Shown here: piece by piece, positions 1 to 50,381 of the stretch
How the letters are laid out: every line of letters begins with the position of its first letter
How positions within the stretch are numbered: the first letter of the stretch is position 1
Source: Candidatus Babelota bacterium
GTDB taxonomy: Bacteria; Babelota; Babeliae; Babelales; GCA-2401785
Length of the DNA stretch: 50,381 bases
Assembly: GCA_016871815.1 (NCBI GenBank)
Contig: VHBT01000005.1
Coordinates: 1-50,381, forward strand
Direction: 5' to 3'
Position numbers and translations under genes: made by a program
Notes under the pieces: generated by a model
The model's input: only the letters and a program-made list of their open reading frames with translations
Databases searched by the model: none
Told to the model about the DNA's origin: nothing

Positions 1-1041
1 GCCGATCGACCTCGACGCCCAGCAACAGATGCATCAACTGGCACCTCAGCTACTGAATTCTCAACACAACGATTTGTAGATGGCCGGACCGATATTTTTA
101 GCGACCAATCAGATTCATTTAGATCCGCGCGACGAACTGTAGCTCCTGCAGACGCTGCAGAAGAAGTAGTCCGCGATGGCATAACTGAAGGCTCAAAACC
201 CAAACCAGTCATTGCCCCTGTAGCACCCGAATCCCCAACAAGCACATCTGCGAGTAGTTCAGACGAAGATGCTTCACCACGTTGGTTATCACGTGGTTCA
301 ACTAATGATGATTTGCAAACAAGCGACAGAAGGCTTGCCTCAACTGTAGTGGATGATGAAGGCAGAACCCCACCGCCCGTACCAAGCGTAAGAACAACCC
401 CTCCCGTAAAAAACTCAGTACGATTAACTATTCCAGCACTCCCACGCGATCGAGAACGATTCGGATTTGCGCAAACTCAAATGAACGATTCTAATCTTCA
501 AAAAGACATAAGCGCAGGAAAACAATCTTTCCCCGCACCTTCATCAGAAAGAAAAGAGTCAAGACCTCCTCGCGTGCCATATCCTCTGGCGCCTGCTCTA
601 CCACCTCCGCCACCGCAACCAGCTCCGGTCAGAAGAACGCTCACAACACAAATGCAAGAAAAGGCCACATTGAACCCATTACGCAGAGGCCCAAGAAGAC
701 AAAAACTACAAGATGTTAGTTCGTACCCAGTCTTAAAGAGTTCTGACTCGATACAATTCAGTAATCCTATGCTTGGCGCAAGAGCAACACCAGTCGTTAC
801 TCCTGCAGCTGATGTAACTGCCGAAAAATCATCGTCCTTAAGTGTTCTTGAACGAGCTCGTCGATTTGGAAGAACCATAACCCCAAGAGCGCAAAAGTTA
901 GCAAAACCGAAAGTAGAAGTAACAACACCAAACCCACTTTTCAGCACAGAAGGGACTTCAGTCGAAAGAAAACATACTACTGGTTTAAACGCATATAAAT
1001 CAAAAAGAATACAGCCTGTAAGACGAGCCCCTCGGTCATAG
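1..1041 (+). CDS. Pro/Ser/Arg-rich low-complexity protein, 5'-truncated by the window edge
   Basis: I translated nt 1-312 in frame 1 and found no stop, so the track ORF 313..1041 is only the TTG-initiated tail of a longer ORF. Stop TAG at 1039-1041. Polyproline run ALPPPPPQPAP, several PxxP-type stretches, three NP[LM] motifs. Hairpin plus T-run follows. Confidence 0.6.
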   Translation, partial: ADRPRRPATDASTGTSATEFSTQRFVDGRTDIFSDQSDSFRSARRTVAPADAAEEVVRDGITEGSKPKPVIAPVAPESPTSTSASSSDEDASPRWLSRGSTNDDLQTSDRRLASTVVDDEGRTPPPVPSVRTTPPVKNSVRLTIPALPRDRERFGFAQTQMNDSNLQKDISAGKQSFPAPSSERKESRPPRVPYPLAPALPPPPPQPAPVRRTLTTQMQEKATLNPLRRGPRRQKLQDVSSYPVLKSSDSIQFSNPMLGARATPVVTPAADVTAEKSSSLSVLERARRFGRTITPRAQKLAKPKVEVTTPNPLFSTEGTSVERKHTTGLNAYKSKRIQPVRRAPRS

Positions 1042-1063
1042 TCGGATAGACTCTTTTCAAAAA

Positions 1064-1112
1064 AGCCTTTAGAGTAAAAAGATAAAAAACATTTATTCTA
1101 AAGGCTTTTTTT
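1064..1112 (+). terminator. Candidate intrinsic terminator
   Basis: AGCCTTTAG (1064-1072) pairs with CTAAAGGCT (1098-1106), followed by a T-run to 1112. The loop is long (25 nt), so confidence is moderate. Confidence 0.45.
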
Positions 1113-1949
1113 ATGAATTTACTACTTTTTTTTGATGTAATCGATTTTTTAAAACGAATTATCCAAGGGCCCCTGCTCTATCCGCTTTTTTATAGCGACC
1201 TTATTTCCATTTTTGCCATTTTTTCTTGCCCCGGCATTATTTCCAGCTACGATCATTCACTTCTAAAAATCCCTGCTATCTGTGCCGCAGTTTGTATTGC
1301 GCTCTTTGTGTATCAAATTTCTACTCAAACACTGGTAACTAATGGCATTTTTGAACAACCAACAGAAGAAATGCAAAAAGCTATCACGAAAGTAGTTAGC
1401 TCCGAAGGAATCACAAAATTTACGGTTACTCATGTGACCAATTTCAATAGTCCAGAACTTATTGTTGGACGTTTTCATGAACCGTTTGAAATCTATTTTT
1501 CGTCCCATTTTGAAACTCCAGAGCTTTTTGCACTAATCCCATTCTTCTTAAAAACAAACTTAAAAGTCATGCAAAAAACAATTTTCACAAGCCTTGTTCA
1601 TGCAATTTCTTTGTTTTTCCTTGTTGTTAGTTTTTTTGTTGGAAAAAGTTTTTTACTCACTCAAGCGTTGCACCCCGTTGCTTTTTGGACCTTGTACCTT
1701 TTGTTAGTTCAATGTTCTGTCATGACTCGACGCTTTGTAATCGCATTTTTTAACAAACAAGTTATTTTTTCAAGCGATATTGCAACCGCACGCGAAATAG
1801 GCGCTCAAGAAGCAATTACCGCTCTTGAAAACTTTAATCAAGCAACATCAAACGATCTTAATTTAAAACAATTTAAATCTTGGGAACTTTTTTCTCCCAA
1901 ATTTTCTGATCGCATTTCTCGTATCAAGCAGGCATTTAACATAAACTAA
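1113..1949 (+). CDS. Membrane protein, catalytically degenerate paralog of the downstream M48 peptidase
   Basis: 278 aa with several hydrophobic helices. Collinear with the next ORF (VYQISTQ/LYQLQTQ, ITK-T-VTN, C-terminal SDRISRIKQAF vs SDRIKAIEKI). The HExxH position reads FFLKT, and the ExxAD and THP positions are lost. Confidence 0.7.
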   Translation: MNLLLFFDVIDFLKRIIQGPLLYPLFYSDLISIFAIFSCPGIISSYDHSLLKIPAICAAVCIALFVYQISTQTLVTNGIFEQPTEEMQKAITKVVSSEGITKFTVTHVTNFNSPELIVGRFHEPFEIYFSSHFETPELFALIPFFLKTNLKVMQKTIFTSLVHAISLFFLVVSFFVGKSFLLTQALHPVAFWTLYLLLVQCSVMTRRFVIAFFNKQVIFSSDIATAREIGAQEAITALENFNQATSNDLNLKQFKSWELFSPKFSDRISRIKQAFNIN

Positions 1950-1950
1950 A

Positions 1951-2757
1951 ATGAACTTTTTTGAGAAACTCGGTCTTTTTATCATTGGACCATATTACCC
2001 CAAATTATTTAATTTTTATGGTGAATGGTTATGGATGTTTTTATTCTTCTTTCCGCTAGATCTTCAAACAATCCTCATTTTGGTTGCAATCCATGTTGCG
2101 CTTAACTTGTATCAACTGCAGACTCAAGAACCTATTTTAAACGCAACATTTGGGACCATGCCAGAAGAAATCATTTCTGCAATCACCGAAAAAGCCTCAC
2201 GTGATTGCATTACAAAACACACTTCATTGTATGTTACAAATTATCCGTCGATTAATGCTTTTTGCGCGAGAAACCTGAATAATTGCAAAATTATTATTTC
2301 ACACCATTGGTTTGAGTCTGATGAAAAAAAACAATATTTAAATGCTATCCTTGAACACGAATTTGGACATGCACGAGAGCACCACAATTTAAAAGCATTT
2401 ATAATAAATTCATTTCTTTTTACCGCAGGAATAACCTGTTGCTATCTTTCAACACTTTTTATCGAACCAACGCAAGATACAACTACCTATTTTTTGCTCT
2501 TTAATTTTATCATTTTTAGAATAACCACTTTTTTGCAAACATGGTACACGCAACACAACGAATACCAAGCTGATGCTCAAGCTCTTAGCCACATCTCCCC
2601 ACAGGAAATGATTTCTGCCCTTCTCTTTTTAAAAGCAAATTCTGCCTCAGAACAAATACGTGAAAACCAGCCCTCTTGGATAGGAACGCACCCTAAAATT
2701 TCCGATCGAATCAAAGCTATCGAAAAAATTTCACAAAAGAATACAGACATCTTATAA
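1951..2757 (+). CDS. Peptidase family M48 (HtpX/Ste24-type) zinc metalloprotease, membrane-bound
   Basis: HEFGH zinc motif at nt 2356-2370. Downstream NEYQADAQAL and GTHPKISDRI motifs and hydrophobic helices. Starts 1 nt after the stop of the upstream paralog. Confidence 0.8.
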   Translation: MNFFEKLGLFIIGPYYPKLFNFYGEWLWMFLFFFPLDLQTILILVAIHVALNLYQLQTQEPILNATFGTMPEEIISAITEKASRDCITKHTSLYVTNYPSINAFCARNLNNCKIIISHHWFESDEKKQYLNAILEHEFGHAREHHNLKAFIINSFLFTAGITCCYLSTLFIEPTQDTTTYFLLFNFIIFRITTFLQTWYTQHNEYQADAQALSHISPQEMISALLFLKANSASEQIRENQPSWIGTHPKISDRIKAIEKISQKNTDIL

Positions 2758-2805
2758 AAGTCGTGGTATAAACCTTCAAACACGATTTTTATATCCTTAA
2801 AATCT

Positions 2806-3429
2806 ATGCTAAATCTGTATCTTGCTTCATCCTCTCTCACTCGACAACAACTGTTAAAAGACGCTGACTTTTCATTCGAGCTGCTTTCGACCAATCTTCA
2901 ACACGAAGAACCGTTTAATCCAGAAAAAAGCCTTAAAGAAAATGTTTCAACCGCAGCCTTATTCAAAGCTGTTGCCACAGAATTGCCATCTCTTTTTAGC
3001 ACAGAAGAAAAAACAATTTTCGTTATTTCTGCAGACACATTAATTGCCGAACAACAAGGAAACATACTCAAAAAACCTAAAAATCTCGCCGAAGGCCACG
3101 AACAACTCAAAAAACTTCGCGCAGGACCTTGCGTTATCGGAACAGCATTTATTGTTCAAAAGTTCAAGCGATCTTCTCATACCTGGATTCTTGCGCAGCA
3201 AATACAAAAATACAACGAAAGCGTTGCCGAATTTTACGTCCCAGAAAATGAAGTGGATAGCTATTTCGAACAAATGCCATATTCTCTTCACGCCTGTGGA
3301 TCAGGAATCATCGAAGGATATGGTGCTCAATTTTTAAAATCTTTTTCAGGCTCATATTCGGGCGCGCTCGGACTGCCTGTCTTTGAAGTTAAAGAAACAT
3401 TAATTGAACTTGGATACATAAAAACCTAA
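2806..3429 (+). CDS. maf: Maf-like nucleoside triphosphate pyrophosphatase / septum formation protein
   Basis: 207 aa. N-terminal LYLASSSLTRQQLL matches the Maf ASxSPRRxxLL motif. ISADTLI, KPKNLAEGHEQLKKL and GAYGIQ-like GIIEGYGAQFL motifs lie in Maf order. Confidence 0.8.
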   Translation: MLNLYLASSSLTRQQLLKDADFSFELLSTNLQHEEPFNPEKSLKENVSTAALFKAVATELPSLFSTEEKTIFVISADTLIAEQQGNILKKPKNLAEGHEQLKKLRAGPCVIGTAFIVQKFKRSSHTWILAQQIQKYNESVAEFYVPENEVDSYFEQMPYSLHACGSGIIEGYGAQFLKSFSGSYSGALGLPVFEVKETLIELGYIKT

Positions 3430-3514
3430 AGTTATTTTTCACAAACTGTTCTGCGCGGCGCAAAAAGCAACTAGCATGATTTTGACAGCATGAATGATTC
3501 ATGAAGGTGTTTGC

Positions 3515-6268
3515 ATGTTTGTCTCTTTTCTATTCCTGTTTTTGAGCAGTATTTCATGGTGCGCAGCCGACTCATGGACGCATAACTATTCACGTGATTA
3601 TCTTTCTCCTGGCCATCGCATTATTTTGCAGCCGCCGCCGCAACCGCCATCGTTTTTTTCGAGTGGTCAGTTTTCAATTCAGACATATCAATCAAAGATC
3701 TATCACGAACCAATATTTTTTTACACACAGCCAACGGTTGTTCCCGCCCATCGCCAACTGAGCGCTCAGGAACGCGCAGAAAATGAAGATTGTGATCTTA
3801 AAAGTCAGTGCTCTCGTGCCGTTTGCAACATGCAAAGCTCAGTTCGCTCACAGGTTGCAAAAAACAGACTATTATTTCCCTTCAGTCCTGAGCACTGGAC
3901 GCACGATCCTGATAATTGGGATGGCGTTTCTCATATGCGTGAAATCAATTTTCATCCCTATGCAGTGTATCAACTAGACACCCAAAACATCTCGCCGTTA
4001 GCAGTAGCTCAAGATGTTGCCGCAAAACAATATACTGTTTTTCATCGCAAGCCATCACTGCGATTTATCGCCAATCAAAAAGCTGATTTTTGTGCCATTT
4101 TCGATCCGCAGGCAAACCGTGTGCTCTATGTCATCAAAGGATACGACACCTACTGTTCATACAATTTTGAAAACGAGCAAGCGTTTGAAGCTGAAAAATA
4201 TGCGATTATCGACCTGAAAAATCAGAATTTTTGCCGCGCAACATTTAATAGTTTTTCGCCGGAGATGCGTGACGATCTTGACGCAGAGTTGCAATCGTTG
4301 GATGCGTTACCAACAAGTTGGGACGAAGAAAAACTGCACGATGTTCTGTCTACTTCAACTCGCTTGAGCCCCTACACATATCCGCACGATTCGTTTCGCT
4401 ATTCCTGTCGGTCACGATATGTAATCGCAAAATATGGACTTAATCCCCGACATATTTCTGCGCTCATTGCAGAACGCATAACACAAAATTGCGCCATTCC
4501 ACTTGCAGGATCGAAAAATTTTTTGTGTGTCGATTTGTCAGAAGATTTTTTAGCAATTCTACTCCCAGCTGAACAAAAAATTATCACGATTTTCCCCTGC
4601 AGATCAAAATCTTTGCGCGATCCACCAACACACTCTCCCGATGATGTTAGGCCCATGCTGTACGCAACTCGCATTGTTTCGCATGAAGAACTGTTGCCTG
4701 CGCAAACAGAGACACCAGAAGTGTGTCTTGGAAAAACGTACCTGCATATTTCATTACATGATGAGAATTGTGCTGCGCACAAAGCAGTTGAATTTATTGA
4801 TCATACGCCGCAATCAACGAACCTAACACACCCGCAAATTTTGGCCTATGCACTGAAAGAGCGCTATTACTGCATGAAGATCAAGCAAGATATGAACTAT
4901 GCAAACGAGCTTGCCGAATGCCGACAAAAATTTAACAACATTCCCGACAAAATCAGACAACAAATTATTTGCCAGTCAGAATCGGCGGATCTTGCCAGCA
5001 CCGCTAAAGCGCTTGCCAATCTTTCGGGCGAGACCGATCGCTACGCCGCTTACTTTCGCGGTTATTTCTTTCTGCCGCAACCGATTTATCAGATGCTTGT
5101 GCTTCAATTAGCGCCCAGCTTAATTGTGAACCAAATTGCGGCTGCGGTTGCCGCCGGAAGCCTGGTTCCTCTCGTTGGAATCCCTGCCTTTTCGACTGTG
5201 GTGGTGCAAGTTAGGCTGCTTGCGATCGTCAACTTGACCACATCGATTGTGCATGGATTGTTAACTGTTGCGGATACTTTTTTGGGCTTAAGTCCAACAC
5301 CAACACACAATGATCCTGCAGAACTCTATAAATCGGTTACCATCCCGCAGGGAACTGACACCAGCATGTTTCGGCTTTCGCCACAAAAGGAGAAAAATAT
5401 TCCACTTTCCGGACCTGGACTCGGGCAAAGCGATTCAACCGTATCTTTACCCTCAAAAACTGGTTTTGGTGGCGCTGTCAGCAAATTTCCCGGTGCTGAT
5501 GAATTTTCAAAATATAATGCTCCAAACAGACATTCTGATACTTCAATAATCGATTTACCATCACCAAATAAGTCTAAATTTTTCGATAAAATCCTCCGCA
5601 AGCCACTTAATTTTCTTAAAAACAAACTATCTTCTCCTTTCATAAAAAAAGCTCTCATTCTCGGCGGAAGTACAATCGGCGGAACCATTGTCACAGCAAT
5701 AATCGACCACTATGCCACAAAGACCTATCACTATCTCAGGCCGATTGTTGATGACTTGCTGCACGGCACCAGCGAAGTTGGCATGTACTGCTCGCAAGTC
5801 AGCGGTTTTTCTCCCGATAACACAATCGCTTTTATCCGTGAAAACAGCCCCAACAAAGAAGAAATCATTTCGCAGGCCAAGAAATTAAAATCATTAATCT
5901 TAAACATCGATACGCGCAGCATCAATCGCGATATGACACCAATAAGTTTTGAAAATGTAGAACAAACGAGAGACAAACTTATGCATTTTATTAATGGATC
6001 ACATAAACTTGGGCATGACCATGGACTTGATAAAATTTTTCCAGGTAAAAACTGGGAACAAATAAAAGCCGTTGTCAGAGAAATTATCGAGGGAGGTAAA
6101 GATTGTCTGCCCAAAAATGGACATTCTGCAAAATATGCCTATATCAATAATATTCCTGTGTTAGTTAGATATATTGTTAATGATTTAAAGCAATATGAAA
6201 TTAGTGGCTTTTTTATTGCAAAAGCATCTCATATAACAAAATATTTCCCTTCGGGAGGAATAAAATAA
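3515..6268 (+). CDS. Large exported multi-TM protein of unknown function
   Basis: The long ORF is open from 3494. I prefer the ATG at 3515 because AAGGTG sits 5 nt upstream and it yields a classic signal peptide MFVSFLFLFLSSISWCAA. Hydrophobic block at about nt 5093-5290 (2-3 TM). Low-complexity S/P/G linker, a further TM at about 5651-5710, then a C-terminal globular part of about 135 aa containing HKLGHDHG. Confidence 0.75.
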   Translation: MFVSFLFLFLSSISWCAADSWTHNYSRDYLSPGHRIILQPPPQPPSFFSSGQFSIQTYQSKIYHEPIFFYTQPTVVPAHRQLSAQERAENEDCDLKSQCSRAVCNMQSSVRSQVAKNRLLFPFSPEHWTHDPDNWDGVSHMREINFHPYAVYQLDTQNISPLAVAQDVAAKQYTVFHRKPSLRFIANQKADFCAIFDPQANRVLYVIKGYDTYCSYNFENEQAFEAEKYAIIDLKNQNFCRATFNSFSPEMRDDLDAELQSLDALPTSWDEEKLHDVLSTSTRLSPYTYPHDSFRYSCRSRYVIAKYGLNPRHISALIAERITQNCAIPLAGSKNFLCVDLSEDFLAILLPAEQKIITIFPCRSKSLRDPPTHSPDDVRPMLYATRIVSHEELLPAQTETPEVCLGKTYLHISLHDENCAAHKAVEFIDHTPQSTNLTHPQILAYALKERYYCMKIKQDMNYANELAECRQKFNNIPDKIRQQIICQSESADLASTAKALANLSGETDRYAAYFRGYFFLPQPIYQMLVLQLAPSLIVNQIAAAVAAGSLVPLVGIPAFSTVVVQVRLLAIVNLTTSIVHGLLTVADTFLGLSPTPTHNDPAELYKSVTIPQGTDTSMFRLSPQKEKNIPLSGPGLGQSDSTVSLPSKTGFGGAVSKFPGADEFSKYNAPNRHSDTSIIDLPSPNKSKFFDKILRKPLNFLKNKLSSPFIKKALILGGSTIGGTIVTAIIDHYATKTYHYLRPIVDDLLHGTSEVGMYCSQVSGFSPDNTIAFIRENSPNKEEIISQAKKLKSLILNIDTRSINRDMTPISFENVEQTRDKLMHFINGSHKLGHDHGLDKIFPGKNWEQIKAVVREIIEGGKDCLPKNGHSAKYAYINNIPVLVRYIVNDLKQYEISGFFIAKASHITKYFPSGGIK

Positions 6269-7284
6269 TGGATATCAAACTTCTATGTCGATCATACATC
6301 GAAAAAGGCTTATTTAAAAAATATCTTGAGACATCTGCTATGTTGCCAAAAAATGATATTGGCTATAATGTCCCTTATTCGCTACCTTTTTACCTTAGAA
6401 ATAGCACCTCCTGCGCGCATGGACTTGTAAATTTCCTCAATTTTTTAGAAGAAACACCTGTTTCGCTTAAAAATTTACGCATGTCTCATGATATTTCATT
6501 TCCACACTTTCCCTACTCCTCGTCGGGAACATTTTATTATTTTTTGCGGGATGCAGAATTATTTCCTGATCAAGCAGCATCAATTGGAGGAGTCTTTGAA
6601 AATGATCCAGTTGCATGGATAGAGTTAACAAGCCAAGAACAATATGAATTTGCACAAGTAATACTTGAATATCAACCAGAAGAACTCTGTTCTACTCGTT
6701 TAATAGAATGGCTCAAGGACGAAGGGTTTAATAATCCCTCTACTTACGCACAACGCGCTGCAGAGCTGATATCAAAAGACAAAGCTGCAGCGTTCAAAGA
6801 ATTTGTTATGCACGGCCGCTTTATCGAATCGCAATTACTTTTTTGGCAATTTCCGGAAGAAAAAATGGCAGAGATTCTGCGCGAACTTGCACTTCAGGAG
6901 CAATGCATTACAACTTACGATTATGTTTGGTTTCTTATGAAAAAAAAGAGCGAAACCGCAGCTCGGCACCTGCTTCTTGCAGATCTTACAAAAAGTATCT
7001 TTGGGCGAACAGATATTCCCGAACCAAAAACCATGGAAGAGGTTGGCGATTTTATTAGCGCTCAAAAAGGCTGGCAGGAGCTCATGTTTTTCCACATTTC
7101 ACGCGCGGCAGAACTCGAGCCAGAAACTATTGAATTGCAAGAAAAACTCCTTAAAATGTATCCAGCGGTTCCAGAAAGCTTTGATGCGCAAGAAACAATT
7201 TTACTGGCGCAGCGTGTACTTGCTGCAAAACCAGAAAGTGTCGTTGCACATGACGTTTTAAATTCTCTTCAAAAAAACAGGTAA
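6268..7284 (+). CDS. Hypothetical cytoplasmic protein, translationally coupled to the upstream ORF
   Basis: The ATG overlaps the upstream stop (TAATG at 6266-6270). 338 aa with no signal peptide or TM segment. Ends at a strong bidirectional terminator. Confidence 0.7.
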   Translation: MDIKLLCRSYIEKGLFKKYLETSAMLPKNDIGYNVPYSLPFYLRNSTSCAHGLVNFLNFLEETPVSLKNLRMSHDISFPHFPYSSSGTFYYFLRDAELFPDQAASIGGVFENDPVAWIELTSQEQYEFAQVILEYQPEELCSTRLIEWLKDEGFNNPSTYAQRAAELISKDKAAAFKEFVMHGRFIESQLLFWQFPEEKMAEILRELALQEQCITTYDYVWFLMKKKSETAARHLLLADLTKSIFGRTDIPEPKTMEEVGDFISAQKGWQELMFFHISRAAELEPETIELQEKLLKMYPAVPESFDAQETILLAQRVLAAKPESVVAHDVLNSLQKNR

Positions 7285-7290
7285 AAAATT

Positions 7291-7326
7291 AAAAAAGGCC
7301 GTGACTAAAAAATCACGGCCCTTTTT
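7291..7326. terminator. Bidirectional intrinsic terminator between convergent genes
   Basis: GGCCGTGA (7297-7304) pairs with TCACGGCC (7313-7320). An A-run lies upstream and a T-run downstream, so it reads as a terminator on both strands. Confidence 0.75.
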
Positions 7327-7336
7327 GAAAAATTAT

Positions 7337-7801
7337 CTAGTTCAAAACATCTTCAGAGGGAACTGTCCAGTTCGAAAGAATGTTTTTATACAACTCATTT
7401 TTAAACATTGCTTCTCTTGCTGATTGGTTCAAATCCCCACCCAACATTTCCACTGCTTCTTCTGCTCGATTGACCGAATTCCAAAAACTATGGGGATCAA
7501 TAACATGCTGATCAACCTTTTTGATTGCATCACGAGTTTGGCTAGACAAGACCCCTTTTGGCTTATTAACCGGAACGCCTTCTGCTAAAATCGATTCAAC
7601 ATATTCAAAGAATTCTGATACTGTTTTTTCCATGGTATCTGATAGCTCTGCCGGTTTTGATGCTTGCAAATCATAAATTGCGTCAGCAACTCCACCGGAT
7701 AACGCTTTCTGAATTAACTCTCTCAGCGCATGTTTGTCTTTTTTTAACAACCACCCCATAAGACAGATTAACTCAAATGAAACTGATAGATTTGTACTCA
7801 T
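7337..7801 (-). CDS. Hypothetical protein (154 aa)
   Basis: Clean ORF with ATG start and stop adjacent to the bidirectional terminator. No recognisable motif. Confidence 0.6.
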   Translation of the reverse strand: MSTNLSVSFELICLMGWLLKKDKHALRELIQKALSGGVADAIYDLQASKPAELSDTMEKTVSEFFEYVESILAEGVPVNKPKGVLSSQTRDAIKKVDQHVIDPHSFWNSVNRAEEAVEMLGGDLNQSAREAMFKNELYKNILSNWTVPSEDVLN

Positions 7802-7871
7802 CGTATGGCTCCTTACTTGCTACTAGTTTGACGACTACTCAAAGTACGTCAAGGAAAAACCGCCCGATGCA

Positions 7872-7921
7872 TAAAAAACGTGGCTACTGCACTTTGTACA
7901 ATAACCACGTTATTTTTTTTT
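7872..7921 (-). terminator. Candidate intrinsic terminator for the 7987..8469 gene
   Basis: AACGTGG (7877-7883) pairs with CCACGTT (7905-7911), flanked by A- and T-runs. On the minus strand the stem is followed by a T-run. The loop is 21 nt. Confidence 0.45.
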
Positions 7922-7986
7922 TACAATCTCTCTGAGATGCACGTAAGAAATTTTTATTATTTTTTACGTTTTTTCCACTTTTTAGC

Positions 7987-8469
7987 TTACGCTACCGCTG
8001 GAATTTCGGTTGAACCTGAAACTTCAGGAGCCACAACGTCTTCAGTTTCTGCTTGAGCAACGGTAGATTCTTGTTCCATCATCGCATAGCCAAACATTTG
8101 CTGGGTCATAGCCATCATTTCTTCATACTCTTTTGGGTTGTTTTTTTGCATATCTTGAACCCATTTTTCAGCTTCTTCTGCAAGTTTTTTACCTTCATCG
8201 CTTGACAAAAAGGCTTCAAAAGCTGCTGGATCAAAATTTTCTGGATTCATTTCATTCATATCAAAATCATTCATTGAAAGCGCTGAGGTATCAATCGAAC
8301 CTTGTTCAAGAGCGGCCTGATCTTGAGCCTCTTCTTCTTGAGCCACATTCAACGCATCTACCGCATTTTCTTGTTGCGTTACCACATCTTCAACTTGCTC
8401 ATTTGCAACAACCGCAAAAGAAAGCGTTAACATCGATACAAGCAAACCTGATTTTAAGTTCTTAAACAT
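7987..8469 (-). CDS. Secreted acidic, Met-rich small protein
   Basis: Signal peptide MFKNLKSGLLVSMLTLSFAVVA. The mature part is rich in E/D/Q/M (EEMMAMTQQMFGYAMMEQE). Confidence 0.65.
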   Translation of the reverse strand: MFKNLKSGLLVSMLTLSFAVVANEQVEDVVTQQENAVDALNVAQEEEAQDQAALEQGSIDTSALSMNDFDMNEMNPENFDPAAFEAFLSSDEGKKLAEEAEKWVQDMQKNNPKEYEEMMAMTQQMFGYAMMEQESTVAQAETEDVVAPEVSGSTEIPAVA

Positions 8470-8576
8470 TCAACAACTCCTATCATTTTTCTACGAAAAA
8501 ACTTAGCAACACACTAAATTTCTTTGTTAAGCCCAGTAAACCAAAAAAATATACACTTGTAAAAAGCAGATCTCGA

Positions 8577-9743
8577 CTAACGCGAAATACCCCATAATCC
8601 TGTAAATTGTTGCATAATTTTACCATCAAGCTGCAAATCAAATAGTAATTCCTGTGTTTTTGAAAGGTCTTTTTTCAGAAAATCGGCTATTTCTTCTTCC
8701 GACCGAGCGGTTGTTGCAATAAAGTGAAATAAATCCTGCTCTTTGCCCAAATCTGTACCCATTGTGGATACCACAGGCGAATCCTGCTCACTTTCGGCAA
8801 TTATTCCCAACCCAAGCTCCGCACACAAATCCTCCGGACCAGAAACAATTAATGCTCCCTGCTTTAAGAGCTTATGGCACCCGATACTTTGCGGTGACAA
8901 AATCGAACCAGGAACAACCCCAACTGTTCGCCCTGAATCTAAGGCATACGCTGCAGAAATCAACGCCCCGCTTTTTTCTCCCGCCTCAATAACCAACGTC
9001 ATAGGAGCAATTCCAGCAATAACCCTATTTCGCGCAGGAAATGTTCCGCGCTCAGGACGCTGCTCCATAGAAAAAGGCGAAAGAAGCGTTCCTCCCGTCT
9101 TTAAAATCTCATTAAACAAAGATTTATTTCCATAGGGATACCAGTAATTTAAGCCAGACCCCAGGACGGATATAGTTGGCATTTTATGGGTCACTGAAAC
9201 GCGATGAGCAGCAGCATCAACCCCCAAAGCTCCGCCACTAACAATTTTTACCCCGCAAGCAACCAGCGCAGGCAATAAATATTCAATACACGAAAGACCA
9301 TACGCAGTTGCGTCACGCGCACCCACCACCGCCAATAACTGTTCTCCTGAGCCAACAGGAGCACCTAGCCGATACAAAACAACTGGAGGCGCATAAATAT
9401 GCTGAAGCAGCTGTGGATATTCATCATCAAAACAACTGTCAACGACCACGCCAGCCGCTTCAACCAGTCGCAATTCGCGCTCTAGGTCAACTACCAACAA
9501 TGATTTTTTAATTTTCTCTATTGTTTTTTGCGAACTAATCCCAGCATCCAAAAAAAAACGTATCGGCGCATCGATAATTTGCTGCAATGCCAATGCAAGG
9601 TCGTGCTTGCGCTGCGCATAAAAGGAAATAACTTCTGACTGATCTGAGATACCAGAAATAACAGAAAGGGCCCTGTACACAAATACAGGACCCACATTTT
9701 CTGCAAGCAGTAACTTAATCAGTAACCGCTTATATGTTTGCAT
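8577..9743 (-). CDS. dprA: DNA processing protein DprA (Smf)
   Basis: Rossmann-like core motifs GARDATAYG, IVSGGALGVDAAAH, FPARNRVIAG, VIEAGEKSGALI. C-terminal winged-helix-like tail. Starts 5 nt after the gyrA stop. Confidence 0.9.
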   Translation of the reverse strand: MQTYKRLLIKLLLAENVGPVFVYRALSVISGISDQSEVISFYAQRKHDLALALQQIIDAPIRFFLDAGISSQKTIEKIKKSLLVVDLERELRLVEAAGVVVDSCFDDEYPQLLQHIYAPPVVLYRLGAPVGSGEQLLAVVGARDATAYGLSCIEYLLPALVACGVKIVSGGALGVDAAAHRVSVTHKMPTISVLGSGLNYWYPYGNKSLFNEILKTGGTLLSPFSMEQRPERGTFPARNRVIAGIAPMTLVIEAGEKSGALISAAYALDSGRTVGVVPGSILSPQSIGCHKLLKQGALIVSGPEDLCAELGLGIIAESEQDSPVVSTMGTDLGKEQDLFHFIATTARSEEEIADFLKKDLSKTQELLFDLQLDGKIMQQFTGLWGISR

Positions 9744-9748
9744 ATACT

Positions 9749-12376
9749 TTATTCTTCATCTAATTCTTCGGTGTCATCCTCAGGAAATTCGTCTTCTTCA
9801 AAAAGCTCTTCATCTCCCTCGTCCATAACATCATCTTCTACGATGGTACCCACAACAACCGGGGATGTCGAATTTGGAGCAGATTCTACAGGATTTTGAG
9901 AATTTTCATTCTCTTCTTCGAGCGACTCATCAAAAGAAGCAACAGCAAACACACGCTGCCCTTCATCAAGACGAATCAATCTTACACCCTGAGCACCACG
10001 TCTCATCGTGCGAACCTCTTGTGGAGACAAGCGAATAATTTTACCCGACTCTTCAATCAACAAAATGCTCGATTGATCTGAAACCAAGGCAACACCAATC
10101 ACTTCACCGTTTCGTTTTCCAACCGGAATTGTTCGAACACCAAGTCCACCTCGGTGAGCAACTCTAAAGTCTTCAACACGAACACGTTTTCCATAACCAG
10201 CCGATGTCACAAAAAGTAAATCTTTTGCATCTGCGAGCTGAATAACTTCAAGCCCAACAACCGTAGAATTACCTCGAATACGAACACCTCTCACACCAGC
10301 AGAGTGTCTTCCCATTGGTCGCACTTCAGTTTCTTTAAATCGAATACCCTGACCTGCGCTTGTTGCCAAGACAATATCATCCGAACCGGTACTTTGAGCA
10401 CAAAACGCAAGTTCATCGCCTTCATTCAAATTAATCGCATGAATACCTGTTTTTCTAACATTCGAGAACGCAACAGCTTCGGTTTTCTTAATAACCCCTT
10501 TAGAAGTTACCATAACCACATATCCTGATTGCAATTCAGCAGCACACAATAATTTTACAACCACTTCACCAGGAGTTAATGGAATCAAGTTGACAATTGC
10601 ACGTCCACGAGCTGTTCTGGAAGCCTCTGGAACCTGATACACGCTCAATGTGTACACTCGTCCAAGGTTTGTAAAGAAGAGAAGATCATCATGATTTTTT
10701 GCAACAAAAACGTCTTTCAAGACATCATCTGCTTCACCAAGATCTGCAACCGCGCGCTTGCCTTTTCCACCACGATGCTGCACTGCGTAGACATCAAGAG
10801 CAACACGCTTAATGTAACCCTTACTTGTAAGCGTTACCACAACTTCATCGTTAGGAATTAAATCAATATCCTCAAACTGATCGATTGAACCTTCGATTCT
10901 GCTTCTTCGTTTATCTGCGTATGAAGATTTAATTGCTTCCAATTCATCCACAACCTCTTTAATTAAGACTTCATGGTTAGAAAGAAGCAACTCAAGGTAC
11001 GCAATCACTTTACGAACTTCGGCAATCTCTGTAGTAATTTTATCGACCTCAAGCGCCGTCAAACGTTGCAAACGCATATCCAGAATTGCTTTAGCTTGAA
11101 CTTCTGAAAATGCAAATGTTTTACACAAGCCTTCAGACGCATCTTGTCCAGATTTGGAAGCTCGGATAAGCGCAACAACTGCATCAATATTTTCAAGAGC
11201 TTTAATTAAGCCAATCAATAAATGCTCGCGACCTTTATTTTTATCAAGATCAAATTCTGAACGACGTCTAATAACTTCTTGGCGATGCACTAAAAACTGT
11301 TCCAACATTTCACGAAGTGTAAAAATGTGTGGCGTATTATCCAGAAGCGCCAACAACATAATTGAATGTGAAACCTGCAATGAGGTGTGCTTGAATAATT
11401 GATTCAAAACAACCTGTGGAACATCTCCACGGCGAATATCAATAACGACACGAATACCATCACGGTTAGATTCGTCTCGGATATTAGTAATACCCTCAAT
11501 AACTTTTTCTTTTACTAAATCTGCAATTTTTTCGATCAACGCAGCTTTATTTACCTGATACGGAATTTCTTTAATGATCAATAAATTTTTTGATGAAGAT
11601 TCTTCAATATCAACCACCGCACGAGTAACTACGTTTCCATGACCGGTTTTATAGGCTTTTACAATGCCAGATCGACCACAAATAATACCGCCTGTTGGAA
11701 AATCTGGACCAGGAACGAGTGAAAACAACTCATCATCGGTAAGATGTGGGTTTTTAAGCAAAGCTAAGCACGCATCAACAATTTCTCCCAAATTATGGGG
11801 TGGAATAGATGTTGCCATACCAACCGCAATACCATTTGATCCATTGATCAACAAATTTGGTAAACGGCTTGGCAACAATGTTGGCTCTAATTTTGATTCA
11901 TCAAAGTTAGATTGAAATTGAACTGTTTGCTTATCAATATCATACAACAATTCTCGAGTAATTTTTGCCATCCGAACTTCGGTATATCGATACGCAGCAG
12001 CATTATCACCGTCGATCGAACCCCAGTTTCCCTGACCATCAAGCAATGGATATCGTTTTGAAAAATCTTGTGCCAAACCAACCATAGCCTGATAAATAGG
12101 CTCATTGCCATGTGGATGGTACGAACCAATAACTTCCCCGACAACGGTTGCAGATTTTCGATATGCTCGCTCATTGAATAACCCCAACGTATACATAGCA
12201 TATAAAATTCTTCTATGAACCGGCTTTAATCCATCACGAACATCAGGCAGCGCACGACTCACAATCACAGACATTGCGTAGTCTAGAAATGAACTTTTAA
12301 GCTCTCGTTCAATTGATAACGGAAGAACAGATAACGCAGGACTTGCTTGTGATGGCTTTTTCAGCTCCTCAGACAC
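9749..12376 (-). CDS. gyrA: DNA gyrase subunit A
   Basis: FLDYAMSVIVSRALPDVRDGLKPVHRRILYAM, active-site AAAYRYTEVRM, a C-terminal beta-pinwheel repeat region and an acidic tail (EELFEEDEFPEDDTEELDEE). Confidence 0.97.
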   Translation of the reverse strand: MSEELKKPSQASPALSVLPLSIERELKSSFLDYAMSVIVSRALPDVRDGLKPVHRRILYAMYTLGLFNERAYRKSATVVGEVIGSYHPHGNEPIYQAMVGLAQDFSKRYPLLDGQGNWGSIDGDNAAAYRYTEVRMAKITRELLYDIDKQTVQFQSNFDESKLEPTLLPSRLPNLLINGSNGIAVGMATSIPPHNLGEIVDACLALLKNPHLTDDELFSLVPGPDFPTGGIICGRSGIVKAYKTGHGNVVTRAVVDIEESSSKNLLIIKEIPYQVNKAALIEKIADLVKEKVIEGITNIRDESNRDGIRVVIDIRRGDVPQVVLNQLFKHTSLQVSHSIMLLALLDNTPHIFTLREMLEQFLVHRQEVIRRRSEFDLDKNKGREHLLIGLIKALENIDAVVALIRASKSGQDASEGLCKTFAFSEVQAKAILDMRLQRLTALEVDKITTEIAEVRKVIAYLELLLSNHEVLIKEVVDELEAIKSSYADKRRSRIEGSIDQFEDIDLIPNDEVVVTLTSKGYIKRVALDVYAVQHRGGKGKRAVADLGEADDVLKDVFVAKNHDDLLFFTNLGRVYTLSVYQVPEASRTARGRAIVNLIPLTPGEVVVKLLCAAELQSGYVVMVTSKGVIKKTEAVAFSNVRKTGIHAINLNEGDELAFCAQSTGSDDIVLATSAGQGIRFKETEVRPMGRHSAGVRGVRIRGNSTVVGLEVIQLADAKDLLFVTSAGYGKRVRVEDFRVAHRGGLGVRTIPVGKRNGEVIGVALVSDQSSILLIEESGKIIRLSPQEVRTMRRGAQGVRLIRLDEGQRVFAVASFDESLEEENENSQNPVESAPNSTSPVVVGTIVEDDVMDEGDEELFEEDEFPEDDTEELDEE

Positions 12377-12557
12377 ACTCTACCCCTTCAAAAATCTTAT
12401 AATTTTCATGAAATTATGAATAAAAAACACACGCATAAATAATACAATGAGAGCAACTTAAAGACAAGAATGAAGCCCGATGATACTTGATAAAAAAGCC
12501 TTACAAATCATTCATTCAAATAAAAAACGCCGTATTTAAATTAATACAAAAAACAAG

Positions 12558-12587
12558 TTGACACGCCTGACAATGAGTCACTAATAT
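12558..12587 (+). promoter_or_regulatory. Candidate sigma70-type promoter
   Basis: TTGACA (12558-12563), an 18-nt spacer, then TAATAT (12582-12587), about 36 nt upstream of the ATG at 12623. Confidence 0.4.
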
Positions 12588-12622
12588 TTATTTCCAAAAA
12601 GATGTGAAGGTCTTCTTGTCCC

Positions 12623-12958
12623 ATGAAACCGTTTATATTATCGCTTGCATCTATTTTGTTGTGCGCAACAACAGCTCTTCAATCTTTTTATCCTCCGCAA
12701 GGATCTCTCCCCTTAGCTTCTCGGGCTATACTTAGATCGACTCCCCATGGTCATGAATTTCTTTTTACGCGCCAAGAAGATCACTCATTCGAAATGGCAA
12801 TATCACATGATTTTCTTAAAGAAGGTAAATTCCATCATCCTTATTGCTTCAAATGCGAAACATATCTTGCTTGCGGAGAATGTGGCTGGACAGAAATTAC
12901 CGAAGAAATTCCAACACCAAAGCCTCGCCGCGACACAGAAAATGGAGAGAATGAATAA
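12623..12958 (+). CDS. Small secreted Cys-containing protein
   Basis: Signal peptide MKPFILSLASILLCATTALQ. Paired CxxC motifs (CFKC...CGEC) suggest a zinc-knuckle or disulfide motif. Confidence 0.6.
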   Translation: MKPFILSLASILLCATTALQSFYPPQGSLPLASRAILRSTPHGHEFLFTRQEDHSFEMAISHDFLKEGKFHHPYCFKCETYLACGECGWTEITEEIPTPKPRRDTENGENE

Positions 12959-12992
12959 ACTCAAATTTAAGCTCGCTAAGCTATCGCACTTT

Positions 12993-14072
12993 TTAAACAA
13001 CTGCCTCATCAGCTGCTGAATCTTCATTATTTGATTCATTATCTGAATATGAGTGACAACCATATAAATCCAAAACAGATCCAGCTGGTACCTCAAATCT
13101 AACGCCAGCGTACTGAATACCCTGTTCTTCACAAACTGAGTCAGAAGAAAAAGTTACATTTCCCGTAGGAACAATAATTCCGGAATCAAAACACGGTCCA
13201 TTTTTCCAAGCATACAAAGATGAGTCATTAAAAAACATTCTTGACGTGTTATCAAAAAGAACAAAATTGTTTTTTTGACTGCTGCGATATTCAAGAAACA
13301 AATTTTTATCAAACATTACACTGGAATTTGGCATAACAATTAATTGTGCCTTATCGCAAAAAACAAATGAACGCTCTTCTCCTTGCACCAATACATCACC
13401 AACAATCGCTACAGCTCCAGCAGTTACATAACAATTGCCCTCAAGACTCAGCTTTAAATTATTAAACGTAACAACCGAATCATCTCCCAACGAAATTGGC
13501 AATCTTCCCGCGCGAGTATTTTTGATAAAAAAATTTGAAAACTCTTTAAACTCAACTTCAGCACCATTTGCAATCCTAATGACCTTTTCCTTATTACTAT
13601 CAAAAAGCAATTTCATCGCATATCCACAGCCGTGAATAACCGCATGTTTTTTGACGCCAACAAAAGACCAGTCCATAGTAAGTTTTTCATCACTTCCTAA
13701 AAAAAACGTAACATTGTCCCCAAATTCTAAATTAATTCTCCCTGTACCTGATTTTATCTTCCAAGAATTAAAATTTTTAAGCGTTATATTTTTTATCAAA
13801 AGTGACGGCGTTGCATAATGCCCAGAATTAGTACCCTTTCCTTCTATCCACAAGCCAGTGCCTACCATTACCGACAGATGAGAAAAATCGAATTCCTGCC
13901 CGTTGCCATCCCATTCAAAATCAGCACAATCCGGACTGTAAAAAGTAATTATACTCTGTCCCCAAAGATTCTTTTTTTCTGTATACGTTGAAACAATTGC
14001 GCCCATAAAGCAGGGAAACAAGCCTAACCCTAACAAAACAACTGCGAACAAAATACGATTTTTCATAAACAA
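12993..14072 (-). CDS. Secreted repeat protein, shortest member of the 4-gene paralog array (one repeat unit)
   Basis: Signal peptide MFMKNRILFAVVLLGLGLF. WDGNGQEFDF...IKNITLKNFNS...LEFGDNVTF aligns with the C-terminal unit of the 728-aa neighbour (WDGGGYTMQF...LQNIVLKDFNS...IVFGNNVTI). Only 23 nt separate it from the upstream gene. Confidence 0.75.
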   Translation of the reverse strand: MFMKNRILFAVVLLGLGLFPCFMGAIVSTYTEKKNLWGQSIITFYSPDCADFEWDGNGQEFDFSHLSVMVGTGLWIEGKGTNSGHYATPSLLIKNITLKNFNSWKIKSGTGRINLEFGDNVTFFLGSDEKLTMDWSFVGVKKHAVIHGCGYAMKLLFDSNKEKVIRIANGAEVEFKEFSNFFIKNTRAGRLPISLGDDSVVTFNNLKLSLEGNCYVTAGAVAIVGDVLVQGEERSFVFCDKAQLIVMPNSSVMFDKNLFLEYRSSQKNNFVLFDNTSRMFFNDSSLYAWKNGPCFDSGIIVPTGNVTFSSDSVCEEQGIQYAGVRFEVPAGSVLDLYGCHSYSDNESNNEDSAADEAVV

Positions 14073-14095
14073 TTTTCTTTCACAAAAAACAGCCC

Positions 14096-16282
14096 CTAGC
14101 TGTAAGCTATTGCTCCATACACGTCCATCATTCCACCCGCCAGCAATTCAACATACAAACCACTAGTTGTGTCGAACACGAGAGCCTCTGCCCTAACAGC
14201 CCCCTCGGCGACAACTGTAACTTTATCATCAATAACCACAACTCCCGTTTGCAATCGTGGCGCCGTCATCGTTGCATACAACGTACATCCACTCAAATAC
14301 AATCTTGAAGTTTGATTTGCAAAAGTTAATTGCGTCTTAGAAGGAGCTACTGGCCCAGGAGTACAAAAACCAGATGAATCGTAACTAAAGGTAACATTTC
14401 GATCAACAAATAATGTTGATGCCGATTGGATAGCCATTGTGCCGTTTGATGAAAACGCAAATGTATACCCTTTCCCCTTCAAATAAACATCATTGTAAAT
14501 ATTAATGCTTCCTGCAGACAGGGTATAATTGCCAGATAAATTAAGATGCGTATTTCTTAAATTAATTACTCCTGAATGATCTGCACACCGAATTAAATTT
14601 GATGAAGCAACATAGGAATTAGTTGAATCATATAAACCCGTAATTACATCTGGTGTAACACCACCACTCAGACCCATAACATGAAGATCTTGCAAGTTAA
14701 CCGTTACACTTTGTCCAACTGCACCGGTACCCAACATGATACCAACCTTATTACTGCCCCCAAGCCCCGCAAACGAAAGATTCCGACCATTTCCTCGAAT
14801 CGTGGATACACCCTCGCGTCCTGTAAACGACCAGGTATAAGAAAGATCTTCGTTATCCCCAAGCTCAATAGTGACATTATTCCCAAAAACAATCGATGCA
14901 TTTGACAGTAATGTAACCGCTTGTGAATTAAAATCTTTAAGCACTATGTTTTGCAACGTAACCGTTTTTCCTGCAGCAACAGATATAGATCCCGCCTGAG
15001 CATCTCCTCGAGCAAACTGCATGGTATAACCACCACCGTCCCATGTTATATTTGAAGCATTTGCTCCTCTAAAGTTCAGAACACGATCTGGAACACTAAA
15101 TCCTTCATTTTGACGTTGAATATACACAGAATTATCAACATAAAATTTTGAACCGTAAGTCAAACCACTTGGTCGAAGCATTAATCGACCACCATTAAGC
15201 GCAATAAGCTGTGCACCATCTGGAGACGCGGGGGTTATTGGTTTTAAATCTGGAAAAGAAAGCGTATCGTACTCTAGAGTCGTTGCATCAATTGTTGCTA
15301 TCGCTCCAACAGCAACTGTTAGTTTATTAGTTCCGGTAACAATCATTGAATTTGCGCCATAAAAATATAAATTTCCCTGGGTGAATGTATAATTTCCATT
15401 TAACTGCAAGACGGTATTTGAAAGCGAAAGCGTCGAGTTTGAGTCACACATCACAATTGTTCCTTGAATCTCAGACAGACCCTTAATAACAACATCTGTG
15501 ATGCCAAGGCCAACGCCCGCCTGAACAACAAGCGAACCGCCAAGACTCAAATCCAGCACATTTCCATTACCCTGCAAAACTGCAACACTATTATCTGGAC
15601 CGAAGTACCACATTCCCGTAAGTGTTAATGCCGCATTTAATGTCATATCTGTCGCACTTAAGAAATATAAATTTCCACCCCAAATAGATGATTTTCCGGG
15701 GAATTGCAACGTATGCGAATTGATATCAACAATTCCATCACCACACAACATACAATCATCCCCGATCGAAAGCGTGTCTTCTAAAACAACTCGACCGCCA
15801 TTCAAATAAACATCGTGATTTAATTTATTTTGAATCGAAAATTTGAGTTCTGAGGCTTGATCTTGAATGACGATTGGATCTAAGAACCGAGGAGTTCCTT
15901 CTATTAAATTATCTTGCCCAGACACAACCAACCCAACAAATGACATCCCTGGCTGCGCTCGCATCTGAGAAGCCCCTGAAAGAACTAACTGCCCTCCGAT
16001 TGCTGCCGTATTAAACTGCCCTGACCACTGAGCACTCACCCCATTTTTTTCGATCGTTCCTTCTGCAAAAACAATAGGAAGCCCTTGCAATTGAGAGAGA
16101 GCATTATCACTTATCTCCAAAACACCCTGAAAATTTTCAATAGCCGATCGAAGAACCAATCGAGCATTTGGATTTTTGATTCGCAATCGAGAATCTTTAC
16201 CCGCAAACGAAATAACAGCCCCACAAGAAAAACCTTGTAAAATACACCACACAAAAAGCAAGAACCTTAAAGCACTACGCAT
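14096..16282 (-). CDS. Secreted beta-helix-like repeat protein (paralog array member, 728 aa)
   Basis: Signal peptide. N-terminal ISFAGKDSRLRIKNP parallels LIFAGKEARLKLLDP of the next paralog. LNGGRVVLED motif and repeated NxY-F-xGxLxFxG motifs. Confidence 0.8.
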   Translation of the reverse strand: MRSALRFLLFVWCILQGFSCGAVISFAGKDSRLRIKNPNARLVLRSAIENFQGVLEISDNALSQLQGLPIVFAEGTIEKNGVSAQWSGQFNTAAIGGQLVLSGASQMRAQPGMSFVGLVVSGQDNLIEGTPRFLDPIVIQDQASELKFSIQNKLNHDVYLNGGRVVLEDTLSIGDDCMLCGDGIVDINSHTLQFPGKSSIWGGNLYFLSATDMTLNAALTLTGMWYFGPDNSVAVLQGNGNVLDLSLGGSLVVQAGVGLGITDVVIKGLSEIQGTIVMCDSNSTLSLSNTVLQLNGNYTFTQGNLYFYGANSMIVTGTNKLTVAVGAIATIDATTLEYDTLSFPDLKPITPASPDGAQLIALNGGRLMLRPSGLTYGSKFYVDNSVYIQRQNEGFSVPDRVLNFRGANASNITWDGGGYTMQFARGDAQAGSISVAAGKTVTLQNIVLKDFNSQAVTLLSNASIVFGNNVTIELGDNEDLSYTWSFTGREGVSTIRGNGRNLSFAGLGGSNKVGIMLGTGAVGQSVTVNLQDLHVMGLSGGVTPDVITGLYDSTNSYVASSNLIRCADHSGVINLRNTHLNLSGNYTLSAGSINIYNDVYLKGKGYTFAFSSNGTMAIQSASTLFVDRNVTFSYDSSGFCTPGPVAPSKTQLTFANQTSRLYLSGCTLYATMTAPRLQTGVVVIDDKVTVVAEGAVRAEALVFDTTSGLYVELLAGGMMDVYGAIAYS

Positions 16283-16410
16283 ATGCCTAAATGCTCCACA
16301 TTTTCAATATAAAAAAGCCTGTGAGAAACTAGTGCGATCAAGATGAAACAGTCAACACATCTCGAGAAGTAAAAAAGAATTAAAATCATTCATAATCATG
16401 AAAAAAATAA

Positions 16411-16487
16411 ATACCAGGAACGATCAAACGTCGAACCTCTAAGCCTCACGCAAGGCGCCCCCCGGCCAACCCTCCTTGGAGTGGTAT
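16411..16487 (-). other. GC-rich 77-nt element bounded by inverted ATACCA/TGGTAT; candidate complex terminator or structured RNA
   Basis: ATACCA (16411-16416) and TGGTAT (16482-16487) are complementary. The interior is strikingly GC-rich for this genome (GGCGCCCCCCGGCC). On the minus strand it is followed by TTATTTTTTT and lies 71 nt past the stop of the 927-aa gene. Confidence 0.3.
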
Positions 16488-16558
16488 AAAAAATAGCAAT
16501 TCTCTTTAAAAAAAATCAATAAGAGCAAAAAAGGAATATAAACAAAATGAATTATTTT

Positions 16559-19342
16559 TCACGCTTCAACATCACCATCTATGTCAAAAACCCCGCCAAG
16601 CTGAACCTTTACATCTGCGCTGGCATCAACAATTATTTTTGCGTTCGAATTGCTTAAATCTGTTTTGAATGCAGAATCGCCATCAATAAAAACCATTCCC
16701 CTGCGCAAGATAAGCCTTGAGGAATTTGATATTAAATTTGCACTATGCAAAAACAATCGAGATGTCACATCTTCCAGCACCAAACCATTACCAACTGAAA
16801 AAGGATTGTCATACACCAACGACACAGAATTATCTAAATATAATTGTGCATTTTGCCTAATGATACACCCTTCAGATGATTTGAAATTGAATTTTTTATT
16901 TGCTCCTGTAAATGTTACATCACCAAAAATATCTAAATGCCCCTGCAAAAAATCAACGTCTCCCGTCATAAAGATCGAACTCGAGGCAAATTGAATTCTT
17001 GATTGAGCATCAAGATTTGCGAGCCTTGTACCAGAAACAGACATCAAATAAGTATTTACAATACGCAACACAGCACCGCCAGAAACGCGTATGCCAGCAG
17101 TAGAAATAGCTCCAATATCAAGCATCTTGTAACGCCCATCAATCACTGTATTTCCAACAATTTCATACGTATTAGATAAAAAAGCATCATCCGCTAATTG
17201 CAAAACAACTCCTTCACCAAAAGAAATCGACGCTCCTAAGCCCAATTCGATATGCTCTGGCAAGAAATCACGCAAAACAAGATTTTCAATCAACACTCTT
17301 TTTCCCTCAGGAATAACAATTACCCCTGAGACTTTTCCAGGCATCTGTAAAACATAGCCATTTCCATTCAAAACGATCGTTGATTCAAAAGAGTTATTTC
17401 CTCTAAAAATCATTCGCCTGCTCGTTCCAAGCACCTCTGAAGTAATTAAAGAATTTCTATTTTGATCCAAAATGATATCTCCCTCTCGATACAACGCAGA
17501 AAAAGATCTCACGATGCCGCCATTTAAAGATACATAATTATTGTCATCTGCAATTGATGGACGAATATTTCTAACGTCTGGAGATGACTGCGTATCGTAT
17601 AACACCGAAATGCCGTCAACAATTAACTGAGCATCATTATCAAACGATAAAATGTTGGCACCTGTCACAACCTTTGAAGACACGTTTGAAAATTTTATCT
17701 TTCCGGTAGAAAAGGAATAACTACTATCTAAATACAAATCAACATCAATAAATGATGCCATCGCCTGCGTTCCCAAAAAAGACAATTGCCCCGAAGATTG
17801 ACCAAGCCCCTTTAAAACCATATTTATTAAACGAACTGTTTTTTCATTGTTTACAATAAATCCACCCAAAGAGCTCATTTGAACAACAGATCCAGAACCA
17901 CCAAAGGTACAATTGCCTATACATTTAATAGGATACGTTAACACCGAATCTCCACCAAACATAACATAGGTATCATCATCAAATAAAACACGGCTTCCAA
18001 CACCCAATGAAATATGTTCAGGATAAAAACCCTCAAAAGAAATATTCTTGAAAATCACCGTCTGACCATCTGCCACAGAAATAACAGGTCTTTTTACTTG
18101 CGGAAATTTTAATGAAAAACCTTTGCCATCAAGAGATATTGGTTGCGGACCAGGCAAGGAAAAACTCATAGTTCTATTCACGGTCAAAAATTCTGATTGG
18201 ATCAAGATATTCGATCGATTTGAATACAGGAGAGCAGGTCCAGATGCGTCTTGTACTTTTGCCAAAATCCTTGCACCCGCAATAGATTGAATATTTTGAG
18301 TCCCTGCAACAATCCCCACAAAATTAGATGCCATTAATGCATCAAACATAAAATCAACACCATTTAAAACCAATACAGCTTTATTAACAAAACCTAAACT
18401 ATTTTCACCAACCACGACCCTAGATGATTCAGATCTAACCTCAACAGATCCATAGGAAAAAGTAAAACTAGAATTCAGCTCAAGCAAAGATCCAACAAGG
18501 ACCAATCGCGAATCATCATTTCCTAAAATAATTTTACCCGACCCCAAACCCCTCAACGTAACATTCTTAAGGATAAGCTGATTTCCAGGTGCAACAAACA
18601 ATGATCCATTTGTTATATCAAGAACATTATCTGCACCATCTATAATTGACATTCCTTGAGACGAACTAAATGTTAATGTTCCACTTACCTCTACACATTC
18701 TCTCAACTGCAAAATAGAAAGATCTTTCAAAAATAATGTGCTCAATTCTGTTTTTTGCTCAGGCAGTGTCAAAATATTAAATTGCCCATCGACAGAACCC
18801 CTACCAACCAAACTAGCCGCCTGAGCAAATTGTAAATCTTGCCCAAGAATAACCTGTCCTCCATTTAATAAAACAGACTGATTTAACTGATTAACAAGTG
18901 ATATCCTCACAGAAGTATTCAAATCAGCTAATCGTATAGGATGATTAAAGAAAGAAGCACCCTGAATTTCGTTTCCCTGTCCTGAAATATAGATGGGCAA
19001 TAGAACACTAGTACCATTTAAACTTATTACATGATTTCCAGATAATCTTAAGACATCACTACTCTGCGGATCAAAAACACCTGAAAAATCGCCACATGCA
19101 TCAATTCCCTCAATGCAGCCATTCTGAAAAATAATCGTGGCAGAACCCTGAATTAAATCAGCTCGAGAATTTCCGCGACACAGCGTTCCACTAAATCCTT
19201 CTATCGGTGTGTTAACAATAAATTGAGTCGCCGGATCTAATAATTTTAAACGAGCTTCTTTTCCTGCAAAAATAAGTTCTGCATGAAGCACAGAAGAGCA
19301 CATTAACAAGAAAAAACAGACTAAAATTTTACTATCTTGCAC
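16559..19342 (-). CDS. Secreted beta-helix-like repeat protein (paralog array member, 927 aa)
   Basis: GTG start and signal peptide ILVCFFLLMCSSVLHA. Internal ~250-aa super-repeat, e.g. FKNISFEGFYPEHISLGVGS vs IENLVLRDFLPEHIELGLGAS, 254 aa apart. Confidence 0.8.
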   Translation of the reverse strand: MQDSKILVCFFLLMCSSVLHAELIFAGKEARLKLLDPATQFIVNTPIEGFSGTLCRGNSRADLIQGSATIIFQNGCIEGIDACGDFSGVFDPQSSDVLRLSGNHVISLNGTSVLLPIYISGQGNEIQGASFFNHPIRLADLNTSVRISLVNQLNQSVLLNGGQVILGQDLQFAQAASLVGRGSVDGQFNILTLPEQKTELSTLFLKDLSILQLRECVEVSGTLTFSSSQGMSIIDGADNVLDITNGSLFVAPGNQLILKNVTLRGLGSGKIILGNDDSRLVLVGSLLELNSSFTFSYGSVEVRSESSRVVVGENSLGFVNKAVLVLNGVDFMFDALMASNFVGIVAGTQNIQSIAGARILAKVQDASGPALLYSNRSNILIQSEFLTVNRTMSFSLPGPQPISLDGKGFSLKFPQVKRPVISVADGQTVIFKNISFEGFYPEHISLGVGSRVLFDDDTYVMFGGDSVLTYPIKCIGNCTFGGSGSVVQMSSLGGFIVNNEKTVRLINMVLKGLGQSSGQLSFLGTQAMASFIDVDLYLDSSYSFSTGKIKFSNVSSKVVTGANILSFDNDAQLIVDGISVLYDTQSSPDVRNIRPSIADDNNYVSLNGGIVRSFSALYREGDIILDQNRNSLITSEVLGTSRRMIFRGNNSFESTIVLNGNGYVLQMPGKVSGVIVIPEGKRVLIENLVLRDFLPEHIELGLGASISFGEGVVLQLADDAFLSNTYEIVGNTVIDGRYKMLDIGAISTAGIRVSGGAVLRIVNTYLMSVSGTRLANLDAQSRIQFASSSIFMTGDVDFLQGHLDIFGDVTFTGANKKFNFKSSEGCIIRQNAQLYLDNSVSLVYDNPFSVGNGLVLEDVTSRLFLHSANLISNSSRLILRRGMVFIDGDSAFKTDLSNSNAKIIVDASADVKVQLGGVFDIDGDVEA

Positions 19343-19451
19343 AGACTACAACCGATTTTTTTTCCCAAACAACATGCGAGTGCATGGTATCCAGGACCGG
19401 AAGAATCACGCAAGATATTATAACCCGTAAATTACGAAGGCTTGATCTTTT

Positions 19452-22262
19452 TCAATAATTTACAACCTCACCAACAACTTCTAATGTAGCTTTATAATCA
19501 ACTTGAATATCAAATGTTTTATCGTTTATCAAAATGCCAGAAGACTCAACAGCACTTCCGCCATCAAGCACACAATGCCCAAATAATTTCATCAGTCCAG
19601 AATGAAGTCTCATTATATTTTTTCTTACGACTAAAGTTGCATCATACAAAATCAAAACCGAAGACTTATCTTCAAAAACAATTCTACCTCGATCTTCAGG
19701 CGCAAATAAAAAAGTTGATCCTTGATAAAAAGAGACACTGGACTGTCGCTTGATGGTACATAAGCCTGACGATAAAAAAGCAAAGGTATTTTTATATGTT
19801 GTTATAAAATTTGAACCCTGAAAAATCAAATCACCGTTCAAGATGGAATAATCTTTATCCAAAAAACACTCCATATCCTGTAAAACACATTTAGCTCCAA
19901 ATGATAGATCTACAGGAGTTAATTCATTTGAAAGACCTCCAAATTTACCATTTTTAAATGTCACCGTAGCCCCAGAAGCAACAGAACAGCTAACTCCTGG
20001 CTCAAATCGAAGATCATGTCCCTGTAAGTCAAAAATGACGTTTCCTGTAATGTTCATAGGAAGAGACAAAACAATATCTCTATTTAATTTTATAACAACC
20101 CCATCGCCCAAAGAAATTGAAGAATTTTTTTCCAAATTAAATATTTCACAGGAAAAATCACGAAATTCAATATTGCAAAAATGAACGTTTTTATTAGCTG
20201 AAACAAAAATGGATGGTTCAGGAAGATACGGCAAGATAAGTGAATACCCATTTCCCGTAACAGTGCACTCATCTCCCGATCCAAGAATACTTAAATGACG
20301 CTGACTTGAGATAGCCTCATCATGTTGCAGCACATACTCACTTGTTGTTATTTCAAGACTTCCCTGTTCTTGAACATCCCCAACAACCCTAACGGCACCT
20401 TCTTGTAAACATTGTATATTCAGCCCATCATGAGATCGTGGTTGAATATTAGCAGTATCTGGAAACGCCAATGGATCATAAAAAAGATTTACGCCATCAA
20501 CAATACAAACACCTTTTTTTATACATGAAAAAGTATTTTTTCCGGTAACAACAAAAGAATCACTCCCTACAAATTTCAGAACACCCTTTTCATGGTCATA
20601 GTTATCAGAAAGCAACAACGTTACATTCTTAAAAATTGCTGTGGATGTATCCGACTCAAAAACAAATCGTCCATAATTATTTCCAAGACCCGCAATTGTC
20701 ATATTATGAAATGTTACAGTTGCTCCACTTCGAACAAATATTTTTCCATAACCAACTAAATTTAACGCTTCACCAAAACCTGAAATCGTAACATTTCCAT
20801 CAATCGTAAGAGTATAATTCAAATCAACGGTACGGCTTATATTTAATAAAGCATTATCACCTAAAGCAAAATTTGAATTAGGATCCAATTTTATAGACGC
20901 AGGAGAAAAATTATTAATCTCCACATTTCTTAGCACAGCAGATTTTCCAGTAGGAACATGAATCAACCCAGAGTCAACCCCTACATCAACAAAATTAAGT
21001 ATTAAATTTGTTCCATCAAGAATTAATGAATTAGATTTTAGGCCTCTATAAAAAAGCTTTCTTTCTTTTGTTAAATCAAATCTTCCAGACCGAACAGAAT
21101 ATGAATTATCTATTGTCAGTGATAAATCAGCATAAACCTTGCTAATCGAAACAACTTTTCCGCCATTTTTAACAATTATCTCAGCAGGCTCTATCAATTG
21201 AATGCCGTTATTGTTAGTCGATGATAACGGATCAAAAAAAAGCGAAATCGCATCTACTAACAATTTACATTCTTCGTTAAAATAACAAACTCTTTCTCCC
21301 ACTATTACTGTAGAATTACGACCTATAAATGAAAGATTACCCCTTGAAAAATAATAATCTGTCGCCAACTCAAGCGTACACCCAATAAAAGTCAGAGAAG
21401 CTGTCGAATCCTGGAGAATAATTGCGCCCTTGCCCAATTTTTTAATATTTACATTTTCCATAGTCAATGAACAACCTGAAGCAATATACACTGTTCCACC
21501 TAAAGACAGATCAAGATCGCAGCCCTGACCGGCAATAAAAAAACTTTCACGCGCTCCATTCTCTGCGGAGAAAGTAATTTTGCCAGAAAGAGACAACGTA
21601 TCCTCAAGCACAAGCCCCCCTGATTGAACAAAAACTACTGATCCTTGCCCAACAGACCCTCCCAACGAGAGGAACAATGATGCACCATTTAAAATTACCG
21701 TCCCTGGCCCTTGTATGGTTTTTCCATTATCCATTCGTAAAGAAGACAGAAGGGTCAAACGCCCCCCATTAAGTGAAATACTCGAAAAAAGTCTATTTTC
21801 AAGATATAACGACAGAGAAGATCCTGAATCGCGCAAAAAAATTCCCTCTCGCGCGTCAATCCAACCAGAAAGAACAACCCCCCCACCCAAAATTGAGATT
21901 TTTTTTAATAAACAACCAGCATCGCCAGACAGGCTGTCTCCATTTTGCATAAAAAGCTCACCCTGAAGACTTGGATCAAAAGAACCAGAAAACGTTCCAC
22001 TCAAGCCCCCAATTTCGATTTTCCCATCCTTCAAGGTTAAAACACCACCCCGCAAGGCATTAGTGCCGGGAATCGTTGCATCAACAGATCCACCCAAGAC
22101 AGATAACGGTTGATGTATCAAGATCCCAGAAGAGGGAGTTAAAAAAGCAATTTTACTTTCGGCACTGGTTACAATTATTTTAGAAGAAAGCGAAAACGCA
22201 AAACCTATAAAAAAGCTTAAAAAATATAGTTTTTTTATCACAAAAGACACCCAATACTTCAT
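19452..22262 (-). CDS. Secreted beta-helix-like repeat protein (paralog array member, 936 aa)
   Basis: Hydrophobic N-terminus. LNGGRLTLLSS motif. Repeat motifs LRNVEINNFSPASIKL and FCNIEFRDFSCEIFNL. SGATVTFHNMTIAGLG and SGATVTFKNGKFGGLS. Confidence 0.8.
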   Translation of the reverse strand: MKYWVSFVIKKLYFLSFFIGFAFSLSSKIIVTSAESKIAFLTPSSGILIHQPLSVLGGSVDATIPGTNALRGGVLTLKDGKIEIGGLSGTFSGSFDPSLQGELFMQNGDSLSGDAGCLLKKISILGGGVVLSGWIDAREGIFLRDSGSSLSLYLENRLFSSISLNGGRLTLLSSLRMDNGKTIQGPGTVILNGASLFLSLGGSVGQGSVVFVQSGGLVLEDTLSLSGKITFSAENGARESFFIAGQGCDLDLSLGGTVYIASGCSLTMENVNIKKLGKGAIILQDSTASLTFIGCTLELATDYYFSRGNLSFIGRNSTVIVGERVCYFNEECKLLVDAISLFFDPLSSTNNNGIQLIEPAEIIVKNGGKVVSISKVYADLSLTIDNSYSVRSGRFDLTKERKLFYRGLKSNSLILDGTNLILNFVDVGVDSGLIHVPTGKSAVLRNVEINNFSPASIKLDPNSNFALGDNALLNISRTVDLNYTLTIDGNVTISGFGEALNLVGYGKIFVRSGATVTFHNMTIAGLGNNYGRFVFESDTSTAIFKNVTLLLSDNYDHEKGVLKFVGSDSFVVTGKNTFSCIKKGVCIVDGVNLFYDPLAFPDTANIQPRSHDGLNIQCLQEGAVRVVGDVQEQGSLEITTSEYVLQHDEAISSQRHLSILGSGDECTVTGNGYSLILPYLPEPSIFVSANKNVHFCNIEFRDFSCEIFNLEKNSSISLGDGVVIKLNRDIVLSLPMNITGNVIFDLQGHDLRFEPGVSCSVASGATVTFKNGKFGGLSNELTPVDLSFGAKCVLQDMECFLDKDYSILNGDLIFQGSNFITTYKNTFAFLSSGLCTIKRQSSVSFYQGSTFLFAPEDRGRIVFEDKSSVLILYDATLVVRKNIMRLHSGLMKLFGHCVLDGGSAVESSGILINDKTFDIQVDYKATLEVVGEVVNY

Positions 22263-22503
22263 TTTTCTTTCCTAACCTGCCGTTAGACTATTTTTTTTAT
22301 TTTCAAGGCAAAAACCTACATTAAAAGCAAAAAAAGATGTTTAAATGACGCCTTTGCCAAAAAAATCATCTGATGGTACTCTGAGATTAGTCTGTGATTA
22401 TAGAAAATCATTGTTTCAAAAAAATAGAGTGTTTTACTGGGGCGTCCTTAATTGTTGTAATTGAGTGCCCCGGATCGGGTTCTCGCAACATTTAAGGAGT
22501 GGT

Positions 22504-24273
22504 ATGGATACACCTACCCAAAGTGAACTATTGTTCAATTTATTAGGCATTTCAGAGCAAGTTTTAAAAGCTCTTACAGCTATGGGATATAAAAATCCTA
22601 CAGAAATTCAAGCAAAATCGATTCCGGTTTTGCTCCAAAAAAAAGATTTTATCGGTCAAGCTCGTACCGGAACAGGAAAAACAGTTGCCTTTGGTATTCC
22701 TGTTGTCGAATCGATCGACGCTCAGAACAAAGCTACTCAAGCTATCATCCTTTGCCCAACAAGAGAATTAGCCCTCCAAGTCGCAAAACAACTTGAAGAC
22801 GTTGCTCAATTTATCTCAGGCGTTAAAGTTGCAACACTTGTCGGTGGACAGCCAATCGAACCTCAAATGCGTTCATTGCGATTTGGCGCACAAATTGTTG
22901 TTGGAACACCTGGTCGTGTTATCGATCACCTTGATAGAAAAACATTACAACTCGATCAAGTACATTTTGCTGTGCTTGACGAAGCTGATGAGATGCTTGA
23001 TATGGGCTTTAGAGATGATATCGAAACAATCTTGAAAAAGACCCCTGCAACTCGTCAAACCGCTCTTTTCTCGGCGACAATGCCAACAGAAATCAAAAAC
23101 CTTGCTAAGGAATACCAAAAAAATCCTGAACATGTGAACTTGGTTGTCAAAGACGTTGCAAAGCCGCTTATCGAACAAATTTATTACGAAATTCCAAATC
23201 CAAGAAAATCAGACCTTCTTGCTAGCCTTCTTGATATCGATCAACCTGCTCTTTCGATCGCTTTTTGTAATACAATTCAACGCGTAGACGAATTGACCAG
23301 AAAACTCCAGGAAGCTGGTTACTCTGCTGATGCTCTTCATGGAGATATGAGACAATCTCGTAGAGACCGTGTTATGGATAGATTCAGAACCGGCGATTGC
23401 AAAATCCTTGTTGCAACAGACGTTGCTGCTCGTGGAATTGACGTTGCAGGAATTGATGTTGTCTTTAACGTTGACCTTCCTCTTGATCAAGAAAATTATG
23501 TACACCGTATCGGAAGAACCGGTCGTGCAGGAAGAACAGGAAAAGCGTACAGCTTTGTTGGTGGCCGAGACAGAATGCTCCTTAAGACTATTGCACGCAA
23601 TGCAAATGGCGCGCTTGAACTTCGTCAAGTTCCATCGCAAGAAGCAGTAGAATCTTCTCGTGCAGAAAAAATCTTTACTAAAATTGCAACCGACACAAAA
23701 CCAGAATCTCACCTTGAAAAATATATTGCTCTTATCAAGGCAAATCTTGGTGAAGTTGGCGATCCTGTTAAATTAGCTGCTTCATTGCTGAAAAACATCA
23801 TCCATAAAGGCAAGCCAATTCAAACAGACTTCAGCCATTCAGACGACTTCCGCAGAGAAGGTGGACGTAAATCTTTTGGCTCGCGTGAAGACAGACCAGA
23901 GCGTTCATTCAACAGAAGAAGAGAATTTGGCAATCGCGAAGACAGACCAGAACGTTCATTCGGCAACCGTGAAGATCGTCCAGAAAGATCGTTTGGAAAA
24001 CGTGAAGACAGACCATTCAGAGGTGAAGGTCGCCCATTCACTCCACGTTCAGATTTTGGCGATCGACCAAGAAAGTCCTTTGAAGATAAAGGAAATTCAT
24101 TTGGAAATCGTGAATTTGCTCCTCGTAGAGAAGGTAGATCACGATTTGAAGGTAATGACTCATTTGGTTCAGGACGTAGCAACTGGAAAAAGAACGATGA
24201 CCATGGCTCACAACCTCGTTTTGGATCACGACGTCAATCAGACTTTTCCTCAAGTCGTCGCGAACAAGCGTAA
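22504..24273 (+). CDS. deaD: DEAD-box ATP-dependent RNA helicase with R/E/D/G/F-rich repeat tail
   Basis: Q-motif/Walker A region AQARTGTGKT, then PTRELA, DEAD (VLDEADEML), SAT, ARGID and HRIGRTGRAG. I prefer the ATG at 22504 (AAGGAG at 22494-22499) over the track GTG at 22465. Confidence 0.9.
   Translation: MDTPTQSELLFNLLGISEQVLKALTAMGYKNPTEIQAKSIPVLLQKKDFIGQARTGTGKTVAFGIPVVESIDAQNKATQAIILCPTRELALQVAKQLEDVAQFISGVKVATLVGGQPIEPQMRSLRFGAQIVVGTPGRVIDHLDRKTLQLDQVHFAVLDEADEMLDMGFRDDIETILKKTPATRQTALFSATMPTEIKNLAKEYQKNPEHVNLVVKDVAKPLIEQIYYEIPNPRKSDLLASLLDIDQPALSIAFCNTIQRVDELTRKLQEAGYSADALHGDMRQSRRDRVMDRFRTGDCKILVATDVAARGIDVAGIDVVFNVDLPLDQENYVHRIGRTGRAGRTGKAYSFVGGRDRMLLKTIARNANGALELRQVPSQEAVESSRAEKIFTKIATDTKPESHLEKYIALIKANLGEVGDPVKLAASLLKNIIHKGKPIQTDFSHSDDFRREGGRKSFGSREDRPERSFNRRREFGNREDRPERSFGNREDRPERSFGKREDRPFRGEGRPFTPRSDFGDRPRKSFEDKGNSFGNREFAPRREGRSRFEGNDSFGSGRSNWKKNDDHGSQPRFGSRRQSDFSSSRREQA
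23884..24016 (+). repeat. In-frame tandem repeat encoding REDRPERSF units
   Basis: CGTGAAGACAGACCAGAGCGTTCATTC-like 27-nt cores start at 23884, 23935, 23968 and 24001 (the last is partial), separated by 6-24 nt. Confidence 0.8.
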
Positions 24274-24282
24274 TTAACTTTT

Positions 24283-24357
24283 AAAGCGGCGCATTGCTTG
24301 CTACACTGTACCAACCAAAAAATGGTACTTGGAGCCTAGTAAATGCGCCGCTTTTTT
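24283..24357 (+). promoter_or_regulatory. 13-bp perfect inverted repeat (terminator-like) whose 3' arm contains the start codon of the next gene
   Basis: AAAGCGGCGCATT (24283-24295) is the exact reverse complement of AATGCGCCGCTTT (24342-24354). Inner hairpin GTACCA (24308-24313) / TGGTAC (24323-24328). GGAG lies in the loop, the ATG is at 24343-24345, and a T-run follows at 24352-24357. Confidence 0.55.
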
Positions 24358-26256
24358 ATTTTAAAAAAACACCTATTTTTATTTATTATCGCCAGCCTTG
24401 CAACTTTATTTTGTGCTGGATATCACAAAACAATAACAAATAAAACCGCCTCTAGAGATATCTACCCCGTGGTTATTATCGGGGGAGGAATTGGCGGACT
24501 CAGTGCAAGCATTTTTCTTGCCTCAAAAAATATTTCCTCTTTGGTGCTAGAGGGAGAACTGCCTGGAGGTCAACTTACACTTTCAAGTTCTGTGAGAAAT
24601 TGGCCAAGCATACCCGATCTTCCCGGCGAAGAAATTGTAAAACAAATAAGAAATCATGCAGAAAAGCTAAATGTAAGAATAATTTCTACAAACGCCTCCG
24701 AAATTTCCCGCCAAGGTGATTATTTTCATATCAGCTCACCCCAAGGCATATATAAAGCATTTAATGTTATTATCGCAACCGGAACAACCCCAAAAAAATT
24801 AAATATTCCGGGAGAAGATACCTTCTGGGGTAACGGCATCAGCGATTGTGCTATCTGCGATGGTGGATTATATCCCCAAAAAACAGTTGTAGTTGTTGGT
24901 GGTGGGCAATCCGCAATTGAAGAGGCTTTACACCTCAGCACGATCGCTAAAAAAGTTATTATTGTGGTGAGAAAATCAGCGCTCAAGTCTCACGAAGCGT
25001 CCCGTCTTGCATCACTAAAAAGCAAACCGAATATTGTGATTGTATACGATTCTATTGTTACCAGTGCACAAGGAATAGACTCAAAACTTAACTCAATCAC
25101 TACCTTGAATATAAAAACACAAGAACAGTCAACGCTTGCAGTTGATGGTCTTTTTTTAGCGATTGGCTCAACCCCCAACAGTAACCTGTTTAAAGATTTA
25201 GTCGAATGTGACTTGAATGGATTTATCAAAACAGGTCGTTATGGAAAAACATCCTGCAATGGAATTTTTGCTATCGGTGATGTTACCCACTCAAAATACC
25301 GACAGGCTATTATGGTTGCAGAACATGCAGCAATAACGGCAAACGCTCTTGCGGCCCAAATCGATAAATCAAAAAGCTTTTATGCATATTCTGAAGATAA
25401 TGCCACTATTTTAGCGCCACAAAAAATAGGGCCTCAAACAGCTAAAGCCGATTACCATGTAGTATTTGTAAATGCAAACGCAGCCTCATACACTGCAGCA
25501 ATCTACCTACAACACGCAGGTTACAAAACAGCAATCATTAAAACATCGCAACCAGCCAACCACAATATTATTTGGCCCGGAGATAATTCAGCAACTCAAA
25601 AAACTATTTTGAATTCGTTAGAAAAACACGCGCTTTCAGCAGGATCTAAACTTATAGAAGATACAGTTGTTAATGAAGACTACAGCGCATATCCGTATGC
25701 CTTAGAGTTAAAAAAAACAAGTAGCATGGTAACAAGTTATTGTCTTATTGACGCTGAAAACGGAGTGCCTTTTGATTCTGAAGGACTCCAAGAAGTTCAA
25801 TTATGCGGCGTTGGGGCACGAATTGGATTACAAATTAGTGAAAAACTTCAGGAATACCCTATCATTCCTACTAACCAAACTTTCGAAAAAACTTCCACCA
25901 ACGTTGAACAACCTAAAAAAATAACTCGACCAGCAACAATTCCCCATATAAAAACAATTAAAGAACTCAACACCATCCTAAAAGAAAATGATGCAGTCTT
26001 TATCGATTGCTATGCTCATTGGTGTCCACCCTGCAAAAGACTTAAACCACTGCTCGAAAAAATATATGCCGAAAATAGGTATCCTCAAGTGTATATTGCC
26101 TGCGTAGATGTTGACGAAGCTCAGGAAATTGCCGAAGAACTAGGCGTGCAAAGTCTTCCAACACTACTCAGCTTTAAGCGCTCTAAACTTACCGGTAAAT
26201 CACTTGGGTTTAAAAACGAGTCAGAACTCAGCCTGTTAATCGAAAAACTTTTATAA
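24343..26256 (+). CDS. trxB: Thioredoxin reductase / degenerate FAD-domain remnant / thioredoxin fusion with N-terminal hydrophobic export or anchor segment
   Basis: VVIIGGGIGGLSAS (FAD GxGxxG), redox CAICDG (nt 24847-24858), VVVVGGGQSAIEEA (NAD(P)H GxGxxA), GIFAIGDV. Middle part VVFVNANAASYTAAIY resembles a TrxR N-terminus with a ruined GxGxxG. C-terminal Trx fold has WCPPC (nt 26020-26034). N-terminus MRRFFILKKHLFLFIIASLATLF. Confidence 0.85.
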   Translation: MRRFFILKKHLFLFIIASLATLFCAGYHKTITNKTASRDIYPVVIIGGGIGGLSASIFLASKNISSLVLEGELPGGQLTLSSSVRNWPSIPDLPGEEIVKQIRNHAEKLNVRIISTNASEISRQGDYFHISSPQGIYKAFNVIIATGTTPKKLNIPGEDTFWGNGISDCAICDGGLYPQKTVVVVGGGQSAIEEALHLSTIAKKVIIVVRKSALKSHEASRLASLKSKPNIVIVYDSIVTSAQGIDSKLNSITTLNIKTQEQSTLAVDGLFLAIGSTPNSNLFKDLVECDLNGFIKTGRYGKTSCNGIFAIGDVTHSKYRQAIMVAEHAAITANALAAQIDKSKSFYAYSEDNATILAPQKIGPQTAKADYHVVFVNANAASYTAAIYLQHAGYKTAIIKTSQPANHNIIWPGDNSATQKTILNSLEKHALSAGSKLIEDTVVNEDYSAYPYALELKKTSSMVTSYCLIDAENGVPFDSEGLQEVQLCGVGARIGLQISEKLQEYPIIPTNQTFEKTSTNVEQPKKITRPATIPHIKTIKELNTILKENDAVFIDCYAHWCPPCKRLKPLLEKIYAENRYPQVYIACVDVDEAQEIAEELGVQSLPTLLSFKRSKLTGKSLGFKNESELSLLIEKLL

Positions 26257-26340
26257 AACCCTAGAAAACAAAAACTTTTTCGTTGTATACCAGATTCCGA
26301 ATACACCGCCAGGATTGCCTCTTAATTCCGGAGTCTTTTT

Positions 26341-27459
26341 ATGCAATTTCATTGTAAATATTTTCTGTTCACCATATCTCTTTTTTTCTGCACTTCATCT
26401 GCACCTATAATCGTTTGCGACCAGCTCATGACTCTATCACCCTCGACACTTAGATTTATTGTTCATCCAGCAGGCGAAGTTATTGCCGCTCAAGAAATAG
26501 CTGGCGACAGTACACAACTAACTTTTTTTCAATATGAACAAGCAACACCTGAAGGCCGATCTGCCGTGCTGAACAGATTATGCAGCGTTCCAGATGAATC
26601 CGCACAGGGAATTAATTGGGGTTGGACACACAGCAAACTATTATTTGCAACATCAAGCAATAGTGGAAAATTCTCTATCTACAAAATAGAACCAACAGAG
26701 GATAACTCTTCGGCAACCGCTATCAAAATCATCGAAGAGGAACAAGGCGAACAAGCAGTGTTAATCGCATGGAACAACAACAACGACATTATTGCTCTTG
26801 CAACAAGTACACACATTAAAATGTATGTTTTTGACGAAGAAAGCGAATTACCCCTTCGATGTGTTTTTTCAAAAAAACACGATCTTACAAACGTTAAATT
26901 TTTAGGATGGTCATCAAACGATTTATATTTAAGCCTTGGCAACAAAAAAACGTTGTTGTTATGGCAAACCAGAAATCAATCTGGCATTCTTAAATTAACC
27001 CCCTACATCAATAAAAGAATAGACCAAACCTTATCTCAAGCATCTGTTGGAGATATAAAAGACATCGCATGGGGAAAGAGCAGCTCTCAATCAATTGCAA
27101 TTCTGGGAAAAAAAATGATCGTTATTAACATTCCAGAATTAAACCCTGAGTTTCCAAGAATTATCCAAAATATCGCACCATCAGTTCTTTCATTTATAGC
27201 CTGGAACCAAACGCCTTCAAGCATGGGAGAGAAGCAAGAAGTTATTGCTACAACAAAAACTGGTATCGAATATCGCGTATATACGGTCACCGACAACAGC
27301 TTGTCTTACAACTCAACTCCTCATAGCCTTTTACCTCCAAGCTCGCCAGAAGAAAGTAATCCACTGCAACAATTTAGCACAGTACCAGCAACTACTCACA
27401 TTGTTGCAGATGCGACAGAAGTTGAACTGGTAAACAAATTAATAGCCGCAAAAAACTAA
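26341..27459 (+). CDS. Secreted WD40-like beta-propeller protein
   Basis: Signal peptide MQFHCKYFLFTISLFFCTSSA. At least five blade-like repeats of the pattern (I/V)xW-6/8-(L/I)A-x-6/8-(I/V)x(I/V)(Y/W/F), e.g. VLIAWNNNNDIIALATSTHIKMYVF and VKFLGWSSNDLYLSLGNKKTLLLWQ. Confidence 0.6.
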   Translation: MQFHCKYFLFTISLFFCTSSAPIIVCDQLMTLSPSTLRFIVHPAGEVIAAQEIAGDSTQLTFFQYEQATPEGRSAVLNRLCSVPDESAQGINWGWTHSKLLFATSSNSGKFSIYKIEPTEDNSSATAIKIIEEEQGEQAVLIAWNNNNDIIALATSTHIKMYVFDEESELPLRCVFSKKHDLTNVKFLGWSSNDLYLSLGNKKTLLLWQTRNQSGILKLTPYINKRIDQTLSQASVGDIKDIAWGKSSSQSIAILGKKMIVINIPELNPEFPRIIQNIAPSVLSFIAWNQTPSSMGEKQEVIATTKTGIEYRVYTVTDNSLSYNSTPHSLLPPSSPEESNPLQQFSTVPATTHIVADATEVELVNKLIAAKN

Positions 27460-28079
27460 TCTTGCAGCTCATTTTTAATTTTTTTAACTGTTTCTCGAGC
27501 GTCAGTAGCATTCAAAACCAAATTACTTACAATAACGCCCGCAGGATTCATGTTCTTGATTCTTGATAAAGAATCAAAGGTTAAGTTGCCCGAAACGTAA
27601 ATGGGAAGCGATGTATTTCCCTGGACATTCTCCCAGCGCTCAGATGGACTGTCTGCTGCGTCTTTTACTAATGGATTTTTATATATAATTGAATCCACAT
27701 CAAGCATCTTTGCATCAAATACTCCTTGCTCTGGAGAAGTGCATGCGCTCAAGTCAAGCGCAACCAAAAGGTTATTCTGATGTGCAGCATACGCAAACTG
27801 CTGAATCATTTTATTGCTAATCCCAGCAAGAATACTTATTTGTTTCACTCGCAGCGAGGCAAAAAAATCAATATTTTGGCTATAACTATCAGTCAACTTG
27901 GTATCTAAGGAAATATCCTTATCCGGAAACAATTCTCTAAATTTAAAAACCGCTTCTTTACCATTACTCAGAAGCAATAAATTCCCCAAATAAATCTCAT
28001 CAACAAATTCTACTGTTTTTTCTGCTATTTTTAATGCTTCGTCCAGACTTGCAAGGTTGTAAGAAATACAAAATTTCAC
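27456..28079 (-). CDS. OMP-decarboxylase-fold protein, 3-hexulose-6-phosphate synthase / KGPDC-like
   Basis: ALKIAEKTVEFVDEIYLGN, SLDTKLTDS (DxKxxD) and C-terminal VSGNLT...AGVIVSNLV match the HPS/KGPDC layout. Some metal or catalytic positions look substituted. The stop overlaps the convergent WD40 gene stop. Confidence 0.5.
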   Translation of the reverse strand: MKFCISYNLASLDEALKIAEKTVEFVDEIYLGNLLLLSNGKEAVFKFRELFPDKDISLDTKLTDSYSQNIDFFASLRVKQISILAGISNKMIQQFAYAAHQNNLLVALDLSACTSPEQGVFDAKMLDVDSIIYKNPLVKDAADSPSERWENVQGNTSLPIYVSGNLTFDSLSRIKNMNPAGVIVSNLVLNATDARETVKKIKNELQD

Positions 28080-28104
28080 AAAAACCCCTTTTTAAAAAAG
28101 TTAT

Positions 28105-28971
28105 TTACTGATTTGTTATTCCAACCTGTTCAATAGTTCCCTTCTTGTCTTTTGTAACCACAGATTGAACATTGATGCGTTCAAAAAAATTCAATTGATG
28201 CTGATTATTAAGTAAGATTTCATCGTTAAACTTTTTCCCAATTAAATACATATCAGGCAACAACAAGTGAGGTTTGACCATTTCAACAAATAGCCCTTTG
28301 GGAATGTAGATATTTTTAGGATTAACCAAGACAATTACCGCATCGGTCGGAAGCCTTGAATCCATACCAACCGAAGACGGAGTAACTTCCCATCGTCCCA
28401 TTACAACACCACCCGAATCCCCTTTTTTATCTGTCTTATCCGAAGTTTTTATTTCATTGTCCTCTTCTAGCGGTTTTTGGGTAAAAATGTATTTTTGAGG
28501 AAGCATTTCCTGGGGATACGCCTGCTCATTCATAGCTTTTTGGCTAATAAAAATTCCCGACAGCGTTTCTTTATATAAACGCTCTAAGTCGATATTTGGT
28601 GTAAAAATAACGGTAACTTGGTCTCCTGCATGCCGTAATGGAAAATTAATAAGACCATTTTCATCAGAAAAAGCAGAATAACCTCCGTACAAAGCCATTA
28701 ATCCAGAAGATGATTTTGGGAAATTATCCATAGGCACCAAGCCCTTAACCATTTTTTTTGCAAATTTATCGGGTGGCATACTGCCAAATTTATCAATTTT
28801 TTTAGCAATTTTTTGGTTCACATCCTCAGCAGGATCAACCCCCAAAACGACTTGCGGATCCGGAACAATTATCGAAAGAACCAACAGACGAGTATCATCA
28901 GCCCCAAGAAAATAAGACACGAAAAAGAGCACTACGGGGAAGTAAAACAACTTTTTTGCATAATTCTGCAC
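28105..28971 (-). CDS. Hypothetical exported or membrane-anchored protein (288 aa)
   Basis: N-terminal hydrophobic segment LFYFPVVLFFVSYFLGA. No recognised motif. 25 nt upstream of the HPS-like gene, probably in the same operon. Confidence 0.6.
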   Translation of the reverse strand: MQNYAKKLFYFPVVLFFVSYFLGADDTRLLVLSIIVPDPQVVLGVDPAEDVNQKIAKKIDKFGSMPPDKFAKKMVKGLVPMDNFPKSSSGLMALYGGYSAFSDENGLINFPLRHAGDQVTVIFTPNIDLERLYKETLSGIFISQKAMNEQAYPQEMLPQKYIFTQKPLEEDNEIKTSDKTDKKGDSGGVVMGRWEVTPSSVGMDSRLPTDAVIVLVNPKNIYIPKGLFVEMVKPHLLLPDMYLIGKKFNDEILLNNQHQLNFFERINVQSVVTKDKKGTIEQVGITNQ

Positions 28972-29092
28972 CCAAGACCCCTCCCAGATTTTACCGAAAT
29001 AGAAACATACGTTAATCTTACAATGTTCGATACTTTTGAAACCAGAATCTCATCCAGAGATCAAAATAAATTTGTTTTTTAACAGGAAAAAA

Positions 29093-29728
29093 ATGCAAAA
29101 AATAAGACAAAAACCCGCAGAGCGCGTTTGGGCAGACTTTGCCAAGGACGAGCAACTTACCCCAGAGCAACTTGAAAAATTCCAAACATACGCAAGTCTT
29201 TTGCTTGAATGGAATGAACTTTCAAACCTCACCGCCTTAAAAGACCTTTCAGGAGTTGTAAATCAACATTTTATTGATTCAATGAGCCTTAGAAAAAAAT
29301 TTGATTTAACATCAATTTCAAGCATTTGCGATATTGGCTCAGGAGCAGGATTTCCAGGTCTCCCGTTAAAAATTATGTTTCCACACCTAACTACATTTCT
29401 CATCGAAGTAAATGGCAAAAAAAGAGCTTTTTTAGAACATGTTATACAAACACTTGGGCTAGAAAACGTCATTATTATCGACCTTGATTGGCGCTCTTTT
29501 CTTCGTTCGACTGAAGAACAAGTCGATCTTTTTGTCACAAAAGCCGCACTTCACGAAGAAGAACTGATCAGAATGTTTAGACAAAACTGCCACTACAAAA
29601 CATCGCAACTTATTTATTGGGCATCTGTTGAATGGGAAATGGATCCTAAGGCAGAACCTTACATAAAAGAAATTTTACCGTACACTTTTAAACGAAAAGA
29701 ACGTCGCTTTATTAGAATGAGCCTGTAA
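29093..29728 (+). CDS. rsmG: 16S rRNA (guanine527-N7)-methyltransferase RsmG (GidB)
   Basis: LLLEWNELSNLTA, HFIDSMSL and the SAM motif ICDIGSGAGFPGLPLKI, followed by LIEVNGKKRAFL. I prefer the ATG at 29093 over the track TTG at 29036. Confidence 0.88.
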   Translation: MQKIRQKPAERVWADFAKDEQLTPEQLEKFQTYASLLLEWNELSNLTALKDLSGVVNQHFIDSMSLRKKFDLTSISSICDIGSGAGFPGLPLKIMFPHLTTFLIEVNGKKRAFLEHVIQTLGLENVIIIDLDWRSFLRSTEEQVDLFVTKAALHEEELIRMFRQNCHYKTSQLIYWASVEWEMDPKAEPYIKEILPYTFKRKERRFIRMSL

Positions 29729-29732
29729 AACC

Positions 29733-30737
29733 ATGTCTGAAAAGAAAATAATTTTAACGGGAGACCGTCCAACAGGAAAACTCCACCTGGGACACTTTGT
29801 AGGATCTTTGCAAAATCGAGTAAAACTACAATCAACTCATAAACAATTTGTTATGATTGCAGACCAACAAGCTCTCACCGACAATGCAGATAATCCTCAA
29901 AAAATTATAAATGCTATTTTTGAAGTCTTACTCGATTACCTGTCTGTCGGGATTGACCCCAAGCAAACAACCATTTTCGCGCAATCGGGCATTCCTCAGA
30001 TATCAGAACTCGCATTTTACTACCTCAACCTTGTAACCGTTGCTCGACTTTCAAGAAACCCAACAATTAAAGATGAAATTCGTCAAAGAGGCTTTGAAGA
30101 ATCTATTCCTGCTGGTTTTTTGGTATATCCAGTGCACCAAGCCGCAGATATCACCATCGTAAATGCTCAACTTGTTCCAGTGGGTGCAGACCAACTCCCA
30201 ATGATTGAACAAACCAATGAAATTGTACGATCTTTTAACCGAATTTATGGAGAAACTTTTAACGAAGTGGAAGCCTTAATTCCAGAAAAATGCAACAGGC
30301 TTATGGGAACCGACGGACAAGAAAAAATGGGTAAATCACTAGGAAATGCTATCTATCTTGCCGATGATGCAGACACGGTGTATAAAAAAGTTATGGGAAT
30401 GTACACAGATCCTAACCATCTTAGAGCGAGTGATCCAGGAAAAGTTGAAGGAAACCCTGTTTTTACCTACCTTGATGTCTTTGGTTCAGATCTTGTAAAA
30501 ATTCAAGAAATGAAGGACCACTACACTAGAGGTGGATTGGGCGATGTTATTGTAAAAAAATATCTTAATGAAGTTTTACAAGCTTTCCTTGAGCCCATTC
30601 GTGCTAGACGCGCAGAAGTCAACGGCAACCAAGACTACCTGCATCAAATACTCAAACAAGGAACTCAAGACGTTAGAACAATCGCCGAACAAACTATCAA
30701 AAAAGTAAAAACCAGAATTGGTCTTACCTACATTTAA
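29733..30737 (+). CDS. trpS: Tryptophan--tRNA ligase
   Basis: Class I signatures GDRPTGKLHLGHFVG (HIGH) and KMGKSLGN (KMSKS). VPVGADQLPMIE. Length 334 aa. Confidence 0.95.
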   Translation: MSEKKIILTGDRPTGKLHLGHFVGSLQNRVKLQSTHKQFVMIADQQALTDNADNPQKIINAIFEVLLDYLSVGIDPKQTTIFAQSGIPQISELAFYYLNLVTVARLSRNPTIKDEIRQRGFEESIPAGFLVYPVHQAADITIVNAQLVPVGADQLPMIEQTNEIVRSFNRIYGETFNEVEALIPEKCNRLMGTDGQEKMGKSLGNAIYLADDADTVYKKVMGMYTDPNHLRASDPGKVEGNPVFTYLDVFGSDLVKIQEMKDHYTRGGLGDVIVKKYLNEVLQAFLEPIRARRAEVNGNQDYLHQILKQGTQDVRTIAEQTIKKVKTRIGLTYI

Positions 30738-30742
30738 AATAG

Positions 30743-31546
30743 ATGAATCAACAAGAATTTATTTCTAAAATTTGGAATTTTTATCGCGCCAACAAACGTC
30801 ATTTTGCATGGCGCGATAACCCAACACCATATTACGTTTTTGTTTCTGAAGTAATGCTCCAGCAAACACAAACATTCCGAATCATAGATAAGTTTGAGCT
30901 CTTTATTTCTCACTTTCCCGATTTTAATACCCTTGCCCAAGCACCATTTGTAGATGTACTACGTTGTTGGAAAGGACTTGGATACAACCGCCGTGCAAAA
31001 TTTATCCAACAAGCAGCACAAATTATTTGCACAAAACACGATGGCGTTCTTCCAAGCCTACCTGAAGAGCTCGTGAAATTACCCGGAATTGGTCCTGCAA
31101 CAGCCTGTTCAATTCCCACATTTGCATTCAACAAACCAACCGTTTTTATCGAAACCAATATTCGTGCGGTATTCATTCATGAGTACTTCCCTTCACAAGA
31201 AAATATTACAGACGCTCAACTCATGCCCCTAATCCAAAGCACTGTTGATATCAAAAATCCACGCGATTGGTATTACGCCTTGATGGACTACGGTGTATTT
31301 CTCAAAAAAAATCACAAAAATCCATCCCGTAAAAGCAAACACCACGTAAAACAGTCAAAATTCGAAGGATCAAACAGACAACTACGTGGAAAAATACTAG
31401 AACAGTTACTCTTATTTAAGAAATGCACAGCACATGAACTTGCTGGAGTTTGCGCATCCACAGAAGACAAAATTGACTCAATAACCCAAGATCTCATTAA
31501 TGAAAACCTCATAGAATTTGACAACAACTCCTTTAGAATTAAATAA
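30743..31546 (+). CDS. mutY: MutY-family HhH-GPD DNA glycosylase, short form without Fe-S cysteines
   Basis: PYYVFVSEVMLQQTQ, GLGYNRRAKFIQQAA and the HhH LPGIGPATACSI. No Cys-x6-Cys-x2-Cys-x5-Cys cluster after the core. The C-terminal part looks like a small winged helix rather than a NUDIX-like domain. Confidence 0.7.
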   Translation: MNQQEFISKIWNFYRANKRHFAWRDNPTPYYVFVSEVMLQQTQTFRIIDKFELFISHFPDFNTLAQAPFVDVLRCWKGLGYNRRAKFIQQAAQIICTKHDGVLPSLPEELVKLPGIGPATACSIPTFAFNKPTVFIETNIRAVFIHEYFPSQENITDAQLMPLIQSTVDIKNPRDWYYALMDYGVFLKKNHKNPSRKSKHHVKQSKFEGSNRQLRGKILEQLLLFKKCTAHELAGVCASTEDKIDSITQDLINENLIEFDNNSFRIK

Positions 31547-31599
31547 CTAAAAGGCCAATGGCCAATTTAACCACAAGATTTCACATTGTAACAAAAAGC

Positions 31600-31608
31600 G
31601 GGGGGGGG
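31600..31608. repeat. G9 homopolymer in an intergenic region
   Basis: Nine consecutive G (31600-31608) in an otherwise AT-rich spacer, about 90-130 nt upstream of the candidate starts of the next gene. Confidence 0.9.
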
Positions 31609-31697
31609 AAGCTATTTTTTAACGTTTTGAACGTTTTGGTAGATTCACAAGCTAAATTTTTTAACAAAATCTTTTTTTGAATACTATTATAGTATCT

Positions 31698-32762
31698 ATG
31701 TTTATTCGAGTATTACGAAAACCCAAATTTATGAATATTAAAATAGCAGCCCTCTTTCTGATGAACTGCCTAGCTCTTGTCGCAGAATCATCAATTAATA
31801 AAAACCCTCAAGACAATGAAGAACTACTAACAATTCACACACCAAATAAGCTTCAAAAAAGCCTTACATCATGGTTTGGCGTACCAACAAATCAGCTAAC
31901 ACCCAAGAATTTAAGCATAGCTGCTCTTCCCCTCCTTCTTGATCGAATCGAAACAAGCTATCTAAGTAGAATTAGTCGATTTGAAAAATCTCATTACGCT
32001 ATACTAAGTGGTCTTTTTATTGCCAAAAAATTCCTAAAAATAAACCGCCCCTCAGCAATCCCCAAACTCATATCCCTGCTCGCAGAACCAACCCCAATCT
32101 TGCTTTTTTGCCAATACCTTAAAAACGAATCTCTTAAGAATGCGCTTTTATTTTTCTGTACATCTTTAAACCTTTACATTATTTTACAAGACATGATTAG
32201 CAGATATCGCATCACCAAAATAATTAATGAACTTGAAATTGGAACCTACAGCCGCCAAATCCCCCCAAACATGGTCGACAAAAAATACTTTATACTCGAC
32301 TCTCAGACAAATAATTGTATAAAAAAACACCGCGTTTTGCTTCAAGTTATTCATACATTTCTAGGTAGACTTAATGAAAGATTCCCTAATGACTACTATT
32401 TTTCAATATTCCAACTTAACAATTACATCGAAAAATTTTCTAACAAAACTGATTGCTTTTCATCATACAACGATCTGATTGCAAAAACCCTCCTAGGTCA
32501 TGAAAAGAATTCTTGGCATGGTAATTACAAAACAACAACGCTGGCAACTACCACTTCATACATTCCATTGACACTTCCCGTCACGCAAAGACTTTTTATT
32601 CTCAAGAATGACGCCAAGGAACAACTTTCAACTGCCGAATACAAAACACTTAAAGGCCTATGCTACGATGATTATTTATTTTCGACAAACAAAATGCTTC
32701 AAATCACCCACGCAAAACAAATATTTGCTAACACCTATAACAGGCTAATCAGACTCCCATAG
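31698..32762 (+). CDS. Hypothetical exported or membrane protein
   Basis: The ORF is open from TTG 31677. Candidate ATG starts are at 31698 and 31731; the latter gives signal peptide MNIKIAALFLMNCLALVAESS. No recognised domain. Confidence 0.6.
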   Translation: MFIRVLRKPKFMNIKIAALFLMNCLALVAESSINKNPQDNEELLTIHTPNKLQKSLTSWFGVPTNQLTPKNLSIAALPLLLDRIETSYLSRISRFEKSHYAILSGLFIAKKFLKINRPSAIPKLISLLAEPTPILLFCQYLKNESLKNALLFFCTSLNLYIILQDMISRYRITKIINELEIGTYSRQIPPNMVDKKYFILDSQTNNCIKKHRVLLQVIHTFLGRLNERFPNDYYFSIFQLNNYIEKFSNKTDCFSSYNDLIAKTLLGHEKNSWHGNYKTTTLATTTSYIPLTLPVTQRLFILKNDAKEQLSTAEYKTLKGLCYDDYLFSTNKMLQITHAKQIFANTYNRLIRLP

Positions 32763-32784
32763 GAAATCTATTAAGAGCGTCAAA

Positions 32785-32934
32785 ATGAACAGAATAAACT
32801 GGTGCATCGAAGAAGCAGATCAAGATAAAAAACAACTAATGAAACCAGCAGATGGCACTCCATTTAATGATGAAGAACTCGCTGAATTAAAAGCATTTCT
32901 CTCTGGACTTAGACAAAATCTTATGCATTTATAA
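32785..32934 (+). CDS. Possible small ORF (49 aa), absent from the track because it is under 60 aa
   Basis: ATG 32785 to TAA 32932-32934 translates to MNRINWCIEEADQDKKQLMKPADGTPFNDEELAELKAFLSGLRQNLMHL. Weak AAGAG lies upstream. It fills an otherwise empty gap. Confidence 0.3.
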   Translation: MNRINWCIEEADQDKKQLMKPADGTPFNDEELAELKAFLSGLRQNLMHL

Positions 32935-32941
32935 AAAATAG

Positions 32942-33184
32942 TTATCTCACTGGTGGTGGACCACGACGCTCAACTTCATCTTCCGTAAGAACCTGACCCG
33001 CCGGTGTTTGAAATACAAATTCATCCGGGCGGATTACACGAGGAGGAGTTACCGGAGGAGTTGCCGGATTTGGAGCTCCTCTGCGCCCAGGAGTATCAGG
33101 GGAAAAAACAAAAGCCGCTGAAAAGAATAATCCAAATAACGTTATTTTTTTTAAAAACATAAATTCTTTAGGCATAAAAAACAA
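32942..33184 (-). CDS. Small secreted proline-rich protein
   Basis: Hydrophobic N-terminus ITLFGLFFSAAFVFS, then PDTPGRRGAPNPATPPVTPPRVIRP ... RRGPPPVR. Confidence 0.5.
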   Translation of the reverse strand: MFFMPKEFMFLKKITLFGLFFSAAFVFSPDTPGRRGAPNPATPPVTPPRVIRPDEFVFQTPAGQVLTEDEVERRGPPPVR

Positions 33185-33307
33185 TAATTAAACCGCATGA
33201 AGTAACGCAAATTTAATGCTACTTTATAAAAATGGGTACCATTAAATAGTACAAAATAAAAATTTCAAATCGCAATCATTAACGAAAAATAAAAAATTCT
33301 TGACCCC

Positions 33308-34159
33308 TTAAAAAAGTCCCCAATTATAAATCCAATTCGGACAAATTATGTAAAGCCATGAAATAATTCGCCACCGCTTGGTAATAAATGCAACTTTTTT
33401 ACGCGATTTAATCGCATCAAATATTTGCTGACCAGCTTTCTCCACACTGCTTGACCAATATTCTTTTGGATCTTCGCCAGGCTTTGCCCAATCAACATCA
33501 ACATATCCAGGGATAATATCGGTTACATAAATTGGTAATTTGTTTTGTAGAGCAAAGTTTCGCAAACTCTCCATGTAGCGCTGCATAAATGCTTTTGATG
33601 CGCAATATCCAGGCGAATCAGCGGCGCCGATAAGCCCTGAGGTTGAAGAAACACCCACTAAGTGCCCTGATTTTTGTTTTTTAAAATGCTCCCATGCAAC
33701 AATAGCCGCTCGCCAAAAGCCCAAACAATCAAGATTAATTTCTTCTCGTTCAAGAGAAATAATATCGCTCCGAGTTGATCGATTTTTGTAGTTGCCAGCG
33801 GTGTACGCCTGAGCCGTTTGACTGATCGAGATCACCATCAAATCACACCCACCAAGCCGGTCAATTAATGTATTCAATTTTTCTATTGCATCATCATGAC
33901 TCATGTCAATTTTGAACGGCAGACATTGATCTTTAAATTCTTTTGCAAGTTCATCAAGTCTTTCTTGTCGACGACCAACACAACCAACAATATATCCGTC
34001 AGCCATCAATCGCCGCGCTGTTTCTCGCCCCATCCCTGCAGTAGCCCCAACAACAATCGCTCTTTTTCCCTTACCCGATTCATATAAAAAAGGGAAAGAT
34101 AGGTCAGCCAAAGACCATCCTAAAATCAAAACAATTATAAACAAAATTCGTTTTATCAT
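33308..34159 (-). CDS. Short-chain dehydrogenase/reductase (SDR) with hydrophobic N- and C-termini
   Basis: Cofactor motif AIVVGATAGMGRETA. Catalytic SSTSG...YCASK (YxxxK). N-terminal ILFIIVLILGW and C-terminal hydrophobic tail. Confidence 0.8.
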   Translation of the reverse strand: MIKRILFIIVLILGWSLADLSFPFLYESGKGKRAIVVGATAGMGRETARRLMADGYIVGCVGRRQERLDELAKEFKDQCLPFKIDMSHDDAIEKLNTLIDRLGGCDLMVISISQTAQAYTAGNYKNRSTRSDIISLEREEINLDCLGFWRAAIVAWEHFKKQKSGHLVGVSSTSGLIGAADSPGYCASKAFMQRYMESLRNFALQNKLPIYVTDIIPGYVDVDWAKPGEDPKEYWSSSVEKAGQQIFDAIKSRKKVAFITKRWRIISWLYIICPNWIYNWGLF

Positions 34160-34169
34160 TTATTCACGT

Positions 34170-35393
34170 TTAATGAGCTGAAATACCAAGTTTTTGGCCA
34201 ATTTTTTGATTAATTTTATCTGAGATCAAATCTGTCACTTGAGTCGGATCAACTCGAACACCAAAAGTATCACCGACCTTTCCAGCAACCCACGAAAGAA
34301 CAGAAGATGTTCGCGACGGAGCCATAGAAATATCACATTGAGATTTGATCCTTCGAGGAACCCCCGCATACTCAACGCGCGCAGAGACATCTAAAGCCTC
34401 ATACACTTTTTGGCGAATTTTTGGATACGGTTTTACCAACAAGTAATCTTTCACATACACCTGTGTTATAAAACTATAGGGATGAACAGCCAAATATACC
34501 GTTGCAGCAGAACAATTTAATGCATCAAGTTTTGCATGATATCCCAAGGATGCATCTAAAAGTTTTGTTCTACCATCCATACGTAATAATGGATATCGGT
34601 CTTCATCTCGAGCTGGAGCCTGCAATTTTGCAACAATTTTATCGCCCACGCTCAATCCCATAAGGTTTGCTTCACTCCCCTCTTCCAACCAAACATCAAG
34701 ATCAGTTGTAACTAACGAACTTAGAAGCAGTTGCGACATCCCTGATTGCTTTATTCTCACAGAGTTTGCTCGCAAAGACTCAATAACACATTTTGAATCA
34801 TCAGAAAGATCCAGAAAGACCGTTTGTCCTTCTGCTGGTCCCATAACACGAACCATACCATTTCCTGTAATTTTTATATCAGGCAACTGATCTTTGTAGG
34901 TAACATTAAAGACAGTATTGTAAGAAGATGATCCTTGATTTGAACCCAAAATAATTTTGTCTCCATTTCTTCCACACGTTGGCATGGTTTCTTTTTTGGG
35001 TAAATATTTAAAAGAAACAATATTTAAATCACCTTTTTTTAAGATCACAACACCCGCACGTTGCAATTCAAGATGCTTTACTTCAGTTGATATTTCATAT
35101 CGCTGTTCTTTTACAAAACCTGCCTCTACAACTTTACCAGCCGTTTCTGCGATATCTATTTCTTTACCACTCAAATAATCATCAATAGTTTGAGATGCAA
35201 TGTCAGAAAGTGCTGAAATGCCAGTTTTTCCTTTCTGAATAGCCACTTGTTTTATATCTTTTATCAAAGATGAAATAACTCCAGAAGAAGAAGCCTCTTG
35301 CGGGCTGGACACTGTTTCATTTTGAGCCGAGCAAGCATTTTGGACAATAAAAGTAATAATTAAAAACAAAAATAATGGATTATATTTTTTCAT
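34170..35393 (-). CDS. Hypothetical secreted protein (407 aa)
   Basis: Signal peptide MKKYNPLFLFLIITFIVQNACSA. 10 nt upstream of the SDR gene (operon). No confident domain call. Confidence 0.65.
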   Translation of the reverse strand: MKKYNPLFLFLIITFIVQNACSAQNETVSSPQEASSSGVISSLIKDIKQVAIQKGKTGISALSDIASQTIDDYLSGKEIDIAETAGKVVEAGFVKEQRYEISTEVKHLELQRAGVVILKKGDLNIVSFKYLPKKETMPTCGRNGDKIILGSNQGSSSYNTVFNVTYKDQLPDIKITGNGMVRVMGPAEGQTVFLDLSDDSKCVIESLRANSVRIKQSGMSQLLLSSLVTTDLDVWLEEGSEANLMGLSVGDKIVAKLQAPARDEDRYPLLRMDGRTKLLDASLGYHAKLDALNCSAATVYLAVHPYSFITQVYVKDYLLVKPYPKIRQKVYEALDVSARVEYAGVPRRIKSQCDISMAPSRTSSVLSWVAGKVGDTFGVRVDPTQVTDLISDKINQKIGQKLGISAH

Positions 35394-35416
35394 AGCATTT
35401 CGACTTTTAAATGAAT

Positions 35417-35445
35417 TTGTACTACCGTGTAACTAGTTTTAGTAT
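35417..35445 (+). promoter_or_regulatory. Candidate sigma70-type promoter for the sodA-atp operon
   Basis: TTGTAC (35417-35422), a 17-nt spacer, then TAGTAT (35440-35445), about 70 nt upstream of the sodA ORF. Confidence 0.35.
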
Positions 35446-35513
35446 TTCAAATGAAAAACTGTATTCTCAAGATACAAGAAAAAGCGTGGCCAGTTATTTT
35501 TAACTAAACCACT

Positions 35514-36191
35514 ATGGAGATCTTTATGAACAGCTGGATGCTCTCAATTTTAAAAGAAACTTACCCTTTCACACTTCCAGCTCTTGGATACTCAGCAGAA
35601 AGCCTTGAGCCTCACATCGACAAAGAAACGATGGAAATACATCACAAAAAACATCATCAAGCATACATCAACAACCTGAATGCTGAGTTAGAAAAATTTT
35701 CCGAATTTCAGTCAAAATCACTTTTTTGGCTTGTCTCTCACTATGAAAAGCTTCCCGAAAATTTATCCAAGGTCGTCAGGAATCATGGTGGCGGCCATTT
35801 AAATCATTCATTATTTTGGCAAATGCTCTCTCCGCACAAGCAAACCCCATCTCCAACTCTTGAGAAAATGATTACAACTAATTTTGGATCGCTTGAAATT
35901 TTTACTACCCAATTTAACAAAGCTGCTCTTTCTGTTTTTGGAAGCGGTTGGGCTTGGTTATGCATCGATAACGAAAAAAAACTTTCTATCATGGCAACAC
36001 CAAACCAAGATAACCCATACTCAAAAAACCTCACCCCAGTGCTTGGAATCGATGTATGGGAACATGCATATTATCTCAAGTACCAAAACCAAAGAAATGC
36101 CTACATTTCTGCGTTTTGGAACATTATTAATTGGGAAAAAGTAGAAGACGCTATTCACCTAAGCCCACAAATAGCAATCGGAAAATTTTAA
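35514..36191 (+). CDS. sodA: Superoxide dismutase, Mn-type signature
   Basis: FTLPALGYSAESLEPHIDKETMEIHHKKHHQAY, GGGHLNHSLFW (Mn-type), FGSGWAWL, ATPNQDNP, DVWEHAYYL. The start is uncertain: ATG at 35514, 35526 (GGAG 6 nt upstream) or 35538. Confidence 0.93.
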   Translation: MEIFMNSWMLSILKETYPFTLPALGYSAESLEPHIDKETMEIHHKKHHQAYINNLNAELEKFSEFQSKSLFWLVSHYEKLPENLSKVVRNHGGGHLNHSLFWQMLSPHKQTPSPTLEKMITTNFGSLEIFTTQFNKAALSVFGSGWAWLCIDNEKKLSIMATPNQDNPYSKNLTPVLGIDVWEHAYYLKYQNQRNAYISAFWNIINWEKVEDAIHLSPQIAIGKF

Positions 36192-36442
36192 TGTTTTTTT
36201 TAGATTTGATTGCTGGAATTATAATTGGCGCAATTCACGGAATGCTTCAATTATTACAACACACAAAAAGTAGTCCAGATCGATATCTCACAATCTTTGT
36301 TTTGCGATTATTGGTTACCGGAAGTCTTTTTTTATGTGCTCAAAAATATTTACAACCATCCTATCTATTGTTTTTTTCTGGATTCATTTTTAGTTTAATA
36401 CTCACCACACTACTTGCCGTGCAAGGATCCAAATGGAACTAA
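36191..36442 (+). CDS. Small 3-helix membrane protein, ATP synthase protein I / AtpZ-like by position
   Basis: The ATG overlaps the sodA stop (TAATG). 83 aa with three hydrophobic segments. It lies immediately upstream of, and overlaps by 10 nt, the a-subunit gene. The track start at 36131 lies inside sodA and is rejected. Confidence 0.45.
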   Translation: MFFLDLIAGIIIGAIHGMLQLLQHTKSSPDRYLTIFVLRLLVTGSLFLCAQKYLQPSYLLFFSGFIFSLILTTLLAVQGSKWN

Positions 36443-37263
36443 ATATTTTTAGCTTTCACACAAAAAATTTTTTTCAGCAGTTAAATCTAACTCATCCCTT
36501 TTGGACGCTTCATCTTGATACCGTGATATGCACATGGTTTGCCATGTTCGTACTTTTTATACTCTGCAGCACAATTATTTATTTTATAAAACACAAACCA
36601 GAATCTATGGTTAGCTTTATATCAAAAAGCATCACTAATATGCTGGTATCAACAACAAGCGAAACTCTAGGCGAGTTTGACGAAGAGTCGTTCCATACTT
36701 CATTTAGTCTCTTCTTCTTCGCGTTCTCATGCACATTGGTAAGCCTTATTCCTCACGTAGAAGAAGCAACCAGAGATGTAAACACAACATTTGCTCTGGC
36801 CCTGATCAGCTTTTGTTTTGTTCAATACAAAGGATTTAAAGCTCATGGATGGCATCGCCTCAAAGAATACATACAACCCTTCTTCTTTATGCTTCCAATG
36901 CACGTCATCGGAGATATTGCAAAAATAACCTCAATGTCATTTCGATTATTTGGAAACATTCTTGCTGGTTCTGTAATTTTACAACTCATGTTCCTTGTGC
37001 TCTCATTATTTTTTCCCTATTTATTTATATACTTTGCAATTCTTACGATCCTATCGCTGGCAATATCCATGCTTAAAAGCAGAATTGAGTTTGTTGCTCA
37101 TCTAAAACCATATCTCAGCGCGTTATATGTTGTTTTTCTTATTCCCGCAGGACTGCAATTATTCTTTGGATTGTTTGAAGGTTTGTTACAATCTGGCGTG
37201 ATTGCATTATTAACGCTAACCTACACTGGTCTTGCAACTCAAAAAGAATCTGAAGAGAATTGA
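36433..37263 (+). CDS. atpB: F-type ATP synthase subunit a
   Basis: Hallmark MSFRLFGNILAGSVILQLM (essential Arg motif), 5-6 hydrophobic helices, 276 aa. Confidence 0.9.
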   Translation: MELNIFSFHTKNFFQQLNLTHPFWTLHLDTVICTWFAMFVLFILCSTIIYFIKHKPESMVSFISKSITNMLVSTTSETLGEFDEESFHTSFSLFFFAFSCTLVSLIPHVEEATRDVNTTFALALISFCFVQYKGFKAHGWHRLKEYIQPFFFMLPMHVIGDIAKITSMSFRLFGNILAGSVILQLMFLVLSLFFPYLFIYFAILTILSLAISMLKSRIEFVAHLKPYLSALYVVFLIPAGLQLFFGLFEGLLQSGVIALLTLTYTGLATQKESEEN

Positions 37264-37266
37264 TAT

Positions 37267-38235
37267 ATGAATGCGATGCTCTCTTTTTTAGCACATTTCG
37301 GTCACTACGCTGGTGCATTTTTAGCCATTTCTCTCAGCGCTATTGGTGCAACACTTGGACAAGGAATGTCTTTTTCTGGAGCCGCACAAGCTCTTGCTCG
37401 TCAACAAGAAAGCGTCAAAGTTATTCGTCAGCTACAATTTCTGGGTCTTCTTCTAATCGAAAGCGGACCAGCACTGGGTCTTATTTTTGTTATTATTTTT
37501 TTATTTGGTAGCAGCTTACCTGCAACACTTCCAATTGGTCTGGTAAAAGCAAGTATTGGACTTTCATTTGGACTAAGTTCTCTTTTTTCGGGAATTGCAG
37601 CAGGACAGGCGGTTAATGCTGCTGCTCACGCATCTGCACGACAACCATTTATTGGTAAAAAACTTTCAACAATCATGTTGCTGCTAGAATCTTTTGCTGA
37701 AGTCTCAACAATCTTTAGCTTCATCATCGGATTAATAGCATTTTCTAAGCTCTCGCCCGACTTGACCCTACAAGAAGGAATTAAATTATCTGCCGCGTGC
37801 CTGACTTTAAGCGTTGCAACAATTGGCACAGGAATTGCACAAGCAGCCCTTGCGCGATCAAACATTTCTGCGATCGGACTCAATCCGTACATGTATGGGA
37901 AAATTAGCACATTCACATTCATCACAAGTGCATTTATCGAAACCCCAATTTTTTTCGCATTCTTTTTATCATTCAAATTATTTTACACTTCAACAGCTCA
38001 CCTTTCTGCAATTGAATGTCTTTCTTTTTACGCAATCACCCTTGCAAGTGGACTTGGCTCTGCAGGACCTGCGATCAGCGCAACCCTTGTATCGTCAAAA
38101 AGTGCAATTCAAGCAGCTTTGAATCCAAGCCAATACGAAAAGCTCAGAAAAACGACGATTTTCGCTCAATTTTTATTAGAATCAGGAGCTATCTATTCTC
38201 TTCTTCTTTCGATTATTATCTCGATGATTCTTTAA
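37267..38235 (+). CDS. atpE: Four-fold fused F-type ATP synthase c subunit (8 predicted TM helices)
   Basis: Four ~80-aa units, each with a Gly-rich helix, a polar loop (ARQQES, ARQPF, GLNPYMYG, ALNPSQ) and a helix with a buried Glu at aa 65, 145, 225 and 305. No in-frame stop between units. Confidence 0.85.
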   Translation: MNAMLSFLAHFGHYAGAFLAISLSAIGATLGQGMSFSGAAQALARQQESVKVIRQLQFLGLLLIESGPALGLIFVIIFLFGSSLPATLPIGLVKASIGLSFGLSSLFSGIAAGQAVNAAAHASARQPFIGKKLSTIMLLLESFAEVSTIFSFIIGLIAFSKLSPDLTLQEGIKLSAACLTLSVATIGTGIAQAALARSNISAIGLNPYMYGKISTFTFITSAFIETPIFFAFFLSFKLFYTSTAHLSAIECLSFYAITLASGLGSAGPAISATLVSSKSAIQAALNPSQYEKLRKTTIFAQFLLESGAIYSLLLSIIISMIL

Positions 38236-38259
38236 AATTAAATCCGATAAAAAAACCTC

Positions 38260-39399
38260 ATGCATATTATTTATTTCATAACAAAGCTTGAACTTGGCGG
38301 AGCTCAAAAAGTCTGCCTCGCGCTTCACTCTGGCCTTAAAACAAAAAACAACGTCAAAACCTCACTTATTTCAGGAAACGAAGGCGTTCTTGTTTCTGCA
38401 ACAAAAGATGATTCCTCTGTAATTCTTCTTTCTACGCTCAAAAGAGAACTCTCGATTTCGGGTATTTGGAATGAAATAAAGACTTTTTTCGATCTTATAA
38501 AAACACTTAAAGAGCTATCAAAAAAATATGCAGGCAAAACAATTATTCATACCCACAGCACAAAAGCTGGAATTCTTGGTCGTTGGGCAGCTTTTTTTGC
38601 AAGAATCCCGATCAGGGTTCACACCGTTCACGGATTTGCGTTTCATGAACACCAATCATACCCAAAATGGATAGTTATTTTCTTATGTGAATGGATTACC
38701 TCACTTATTACCACTCACTTTGTCCTCGTTTCTAGCTACGATCAGTCTATCGGAATGAAGTTTTTTCCTTTCTTTAAATCAAAAAATTCAATTATTAGAG
38801 CGGCAGCATTCATTTCCCCACCGCAATACGTTCATAAAAGCAAGAAACAATTCTCTGAAGAAAATCCATTAATAATCGGAAGCGTAAGTTGCTTTAAACC
38901 CCAAAAAAATATAAACGATCTTATTACCATTTTTAGTAATTTCGTTCATAAAAACAACGTACACGCTCGCCTTGAAATCATTGGCGACGGAGAACTTAAA
39001 AAAAACCTTCAAGATCTTGCAGGCACTCTAAAAATCTCTCATCTCGTTTCTTTTGTTGGCTGGCAACCAAACATCTCACCATTTTTGGCTCGTTGGGATC
39101 TTTTTGCCTTAACATCTTTGTGGGAAGGACTTCCGTGCGCCATCATCGAAGCTCGACTTTTTAAACTCCCCGTCATCTGCTACAACACTGGTGGCATAAA
39201 AGATGTAATAGAAACCAACAAAAACGGGGCTTTAATTACCCAGTTTGATACAAAGTCTTTTGAATCATTTTTATTAAAATGCTACAACGATCAATCGTTT
39301 TACGAACAAATCGCAAATAACAACGACGACCTTTCTAATTTTACCGTAGAGGCAATGGTCAACCAGCATCTAGAACTCTACAAAAAATTATCCGAATAA
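38260..39399 (+). CDS. Glycosyltransferase, GT4 (GT-B fold) family
   Basis: N-terminal IIYFITKLELGGAQK. C-terminal EGLPCAIIEARLFKLPVICYNTGGIKDVIETNKNGAL (EX7E-type region). Confidence 0.85.
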   Translation: MHIIYFITKLELGGAQKVCLALHSGLKTKNNVKTSLISGNEGVLVSATKDDSSVILLSTLKRELSISGIWNEIKTFFDLIKTLKELSKKYAGKTIIHTHSTKAGILGRWAAFFARIPIRVHTVHGFAFHEHQSYPKWIVIFLCEWITSLITTHFVLVSSYDQSIGMKFFPFFKSKNSIIRAAAFISPPQYVHKSKKQFSEENPLIIGSVSCFKPQKNINDLITIFSNFVHKNNVHARLEIIGDGELKKNLQDLAGTLKISHLVSFVGWQPNISPFLARWDLFALTSLWEGLPCAIIEARLFKLPVICYNTGGIKDVIETNKNGALITQFDTKSFESFLLKCYNDQSFYEQIANNNDDLSNFTVEAMVNQHLELYKKLSE

Positions 39400-39476
39400 A
39401 GACTCTTTTGACTCAGAAATTACAACTCTGGTACAGTCGTACTGTTGAAAAGGACAACTTCTTCAGGGGGGGAAAC

Positions 39477-39764
39477 ATGAAGAGGAGCCTAAGAATAACT
39501 ATTTCTGGAAACGTCCAGGATATGTCATTCAAAGAAAAAATTCAGCATGCTGCTGAGAAATTCAAACTCGAAGGTATATGTGAAAATCTTGATGAGGATA
39601 AACTTATTATCCTGGTAAACGGAGAAAGCGAAATGCTTGATAATCTTATCGATACCATTTACGAAGGAACCTTGAAAACCAAGATTGATTTTGTAGATGT
39701 TGAATCAAACACAACACCAAGAAACTACCGTGGTGTTTTTAGAATCATCAGCAACAACGAGTAA
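39477..39764 (+). CDS. Acylphosphatase-like fold protein (degenerate phosphate loop)
   Basis: ITISGNVQDMSFKEKIQHAAEKFKLEGICENLDEDKLIILVNGES aligns with VxGxVQGVxFR...GWVxN...G. Arg is replaced by Lys and the Gly residues are lost. I prefer the ATG at 39477, preceded by a G7/GGGGGGGAAAC SD-like run. The track TTG at 39408 is less likely. Confidence 0.5.
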   Translation: MKRSLRITISGNVQDMSFKEKIQHAAEKFKLEGICENLDEDKLIILVNGESEMLDNLIDTIYEGTLKTKIDFVDVESNTTPRNYRGVFRIISNNE

Positions 39765-39771
39765 AAAAATT

Positions 39772-39797
39772 AGGAGGGCTTTTTTAGCCCTCCTTTT
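39772..39797 (+). terminator. Intrinsic terminator ending the sodA-atp-GT operon
   Basis: AGGAGGGCT (39772-39780), TTTTT loop, AGCCCTCCT (39786-39794), then TTT. Confidence 0.8.
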
Positions 39798-39877
39798 GCA
39801 ATAATCTTTTTTCAAATTCATATAAAAATAGTAGAGTAAAAAAAATAAATTTTTCTGATTTTAAACATTGTTGAGTA

Positions 39878-42682
39878 TTGTTGAAAAAAATACCTTTCTT
39901 CCTACTTTTTATTTTTTTTATTTCTTCAACCACATGTTATTTTTCACAAAAAATAGATTCGATCGTTTTGAATGCAAAAAATACGATTTCATTAGATGAG
40001 TTTTGCTATTTAACAGATTTTAACGTGGGAAGTATTATCTCAGAAGAAAAAATCGAAAATGCACGCGAGATTTTAAAAGCAAAAAAACGCTTCAAAAGTA
40101 TTTCTCTTAAAACAACTCCTACTGCTGGAGGGGTAACCCTAACATGCACGATCGAACCTGCAATAATCCTCAGAAAAATTCGTATTCATTCCTCTATGAG
40201 TTTGAGGCATTTTTATGAAGCACTGTACACAATTCAACCGGGAGAAATTTTTTCACCAGAAGTGCACAAGCAATCTCTTGATGCTCTCAAAAATCGACTA
40301 CTGTTTGATGGATACCTCAAAGGAACAATTTCTGATTCTATCAACATCGATGAAAAAACACACACCTGCATCATAAATATTTATATTCAACCAGGCCCGC
40401 GTTATTACATAAATAAAGTAGATTTTAAATCCATTTTCCCTCTCAATCCAATGCAACAAAAAGCTTTTCAGGGGGTTATTGCCGCTAAACTTTCAAACCT
40501 TCTCAACCCGCTTATAAAAAAATATCAATACAATCAACCAACCATTAAATCTTGGAATCTGAGAATTAAAAAAGTTCTTTTTGATCTTGGGTTTTTAAAA
40601 ACAACAGTGACTGCCCATGTTTCATTTAATCATAAAAAAAATGCTGCTCATATCGTAATCACGGGAACAATTGAGTCAAAAAAAATAGCTCTTTATGGAA
40701 ACAAAATCTGTTCTGCAAAAGAAATTTTCGACTCATTAAGCTCTCACATTTCAACCAAGGGGGTACTGCAAGAATCGATAGCTAAACATCAACTAAAATT
40801 ATTGTATCAATCAAAAGGATGCTGGAAGCCTCAAATTAAATTTCATGAAACATCTGATTTATTCAAAATCTCAATAGCCGAAGGTCCCCAAATAAAATCT
40901 TCTGATCTAAGAATAAAAACGATTGATGCTAAACCCTTTTATCTGCCTCTAATCACATCAACACAAAAAACCCTCTGCTCAACATCGTTTATAAAAAATA
41001 CGCTCAAAAAAATTAACTCTCTAGCTCAACGACGGGGATACTGGGATTTTGAAATCACTAACACTCGAATGATTTTTAATCACGAACAACCGCGACATTG
41101 TAATCTAGAAATTATCGTAAGGCCGGGAACTCAACGAATACTCAAAGAAATAAAAGTTATAAACACTGATCCAGCAATTTTTAAACACAAGAAAAAAATC
41201 GAAGAGACACTCAAAGATATCCCATTTGATCCAGAAGTCATTTCTAACTTACGGATAACGATTTTAAATGATTTATACCAAGCTGGTTTTTGGCATGCAA
41301 CGGTAGACTGCTCTCTCCAAAACTCAATCTCTAACGAAAATACTGACGAAGGCATTGTAGCTGTTTGTACGATCAATCCAGGAGAACAATCGATCTGCGG
41401 AAAACTTGTCGTGCAAGGATTTACAAAACTTCCCTTCAAGCAAATTCTTAAAAATTGCAACATCAAAGAAGGAAGCGTTTGGGAACAGCAAAAAATTATC
41501 GCCGCACGAAATCAACTCCACAGTTTAGAAATCTTTGAACACATCAAACTCTCTCCAAACCAAATCACCGATCCAAAAAATCCCAAACATATCATCGCTC
41601 AGATTCTAGATGATGATCCATATGAAATTCGATTTAAATTTGGTGTTTTTCTTTCAAACGAGGAGTTGCTCACTGAGCGAAAATATTCTTCTAAAATCGC
41701 TGGCACTTATTTAATTAAAAACCCAACAAATCGTGCTGATATTATCACGATTGCCTGTCAGGCCGATAGGCGAGATCAACATATTTGCCTTGGCTATCGA
41801 ATCCCCGATCTTTTGGGAGAAAACCAAATCAATTCATTTTTGCTGCGCAGCAAAATGCATCACTATCTTCTCAACCTCACCGAACAAAAAAAAGCTCTTC
41901 ATGAGCATAAAGTTGAATTTAAAATCATAACAACCCCGCCACCAATTTTGTATGAGCCTCAATTTGGGTGGAAAGCTGGCATAGAGAGTTCAAGACTCAC
42001 CCAGCTGCATGGAAATCTTAACTTTAACAATAATCTCTTGGATAAAAATTTACTGTCGGTGTATGTCAAACCAACCTACAAAAAAATAGCTCTTGATGAA
42101 CTCAAGCCAATGAGCGAAGGCTCGGTAACTATCGCAAAATGCAAAGTCGCATTTCCTATCATCTCGTATGGCAATTCTCCGGCGATTCGCTGCCAATTTA
42201 AACAACTTTTTGCCAAAAACTTTGGTACACACATCGGTATGCGGCTAACTTTACGCGCTGGCCACATTTTTACCGATTCTGCGTTTTCCAACATTCATCC
42301 CGAAGATAGATTTTTTCTTGGTGGCACAAATTCACTGAGAGGCTATTCAAAAGACACAGTCCCGCCGATTGGAACGTATGTCATGAGTAATGGACAGACG
42401 GGATACACCGTACAAGGGGGCACCAGCATGCTCCAGCTCAACACTGAAATTAAATTTTTAATTCTCAAGAATGCAGAATTACACTTTTTTTATGATCGCG
42501 GTGCTCTCTCGCAATCGTCAATCAATCAACTACTCAAAGACACCTACCGAACAGTTGGGTTTGGTACAAAGTTGTATACACCCCTGGGAATTGTAAAATT
42601 TGATGTTGGCTGGAAACTGAACGTAAGCTTTCCCGAAGAAAACACCTACAACTGGCATCTTTCATTCTCTGGATCGTTCTAA
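39878..42682 (+). CDS. bamA: Outer membrane protein assembly factor BamA (Omp85 family)
   Basis: TTG start (39878 or 39881) and signal peptide. POTRA-like repeats over about 450 aa. C-terminal barrel with RFFLGGTNSLRGYSKD and a terminal ...HLSFSGSF ending in Phe. Confidence 0.88.
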   Translation: MLKKIPFFLLFIFFISSTTCYFSQKIDSIVLNAKNTISLDEFCYLTDFNVGSIISEEKIENAREILKAKKRFKSISLKTTPTAGGVTLTCTIEPAIILRKIRIHSSMSLRHFYEALYTIQPGEIFSPEVHKQSLDALKNRLLFDGYLKGTISDSINIDEKTHTCIINIYIQPGPRYYINKVDFKSIFPLNPMQQKAFQGVIAAKLSNLLNPLIKKYQYNQPTIKSWNLRIKKVLFDLGFLKTTVTAHVSFNHKKNAAHIVITGTIESKKIALYGNKICSAKEIFDSLSSHISTKGVLQESIAKHQLKLLYQSKGCWKPQIKFHETSDLFKISIAEGPQIKSSDLRIKTIDAKPFYLPLITSTQKTLCSTSFIKNTLKKINSLAQRRGYWDFEITNTRMIFNHEQPRHCNLEIIVRPGTQRILKEIKVINTDPAIFKHKKKIEETLKDIPFDPEVISNLRITILNDLYQAGFWHATVDCSLQNSISNENTDEGIVAVCTINPGEQSICGKLVVQGFTKLPFKQILKNCNIKEGSVWEQQKIIAARNQLHSLEIFEHIKLSPNQITDPKNPKHIIAQILDDDPYEIRFKFGVFLSNEELLTERKYSSKIAGTYLIKNPTNRADIITIACQADRRDQHICLGYRIPDLLGENQINSFLLRSKMHHYLLNLTEQKKALHEHKVEFKIITTPPPILYEPQFGWKAGIESSRLTQLHGNLNFNNNLLDKNLLSVYVKPTYKKIALDELKPMSEGSVTIAKCKVAFPIISYGNSPAIRCQFKQLFAKNFGTHIGMRLTLRAGHIFTDSAFSNIHPEDRFFLGGTNSLRGYSKDTVPPIGTYVMSNGQTGYTVQGGTSMLQLNTEIKFLILKNAELHFFYDRGALSQSSINQLLKDTYRTVGFGTKLYTPLGIVKFDVGWKLNVSFPEENTYNWHLSFSGSF

Positions 42683-42685
42683 AAT

Positions 42686-44326
42686 TTAAACCTGTGCTTC
42701 TTGCGCTTCCAAGTCGGCAGTCGCCGCAAGCGTTTGTTGCGCAATAAAACTTCGCGGTCGATAGTCTCTCATGATTTCTCGCGCCATCGCACGCGCACGC
42801 TGACGAACCGTCAAAGGATATTCATGATTAAAAGCCAAAAATTGCTGCAAACTATATTCCATGAAGTTCCACGGACTTGCTCCATTATTTTCTTGTTTAT
42901 ACCCATCAATTTCTCTAAGTCCTCTTGTTCCAAAATTACAAACACCCAGACCTAAGAAATCCGGATCCTGCTCTGCTAAATTAAACAATTGTTGAGGCGT
43001 AAGTTGATTAATCAAATTCTGCGCTGCCTGCAGTTGATCATTAATAACATTAGGCGGAATAATAATCATTCGTCGAATATAATTTAATTGCCGCTTACGA
43101 GCAGCAACAGGGTTGTCTAAACGTCCTGGACCATCGTCCCAAAGTTGATGCGTATACCGAAAAAGATCGTACGCACATTCAGCACCTCCAAACAAATTGT
43201 ATGCTTTTAATAACAAATCATGATGATTAAGTTGATCTATTTTTTGACGCAACCCAGAAGAAAGTTGATCAAAAAGATGTTTGGGTATAAATCCTGTAAC
43301 CGGGAAAAACATTAGATTTTTATCCCACCCCCAACTAAAATCCTCATATTTACAAAAAACATCTTTGACGGGTTGAAATACCTTTGGCAGCTTTTCAAAA
43401 GCGCGATTTATTTGAAATTGCCCGCTTTTGTGAAAACGATATATTTTGTATATCGATGTTGCAAAGTAAGATACAAGTCCTAAAGGAATAAATAACAATT
43501 TAAAAAAAGACTCCATGCTATTAAACATGAGTCGATCAATCCCAGATGCAAAAAAAGCACCCGGCAAAAGAATGTCATTGTTCTGCCTTAAAAAATGATA
43601 TCTTGGTTCATCTGGATTTCTAACTTCTTTTCTAAAATACTCTGAAGTCGACTTTGCTATCCCATTCATAGAGGCACCCATTCCGCAAAGTAATAATACA
43701 TTTTGAGTGCAATACGCAGGAAGTTTTACATCGTGCTCTGCGTTTGGGCGAAATTGCAGATATATTTTATCTGCTTTTTTCAGCACTGAAAGCTCTTTTT
43801 TAACCTGCTGGTGAACTTGATAGACTTCATAGAACTGCCAAGCCATAAGACTCAAGAAAACCATTGCCAAAAATGCTTTTTTTACTGAATTATCTGGGTA
43901 GTGCAACATCATCATCGCTGCGACAACCGCCAACTGCCCGCCCTGCGCAAACGATTTTACCCCATGCAAAAAACCTCGCTTACCCAAAATCGATGGCAAC
44001 ACGTGATACATCATGCGAGAAGCAAAAAGCAAAGCGATCGTAGTTTTTGTATTAAAATCACGATGATCTCCAACAATATTTCGACCCAAATTCAATCGTT
44101 GAAGCAATAAAGATTCGAGGATCGAAAGGCCAACCATCGGTGCAAAAATCTTTTTTGTATTTTCGCGATTCCAATCAGCAGATTGAATTCCAGTGGCAAA
44201 ACCCCCCCAAAACTCCACCGCATTTTTTGCGTATGCTGTTATTTGCAACGAATCTTTTGTTGAACCAGCCGCAGACAGCACGGAAGAAAAAAAAGCTAAA
44301 AATAATACAAAATATCGATTAATCAT
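42686..44326 (-). CDS. Polytopic membrane ORFan, paralog A
   Basis: I prefer the ATG at 44326 (MINRYFVLFLAFFSSVLSAAGS). The track extension to 44395 overlaps the upstream gene. Shares DFNTKTTIAL, NLFGG, SL(Q/R)xFLAF and a C-terminal LEAQE motif with the upstream paralog. Confidence 0.7.
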   Translation of the reverse strand: MINRYFVLFLAFFSSVLSAAGSTKDSLQITAYAKNAVEFWGGFATGIQSADWNRENTKKIFAPMVGLSILESLLLQRLNLGRNIVGDHRDFNTKTTIALLFASRMMYHVLPSILGKRGFLHGVKSFAQGGQLAVVAAMMMLHYPDNSVKKAFLAMVFLSLMAWQFYEVYQVHQQVKKELSVLKKADKIYLQFRPNAEHDVKLPAYCTQNVLLLCGMGASMNGIAKSTSEYFRKEVRNPDEPRYHFLRQNNDILLPGAFFASGIDRLMFNSMESFFKLLFIPLGLVSYFATSIYKIYRFHKSGQFQINRAFEKLPKVFQPVKDVFCKYEDFSWGWDKNLMFFPVTGFIPKHLFDQLSSGLRQKIDQLNHHDLLLKAYNLFGGAECAYDLFRYTHQLWDDGPGRLDNPVAARKRQLNYIRRMIIIPPNVINDQLQAAQNLINQLTPQQLFNLAEQDPDFLGLGVCNFGTRGLREIDGYKQENNGASPWNFMEYSLQQFLAFNHEYPLTVRQRARAMAREIMRDYRPRSFIAQQTLAATADLEAQEAQV

Positions 44327-44339
44327 TCTGAGCCAATAC

Positions 44340-45821
44340 TTATAAAGCGGGAGTCGCCGCAACCGGTTCTTGGGCTTCCAAGCGAGAAACAACACTTAAT
44401 GTCTTGTGTGCTAAATAACTTTTTGGCTTAACCTGAAGAACTTTTCGAGCAAAGACCCGTGCGGTATTCCGCATACGAGCGTCATACCCATCAGCAAATG
44501 CCAAAAACGCTCGTAGTGACTGCTCCATAACGTTGTAATTCTCATTTGGGTTAATATCACTAATATTTACAAATGAACCCGCAACATCAAAAAATGTATT
44601 CCAATATCTTCGATCAACTGTGCCCTTATATTTAATTTCTCCATCTCTGAACCGTGCAAGCAGCTCTTTATTCGATAATGTTTTAATTTCTGGTGAATAT
44701 GAACCATCTCTGTTTACAGCAAAATATCTTGCGCAAGAATTAATTTCTTTTGGATTATCTTGATAATACCATTCCTGCGTATAATCAACCAACCCCTGAG
44801 AATAATATCCGCCAAACAAATTATGCGCATTTATTAATAAATCCTGTTCATTCAATAACGTAATTTGTTCTTGCAAGTCCCAAGAAAGCAGATCAAAAAG
44901 ATCTCTTCTTATAAATTTTTGCTTAAAAATAGCAGGCGAACCAGTAATTTTTGAAACAACGGTAAAAAATAAGGAAGTAAGCGATCTGAGTAAAAGAGCC
45001 GCCCCTTTACCCTCTAAGTAAATACGACTCAAAGGCTCAAAGAAATTTTCGTTCAAAACTCTAGTCTTATAATTCTCATAATCCAATAACCAATTCAACA
45101 AACCATACTTACAAACTTCTTCTTCAAAATGCCTCTTATAACATTCTCTGGTCGTCCAAAAATTAAACCATCCATGAAAAAGCGACTGAAGCTCAAGTCG
45201 AGGAACAAGAACCAAATCTTGATCCCGATCAGACCCGTCAAATACGTATGATCGGTGTTTTAAGGGTAAATGTAACTCTTTGTTTAATGTTTTTATTTCC
45301 TCATCCAATCTGGTTAAAACGCGTTGAATAGCGTACGCTCGCCAAATAATTGTCGCCAATCCAGCAACAAGCACCGCAATACGAACGCGCTCATCTTTTT
45401 TGGGGATCTTTCCTTCCCCAGGAATCATCTGCGAAAGAAGCAAACAGCACAACGCAAATTGCCCGCTCTGAAAGAATGATTTACAACCATCCGCAAGAGA
45501 ACCGCCTCTCATGAAAACGGGGACAACGTGATATAATAATTTAACGCAAAAAAAGAGTGCGATAGTTGTTTTTGTATTAAAATCCTTATCACTACCAACA
45601 ATTTCTCTTGAAAGATCAGTTTTTTTTAACACCAGGCCCTCAAGAACAGAAATACCAGCCTGTGGCAAAAAAACCGTTTTCCAATTTTCTTTTACTTTCC
45701 AGTCCCGTAGCTGAATACCCGTTGCATGCCGAAAGACAAAATCAGCAGTCCAATCTAATGAACCTGCAGCAGACTGCACAGAAGAAAAAAGAGCCAAAAA
45801 TAACAAAAAACAACGTTTCAT
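44340..45821 (-). CDS. Polytopic membrane ORFan, paralog B
   Basis: MKRCFLLFLALFSSVQSAAGS signal. Collinear similarity to paralog A throughout. Confidence 0.7.
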   Translation of the reverse strand: MKRCFLLFLALFSSVQSAAGSLDWTADFVFRHATGIQLRDWKVKENWKTVFLPQAGISVLEGLVLKKTDLSREIVGSDKDFNTKTTIALFFCVKLLYHVVPVFMRGGSLADGCKSFFQSGQFALCCLLLSQMIPGEGKIPKKDERVRIAVLVAGLATIIWRAYAIQRVLTRLDEEIKTLNKELHLPLKHRSYVFDGSDRDQDLVLVPRLELQSLFHGWFNFWTTRECYKRHFEEEVCKYGLLNWLLDYENYKTRVLNENFFEPLSRIYLEGKGAALLLRSLTSLFFTVVSKITGSPAIFKQKFIRRDLFDLLSWDLQEQITLLNEQDLLINAHNLFGGYYSQGLVDYTQEWYYQDNPKEINSCARYFAVNRDGSYSPEIKTLSNKELLARFRDGEIKYKGTVDRRYWNTFFDVAGSFVNISDINPNENYNVMEQSLRAFLAFADGYDARMRNTARVFARKVLQVKPKSYLAHKTLSVVSRLEAQEPVAATPAL

Positions 45822-45987
45822 AGAAAAATAACCTTATAAAAATATTACGCATGAATTTTATTCTATCAATTTAAAATGGTTTAGAATAATCAACAATTTT
45901 CTGGGCAAAAGTGATAAAATTTGACTTATTTGCCAATACTGCTTTTCTAAATGTAAAAAAACGTAAAAAACAATCTTGGAGCCTGCG

Positions 45988-46689
45988 ATGAATTCTTCAG
46001 AAAAATCCCAAAATATTAAAACGTCGGTAATTGAACTGCTCAAATCTGAGCTTTTATGCCATGTTCCCTATGGAATTTTGGCTGTTGCAGCAAGTCTTTT
46101 TGTTGTCTGCTTGATGCTTTTTAACGTCCCAGACGTTGCCGCTTGCGCAAAAAGTGCAAACACCCTCTTTCACACACTGCATTTTATTCATATTTTATTT
46201 GCCTCATCATCAGTTGTGTTGGCATTTCGTAAATATTCAAACAGCTTTTGGGGCTCTCTTTCCCTGGGCGCGATTGTTCCTGCGGTTTTCTGTACCCTCT
46301 CTGACGTCTTTTTACCATACTGGGGAAGTCAATTTTTTGGCCTAAATGTAACCCTGCACCTTTGCTTTAAACATCATTTGACCTCCATTTTACCATTCTT
46401 GATCGCCGGAATCGTTAACGGACTCTTGTTGAGCCACAAAAAAAATTGTGACGACCTGATGTCAAGCGCGATGGTCTCTCATTTCTCTCACTCATTTATC
46501 AGCGCCCTTGCGTCGTTTTTGTACTTGTTAAGCCATGGATTTGCCGATCTTAAGCACGGCATGGGAATTATTTTTATAGTTCTTCTCGTATCGGTGGTAA
46601 TTCCATGTATAATATCCGACGTCATTGTGCCTATTTTTTGCGCAAACGCATTTGACACAAAGGCGTGTGAACACGATTGCAAACACTAA
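45988..46689 (+). CDS. His/Cys-rich polytopic membrane protein (possible metal-ion transporter)
   Basis: I prefer the ATG at 45988 (GGAG 5 nt upstream). About 6 hydrophobic helices. Conserved-looking HTLHFIH, HLCFKHH, SHFSHS and C-terminal CEHDCKH. 22 nt upstream of potA. Confidence 0.6.
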   Translation: MNSSEKSQNIKTSVIELLKSELLCHVPYGILAVAASLFVVCLMLFNVPDVAACAKSANTLFHTLHFIHILFASSSVVLAFRKYSNSFWGSLSLGAIVPAVFCTLSDVFLPYWGSQFFGLNVTLHLCFKHHLTSILPFLIAGIVNGLLLSHKKNCDDLMSSAMVSHFSHSFISALASFLYLLSHGFADLKHGMGIIFIVLLVSVVIPCIISDVIVPIFCANAFDTKACEHDCKH

Positions 46690-46711
46690 TCAGAAAGGTT
46701 TTTGAGGACTG

Positions 46712-47809
46712 ATGAGCGGCTTAAAACTTGAACATGTAACAAAATATTATGGTTCAGAATTGGTAATCGATAACCTCAGCCTGGAAATTCCACAAGGACA
46801 ATTTTTTGCCCTTGCTGGACCAAGCGGGTGTGGCAAAACAACCATTTTACGGCTTATCGCAGGACTTGAAACAGTAAATTCCGGGAACATTTTCCTTGGA
46901 AAAAAAAATATTACCTCCACCCCTATTCACGAACGGAAAATCAACACCGTTTTTCAGAGCTATGCCCTGTTTCCACATCTTTCGGTTTTTGAAAACGTTG
47001 CCTATCCATTGCGCGTTCGCAGAACATCTGAAGATGAAATCGAGGATAAAGTCTTAAAAATACTTAAAACCGTTTGCCTGAGCGGACACGACCAAAAGAT
47101 GATTGGGCAACTTTCGGGCGGGCAACAACAACGCGTTGCACTCGCGCGCTCAATTGTTGCCGAACCAGAAGTCCTTCTGCTTGATGAACCTCTTGCGGCG
47201 CTTGATCAACGACTCAAAGAGCAAATGTTAATCGAACTAATCGATTTACAAGAAAAACTCGGTATGACATTTGTATACATTACACACGATCAGCGCGAAG
47301 CGCTTACTGTCGCCGACCGCATGGCGATCTTAAACGTCAGAGGTCGAGTTGAGCAACTCAGCACACCAAAAAATATTTATGAATTTCCAGCATCACGTTT
47401 TGTTGCAAACTTTGTGGGAACAACCAACATTATTCATGGAATCTTACACAAAGACGACGGCGCACATTGCTACGAGCTTGAAACAACAGATTTTGGAGCA
47501 ATCAAAGTCTATGTACATCACGAACGAAATTGGATCGTCCCTGGCGCGCACTCATACATCAGTCTACGCCCAGAAAAAATCAAAATTACAAAAAAGCGAT
47601 TACCGCATATCGAAAATATTATCACAGGAACAATTAAAAACATTTTGTACCAAGGACAAGCAACGCTGTTTGACGTTGAAATAAGCGAAAACTGTGTCAT
47701 CAAAGTATTTAAGCAAAACGAAGACCACGTGCCTGAAGAAATTTTAAATTATGACGATGAAGTAAACTTGCATTTTTACAAAGAAGATGTCGTTCTCCTG
47801 GAGCATTAA
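46712..47809 (+). CDS. potA: Spermidine/putrescine ABC transporter ATP-binding protein
   Basis: Walker A GPSGCGKTT, signature LSGGQQQRVALARS, Walker B LLLDEPLAALD and a C-terminal TOBE-like domain. Confidence 0.9.
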   Translation: MSGLKLEHVTKYYGSELVIDNLSLEIPQGQFFALAGPSGCGKTTILRLIAGLETVNSGNIFLGKKNITSTPIHERKINTVFQSYALFPHLSVFENVAYPLRVRRTSEDEIEDKVLKILKTVCLSGHDQKMIGQLSGGQQQRVALARSIVAEPEVLLLDEPLAALDQRLKEQMLIELIDLQEKLGMTFVYITHDQREALTVADRMAILNVRGRVEQLSTPKNIYEFPASRFVANFVGTTNIIHGILHKDDGAHCYELETTDFGAIKVYVHHERNWIVPGAHSYISLRPEKIKITKKRLPHIENIITGTIKNILYQGQATLFDVEISENCVIKVFKQNEDHVPEEILNYDDEVNLHFYKEDVVLLEH

Positions 47810-48714
47810 TGATGTCATTTAAAAAAATTATTGAAGCTGAATGGTTCACGTTTTTTTCTACCCCTGCTCTCTTGTGGCAGTCTCTTTTCGTGCTCCTTCC
47901 CCTAAGTATCGTTCTTATTTTCTCATTATTAGACTTTTCTTCAAACTCAATAACGTTAACACTCGCGCACTACAAAGCTATTTGTACAACAACTCATATC
48001 TGGGCAATTCTTAATTCACTGTTATTTTCTGCCCTCACCACCGCAGCATGTATTGTAATTGCATACCCTGTGGCTTACTACATCGCTTTTTGCATTAAAC
48101 AATTTAAACTTTTTTTGTTATTACTTTTGATCATGCCATCATGGACAAATATCGCGACACAAGTGTACGCATGGTTTGTTCTGTTACAAAAAAATGGGCT
48201 TATTAGTTCATTACTCAAAATGTTGTATATCACAAAAGATAGTATGCACCTGCTCAACAACAAACCAGTGATCATCGTTGGTCTTACCTATTGCTTTCTG
48301 CCGTTCATGATTTTACCACTCTACTTGTCGCTCTCAAGTATCAAAAAAAATCTTCTAGAAGCATCTGCTGATCTTGGAGCAACCAATTTTGAAACATTTT
48401 ACAGAGTTATTTTGCCTCTTTCTAAGGGCGGATTAATTAATGGAATTTTATTGGTATCGGTTCCGACTTTTGGAGAATACGCAGTTATCGAAATTCTTGG
48501 TGGAGCGAATTATGCATTATGGGGAAATAACATCGTAAATACTTACTTAGTCGCATCCAATTATGCACAAGGCGCAGCACTTACCGTAGCTGGAATTACT
48601 GCATTTTTACTCTCTATCCTCCTGTGCATCATAACCTACAAACTCATCCGATATATCAAAAATTATAAGCCGACGATGCACGTCCTTGCTCCAGAACGAG
48701 AAGGGGAATATTAA
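47809..48714 (+). CDS. potB: Spermidine/putrescine ABC transporter permease
   Basis: The ATG overlaps the potA stop. Six TM helices. EAA loop LEASADLGATNFETFYRVILPLS. Confidence 0.85.
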   Translation: MMSFKKIIEAEWFTFFSTPALLWQSLFVLLPLSIVLIFSLLDFSSNSITLTLAHYKAICTTTHIWAILNSLLFSALTTAACIVIAYPVAYYIAFCIKQFKLFLLLLLIMPSWTNIATQVYAWFVLLQKNGLISSLLKMLYITKDSMHLLNNKPVIIVGLTYCFLPFMILPLYLSLSSIKKNLLEASADLGATNFETFYRVILPLSKGGLINGILLVSVPTFGEYAVIEILGGANYALWGNNIVNTYLVASNYAQGAALTVAGITAFLLSILLCIITYKLIRYIKNYKPTMHVLAPEREGEY

Positions 48715-48715
48715 C

Positions 48716-49501
48716 ATGAATAGAAATCTTCAATTTTATGTCTTATCTTTTTTCGTTGGCCTGGTGTATGTTTTTATCTATTTTCCCGTAATTTCTTTGT
48801 TCATTCATTCATTCAATGCATCAACACTTGCTGCCAGTTGGGGCGGATTTACCTTCAAGTGGTACTTCTCGTTATTTTCATCGAGCGAAATTTCAAGCGC
48901 ACTTTTTAATTCTCTTTTTATTGCGCTCTCATCAACTTTTTTAAGTGTTTTACTTGGCACAATGTTTGTTTTAAGTACCATAAAAACTCGTCAACAAAAT
49001 TTAGATGCTATTTTTTATCCAAACATTTTCACACCAGATATTGTTCTTGCTATGGCTCTTTTTAATCTTTTTAAATTTTTAGAAATTCCCTGCGGATTTG
49101 TAAGCCTTATTATTGGCCACACGGCAATTGGATTAATTTTTGTTATTCCCATCATTCGAACAAAATTTAATGAACTCGGAAAAGATCTCATCGAAGCCTC
49201 ACTTGATCTAGGAGCCAACTACTGGTACACCACGAAAAACATTCTTCTTCCTCTTCTAAAACCAGCGCTAATAACCGCTTCATTTATGGCTTTCACGTTA
49301 TCTTTAGACGATTTTTTTATTTCTTTTTTTTGCACGGGCCCAGAAATTCAAACGCTTTCTTTGTATATTTTTTCTCGACTCAGGTCTCAAAGCTCACCAG
49401 TGCTCAGCGCTGTTTCATCTTTAATGATTGTTATTAGCTTTATTGTATTATATTGCTCGTACACCATCATTAAAAAGAATGAGTCCGAAAGTGGTCAGTA
49501 A
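48716..49501 (+). CDS. potC: Spermidine/putrescine ABC transporter permease
   Basis: ATG at 48716 follows AAGGGGAA. EAA loop IEASLDLGANYWYTTKNILLPLL. The track start at 48686 lies inside potB. Confidence 0.85.
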   Translation: MNRNLQFYVLSFFVGLVYVFIYFPVISLFIHSFNASTLAASWGGFTFKWYFSLFSSSEISSALFNSLFIALSSTFLSVLLGTMFVLSTIKTRQQNLDAIFYPNIFTPDIVLAMALFNLFKFLEIPCGFVSLIIGHTAIGLIFVIPIIRTKFNELGKDLIEASLDLGANYWYTTKNILLPLLKPALITASFMAFTLSLDDFFISFFCTGPEIQTLSLYIFSRLRSQSSPVLSAVSSLMIVISFIVLYCSYTIIKKNESESGQ

Positions 49502-49503
49502 AA

Positions 49504-50381
49504 ATGAATAAAATATTTTCTGCTTTTTGGAAAAACAAATTGCAATACATGATATTTATGAGCTACACCCTCATACTACTATTTTTTTTGTATCTTCCGA
49601 AAATAAACTCGCTTATTTTTCCCGCTAAAGATGCGCTTAATGTTATTATTTTTCCCGAGATGATTTCGACTGAAATTTTACATGAATTTACAAAGAAAAC
49701 AGGGATCAAAATAAATGCAAAAAATATCGAAACTGACGCTGAAGCATGTATTTTGATGGCAGATGAAAGCACTCCGTACGATTTAGCACTTGTTTCGGAC
49801 TACCTTGTTCCTCAACTTATGCAAAAAAAGTTAATTACCACCATGAACAAAGAAGAGATCCATACGTACCCTCAATTGCATACTTTTTTTCAAAAAAAAG
49901 AATTCGTATTTAATTCTGTCCCGTATGCATGGAGTTTTTTTGGAATCGGAATTAATAAAGAAGTTGTAAGCGTTCCAACTCCTCTTTCTTGGAATTATTT
50001 ATTCCAACCACTTGAGATCAAAATTTGTGTTCCAGATGAACCCTTAACGCTTACCAGCCTTGGAGCACTTGGTTCTGGCATTAATTTACAAAAAATTGGC
50101 TCCGCTGAATTAACAAAAATTAAAACAGCTCTTGAAACACAAAAACAATTTGTAGAAATTTACACCGATACCAATATCGCGCTTCTTTTTCTCAACAACG
50201 TTGTCCCTCTTGCTTTTGCATCATACAAAACAATTCAAATGGCTCACCAATACAATCAAAATATTTCTTTCGTTGTTCCCCAAGAAGGGGGAATTGTCAT
50301 TTCAAACGATTGGGTTATGATTGCGAATAGCAAAAAACAAAGTCTTGCTAAAAAATTTATTAACTTTTGCCTTGATGAAAA
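49504..50381 (+). CDS. potD: Spermidine/putrescine-binding periplasmic protein, 3'-truncated by the window edge
   Basis: Not in the ORF track because no stop falls in the window. I translated frame 1 from ATG 49504 to 50381 without a stop. It has an N-terminal hydrophobic segment, YDLALVSDY, VPYAWSFFGIGINK, VVPQEGG and AKKFINF, collinear with PotD. Confidence 0.8.
   Translation, partial: MNKIFSAFWKNKLQYMIFMSYTLILLFFLYLPKINSLIFPAKDALNVIIFPEMISTEILHEFTKKTGIKINAKNIETDAEACILMADESTPYDLALVSDYLVPQLMQKKLITTMNKEEIHTYPQLHTFFQKKEFVFNSVPYAWSFFGIGINKEVVSVPTPLSWNYLFQPLEIKICVPDEPLTLTSLGALGSGINLQKIGSAELTKIKTALETQKQFVEIYTDTNIALLFLNNVVPLAFASYKTIQMAHQYNQNISFVVPQEGGIVISNDWVMIANSKKQSLAKKFINFCLDE

What the first reader, a model, noticed from the sequence alone, without database searches (positions are those of the whole stretch)
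12993..22262. 9.3-kb array of four co-oriented paralogous secreted repeat proteins (359/728/927/936 aa) with no translocator domain
Four consecutive minus-strand genes occupy about 18% of the window. All have N-terminal signal-like segments and share motifs. The shared motifs are an N-terminal (I/L)xFAGK(D/E)xRL(R/K) motif, LNGG(R/Q)(V/L)xL, a unit X of the form (D/N)GxG(Y/F)x(L/M)xF ... N(I/V)x(L/F)x(D/N/G)Fxxxx(I/V)xL ... (F/L)G(D/E/N)(N/G/D), and a unit Y of the form GxGxxLxx...G(A/S)xVT(F/L)xN...GL(G/S)... (N/D)xxYx(F/L)xxGx(L/I)xFxG...VVTGxN...VDG(V/I)x(L/F)xYD. Protein sizes follow unit arithmetic: 359 aa is about one X-Y unit. 728 aa is about the N-domain plus Y plus one X-Y unit. 927 and 936 aa are about the N-domain plus Y plus two X-Y units. 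The alternating hydrophobic/Gly/Asn pattern suggests a parallel beta-helix like adhesin or autotransporter passengers. However, the repeat units run to the very C-termini, leaving no room for a ~250-aa beta-barrel. I also do not see Chlamydia Pmp GGA(I/L/V)/FxxN tetrapeptide arrays. This may be a lineage-specific surface or secreted protein family using an unidentified export route.
Basis: partly seen in the sequence, partly recalled or inferred. Interest (0 to 1): 0.7.

Follow-up and report, generated by a model that had tools for sequence, protein, structure and literature searches.

The report
Unnamed beta-helix protein family in Dependentiae
Four neighbouring genes of an uncultured protist-parasite bacterium (phylum Dependentiae/TM6) encode signal-peptide-bearing rod-like beta-helix proteins built from 1-3 copies of a ~250-residue module; they belong to a large, unnamed family that probably acts in the cell envelope or on the host, but its location, export route and function are untested.

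Summary
Four co-oriented minus-strand genes (359/728/927/936 aa) are true paralogs (C vs D E=1e-74). Each has an N-terminal signal-like segment and 1, 2, 3 and 3 copies of a ~250-aa module. AlphaFold2 models of the 927- and 728-aa proteins (pLDDT 83 and 85) are almost all short beta-strands. Foldseek returns only right-handed beta-helix proteins (Ag43, Hbp, PL6 lyases, tailspikes) at low TM-scores, so the fold class is supported and no specific relative is found.

No Pfam, NCBIfam or PDB sequence match exists. There is no autotransporter barrel, TPS domain or Pmp motif array.

New here:
- The host is a Dependentiae (TM6/Babeliales) bacterium from lake metagenomes.
- The family is large: 2,347 50%-identity clusters, up to 4,562 aa, and every member with a source name is a "hypothetical protein".
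- It usually lies in tandem arrays, and this array is syntenic next to gyrA in a related genome.
- Half of 20 long relatives carry a WD40 beta-propeller. In the two mapped precisely it sits in one loop of the last module, next to the least conserved 50-aa block of the 728-aa protein.

Best reading: Sec-exported modular beta-helix scaffolds for host interaction, possibly released by the phylum's conserved type II secretion system. Location, route and function are inferred. It is an undescribed family of a familiar kind.

The parts
19452..22262 (-). D936: 936-aa paralog with a signal-like N-terminus, an N-terminal region and three ~250-aa beta-helix modules
   Evidence: ORF. 27% identity to C927 over the full length, E=1e-74. 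Internal repeats 243-355/493-607 and 434-576/685-825. B-family profile hits 9-504 and 235-719. 55% identical to its syntenic ortholog in L001.
22191..22262 (-). D936 signal-like N-terminus (about aa 1-24, MKYWVSFVIKKLYFLSFFIGFAFS)
   Evidence: Hydropathy heuristic. Not run through SignalP.
16559..19342 (-). C927: 927-aa paralog with a signal-like N-terminus, an N-terminal region and three modules
   Evidence: AF2 model pLDDT 82.7, 94 short strands. Nine orthologs at 32-66% identity.
19280..19342 (-). C927 signal-like N-terminus (about aa 1-21, ...SSVLHA|E)
19244..19276 (-). Conserved motif at the mature N-terminus of C927 (aa 23-33, LIFAGKEARLK)
   Evidence: A related motif sits at median position 25 in 51 of 172 family proteins, against 1.4% of other 70-aa windows.
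18245..19045 (-). C927 module 1 (about aa 100-366)
   Evidence: Bounded by the low-pLDDT linker 365-367. Repeat offsets.
17492..18244 (-). C927 module 2 (about aa 367-617)
   Evidence: Lies between low-pLDDT linkers 365-367 and 615-620. Matches module 3 at an offset of ~250 aa.
16562..17491 (-). C927 module 3 plus the C-terminal end (about aa 618-927)
   Evidence: Strands run to the last residues at pLDDT ~90, with no room for a barrel.
14096..16282 (-). B728: 728-aa paralog with a signal-like N-terminus, an N-terminal region and two modules
   Evidence: AF2 model pLDDT 84.7. About 30 orthologs down to 27% identity.
16217..16282 (-). B728 signal-like N-terminus (about aa 1-22)
16181..16213 (-). 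Conserved motif at the mature N-terminus of B728 (aa 24-34, ISFAGKDSRLR)
14570..14653 (-). B728 variable loop (about aa 544-571), at the position where relatives carry an inserted WD40 beta-propeller
   Evidence: pLDDT below 50 at 544-559. The adjacent block 501-550 is only 44% identical to the ortholog, against 64-90% elsewhere. The insertion point in the L014 1,039-aa protein maps to profile positions 556-566, which are B728 residues 561-571.
12993..14072 (-). A359: 359-aa single-module paralog starting 23 nt downstream of B728, with an acidic C-terminal tail
   Evidence: It matches B residues 385-728 at E=3e-29 and profile positions 397-721. An A-type gene directly follows a B-type gene in L001, L002 and L016.
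13998..14072 (-). A359 signal-like N-terminus (about aa 1-25) ending in a Cys

Best explanation
The four genes are a tandem array of paralogs from a large, unnamed protein family of the phylum Dependentiae (TM6/Babeliales), whose known members are obligate intracellular parasites of protists.

Each protein has a Sec-type signal peptide, a short N-terminal region and one (A), two (B) or three (C, D) ~250-residue right-handed beta-helix modules. The family grows by duplicating modules. In some paralogs a WD40 beta-propeller is inserted into one loop of the last module.

Most likely mechanism:
1. The proteins cross the inner membrane through Sec and fold in the periplasm into rigid, elongated beta-helix rods.
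2. They reach the cell surface or the medium without a type V barrel or a TPS partner. The most plausible route is the type II secretion system that is core to this phylum. Release in outer-membrane vesicles is an alternative.
3. They act as scaffolds or adhesins that present variable loops, or WD40 heads, to host (protist) ligands during attachment, uptake or intracellular life.

Shown here: paralogy, modular repeat structure, signal-like N-termini, predicted beta-helix fold, absence of known translocator domains, family size, tandem-array habit, synteny and the WD40 insertions.

Inferred: Sec cleavage, the route across the outer membrane, surface or extracellular location, and the binding function.
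For: Paralogy and the ~250-aa module.

Signal-like N-termini: all four window proteins and 120 of 136 family representatives.

AF2 models: pLDDT 82.7 and 84.7, about 48% of residues in short strands (median 4 residues, starts 8 apart), low-confidence linkers at module junctions. Hydrophobic autocorrelation peaks at lag 7-8, z up to 5.1.

Foldseek: only right-handed beta-helix proteins are returned. The best are Ag43 7koh (E=3.9e-4, prob 0.77) and 4kh3 (prob 0.84).

No barrel, TPS, T9SS or LPXTG domain in the four proteins or in 20 long relatives.

Host lineage: the named GyrA relatives are Candidatus Babeliales or Dependentiae. One family member is labelled Candidatus Dependentiae and another locus is labelled candidate division TM6.

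Family size: 2,347 clusters at E<=1e-3 and 1,303 at E<=1e-30.

Tandem arrays occur in most loci. The same four-gene array lies between the DEAD-box helicase and gyrA in GCA_044358825.1.

WD40 propellers: 10 of 20 long members. In two L014 proteins the propeller was mapped precisely to a loop of the last module. That site lies next to B728's least conserved 50-aa block.

A and D are the fastest-diverging genes of the syntenic region, at 50% and 55% identity against 62-93% for neighbours.

Literature: a T2SS with two gspD copies is core to TM6, and WD40 proteins are viewed there as host-interaction domains (PMC4776705). In Chromulinavorax destructans 44% of CDS have signal peptides and putative outer-membrane vesicles were seen (PMC6561590).

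Established knowledge: right-handed beta-helix pectate lyases of Dickeya and Pectobacterium are classical Sec plus T2SS substrates.
Against: - No experimental or expression data. No RNA run holds the locus.
- Signal peptides rest on a hydropathy heuristic, not a trained predictor.
- Foldseek TM-scores are low (<=0.25) and pTM is 0.44-0.50, so only the fold class is supported and the arrangement between modules is uncertain.
- No T2SS gene is in the window. Its presence in this organism rests on the literature for the phylum.
- B728 diverges no faster than its neighbours (78%), so not all paralogs look like fast-evolving surface antigens.
- Conserved columns are mostly Gly, Asn, Asp and hydrophobic residues, which fits a structural role but does not prove binding.
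Confidence: 0.6

Rival explanations
1. Periplasmic or envelope structural proteins. The proteins cross only the inner membrane and form part of the cell-envelope architecture (a coat, a tether or an S-layer-like lattice) of a bacterium with an unusual outer membrane, rather than acting on the host.
For: Only a Sec-type signal is evident, and no outer-membrane translocation device was found. The S-layer protein RsaA appears among weak Foldseek hits, with the highest TMq of the list at 0.18-0.19. B728 is as conserved as the housekeeping neighbours. The array is in stable synteny next to gyrA. C. destructans is reported to lack LPS biosynthesis genes (PMC6561590).
Against: Copy number and module number vary strongly between relatives, from 350 aa to more than 4,500 aa. 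WD40 insertions and a variable loop suit ligand binding better than a fixed lattice. The RsaA match is not significant (E>0.1).
Confidence: 0.2
2. Secreted polysaccharide-active enzymes (lyases or glycosidases of the pectin-lyase-like fold) that degrade host or prey glycans.
For: Foldseek lists PL6 alginate lyases, pectate lyases, a polygalacturonase and phage tailspike depolymerases. Two distant family members hit Pfam Pectate_lyase_5 weakly. This fold is a classical T2SS cargo (established knowledge).
Against: All these matches have E>=0.03 and TM<=0.2. No Pfam lyase or glycosidase family reaches threshold. Invariant columns in the B family are almost all Gly, Phe, Asp, Asn or Tyr with no recognisable catalytic constellation. 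Tandem repetition of the whole module up to 16 times is typical of adhesins, not enzymes. PF20585 is itself described as an adhesive domain.
Confidence: 0.1
3. A divergent type V system: passengers whose translocator is encoded elsewhere (a two-partner-like system using an Omp85 protein), or whose last module forms an unrecognised barrel.
For: The best structural matches are autotransporter passengers: Ag43, Hbp, TibA, SepA and Fap2. A motif is conserved directly after the signal peptide in 30% of members and could be a targeting signal. An Omp85/POTRA protein lies in the window at 39878-42682.
Against: No Autotransporter, TPS (Haemagg_act), ShlB or POTRA_2 hit at E<=1 or in 20 long relatives. 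The AF2 C-termini continue the solenoid at pLDDT ~90. The Omp85 gene is 17.6 kb away, has BamA-type domains and is not linked to arrays in the other loci examined. The C-terminus lacks a conserved aromatic beta-signal (33 of 136).
Confidence: 0.07

Closest known systems
Chlamydial polymorphic membrane proteins (Pmp; type Va autotransporters)
   Same: A multi-paralog, tandemly clustered family of signal-peptide-bearing predicted beta-helix proteins in an obligate intracellular bacterium. Gene number and length vary between lineages.
   Different: No C-terminal autotransporter barrel, no GGA(I/L/V) or FxxN repeat arrays (0-1 and chance level) and no PF02415 hit. The repeat here is a ~250-aa module rather than short tetrapeptide-marked coils.
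Self-associating autotransporter passengers (Ag43, TibA; PDB 7koh, 4kh3, 4q1q)
   Same: They are the best Foldseek matches (prob 0.77-0.84). They share the right-handed three-faced beta-helix rod and an adhesin-like architecture.
   Different: TM-scores are only 0.10-0.25 and sequence identity ~10%. There is no beta-barrel translocator. The organisation is modular, with low-confidence linkers between modules.
TpsA exoproteins of two-partner secretion (FHA, HMW1)
   Same: Long beta-helical secreted proteins with an N-terminal signal peptide, a conserved N-proximal region and no C-terminal barrel.
   Different: No TPS domain (PF05860) was detected and no adjacent TpsB gene is present in any locus examined.
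Type II-secreted right-handed beta-helix proteins (e.g. Pel pectate lyases of Dickeya); Pfam Beta_helix PF13229 and Pectate_lyase_5 PF20585
   Same: Sec signal plus a beta-helix fold and no dedicated translocator domain. Sub-threshold or marginal Pfam hits to PF13229 (E=0.064 for D936, 0.0065 for P0009) and to PF20585 in two distant members.
   Different: No hit reaches the Pfam threshold in the window proteins. No catalytic signature is seen. These proteins have multiple tandem modules and WD40 insertions. T2SS dependence is untested.
WD40 and ankyrin 'eukaryote-like' repeat proteins of Dependentiae (TM6)
   Same: Same phylum, often signal-peptide-bearing, and thought to mediate host interaction (PMC4776705, PMC6561590). 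Half of the long family members sampled contain a WD40 propeller.
   Different: The four window proteins have no WD40 domain. The beta-helix module itself is not mentioned in the two Dependentiae genome papers I searched by keyword.

Membership tests
Type Va autotransporter | C-terminal ~250-300-aa 12-stranded beta-barrel translocator (Pfam PF03797) | tested here: not met
   No hit at E<=1 in any of the four or at E<=1e-3 in 20 long relatives. The AF2 models continue the solenoid to the C-terminus.
Type Va autotransporter | N-terminal Sec signal peptide and a beta-helical passenger | tested here: met
   Hydrophobic N-termini (heuristic). Beta-helix fold class by AF2 and Foldseek.
Chlamydial Pmp | Multiple GGA(I/L/V) and FxxN tetrapeptide repeats (PF02415) | tested here: not met
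   GGA[ILV] occurs 0, 0, 1 and 0 times. FxxN occurs 5, 2, 4 and 1 times against 2.3, 2.1, 3.5 and 3.6 expected. No PF02415 hit.
Two-partner secretion TpsA | N-terminal TPS domain (PF05860) and a linked TpsB (ShlB/POTRA_2) gene | tested here: not met
   No Pfam hit. Neighbours are a DEAD-box helicase and gyrA, with no Omp85-type gene adjacent in the window or in L001, L002 and L012-L014. The BamA-type gene lies 17.6 kb away.
Right-handed parallel beta-helix (pectin-lyase-like fold) | Stacked three-strand coils forming a right-handed solenoid | tested here: inconclusive
   Confident AF2 models made of short strands. The top Foldseek hits are almost all right-handed beta-helix proteins. However, TM<=0.25, only one hit has E<1e-3, and Pfam Beta_helix is below threshold (13.3 bits against 25.9).
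Type II secretion substrate | Sec or Tat signal, periplasmic folding, and a T2SS (GspD secretin etc.) in the genome | not testable with these tools
   The signal-like N-terminus is met. No gsp gene is in the 50-kb window. T2SS is reported as core to TM6 (PMC4776705), but the rest of this genome is not available.
T1SS RTX, T9SS cargo, or sortase (LPXTG) substrates | C-terminal secretion or sorting domain (RTX nonapeptides, T9SS CTD, LPXTG) | tested here: not met
   No such Pfam or NCBIfam hit. The C-termini are variable last beta-strands. The N-terminal signal peptide is atypical for T1SS cargo.
Bacterial lipoprotein (considered for the A-type single-module proteins) | Lipobox [LVI][ASTVI][GAS]C at the end of the signal peptide | tested here: inconclusive
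   A Cys lies at or near the end of the hydrophobic region in A359 (LFPC), L001 (FVGC), L002 (ALFC), L033 (GGACC) and L027 (WMYCFC). None fits the canonical lipobox, and the L016 ortholog has its Cys mid-segment.

The most novel reading that the evidence does not exclude
This family is the main host-recognition apparatus of Dependentiae. It would be functionally analogous to chlamydial Pmps but independent of type V secretion. Modular beta-helix stalks are exported by a barrel-free route (T2SS-dependent surface display, or a so far unknown mechanism keyed to the conserved motif at the mature N-terminus). The stalks display exchangeable heads: variable loops, or WD40 propellers inserted at a fixed site. 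These heads would determine which protists are infected.
Probability: 0.25. Interest if true: 0.7.

Novelty: new variant of a known kind. Interest (0 to 1): 0.45.

Why it matters
Dependentiae are widespread and almost entirely uncultured parasites of protists, and how they attach to and enter hosts is unknown. A family with more than 2,300 sequence clusters has no Pfam or NCBIfam model and no source name beyond "hypothetical protein". It is arranged in arrays, expands by module duplication and accepts WD40 heads at a fixed loop. That makes it an obvious candidate for the phylum's host-interaction layer.

Defining it would:
- annotate thousands of hypothetical proteins;
- offer a comparison with Pmp, Sca and Ag43-type adhesins that lacks the type V barrel;
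- give concrete targets for localisation and host-range experiments in the few cultured species.

The general kind is familiar, however: multi-copy beta-helix proteins with signal peptides in an intracellular bacterium.

Tried and rejected
- Curated libraries. Pfam and NCBIfam scans of the four proteins gave nothing at threshold. PDB sequence and profile searches gave no hits at E<=10.
- Viral structure library. It returned only non-significant generic beta-helix hits.
- Other paralogs in the window. BLAST and two family HMMs against 33 other ORFs found none. The 924-aa and 934-aa ORFs are unrelated, and the latter is BamA.
- RNA evidence. No RNA run holds the locus.
- Promoter and terminator scan. 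Promoter-like sites were fewer than in shuffles and terminator-like sites about as many, so operon structure is unresolved.
- Rfam. Nothing in the window.
- Lipoprotein anchor for A-type proteins. A Cys recurs near the end of the signal segment but there is no canonical lipobox and one counter-example. Left open, not adopted.
- OMP-type C-terminal beta-signal. Rejected, with an aromatic residue in the last three positions in only 33 of 136.
- Metagenome scan with the A-type alignment. It found nothing. The repeat with the B-family alignment gave 21 loci.
- Coil-scale periodicity. There is no sharp ~22-28-residue peak, only the strand-scale lag of 7-8, so the coils are irregular.
- Literature. 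No searchable paper combines Dependentiae with beta-helix, and the six that combine it with adhesin do not, by title and abstract, concern such a family. Keyword searches inside two Dependentiae genome papers found no mention of autotransporters or adhesins.

Full report
**1. Observation**

The four minus-strand ORFs are at the stated coordinates: A359 at 12993-14072, B728 at 14096-16282, C927 at 16559-19342 and D936 at 19452-22262. They lie between gyrA/dprA on one side and a divergently transcribed DEAD-box helicase on the other.

All-vs-all BLASTP confirms paralogy:
- C vs D: 27% identity over the full length, E=1e-74.
- B vs C and B vs D: E=1e-45.
- A vs B residues 385-728: E=3e-29.

Tiled self-comparison shows an internal repeat of about 250 aa. 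Examples are C927 306-450 against 555-704 (E=5e-17) and D936 434-576 against 685-825 (E=2e-13).

Against a profile of 24 B-type orthologs, A covers only profile positions 397-721. C and D cover 8-507 plus 235-719, which is B plus one extra ~250-aa unit.

Two corrections are needed. The FAGK motif is present only in B and C, and LNGG is absent from A. All four have a hydrophobic N-terminal segment and no other TM-like segment (a heuristic). No other ORF in the window belongs to the family.

**2. Fold**

Nothing reaches threshold in Pfam or NCBIfam. PDB sequence and profile searches return nothing.

AlphaFold2 with ortholog alignments gave confident models: C927 with pLDDT 82.7 and pTM 0.44, and B728 with pLDDT 84.7 and pTM 0.50.
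- C927 has 94 short strands, median length 4 residues, with starts 8 residues apart, and essentially no helices.
- Low-confidence linkers fall at the module junctions: C927 365-367 and 615-620, B728 372-378.
- Strands continue to the last residues at pLDDT ~90, which leaves no room for a barrel.

Foldseek against the PDB returns almost only right-handed beta-helix proteins, including Ag43, Hbp, TibA, PL6 alginate lyases, HK620 tailspike and pectate lyases. The best are 7koh (E=3.9e-4, prob 0.77) and 4kh3 (prob 0.84). TM-scores are only 0.10-0.25. The viral library adds nothing significant.

The fold class is therefore supported, but no specific homolog is identified. Hydrophobic autocorrelation peaks at lag 7-8 (z up to 5.1). 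This fits strand-turn-strand coils, but the coils are irregular.

**3. Known families considered and excluded**

- Autotransporter: no barrel, in the four proteins or in 20 long relatives.
- Pmp: GGA[ILV] occurs 0-1 times per protein and FxxN is at chance.
- Two-partner secretion: no TPS domain, and no TpsB gene next to any array examined. The window's Omp85/POTRA gene at 39878-42682 is BamA-type and 17.6 kb away.
- T1SS, T9SS and LPXTG signals: none.
- OMP beta-signal: the C-terminus is not one.

**4. Host and origin**

GyrA's closest named relatives are Candidatus Babeliales and Candidatus Dependentiae. One family member is annotated as Candidatus Dependentiae, and one locus is labelled candidate division TM6. 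The locus occurs nearly identically in several lake-water metagenomes.

The presence of BamA indicates a diderm envelope. Cultured members of the phylum are obligate intracellular parasites of amoebae and flagellates (PMC4776705, PMC6561590).

**5. The family at large**

The word-indexed search found 9 C-type and about 30 B-type orthologs, with no source name beyond "hypothetical protein". The exhaustive profile search found 2,347 50%-identity clusters at E<=1e-3 and 1,303 at E<=1e-30. Lengths among the listed best hits run from 483 to 4,562 aa, with up to 16 matched stretches per protein. In the ten clusters looked up, the only name was "hypothetical protein".

Of 136 representatives starting with Met, 120 have a hydrophobic N-terminal segment.

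Family HMMs run over 35 fetched loci show that co-oriented tandem arrays are the rule. Examples:
- L002: five members, of 1382, 678, 347, 1311 and >1610 aa.
- L006: four members.
- L017: three members.

The window's four-gene array is conserved in order and position (helicase | D C B A | small ORF | gyrA) in GCA_044358825.1. A rearranged version near gyrA occurs in L014. An A-type single-module gene directly follows a B-type gene in the window, L001, L002 and L016, but not in L015, L017, L018 or L021.

A short motif directly after the predicted cleavage site is found at median position 25 in 51 of 172 members, against 1.4% of other 70-aa windows. Its forms include FYFAGKDSRLR, FVFSxxDSRLR and INFGERNSAIK. 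It could be a cap strand or a sorting signal.

**6. WD40 insertions and the variable loop**

Ten of 20 long members carry WD40 beta-propeller domains.

In the L014 1,039-aa protein, the family profile matches residues 4-538 (profile 6-556) and 891-1035 (profile 566-720). Pfam places the WD40 propeller from about residue 540 to at least 736 of the ~350-aa gap. A second L014 protein of 1,276 aa shows the same arrangement.

The insertion point maps to B728 residues ~561-571, directly after its low-confidence loop 544-559, and to C927 ~769-776. Compared with its L001 ortholog, B728's least conserved block is 501-550, at 44% identity against 64-90% elsewhere.

A fixed, variable loop that accepts a protein-binding domain is what one expects of a display scaffold.

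**7. Divergence**

Between the window and L001, identities are A 50%, D 55%, C 66% and B 78%. The eleven neighbouring genes range from 62% to 93%, with GyrA at 93% and the helicase at 89%. A and D are the fastest-diverging genes in the region. B is unremarkable.

**8. Mechanism**

Best-supported reading (confidence 0.6): these are Sec-exported modular beta-helix rods that act as scaffolds or adhesins in host interaction. They would reach the surface or medium by a route that needs no dedicated barrel.

The most economical candidate is the T2SS that is core to TM6 genomes, with two gspD copies (PMC4776705). T2SS classically exports folded beta-helix pectate lyases (established knowledge). Outer-membrane vesicles are an alternative, and putative ones were seen in C. 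destructans (PMC6561590).

Location, route and function are inferred, not shown. Rivals:
- a periplasmic or envelope structural role (0.2);
- glycan-degrading enzymes (0.1);
- a cryptic type V or two-partner system (0.07).

**9. Novelty and verdict**

I found no paper describing this family (keyword checks). It has no Pfam or NCBIfam model and no solved relative.

In kind it is familiar: a multi-copy family of signal-peptide-bearing beta-helix proteins in an intracellular bacterium, analogous to Pmps and Ag43-type adhesins. It differs in three ways:
- it lacks any type V element;
- it has a ~250-aa module architecture;
- it has loop-inserted WD40 propellers.

I rate it a new variant of a known kind, with interest 0.45. 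Its 'unidentified export route' may simply be T2SS.

Noticed in passing
window 37267-38235 (+): The ATP synthase c subunit gene encodes 322 aa with four consecutive ATP-synt_C hairpins. Each retains the membrane carboxylate (LIESG, LLESF, FIETP, LLESG). It follows the a-subunit gene (36433-37263). A fourfold-fused c subunit is unusual for a bacterial F-type enzyme.
   Followed up: partly
window 3494-7284 (+): Two unannotated genes (924 aa with a signal-like N-terminus, and 338 aa) lie between maf and the 154-aa gene. They are absent from the otherwise syntenic L001, where maf and the 154-aa gene are adjacent. This suggests an insertion or deletion. They have no Pfam hit and are unrelated to the beta-helix family.
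   Followed up: partly
window 12623-12958 (+); L001 16381-16746 (-): A small ORF (111 aa) lies convergent to the array, between A359 and gyrA. It has a signal-like N-terminus and a CxxC...CGEC motif. It is conserved in L001 (41% identity, E=3e-13) and has no Pfam hit.
   Followed up: partly
window 26341-27459 (+): A standalone 372-aa beta-propeller/WD40-like protein with a signal-like N-terminus (MQFHCKYFLFTISLFFCTSSAP) lies 4 kb from the array. It is conserved in L001 (62% identity). It may be relevant because relatives of the array proteins carry inserted WD40 propellers.
   Followed up: partly
window 12993-14072 (A359 N-terminus); L001, L002, L027, L033 A-type orthologs: A-type single-module proteins mostly have a Cys at or near the end of the signal-peptide hydrophobic segment (LFPC, FVGC, ALFC, GGACC, WMYCFC), but none fits the canonical lipobox and the L016 ortholog does not conform. 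This could be an atypical lipoprotein signal.
   Followed up: partly
window 22465-24273 (+): The DEAD-box helicase has a ~150-aa C-terminal low-complexity tail with repeated (G/K)(N)REDRPERSF units.
   Followed up: no
window 24343-26256 (+): A 637-aa protein with a hydrophobic N-terminus. Its L001 ortholog carries pyridine-nucleotide disulfide oxidoreductase plus thioredoxin domains, which suggests a membrane-anchored or exported TrxR-Trx fusion.
   Followed up: no
L002 (GCA_020633995.1), L003/L004, L006/L007, L009, L011: Public MAGs carrying this family are labelled Epsilonproteobacteria, Campylobacterota or Pseudomonadota. The L002 assembly's GyrA clusters with Babeliales/Dependentiae GyrA (66% identity to the window's), so these labels are probably misassignments.
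   Followed up: partly
window 1-50381: GC skew is negative across the whole window (-0.02 to -0.27) and is most extreme over the array (-0.21 to -0.27), with positive AT skew there.
   Followed up: no

Follow-up and report, generated by a model that had tools for sequence, protein, structure and literature searches.

A gene on the forward strand of the 50,381-nt stretch of DNA analysed here (the window) encodes one protein made of four linked copies of the small rotor subunit (c) of a bacterial F-type ATP synthase. The same fused gene is conserved across the parasitic phylum Dependentiae. The fused subunit, termed c4, comprises 322 aa, and each of its four hairpins carries the ion-binding carboxylate. 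No paper describing a four-hairpin bacterial c subunit was found by full-text searches, which did not cover most subscription journals. Coordinates of all features are compiled in Table 1.

Table 1. Coordinates of the a-c4 locus and of the individual hairpins of c4.
Positions	Strand	Feature	Details
36191..36442	+	Small membrane protein, AtpI/AtpR-like	83 aa, about 3 TM; start overlaps the sodA stop (TAATG), end overlaps the atpB start by 10 nt; invariant Arg in TM2 (R39, nt 36305-36307)
36433..37263	+	atpB, F-type ATP synthase a subunit	276 aa; stator Arg171 in RLFGNILAG (nt 36943-36945)
37267..38235	+	Fused c subunit (c4)	322 aa; four tandem F-type c hairpins; starts 3 nt after the atpB stop
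37267..37506	+	Hairpin 1	aa 1-80; GATLGQG helix; R45-Q46-Q47 turn; Gln32; Glu65 (37459-37461); Ser66
37507..37746	+	Hairpin 2	aa 81-160; R125-Q126-P127 turn; Glu145 (37699-37701); second Glu141 one helical turn earlier
37747..37986	+	Hairpin 3	aa 161-240; L205-N206-P207 turn; Gln192; Glu225 (37939-37941); Thr226-Pro227
37987..38235	+	Hairpin 4	aa 241-322 plus stop; L285-N286-P287 turn; Glu305 (38179-38181), Asp or Glu across the family; Ser306; Tyr310

The ORF is uninterrupted. Profile searches with Pfam ATP-synt_C (PF00137) matched in four separate stretches (E 1.6e-29, 102 bits against a cut-off of 24). The four 80-aa units were aligned without gaps to the c subunits of E. coli, I. tartaricus and spinach, and their Glu residues, all encoded by GAA, fell on the D61/E65/E61 column. 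Structure prediction with AlphaFold2 (pLDDT 89, pTM 0.85) gave eight helices in four hairpins, with turns at residues 45-47, 125-127, 205-207 and 285-287 and linkers at 81-87, 161-167 and 240-247. Canonical c subunits are, in contrast, single hairpins of about 70-90 aa. 16 of the 17 NCBIfam c-subunit models scored below their cut-offs (for example 89.8 against 128). Only TIGR01260 just passed (48.1 against 43.95), with a score summed over two of the four hairpins. Hundreds of database entries labelled simply 'ATP synthase subunit c' hide this architecture.

The units share only 15-23% amino-acid identity and 34-40% nucleotide identity in register, and TRF found no DNA repeat with the period of the unit. 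Profile-profile comparison nevertheless showed that all six hairpin pairs are homologous in register, at 98.6-99.6% probability. The fusion is ancient, and neither recent nor made by assembly, as the earlier note had proposed. An assembly or gene-calling artefact, in which four adjacent c genes were merged by lost stops or a tandem array was collapsed, was considered only because tandem c genes exist in some bacteria, and is extremely unlikely. Nothing in its favour was found, the units are too diverged to be collapsed repeats, and the same reading frame of 308-329 aa occurs in hundreds of independent assemblies from NCBI, JGI, ENA and Logan as well as in the isolate genome of Babela massiliensis. 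The suggestion of the earlier note that the loop pattern hints at stepwise duplication was only partly borne out, as hairpins 3 and 4 are the closest pair but 1 and 2 the least similar one. A c2-to-c4 tandem duplication, which predicts hairpin 1 closest to 3 and 2 closest to 4, was not supported by the profile scores.

For analysis of conservation, homologues were collected and clustered. 123 clusters at 50% identity scored E <= 1e-30; most of the best are 308-329 aa and match collinearly, down to about 20% identity. 422 clusters at 90% identity scored E <= 1e-10. The four Glu are invariant in 14 sequences of the window clade down to 44% identity. dN/dS against an 89%-identical orthologue was about 0.06 overall and 0.02-0.10 per hairpin, which indicates strong purifying selection. 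Source names read 'ATP synthase F0 subunit C [Candidatus Dependentiae bacterium]'. In Babela massiliensis the corresponding gene, Babela_gene_637, filed in 2015 simply as 'AtpE', encodes 320 aa with 8 TM and is 28% identical and collinear to the window protein. The only hit among GTDB species representatives was a 2.2-kb contig binned as 'Campylobacterota', which is probably mis-binned. Judged by homology and synteny, the window derives from a bacterium of, or close to, the Dependentiae (TM6/Babelota).

The earlier note had stressed that all four carboxylates are kept. This holds for the window protein, but it is a trait of the window's lineage and a few other deep lineages. Of 267 family members, 210 have Gln in hairpin 2, and these form one derived clade. 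The family as a whole therefore does show the usual loss of a site. The turn of hairpin 2 is nearly invariant: Pro127 is kept in 147 of 147 family members, Arg125 in 140 and Gln126 in 129. The match of hairpin 4 to the Na+-type ES..Y signature of I. tartaricus, also proposed in the earlier note, is literal. However, the position equivalent to Gln32 is Ala there, and it is hairpins 1 and 3 that carry the Gln32/Glu65/Ser-Thr66 ligand set; in hairpin 1 these residues match the principal Na+ ligand set of PMC2359735.

The local gene order is sodA - small membrane protein - atpB - c4 - glycosyltransferase - acylphosphatase - bamA. The atpB product matched PF00119 (E 9.9e-28), its best PDB sequence matches are chloroplast and bacterial a subunits, and it is 31% identical to Babela AtpB. 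Its dN/dS is 0.12. An a subunit with RLFGN lies directly upstream of c4 in the window, in Babela and in the related loci. In six-frame translations of the 91 sequences scanned, an RLFGN-type motif (regex R[LP][FLMIV][GA]N[MILV]) was found 78 times. A small gene of 83-110 aa holds the first position of the cluster in Babela and in 54 related loci. In an alignment of 22 members the only invariant residue was the Arg in TM2, and dN/dS is 0.19. Pfam AtpR (PF12966) matched only below threshold (E 0.0098, 16.8 bits against a cut-off of 26; 4 of 22 members). The protein is probably an AtpI/AtpR-type assembly or shielding factor for the ring.

No F1 or b/delta gene lies in the window or within about 10 kb of a-c4 in any of about 90 related loci. 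Likewise, no F1 alpha/beta or V-type Walker motifs were found in the flanks of these loci (869 kb), which is uninformative about the rest of the genome because the atp genes are scattered in Babela. A stand-alone Fo-like module was considered, in which a, c4 and the small Arg protein work without F1, for example as a gated ion channel or as a rotor coupled to something other than ATP hydrolysis. The three-gene cluster, often followed by a GT4 glycosyltransferase, is indeed the conserved unit. This reading is nevertheless unlikely. The COG table of Babela lists AtpA, AtpD, AtpG, AtpC, AtpH, AtpF and AtpB besides the c subunit, with gamma as a lone gene at 491 kb and a-c4 at 297 kb, about 190 kb away. 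Searches with the Babela gamma gave 665 homologues at E <= 0.001, among them sequences named Candidatus Dependentiae. A Dependentiae gamma subunit occurs in the same assemblies as a c4 gene, and in the two Dependentiae lineages checked gamma stands alone. In addition, the RQP turn of hairpin 2, which may contact gamma and epsilon as in F-type enzymes, is nearly invariant, and an uncoupled a/c pair would leak ions.

It was also considered that c4 is a relic or redundant copy and that a normal single-hairpin atpE elsewhere is the working rotor. The Babela COG table counts two COG0636 assignments, whereas only one gene was seen in the part of the annotation examined, so that a second c-type gene in that genome is not excluded. 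The count of two may simply reflect two footprints of a double-hairpin COG profile on one four-hairpin protein. No other c-like ORF occurs in about 0.93 Mb of related loci. Together with the low dN/dS in every hairpin, the conserved length and carboxylates and the tight coupling to atpB, this makes a relic very unlikely, although whole genomes were not scanned.

With good confidence, c4 is the rotor subunit of a complete F1Fo with scattered genes, although the presence of F1 in the window's own lineage is extrapolated from Babela and one other lineage. Several copies would assemble into the c-ring, so that the ring can only hold 8, 12 or 16 hairpins, an inference that is sound but without direct evidence. 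In this reading the ring turns against the a subunit encoded immediately upstream, and Arg171 strips the ion from each Glu as it passes. With four Glu, as in the window protein, ions per ATP equal hairpins divided by 3. Gln in hairpin 2, as in most of the phylum, gives three sites per four hairpins and a 25% lower ion/ATP ratio. Published genome studies report no TCA cycle or electron transport chain in the Dependentiae examined, but ATP/ADP translocases, and the ATP synthase is proposed to hydrolyse ATP (PMC4776705; PMC6561590). The enzyme therefore most likely runs as an ATP-driven H+ or Na+ pump that keeps the membrane energised, although pumping, too, is inferred without direct evidence.

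What fixes the number of ion-binding hairpins in the c-ring, which sets the ion/ATP ratio of every rotary ATPase, is still debated. A natural fusion of four diverged hairpins makes the four positions non-equivalent, so each site can evolve on its own, and offers a natural test of how rotor build sets this ratio. The enzyme is a candidate example of an F-type synthase turned into a dedicated pump by the same route proposed for V-ATPases. More tentatively, c4 might be the sole rotor subunit and form a ring of exactly three copies, that is 12 hairpins with the same three-fold symmetry as F1. The ancestral form (EEEE, as in the window) would then move 4 ions per ATP, and a single E-to-Q change in hairpin 2 at the base of the large Babela-containing clade would have re-geared the enzyme to 3 ions per ATP, making it a stronger ATP-driven pump. 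This would be a phylum-wide natural analogue, within an F-type enzyme, of the gear change proposed for the origin of V-ATPases, with both gears still alive.

For comparison with known rotors, the c4 model was searched with Foldseek. The best structural matches were double-hairpin rotor subunits, namely A. woodii c1 (4bem_J), E. hirae K (2bl2) and V-type c, each covering only half of the query (TMq at most 0.44). 2bl2 and V-type c matched at probability 1.00 with TMt 0.70-0.86 over two of the four hairpins. The Acetobacterium woodii c1 subunit, of an F/V-hybrid rotor, was also the third-best PDB sequence match. It has two hairpins and sits as a single copy in a mixed ring with single-hairpin c2/c3, whereas c4 appears to be the only c gene. 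The second hairpin of c1 appears to carry Gln in place of the ion-binding Glu, the same substitution as in hairpin 2 of most Dependentiae c4.

V/A-type proteolipids are likewise multi-hairpin subunits made by duplication and fusion, some keeping all sites and some losing them: E. hirae NtpK and eukaryotic V-type c have 2 hairpins, M. jannaschii K has 3 and M. kandleri K has 13 (PMC2359735). A four-hairpin natural form is not in that list. Their partner is a V/A-type a/I subunit with an A3B3 head, whereas c4 is paired with an F-type a subunit and its hairpins score best against F-type c models. Compared with the single-hairpin c of Bacillus PS3, I. tartaricus and chloroplasts, each unit has the Gly-rich inner helix, a polar turn and the mid-membrane carboxylate, but only hairpin 2 keeps RQP, and hairpins 3 and 4 have an LNP-type turn. 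Engineered fusions, such as the single-chain c10 of Bacillus PS3 (PMC8809890) and probably also the c2, c3 and c4 fusions of E. coli, show that covalently linked hairpins can assemble into working rings and that the fusion constrains stoichiometry. Those are laboratory constructs of identical units.

An N-ATPase origin was considered as well. The N-ATPase operon (atpDCQRBEFAG) has a small AtpR-type membrane protein with a conserved Arg just upstream of a and c. Operon structure and scores do not fit: flanking F1 genes and atpQ are absent, and TIGR03322 and TIGR03306 scored 51.7 against 130.85 and 80.6 against 302.1, respectively. The two-carboxylate Glu32/Glu65 motif is seen in hairpin 1 of many relatives (97 of 210), whereas hairpin 1 of the window protein has Gln32.

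The reading frame of the fused c subunit (c4) was open from ATG to TAA. It was matched by Pfam's ATP-synt_C model in four separate stretches (E 1.6e-29). For comparison with canonical c subunits, the protein was cut into 80-residue units, and the four pieces were aligned to the c subunits of E. coli, Ilyobacter tartaricus and spinach chloroplast without a single gap. The four Glu residues, all encoded by GAA codons, fell on the column of the ion-binding carboxylate. An AlphaFold2 model built on 14 homologues was confident (pLDDT 89, pTM 0.85) and showed eight long helices arranged as four hairpins, with turns at 45-47, 125-127, 205-207 and 285-287 and short linkers between hairpins. The units were 15-23% identical in protein and 34-40% identical in DNA, and no DNA repeat of the unit's period was detected. 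Profile-profile comparison still recognised every pair of hairpins as homologous in register (98.6-99.6% probability). The gene immediately upstream, separated by a 3-nt spacer, is an F-type a subunit with the stator arginine in RLFGNILAG. The claim of the earlier note, one polypeptide of four F-type c hairpins that all keep the carboxylate and that directly follows an a-subunit gene, was thereby confirmed in every particular, and its reading is essentially right.

For homologue detection, a word-indexed search was performed first. It returned 13 homologues of 322-323 aa at 44-89% identity, in which all four Glu are invariant. An exhaustive profile search of 1.84 billion representatives returned 123 clusters (at 50% identity) with E <= 1e-30. 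Most of the best matches are 308-329 aa and match all four hairpins collinearly. A second profile search returned 422 clusters (at 90% identity) with E <= 1e-10, and a metagenome scan returned 244 encoding stretches. Against the 89%-identical orthologue in L002, a related locus, dN was 0.081 and dS was 1.42, a ratio of about 0.06. The ratio was 0.02-0.10 in each hairpin taken alone. The gene is neither an artefact nor a relic: the fusion is old, intact in hundreds of independent assemblies, and under strong purifying selection throughout.

No rRNA or tRNA was found in the window, but three lines of evidence point to Dependentiae (TM6/Babelota) or a close relative. Several relatives carry source names such as 'ATP synthase F0 subunit C [Candidatus Dependentiae bacterium]', and one of them sits on a 1.096-Mb contig. 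In the annotation table of the cultured Babela massiliensis, Babela_gene_637, 'AtpE', is listed as 320 aa with 8 predicted TM segments, preceded by AtpB and by an 84-aa three-TM protein (PMC4378268, supplement). The window protein was aligned collinearly to it (28% identity over 304 residues, E 9e-29), and out-of-register alignments scored far lower. The window's other genes fit published Dependentiae traits (PMC4776705). They include superoxide dismutase, a thioredoxin reductase-thioredoxin fusion, a beta-propeller protein, Omp85, a polyamine ABC transporter and many large orphan proteins. The only c4 hit among GTDB species representatives was L001 (JBEITS010000126.1, 2246 bp), a short contig in a MAG labelled Campylobacterota. 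It carries a-c4 at 57% identity to the window's clade and is probably mis-binned.

The local gene order is sodA - small membrane protein - atpB - c4 - GT4 glycosyltransferase - acylphosphatase - bamA. The start of the small gene overlaps the sodA stop (TAATG) and its end overlaps atpB by 10 nt, and the genes look translationally coupled. The trio small-a-c4 is conserved in close relatives, in distant Dependentiae, in Babela and in most metagenome loci. The small proteins (83-110 aa) share only one invariant residue across very diverged homologues, an Arg in the second membrane helix (R39 in the window). Their Pfam matches to AtpR and ATP-synt_I were below threshold. By position, size and the buried Arg they resemble AtpR/AtpI-type accessory proteins, which is an inference. 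The GT4-family glycosyltransferase follows c4 by 9-24 nt (window, L002 and the loci L006 and L007), both in the window's clade and in a distant Dependentiae genome, but not in the locus L009 or in Babela. It could be co-transcribed, but no functional link is known.

Coordinates of the features in the window
Feature	Position	Strand	Product or residue
Four consecutive large ORFs	12993-22262	-	359, 728, 927 and 936 aa
Thioredoxin reductase with C-terminal thioredoxin domain	24343-26256	+	637 aa
Small membrane protein	36191-36442	+	3 TM
atpB, F-type a subunit	36433-37263		
c4, fused c subunit	37267-38235	+	322 aa
Hairpin 1 carboxylate codon	37459		Glu65
Hairpin 2, second Glu	37687-37689		Glu141
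Hairpin 2 carboxylate codon	37699		Glu145
Hairpin 3 carboxylate codon	37939		Glu225
Hairpin 4 carboxylate codon	38179		Glu305
GT4-family glycosyltransferase	38260-39399	+	
Two adjacent orphan genes	42686-45821	-	569 and 493 aa

For detection of F1 genes, the window and 869 kb of flanks of related loci were searched for alpha/beta-type Walker motifs, and none was found. Taken alone, this would suggest a stand-alone Fo, but the Babela data argue against that reading. The Babela COG table lists one each of AtpA, AtpD, AtpG, AtpC, AtpH, AtpF and AtpB. In Babela the gamma gene is a lone gene at 491 kb, whereas a-c4 lies at 297 kb, about 190 kb away, so the atp genes there are dispersed rather than in one operon. 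A search with the Babela gamma sequence as query returned 665 homologues at E <= 0.001, some of them named Candidatus Dependentiae. A Dependentiae gamma gene occurs in the same two assemblies as a c4 gene, again as a lone gene beside tsaE and yacP (a NYN/YacP gene; loci L091-L094 and Babela). The R-Q-P turn of hairpin 2 is almost invariant across the whole family (R 140, Q 129, P 147 of 147), and in F-type enzymes this turn typically contacts gamma and epsilon. It was concluded, without a scan of the genome of the window's own lineage, that c4 is most probably the rotor of a complete F1Fo whose genes are dispersed.

For analysis of variation within the family, 267 full-length members were aligned. 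The carboxylate pattern over the four hairpins was EQED in 149, EQEE in 48, EEEE in 42 and EEED in 5 members, with rare others in 23. In total, 210 members have Gln in hairpin 2, so that the all-four-carboxylate state described in the earlier note is one of two states in a large family. On a midpoint-rooted neighbour-joining tree, the Gln forms made one large clade (218 tips, including Babela), and the forms with Glu in hairpin 2, including the window's clade of 23, made a basal grade. On this crude tree, the simplest reading is that four sites is the ancestral state and one site was lost once. The best structural match of the protein was Acetobacterium woodii c1.

For assessment of the coupling ion, the principal Na+ ligands listed in PMC2359735 (Gln/Glu32, Glu65, Ser/Thr66) were used. 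The residues at positions 32, 65 and 66 are Q, E and S in hairpin 1 and Q, E and T in hairpin 3, which is the full set in both. They are A, E and V in hairpin 2, with Ser at +2 and the extra Glu141, and A, E and S in hairpin 4, where the Tyr70 equivalent is present. Glu141 is nearly invariant in the window's clade and lies one helical turn before Glu145, at a position where other c subunits usually have Gln. In the large Gln clade, hairpin 1 often has Glu at position 32 (97 of 210), a two-carboxylate motif. Sites in a ring are built from neighbouring hairpins, so the sequence alone does not settle H+ against Na+.

From the architecture and established mechanism it was inferred that copies of c4 most likely assemble into a ring whose hairpin number is a multiple of four. 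This ring would rotate against AtpB, whose Arg171 would force release and rebinding of the ion at each Glu. Rings of 8, 12 and 16 hairpins would then move 2.7, 4 and 5.3 ions per ATP with four sites per copy, and 2, 3 and 4 ions per ATP with three sites per copy. Published genome studies report that Dependentiae lack a respiratory chain and import host ATP, and propose that the ATP synthase hydrolyses ATP to energise the membrane (PMC4776705; PMC6561590). A lower ion/ATP ratio lets a pump build a steeper gradient, which would, by the same inference, explain the spread of the three-site form.

For the duplication history, profiles of the four hairpins were compared. Hairpins 3 and 4 were the most similar pair (score 115) and hairpins 1 and 2 the least similar (73). 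This fits a late 3/4 duplication, but does not support either a simple (1,2)(3,4) scheme or a c2-to-c4 doubling.

Multi-hairpin rotor subunits are known with two hairpins in V-type enzymes and A. woodii c1, with three hairpins in Methanocaldococcus and with thirteen hairpins in Methanopyrus (PMC2359735), and fused c subunits have also been engineered. A natural four-hairpin subunit of an F-type enzyme, conserved across a bacterial phylum, was not described in any paper found in full-text searches, which did not cover most subscription journals. The gene itself has been in databases since at least 2015, labelled as an ordinary subunit c. Other multi-hairpin F-type-like c proteins outside the Dependentiae family were also returned (proteins P0110, P0126, P0133, P0137, P0099, P0111, P0167 and P0147). 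Examples are 7 hairpins all with Glu (P0110), 5 hairpins all with Glu (P0126), 5 hairpins with only the first Glu (P0133, P0137) and 4 hairpins with one or no carboxylate (P0099, P0111, P0167). A further protein from the exhaustive profile search, P0120 (968 aa), is a 13-hairpin c-subunit protein in which Trp stands where Gly is expected (GLWVWIWEW for GLGVGIGEG; W is 9.4% of residues). It looks like a UGA=Gly (code 25, Gracilibacteria/Absconditabacteria-type) gene translated with UGA=Trp, and may be a bacterial counterpart of the single-chain Methanopyrus rotor.

Elsewhere in the window, the four consecutive large ORFs had no Pfam match but are paralogues of one another (21-27% identity, E down to 2e-75). 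The two adjacent orphan genes are likewise paralogues (39% identity at the N-terminus, E 4e-35), and homologous genes occupy the same place in L002. GC skew was negative in every 2-kb bin of the window (-0.04 to -0.27) whatever the gene strand. The whole contig therefore seems to lie on one replichore, with the + strand as the C-rich strand.
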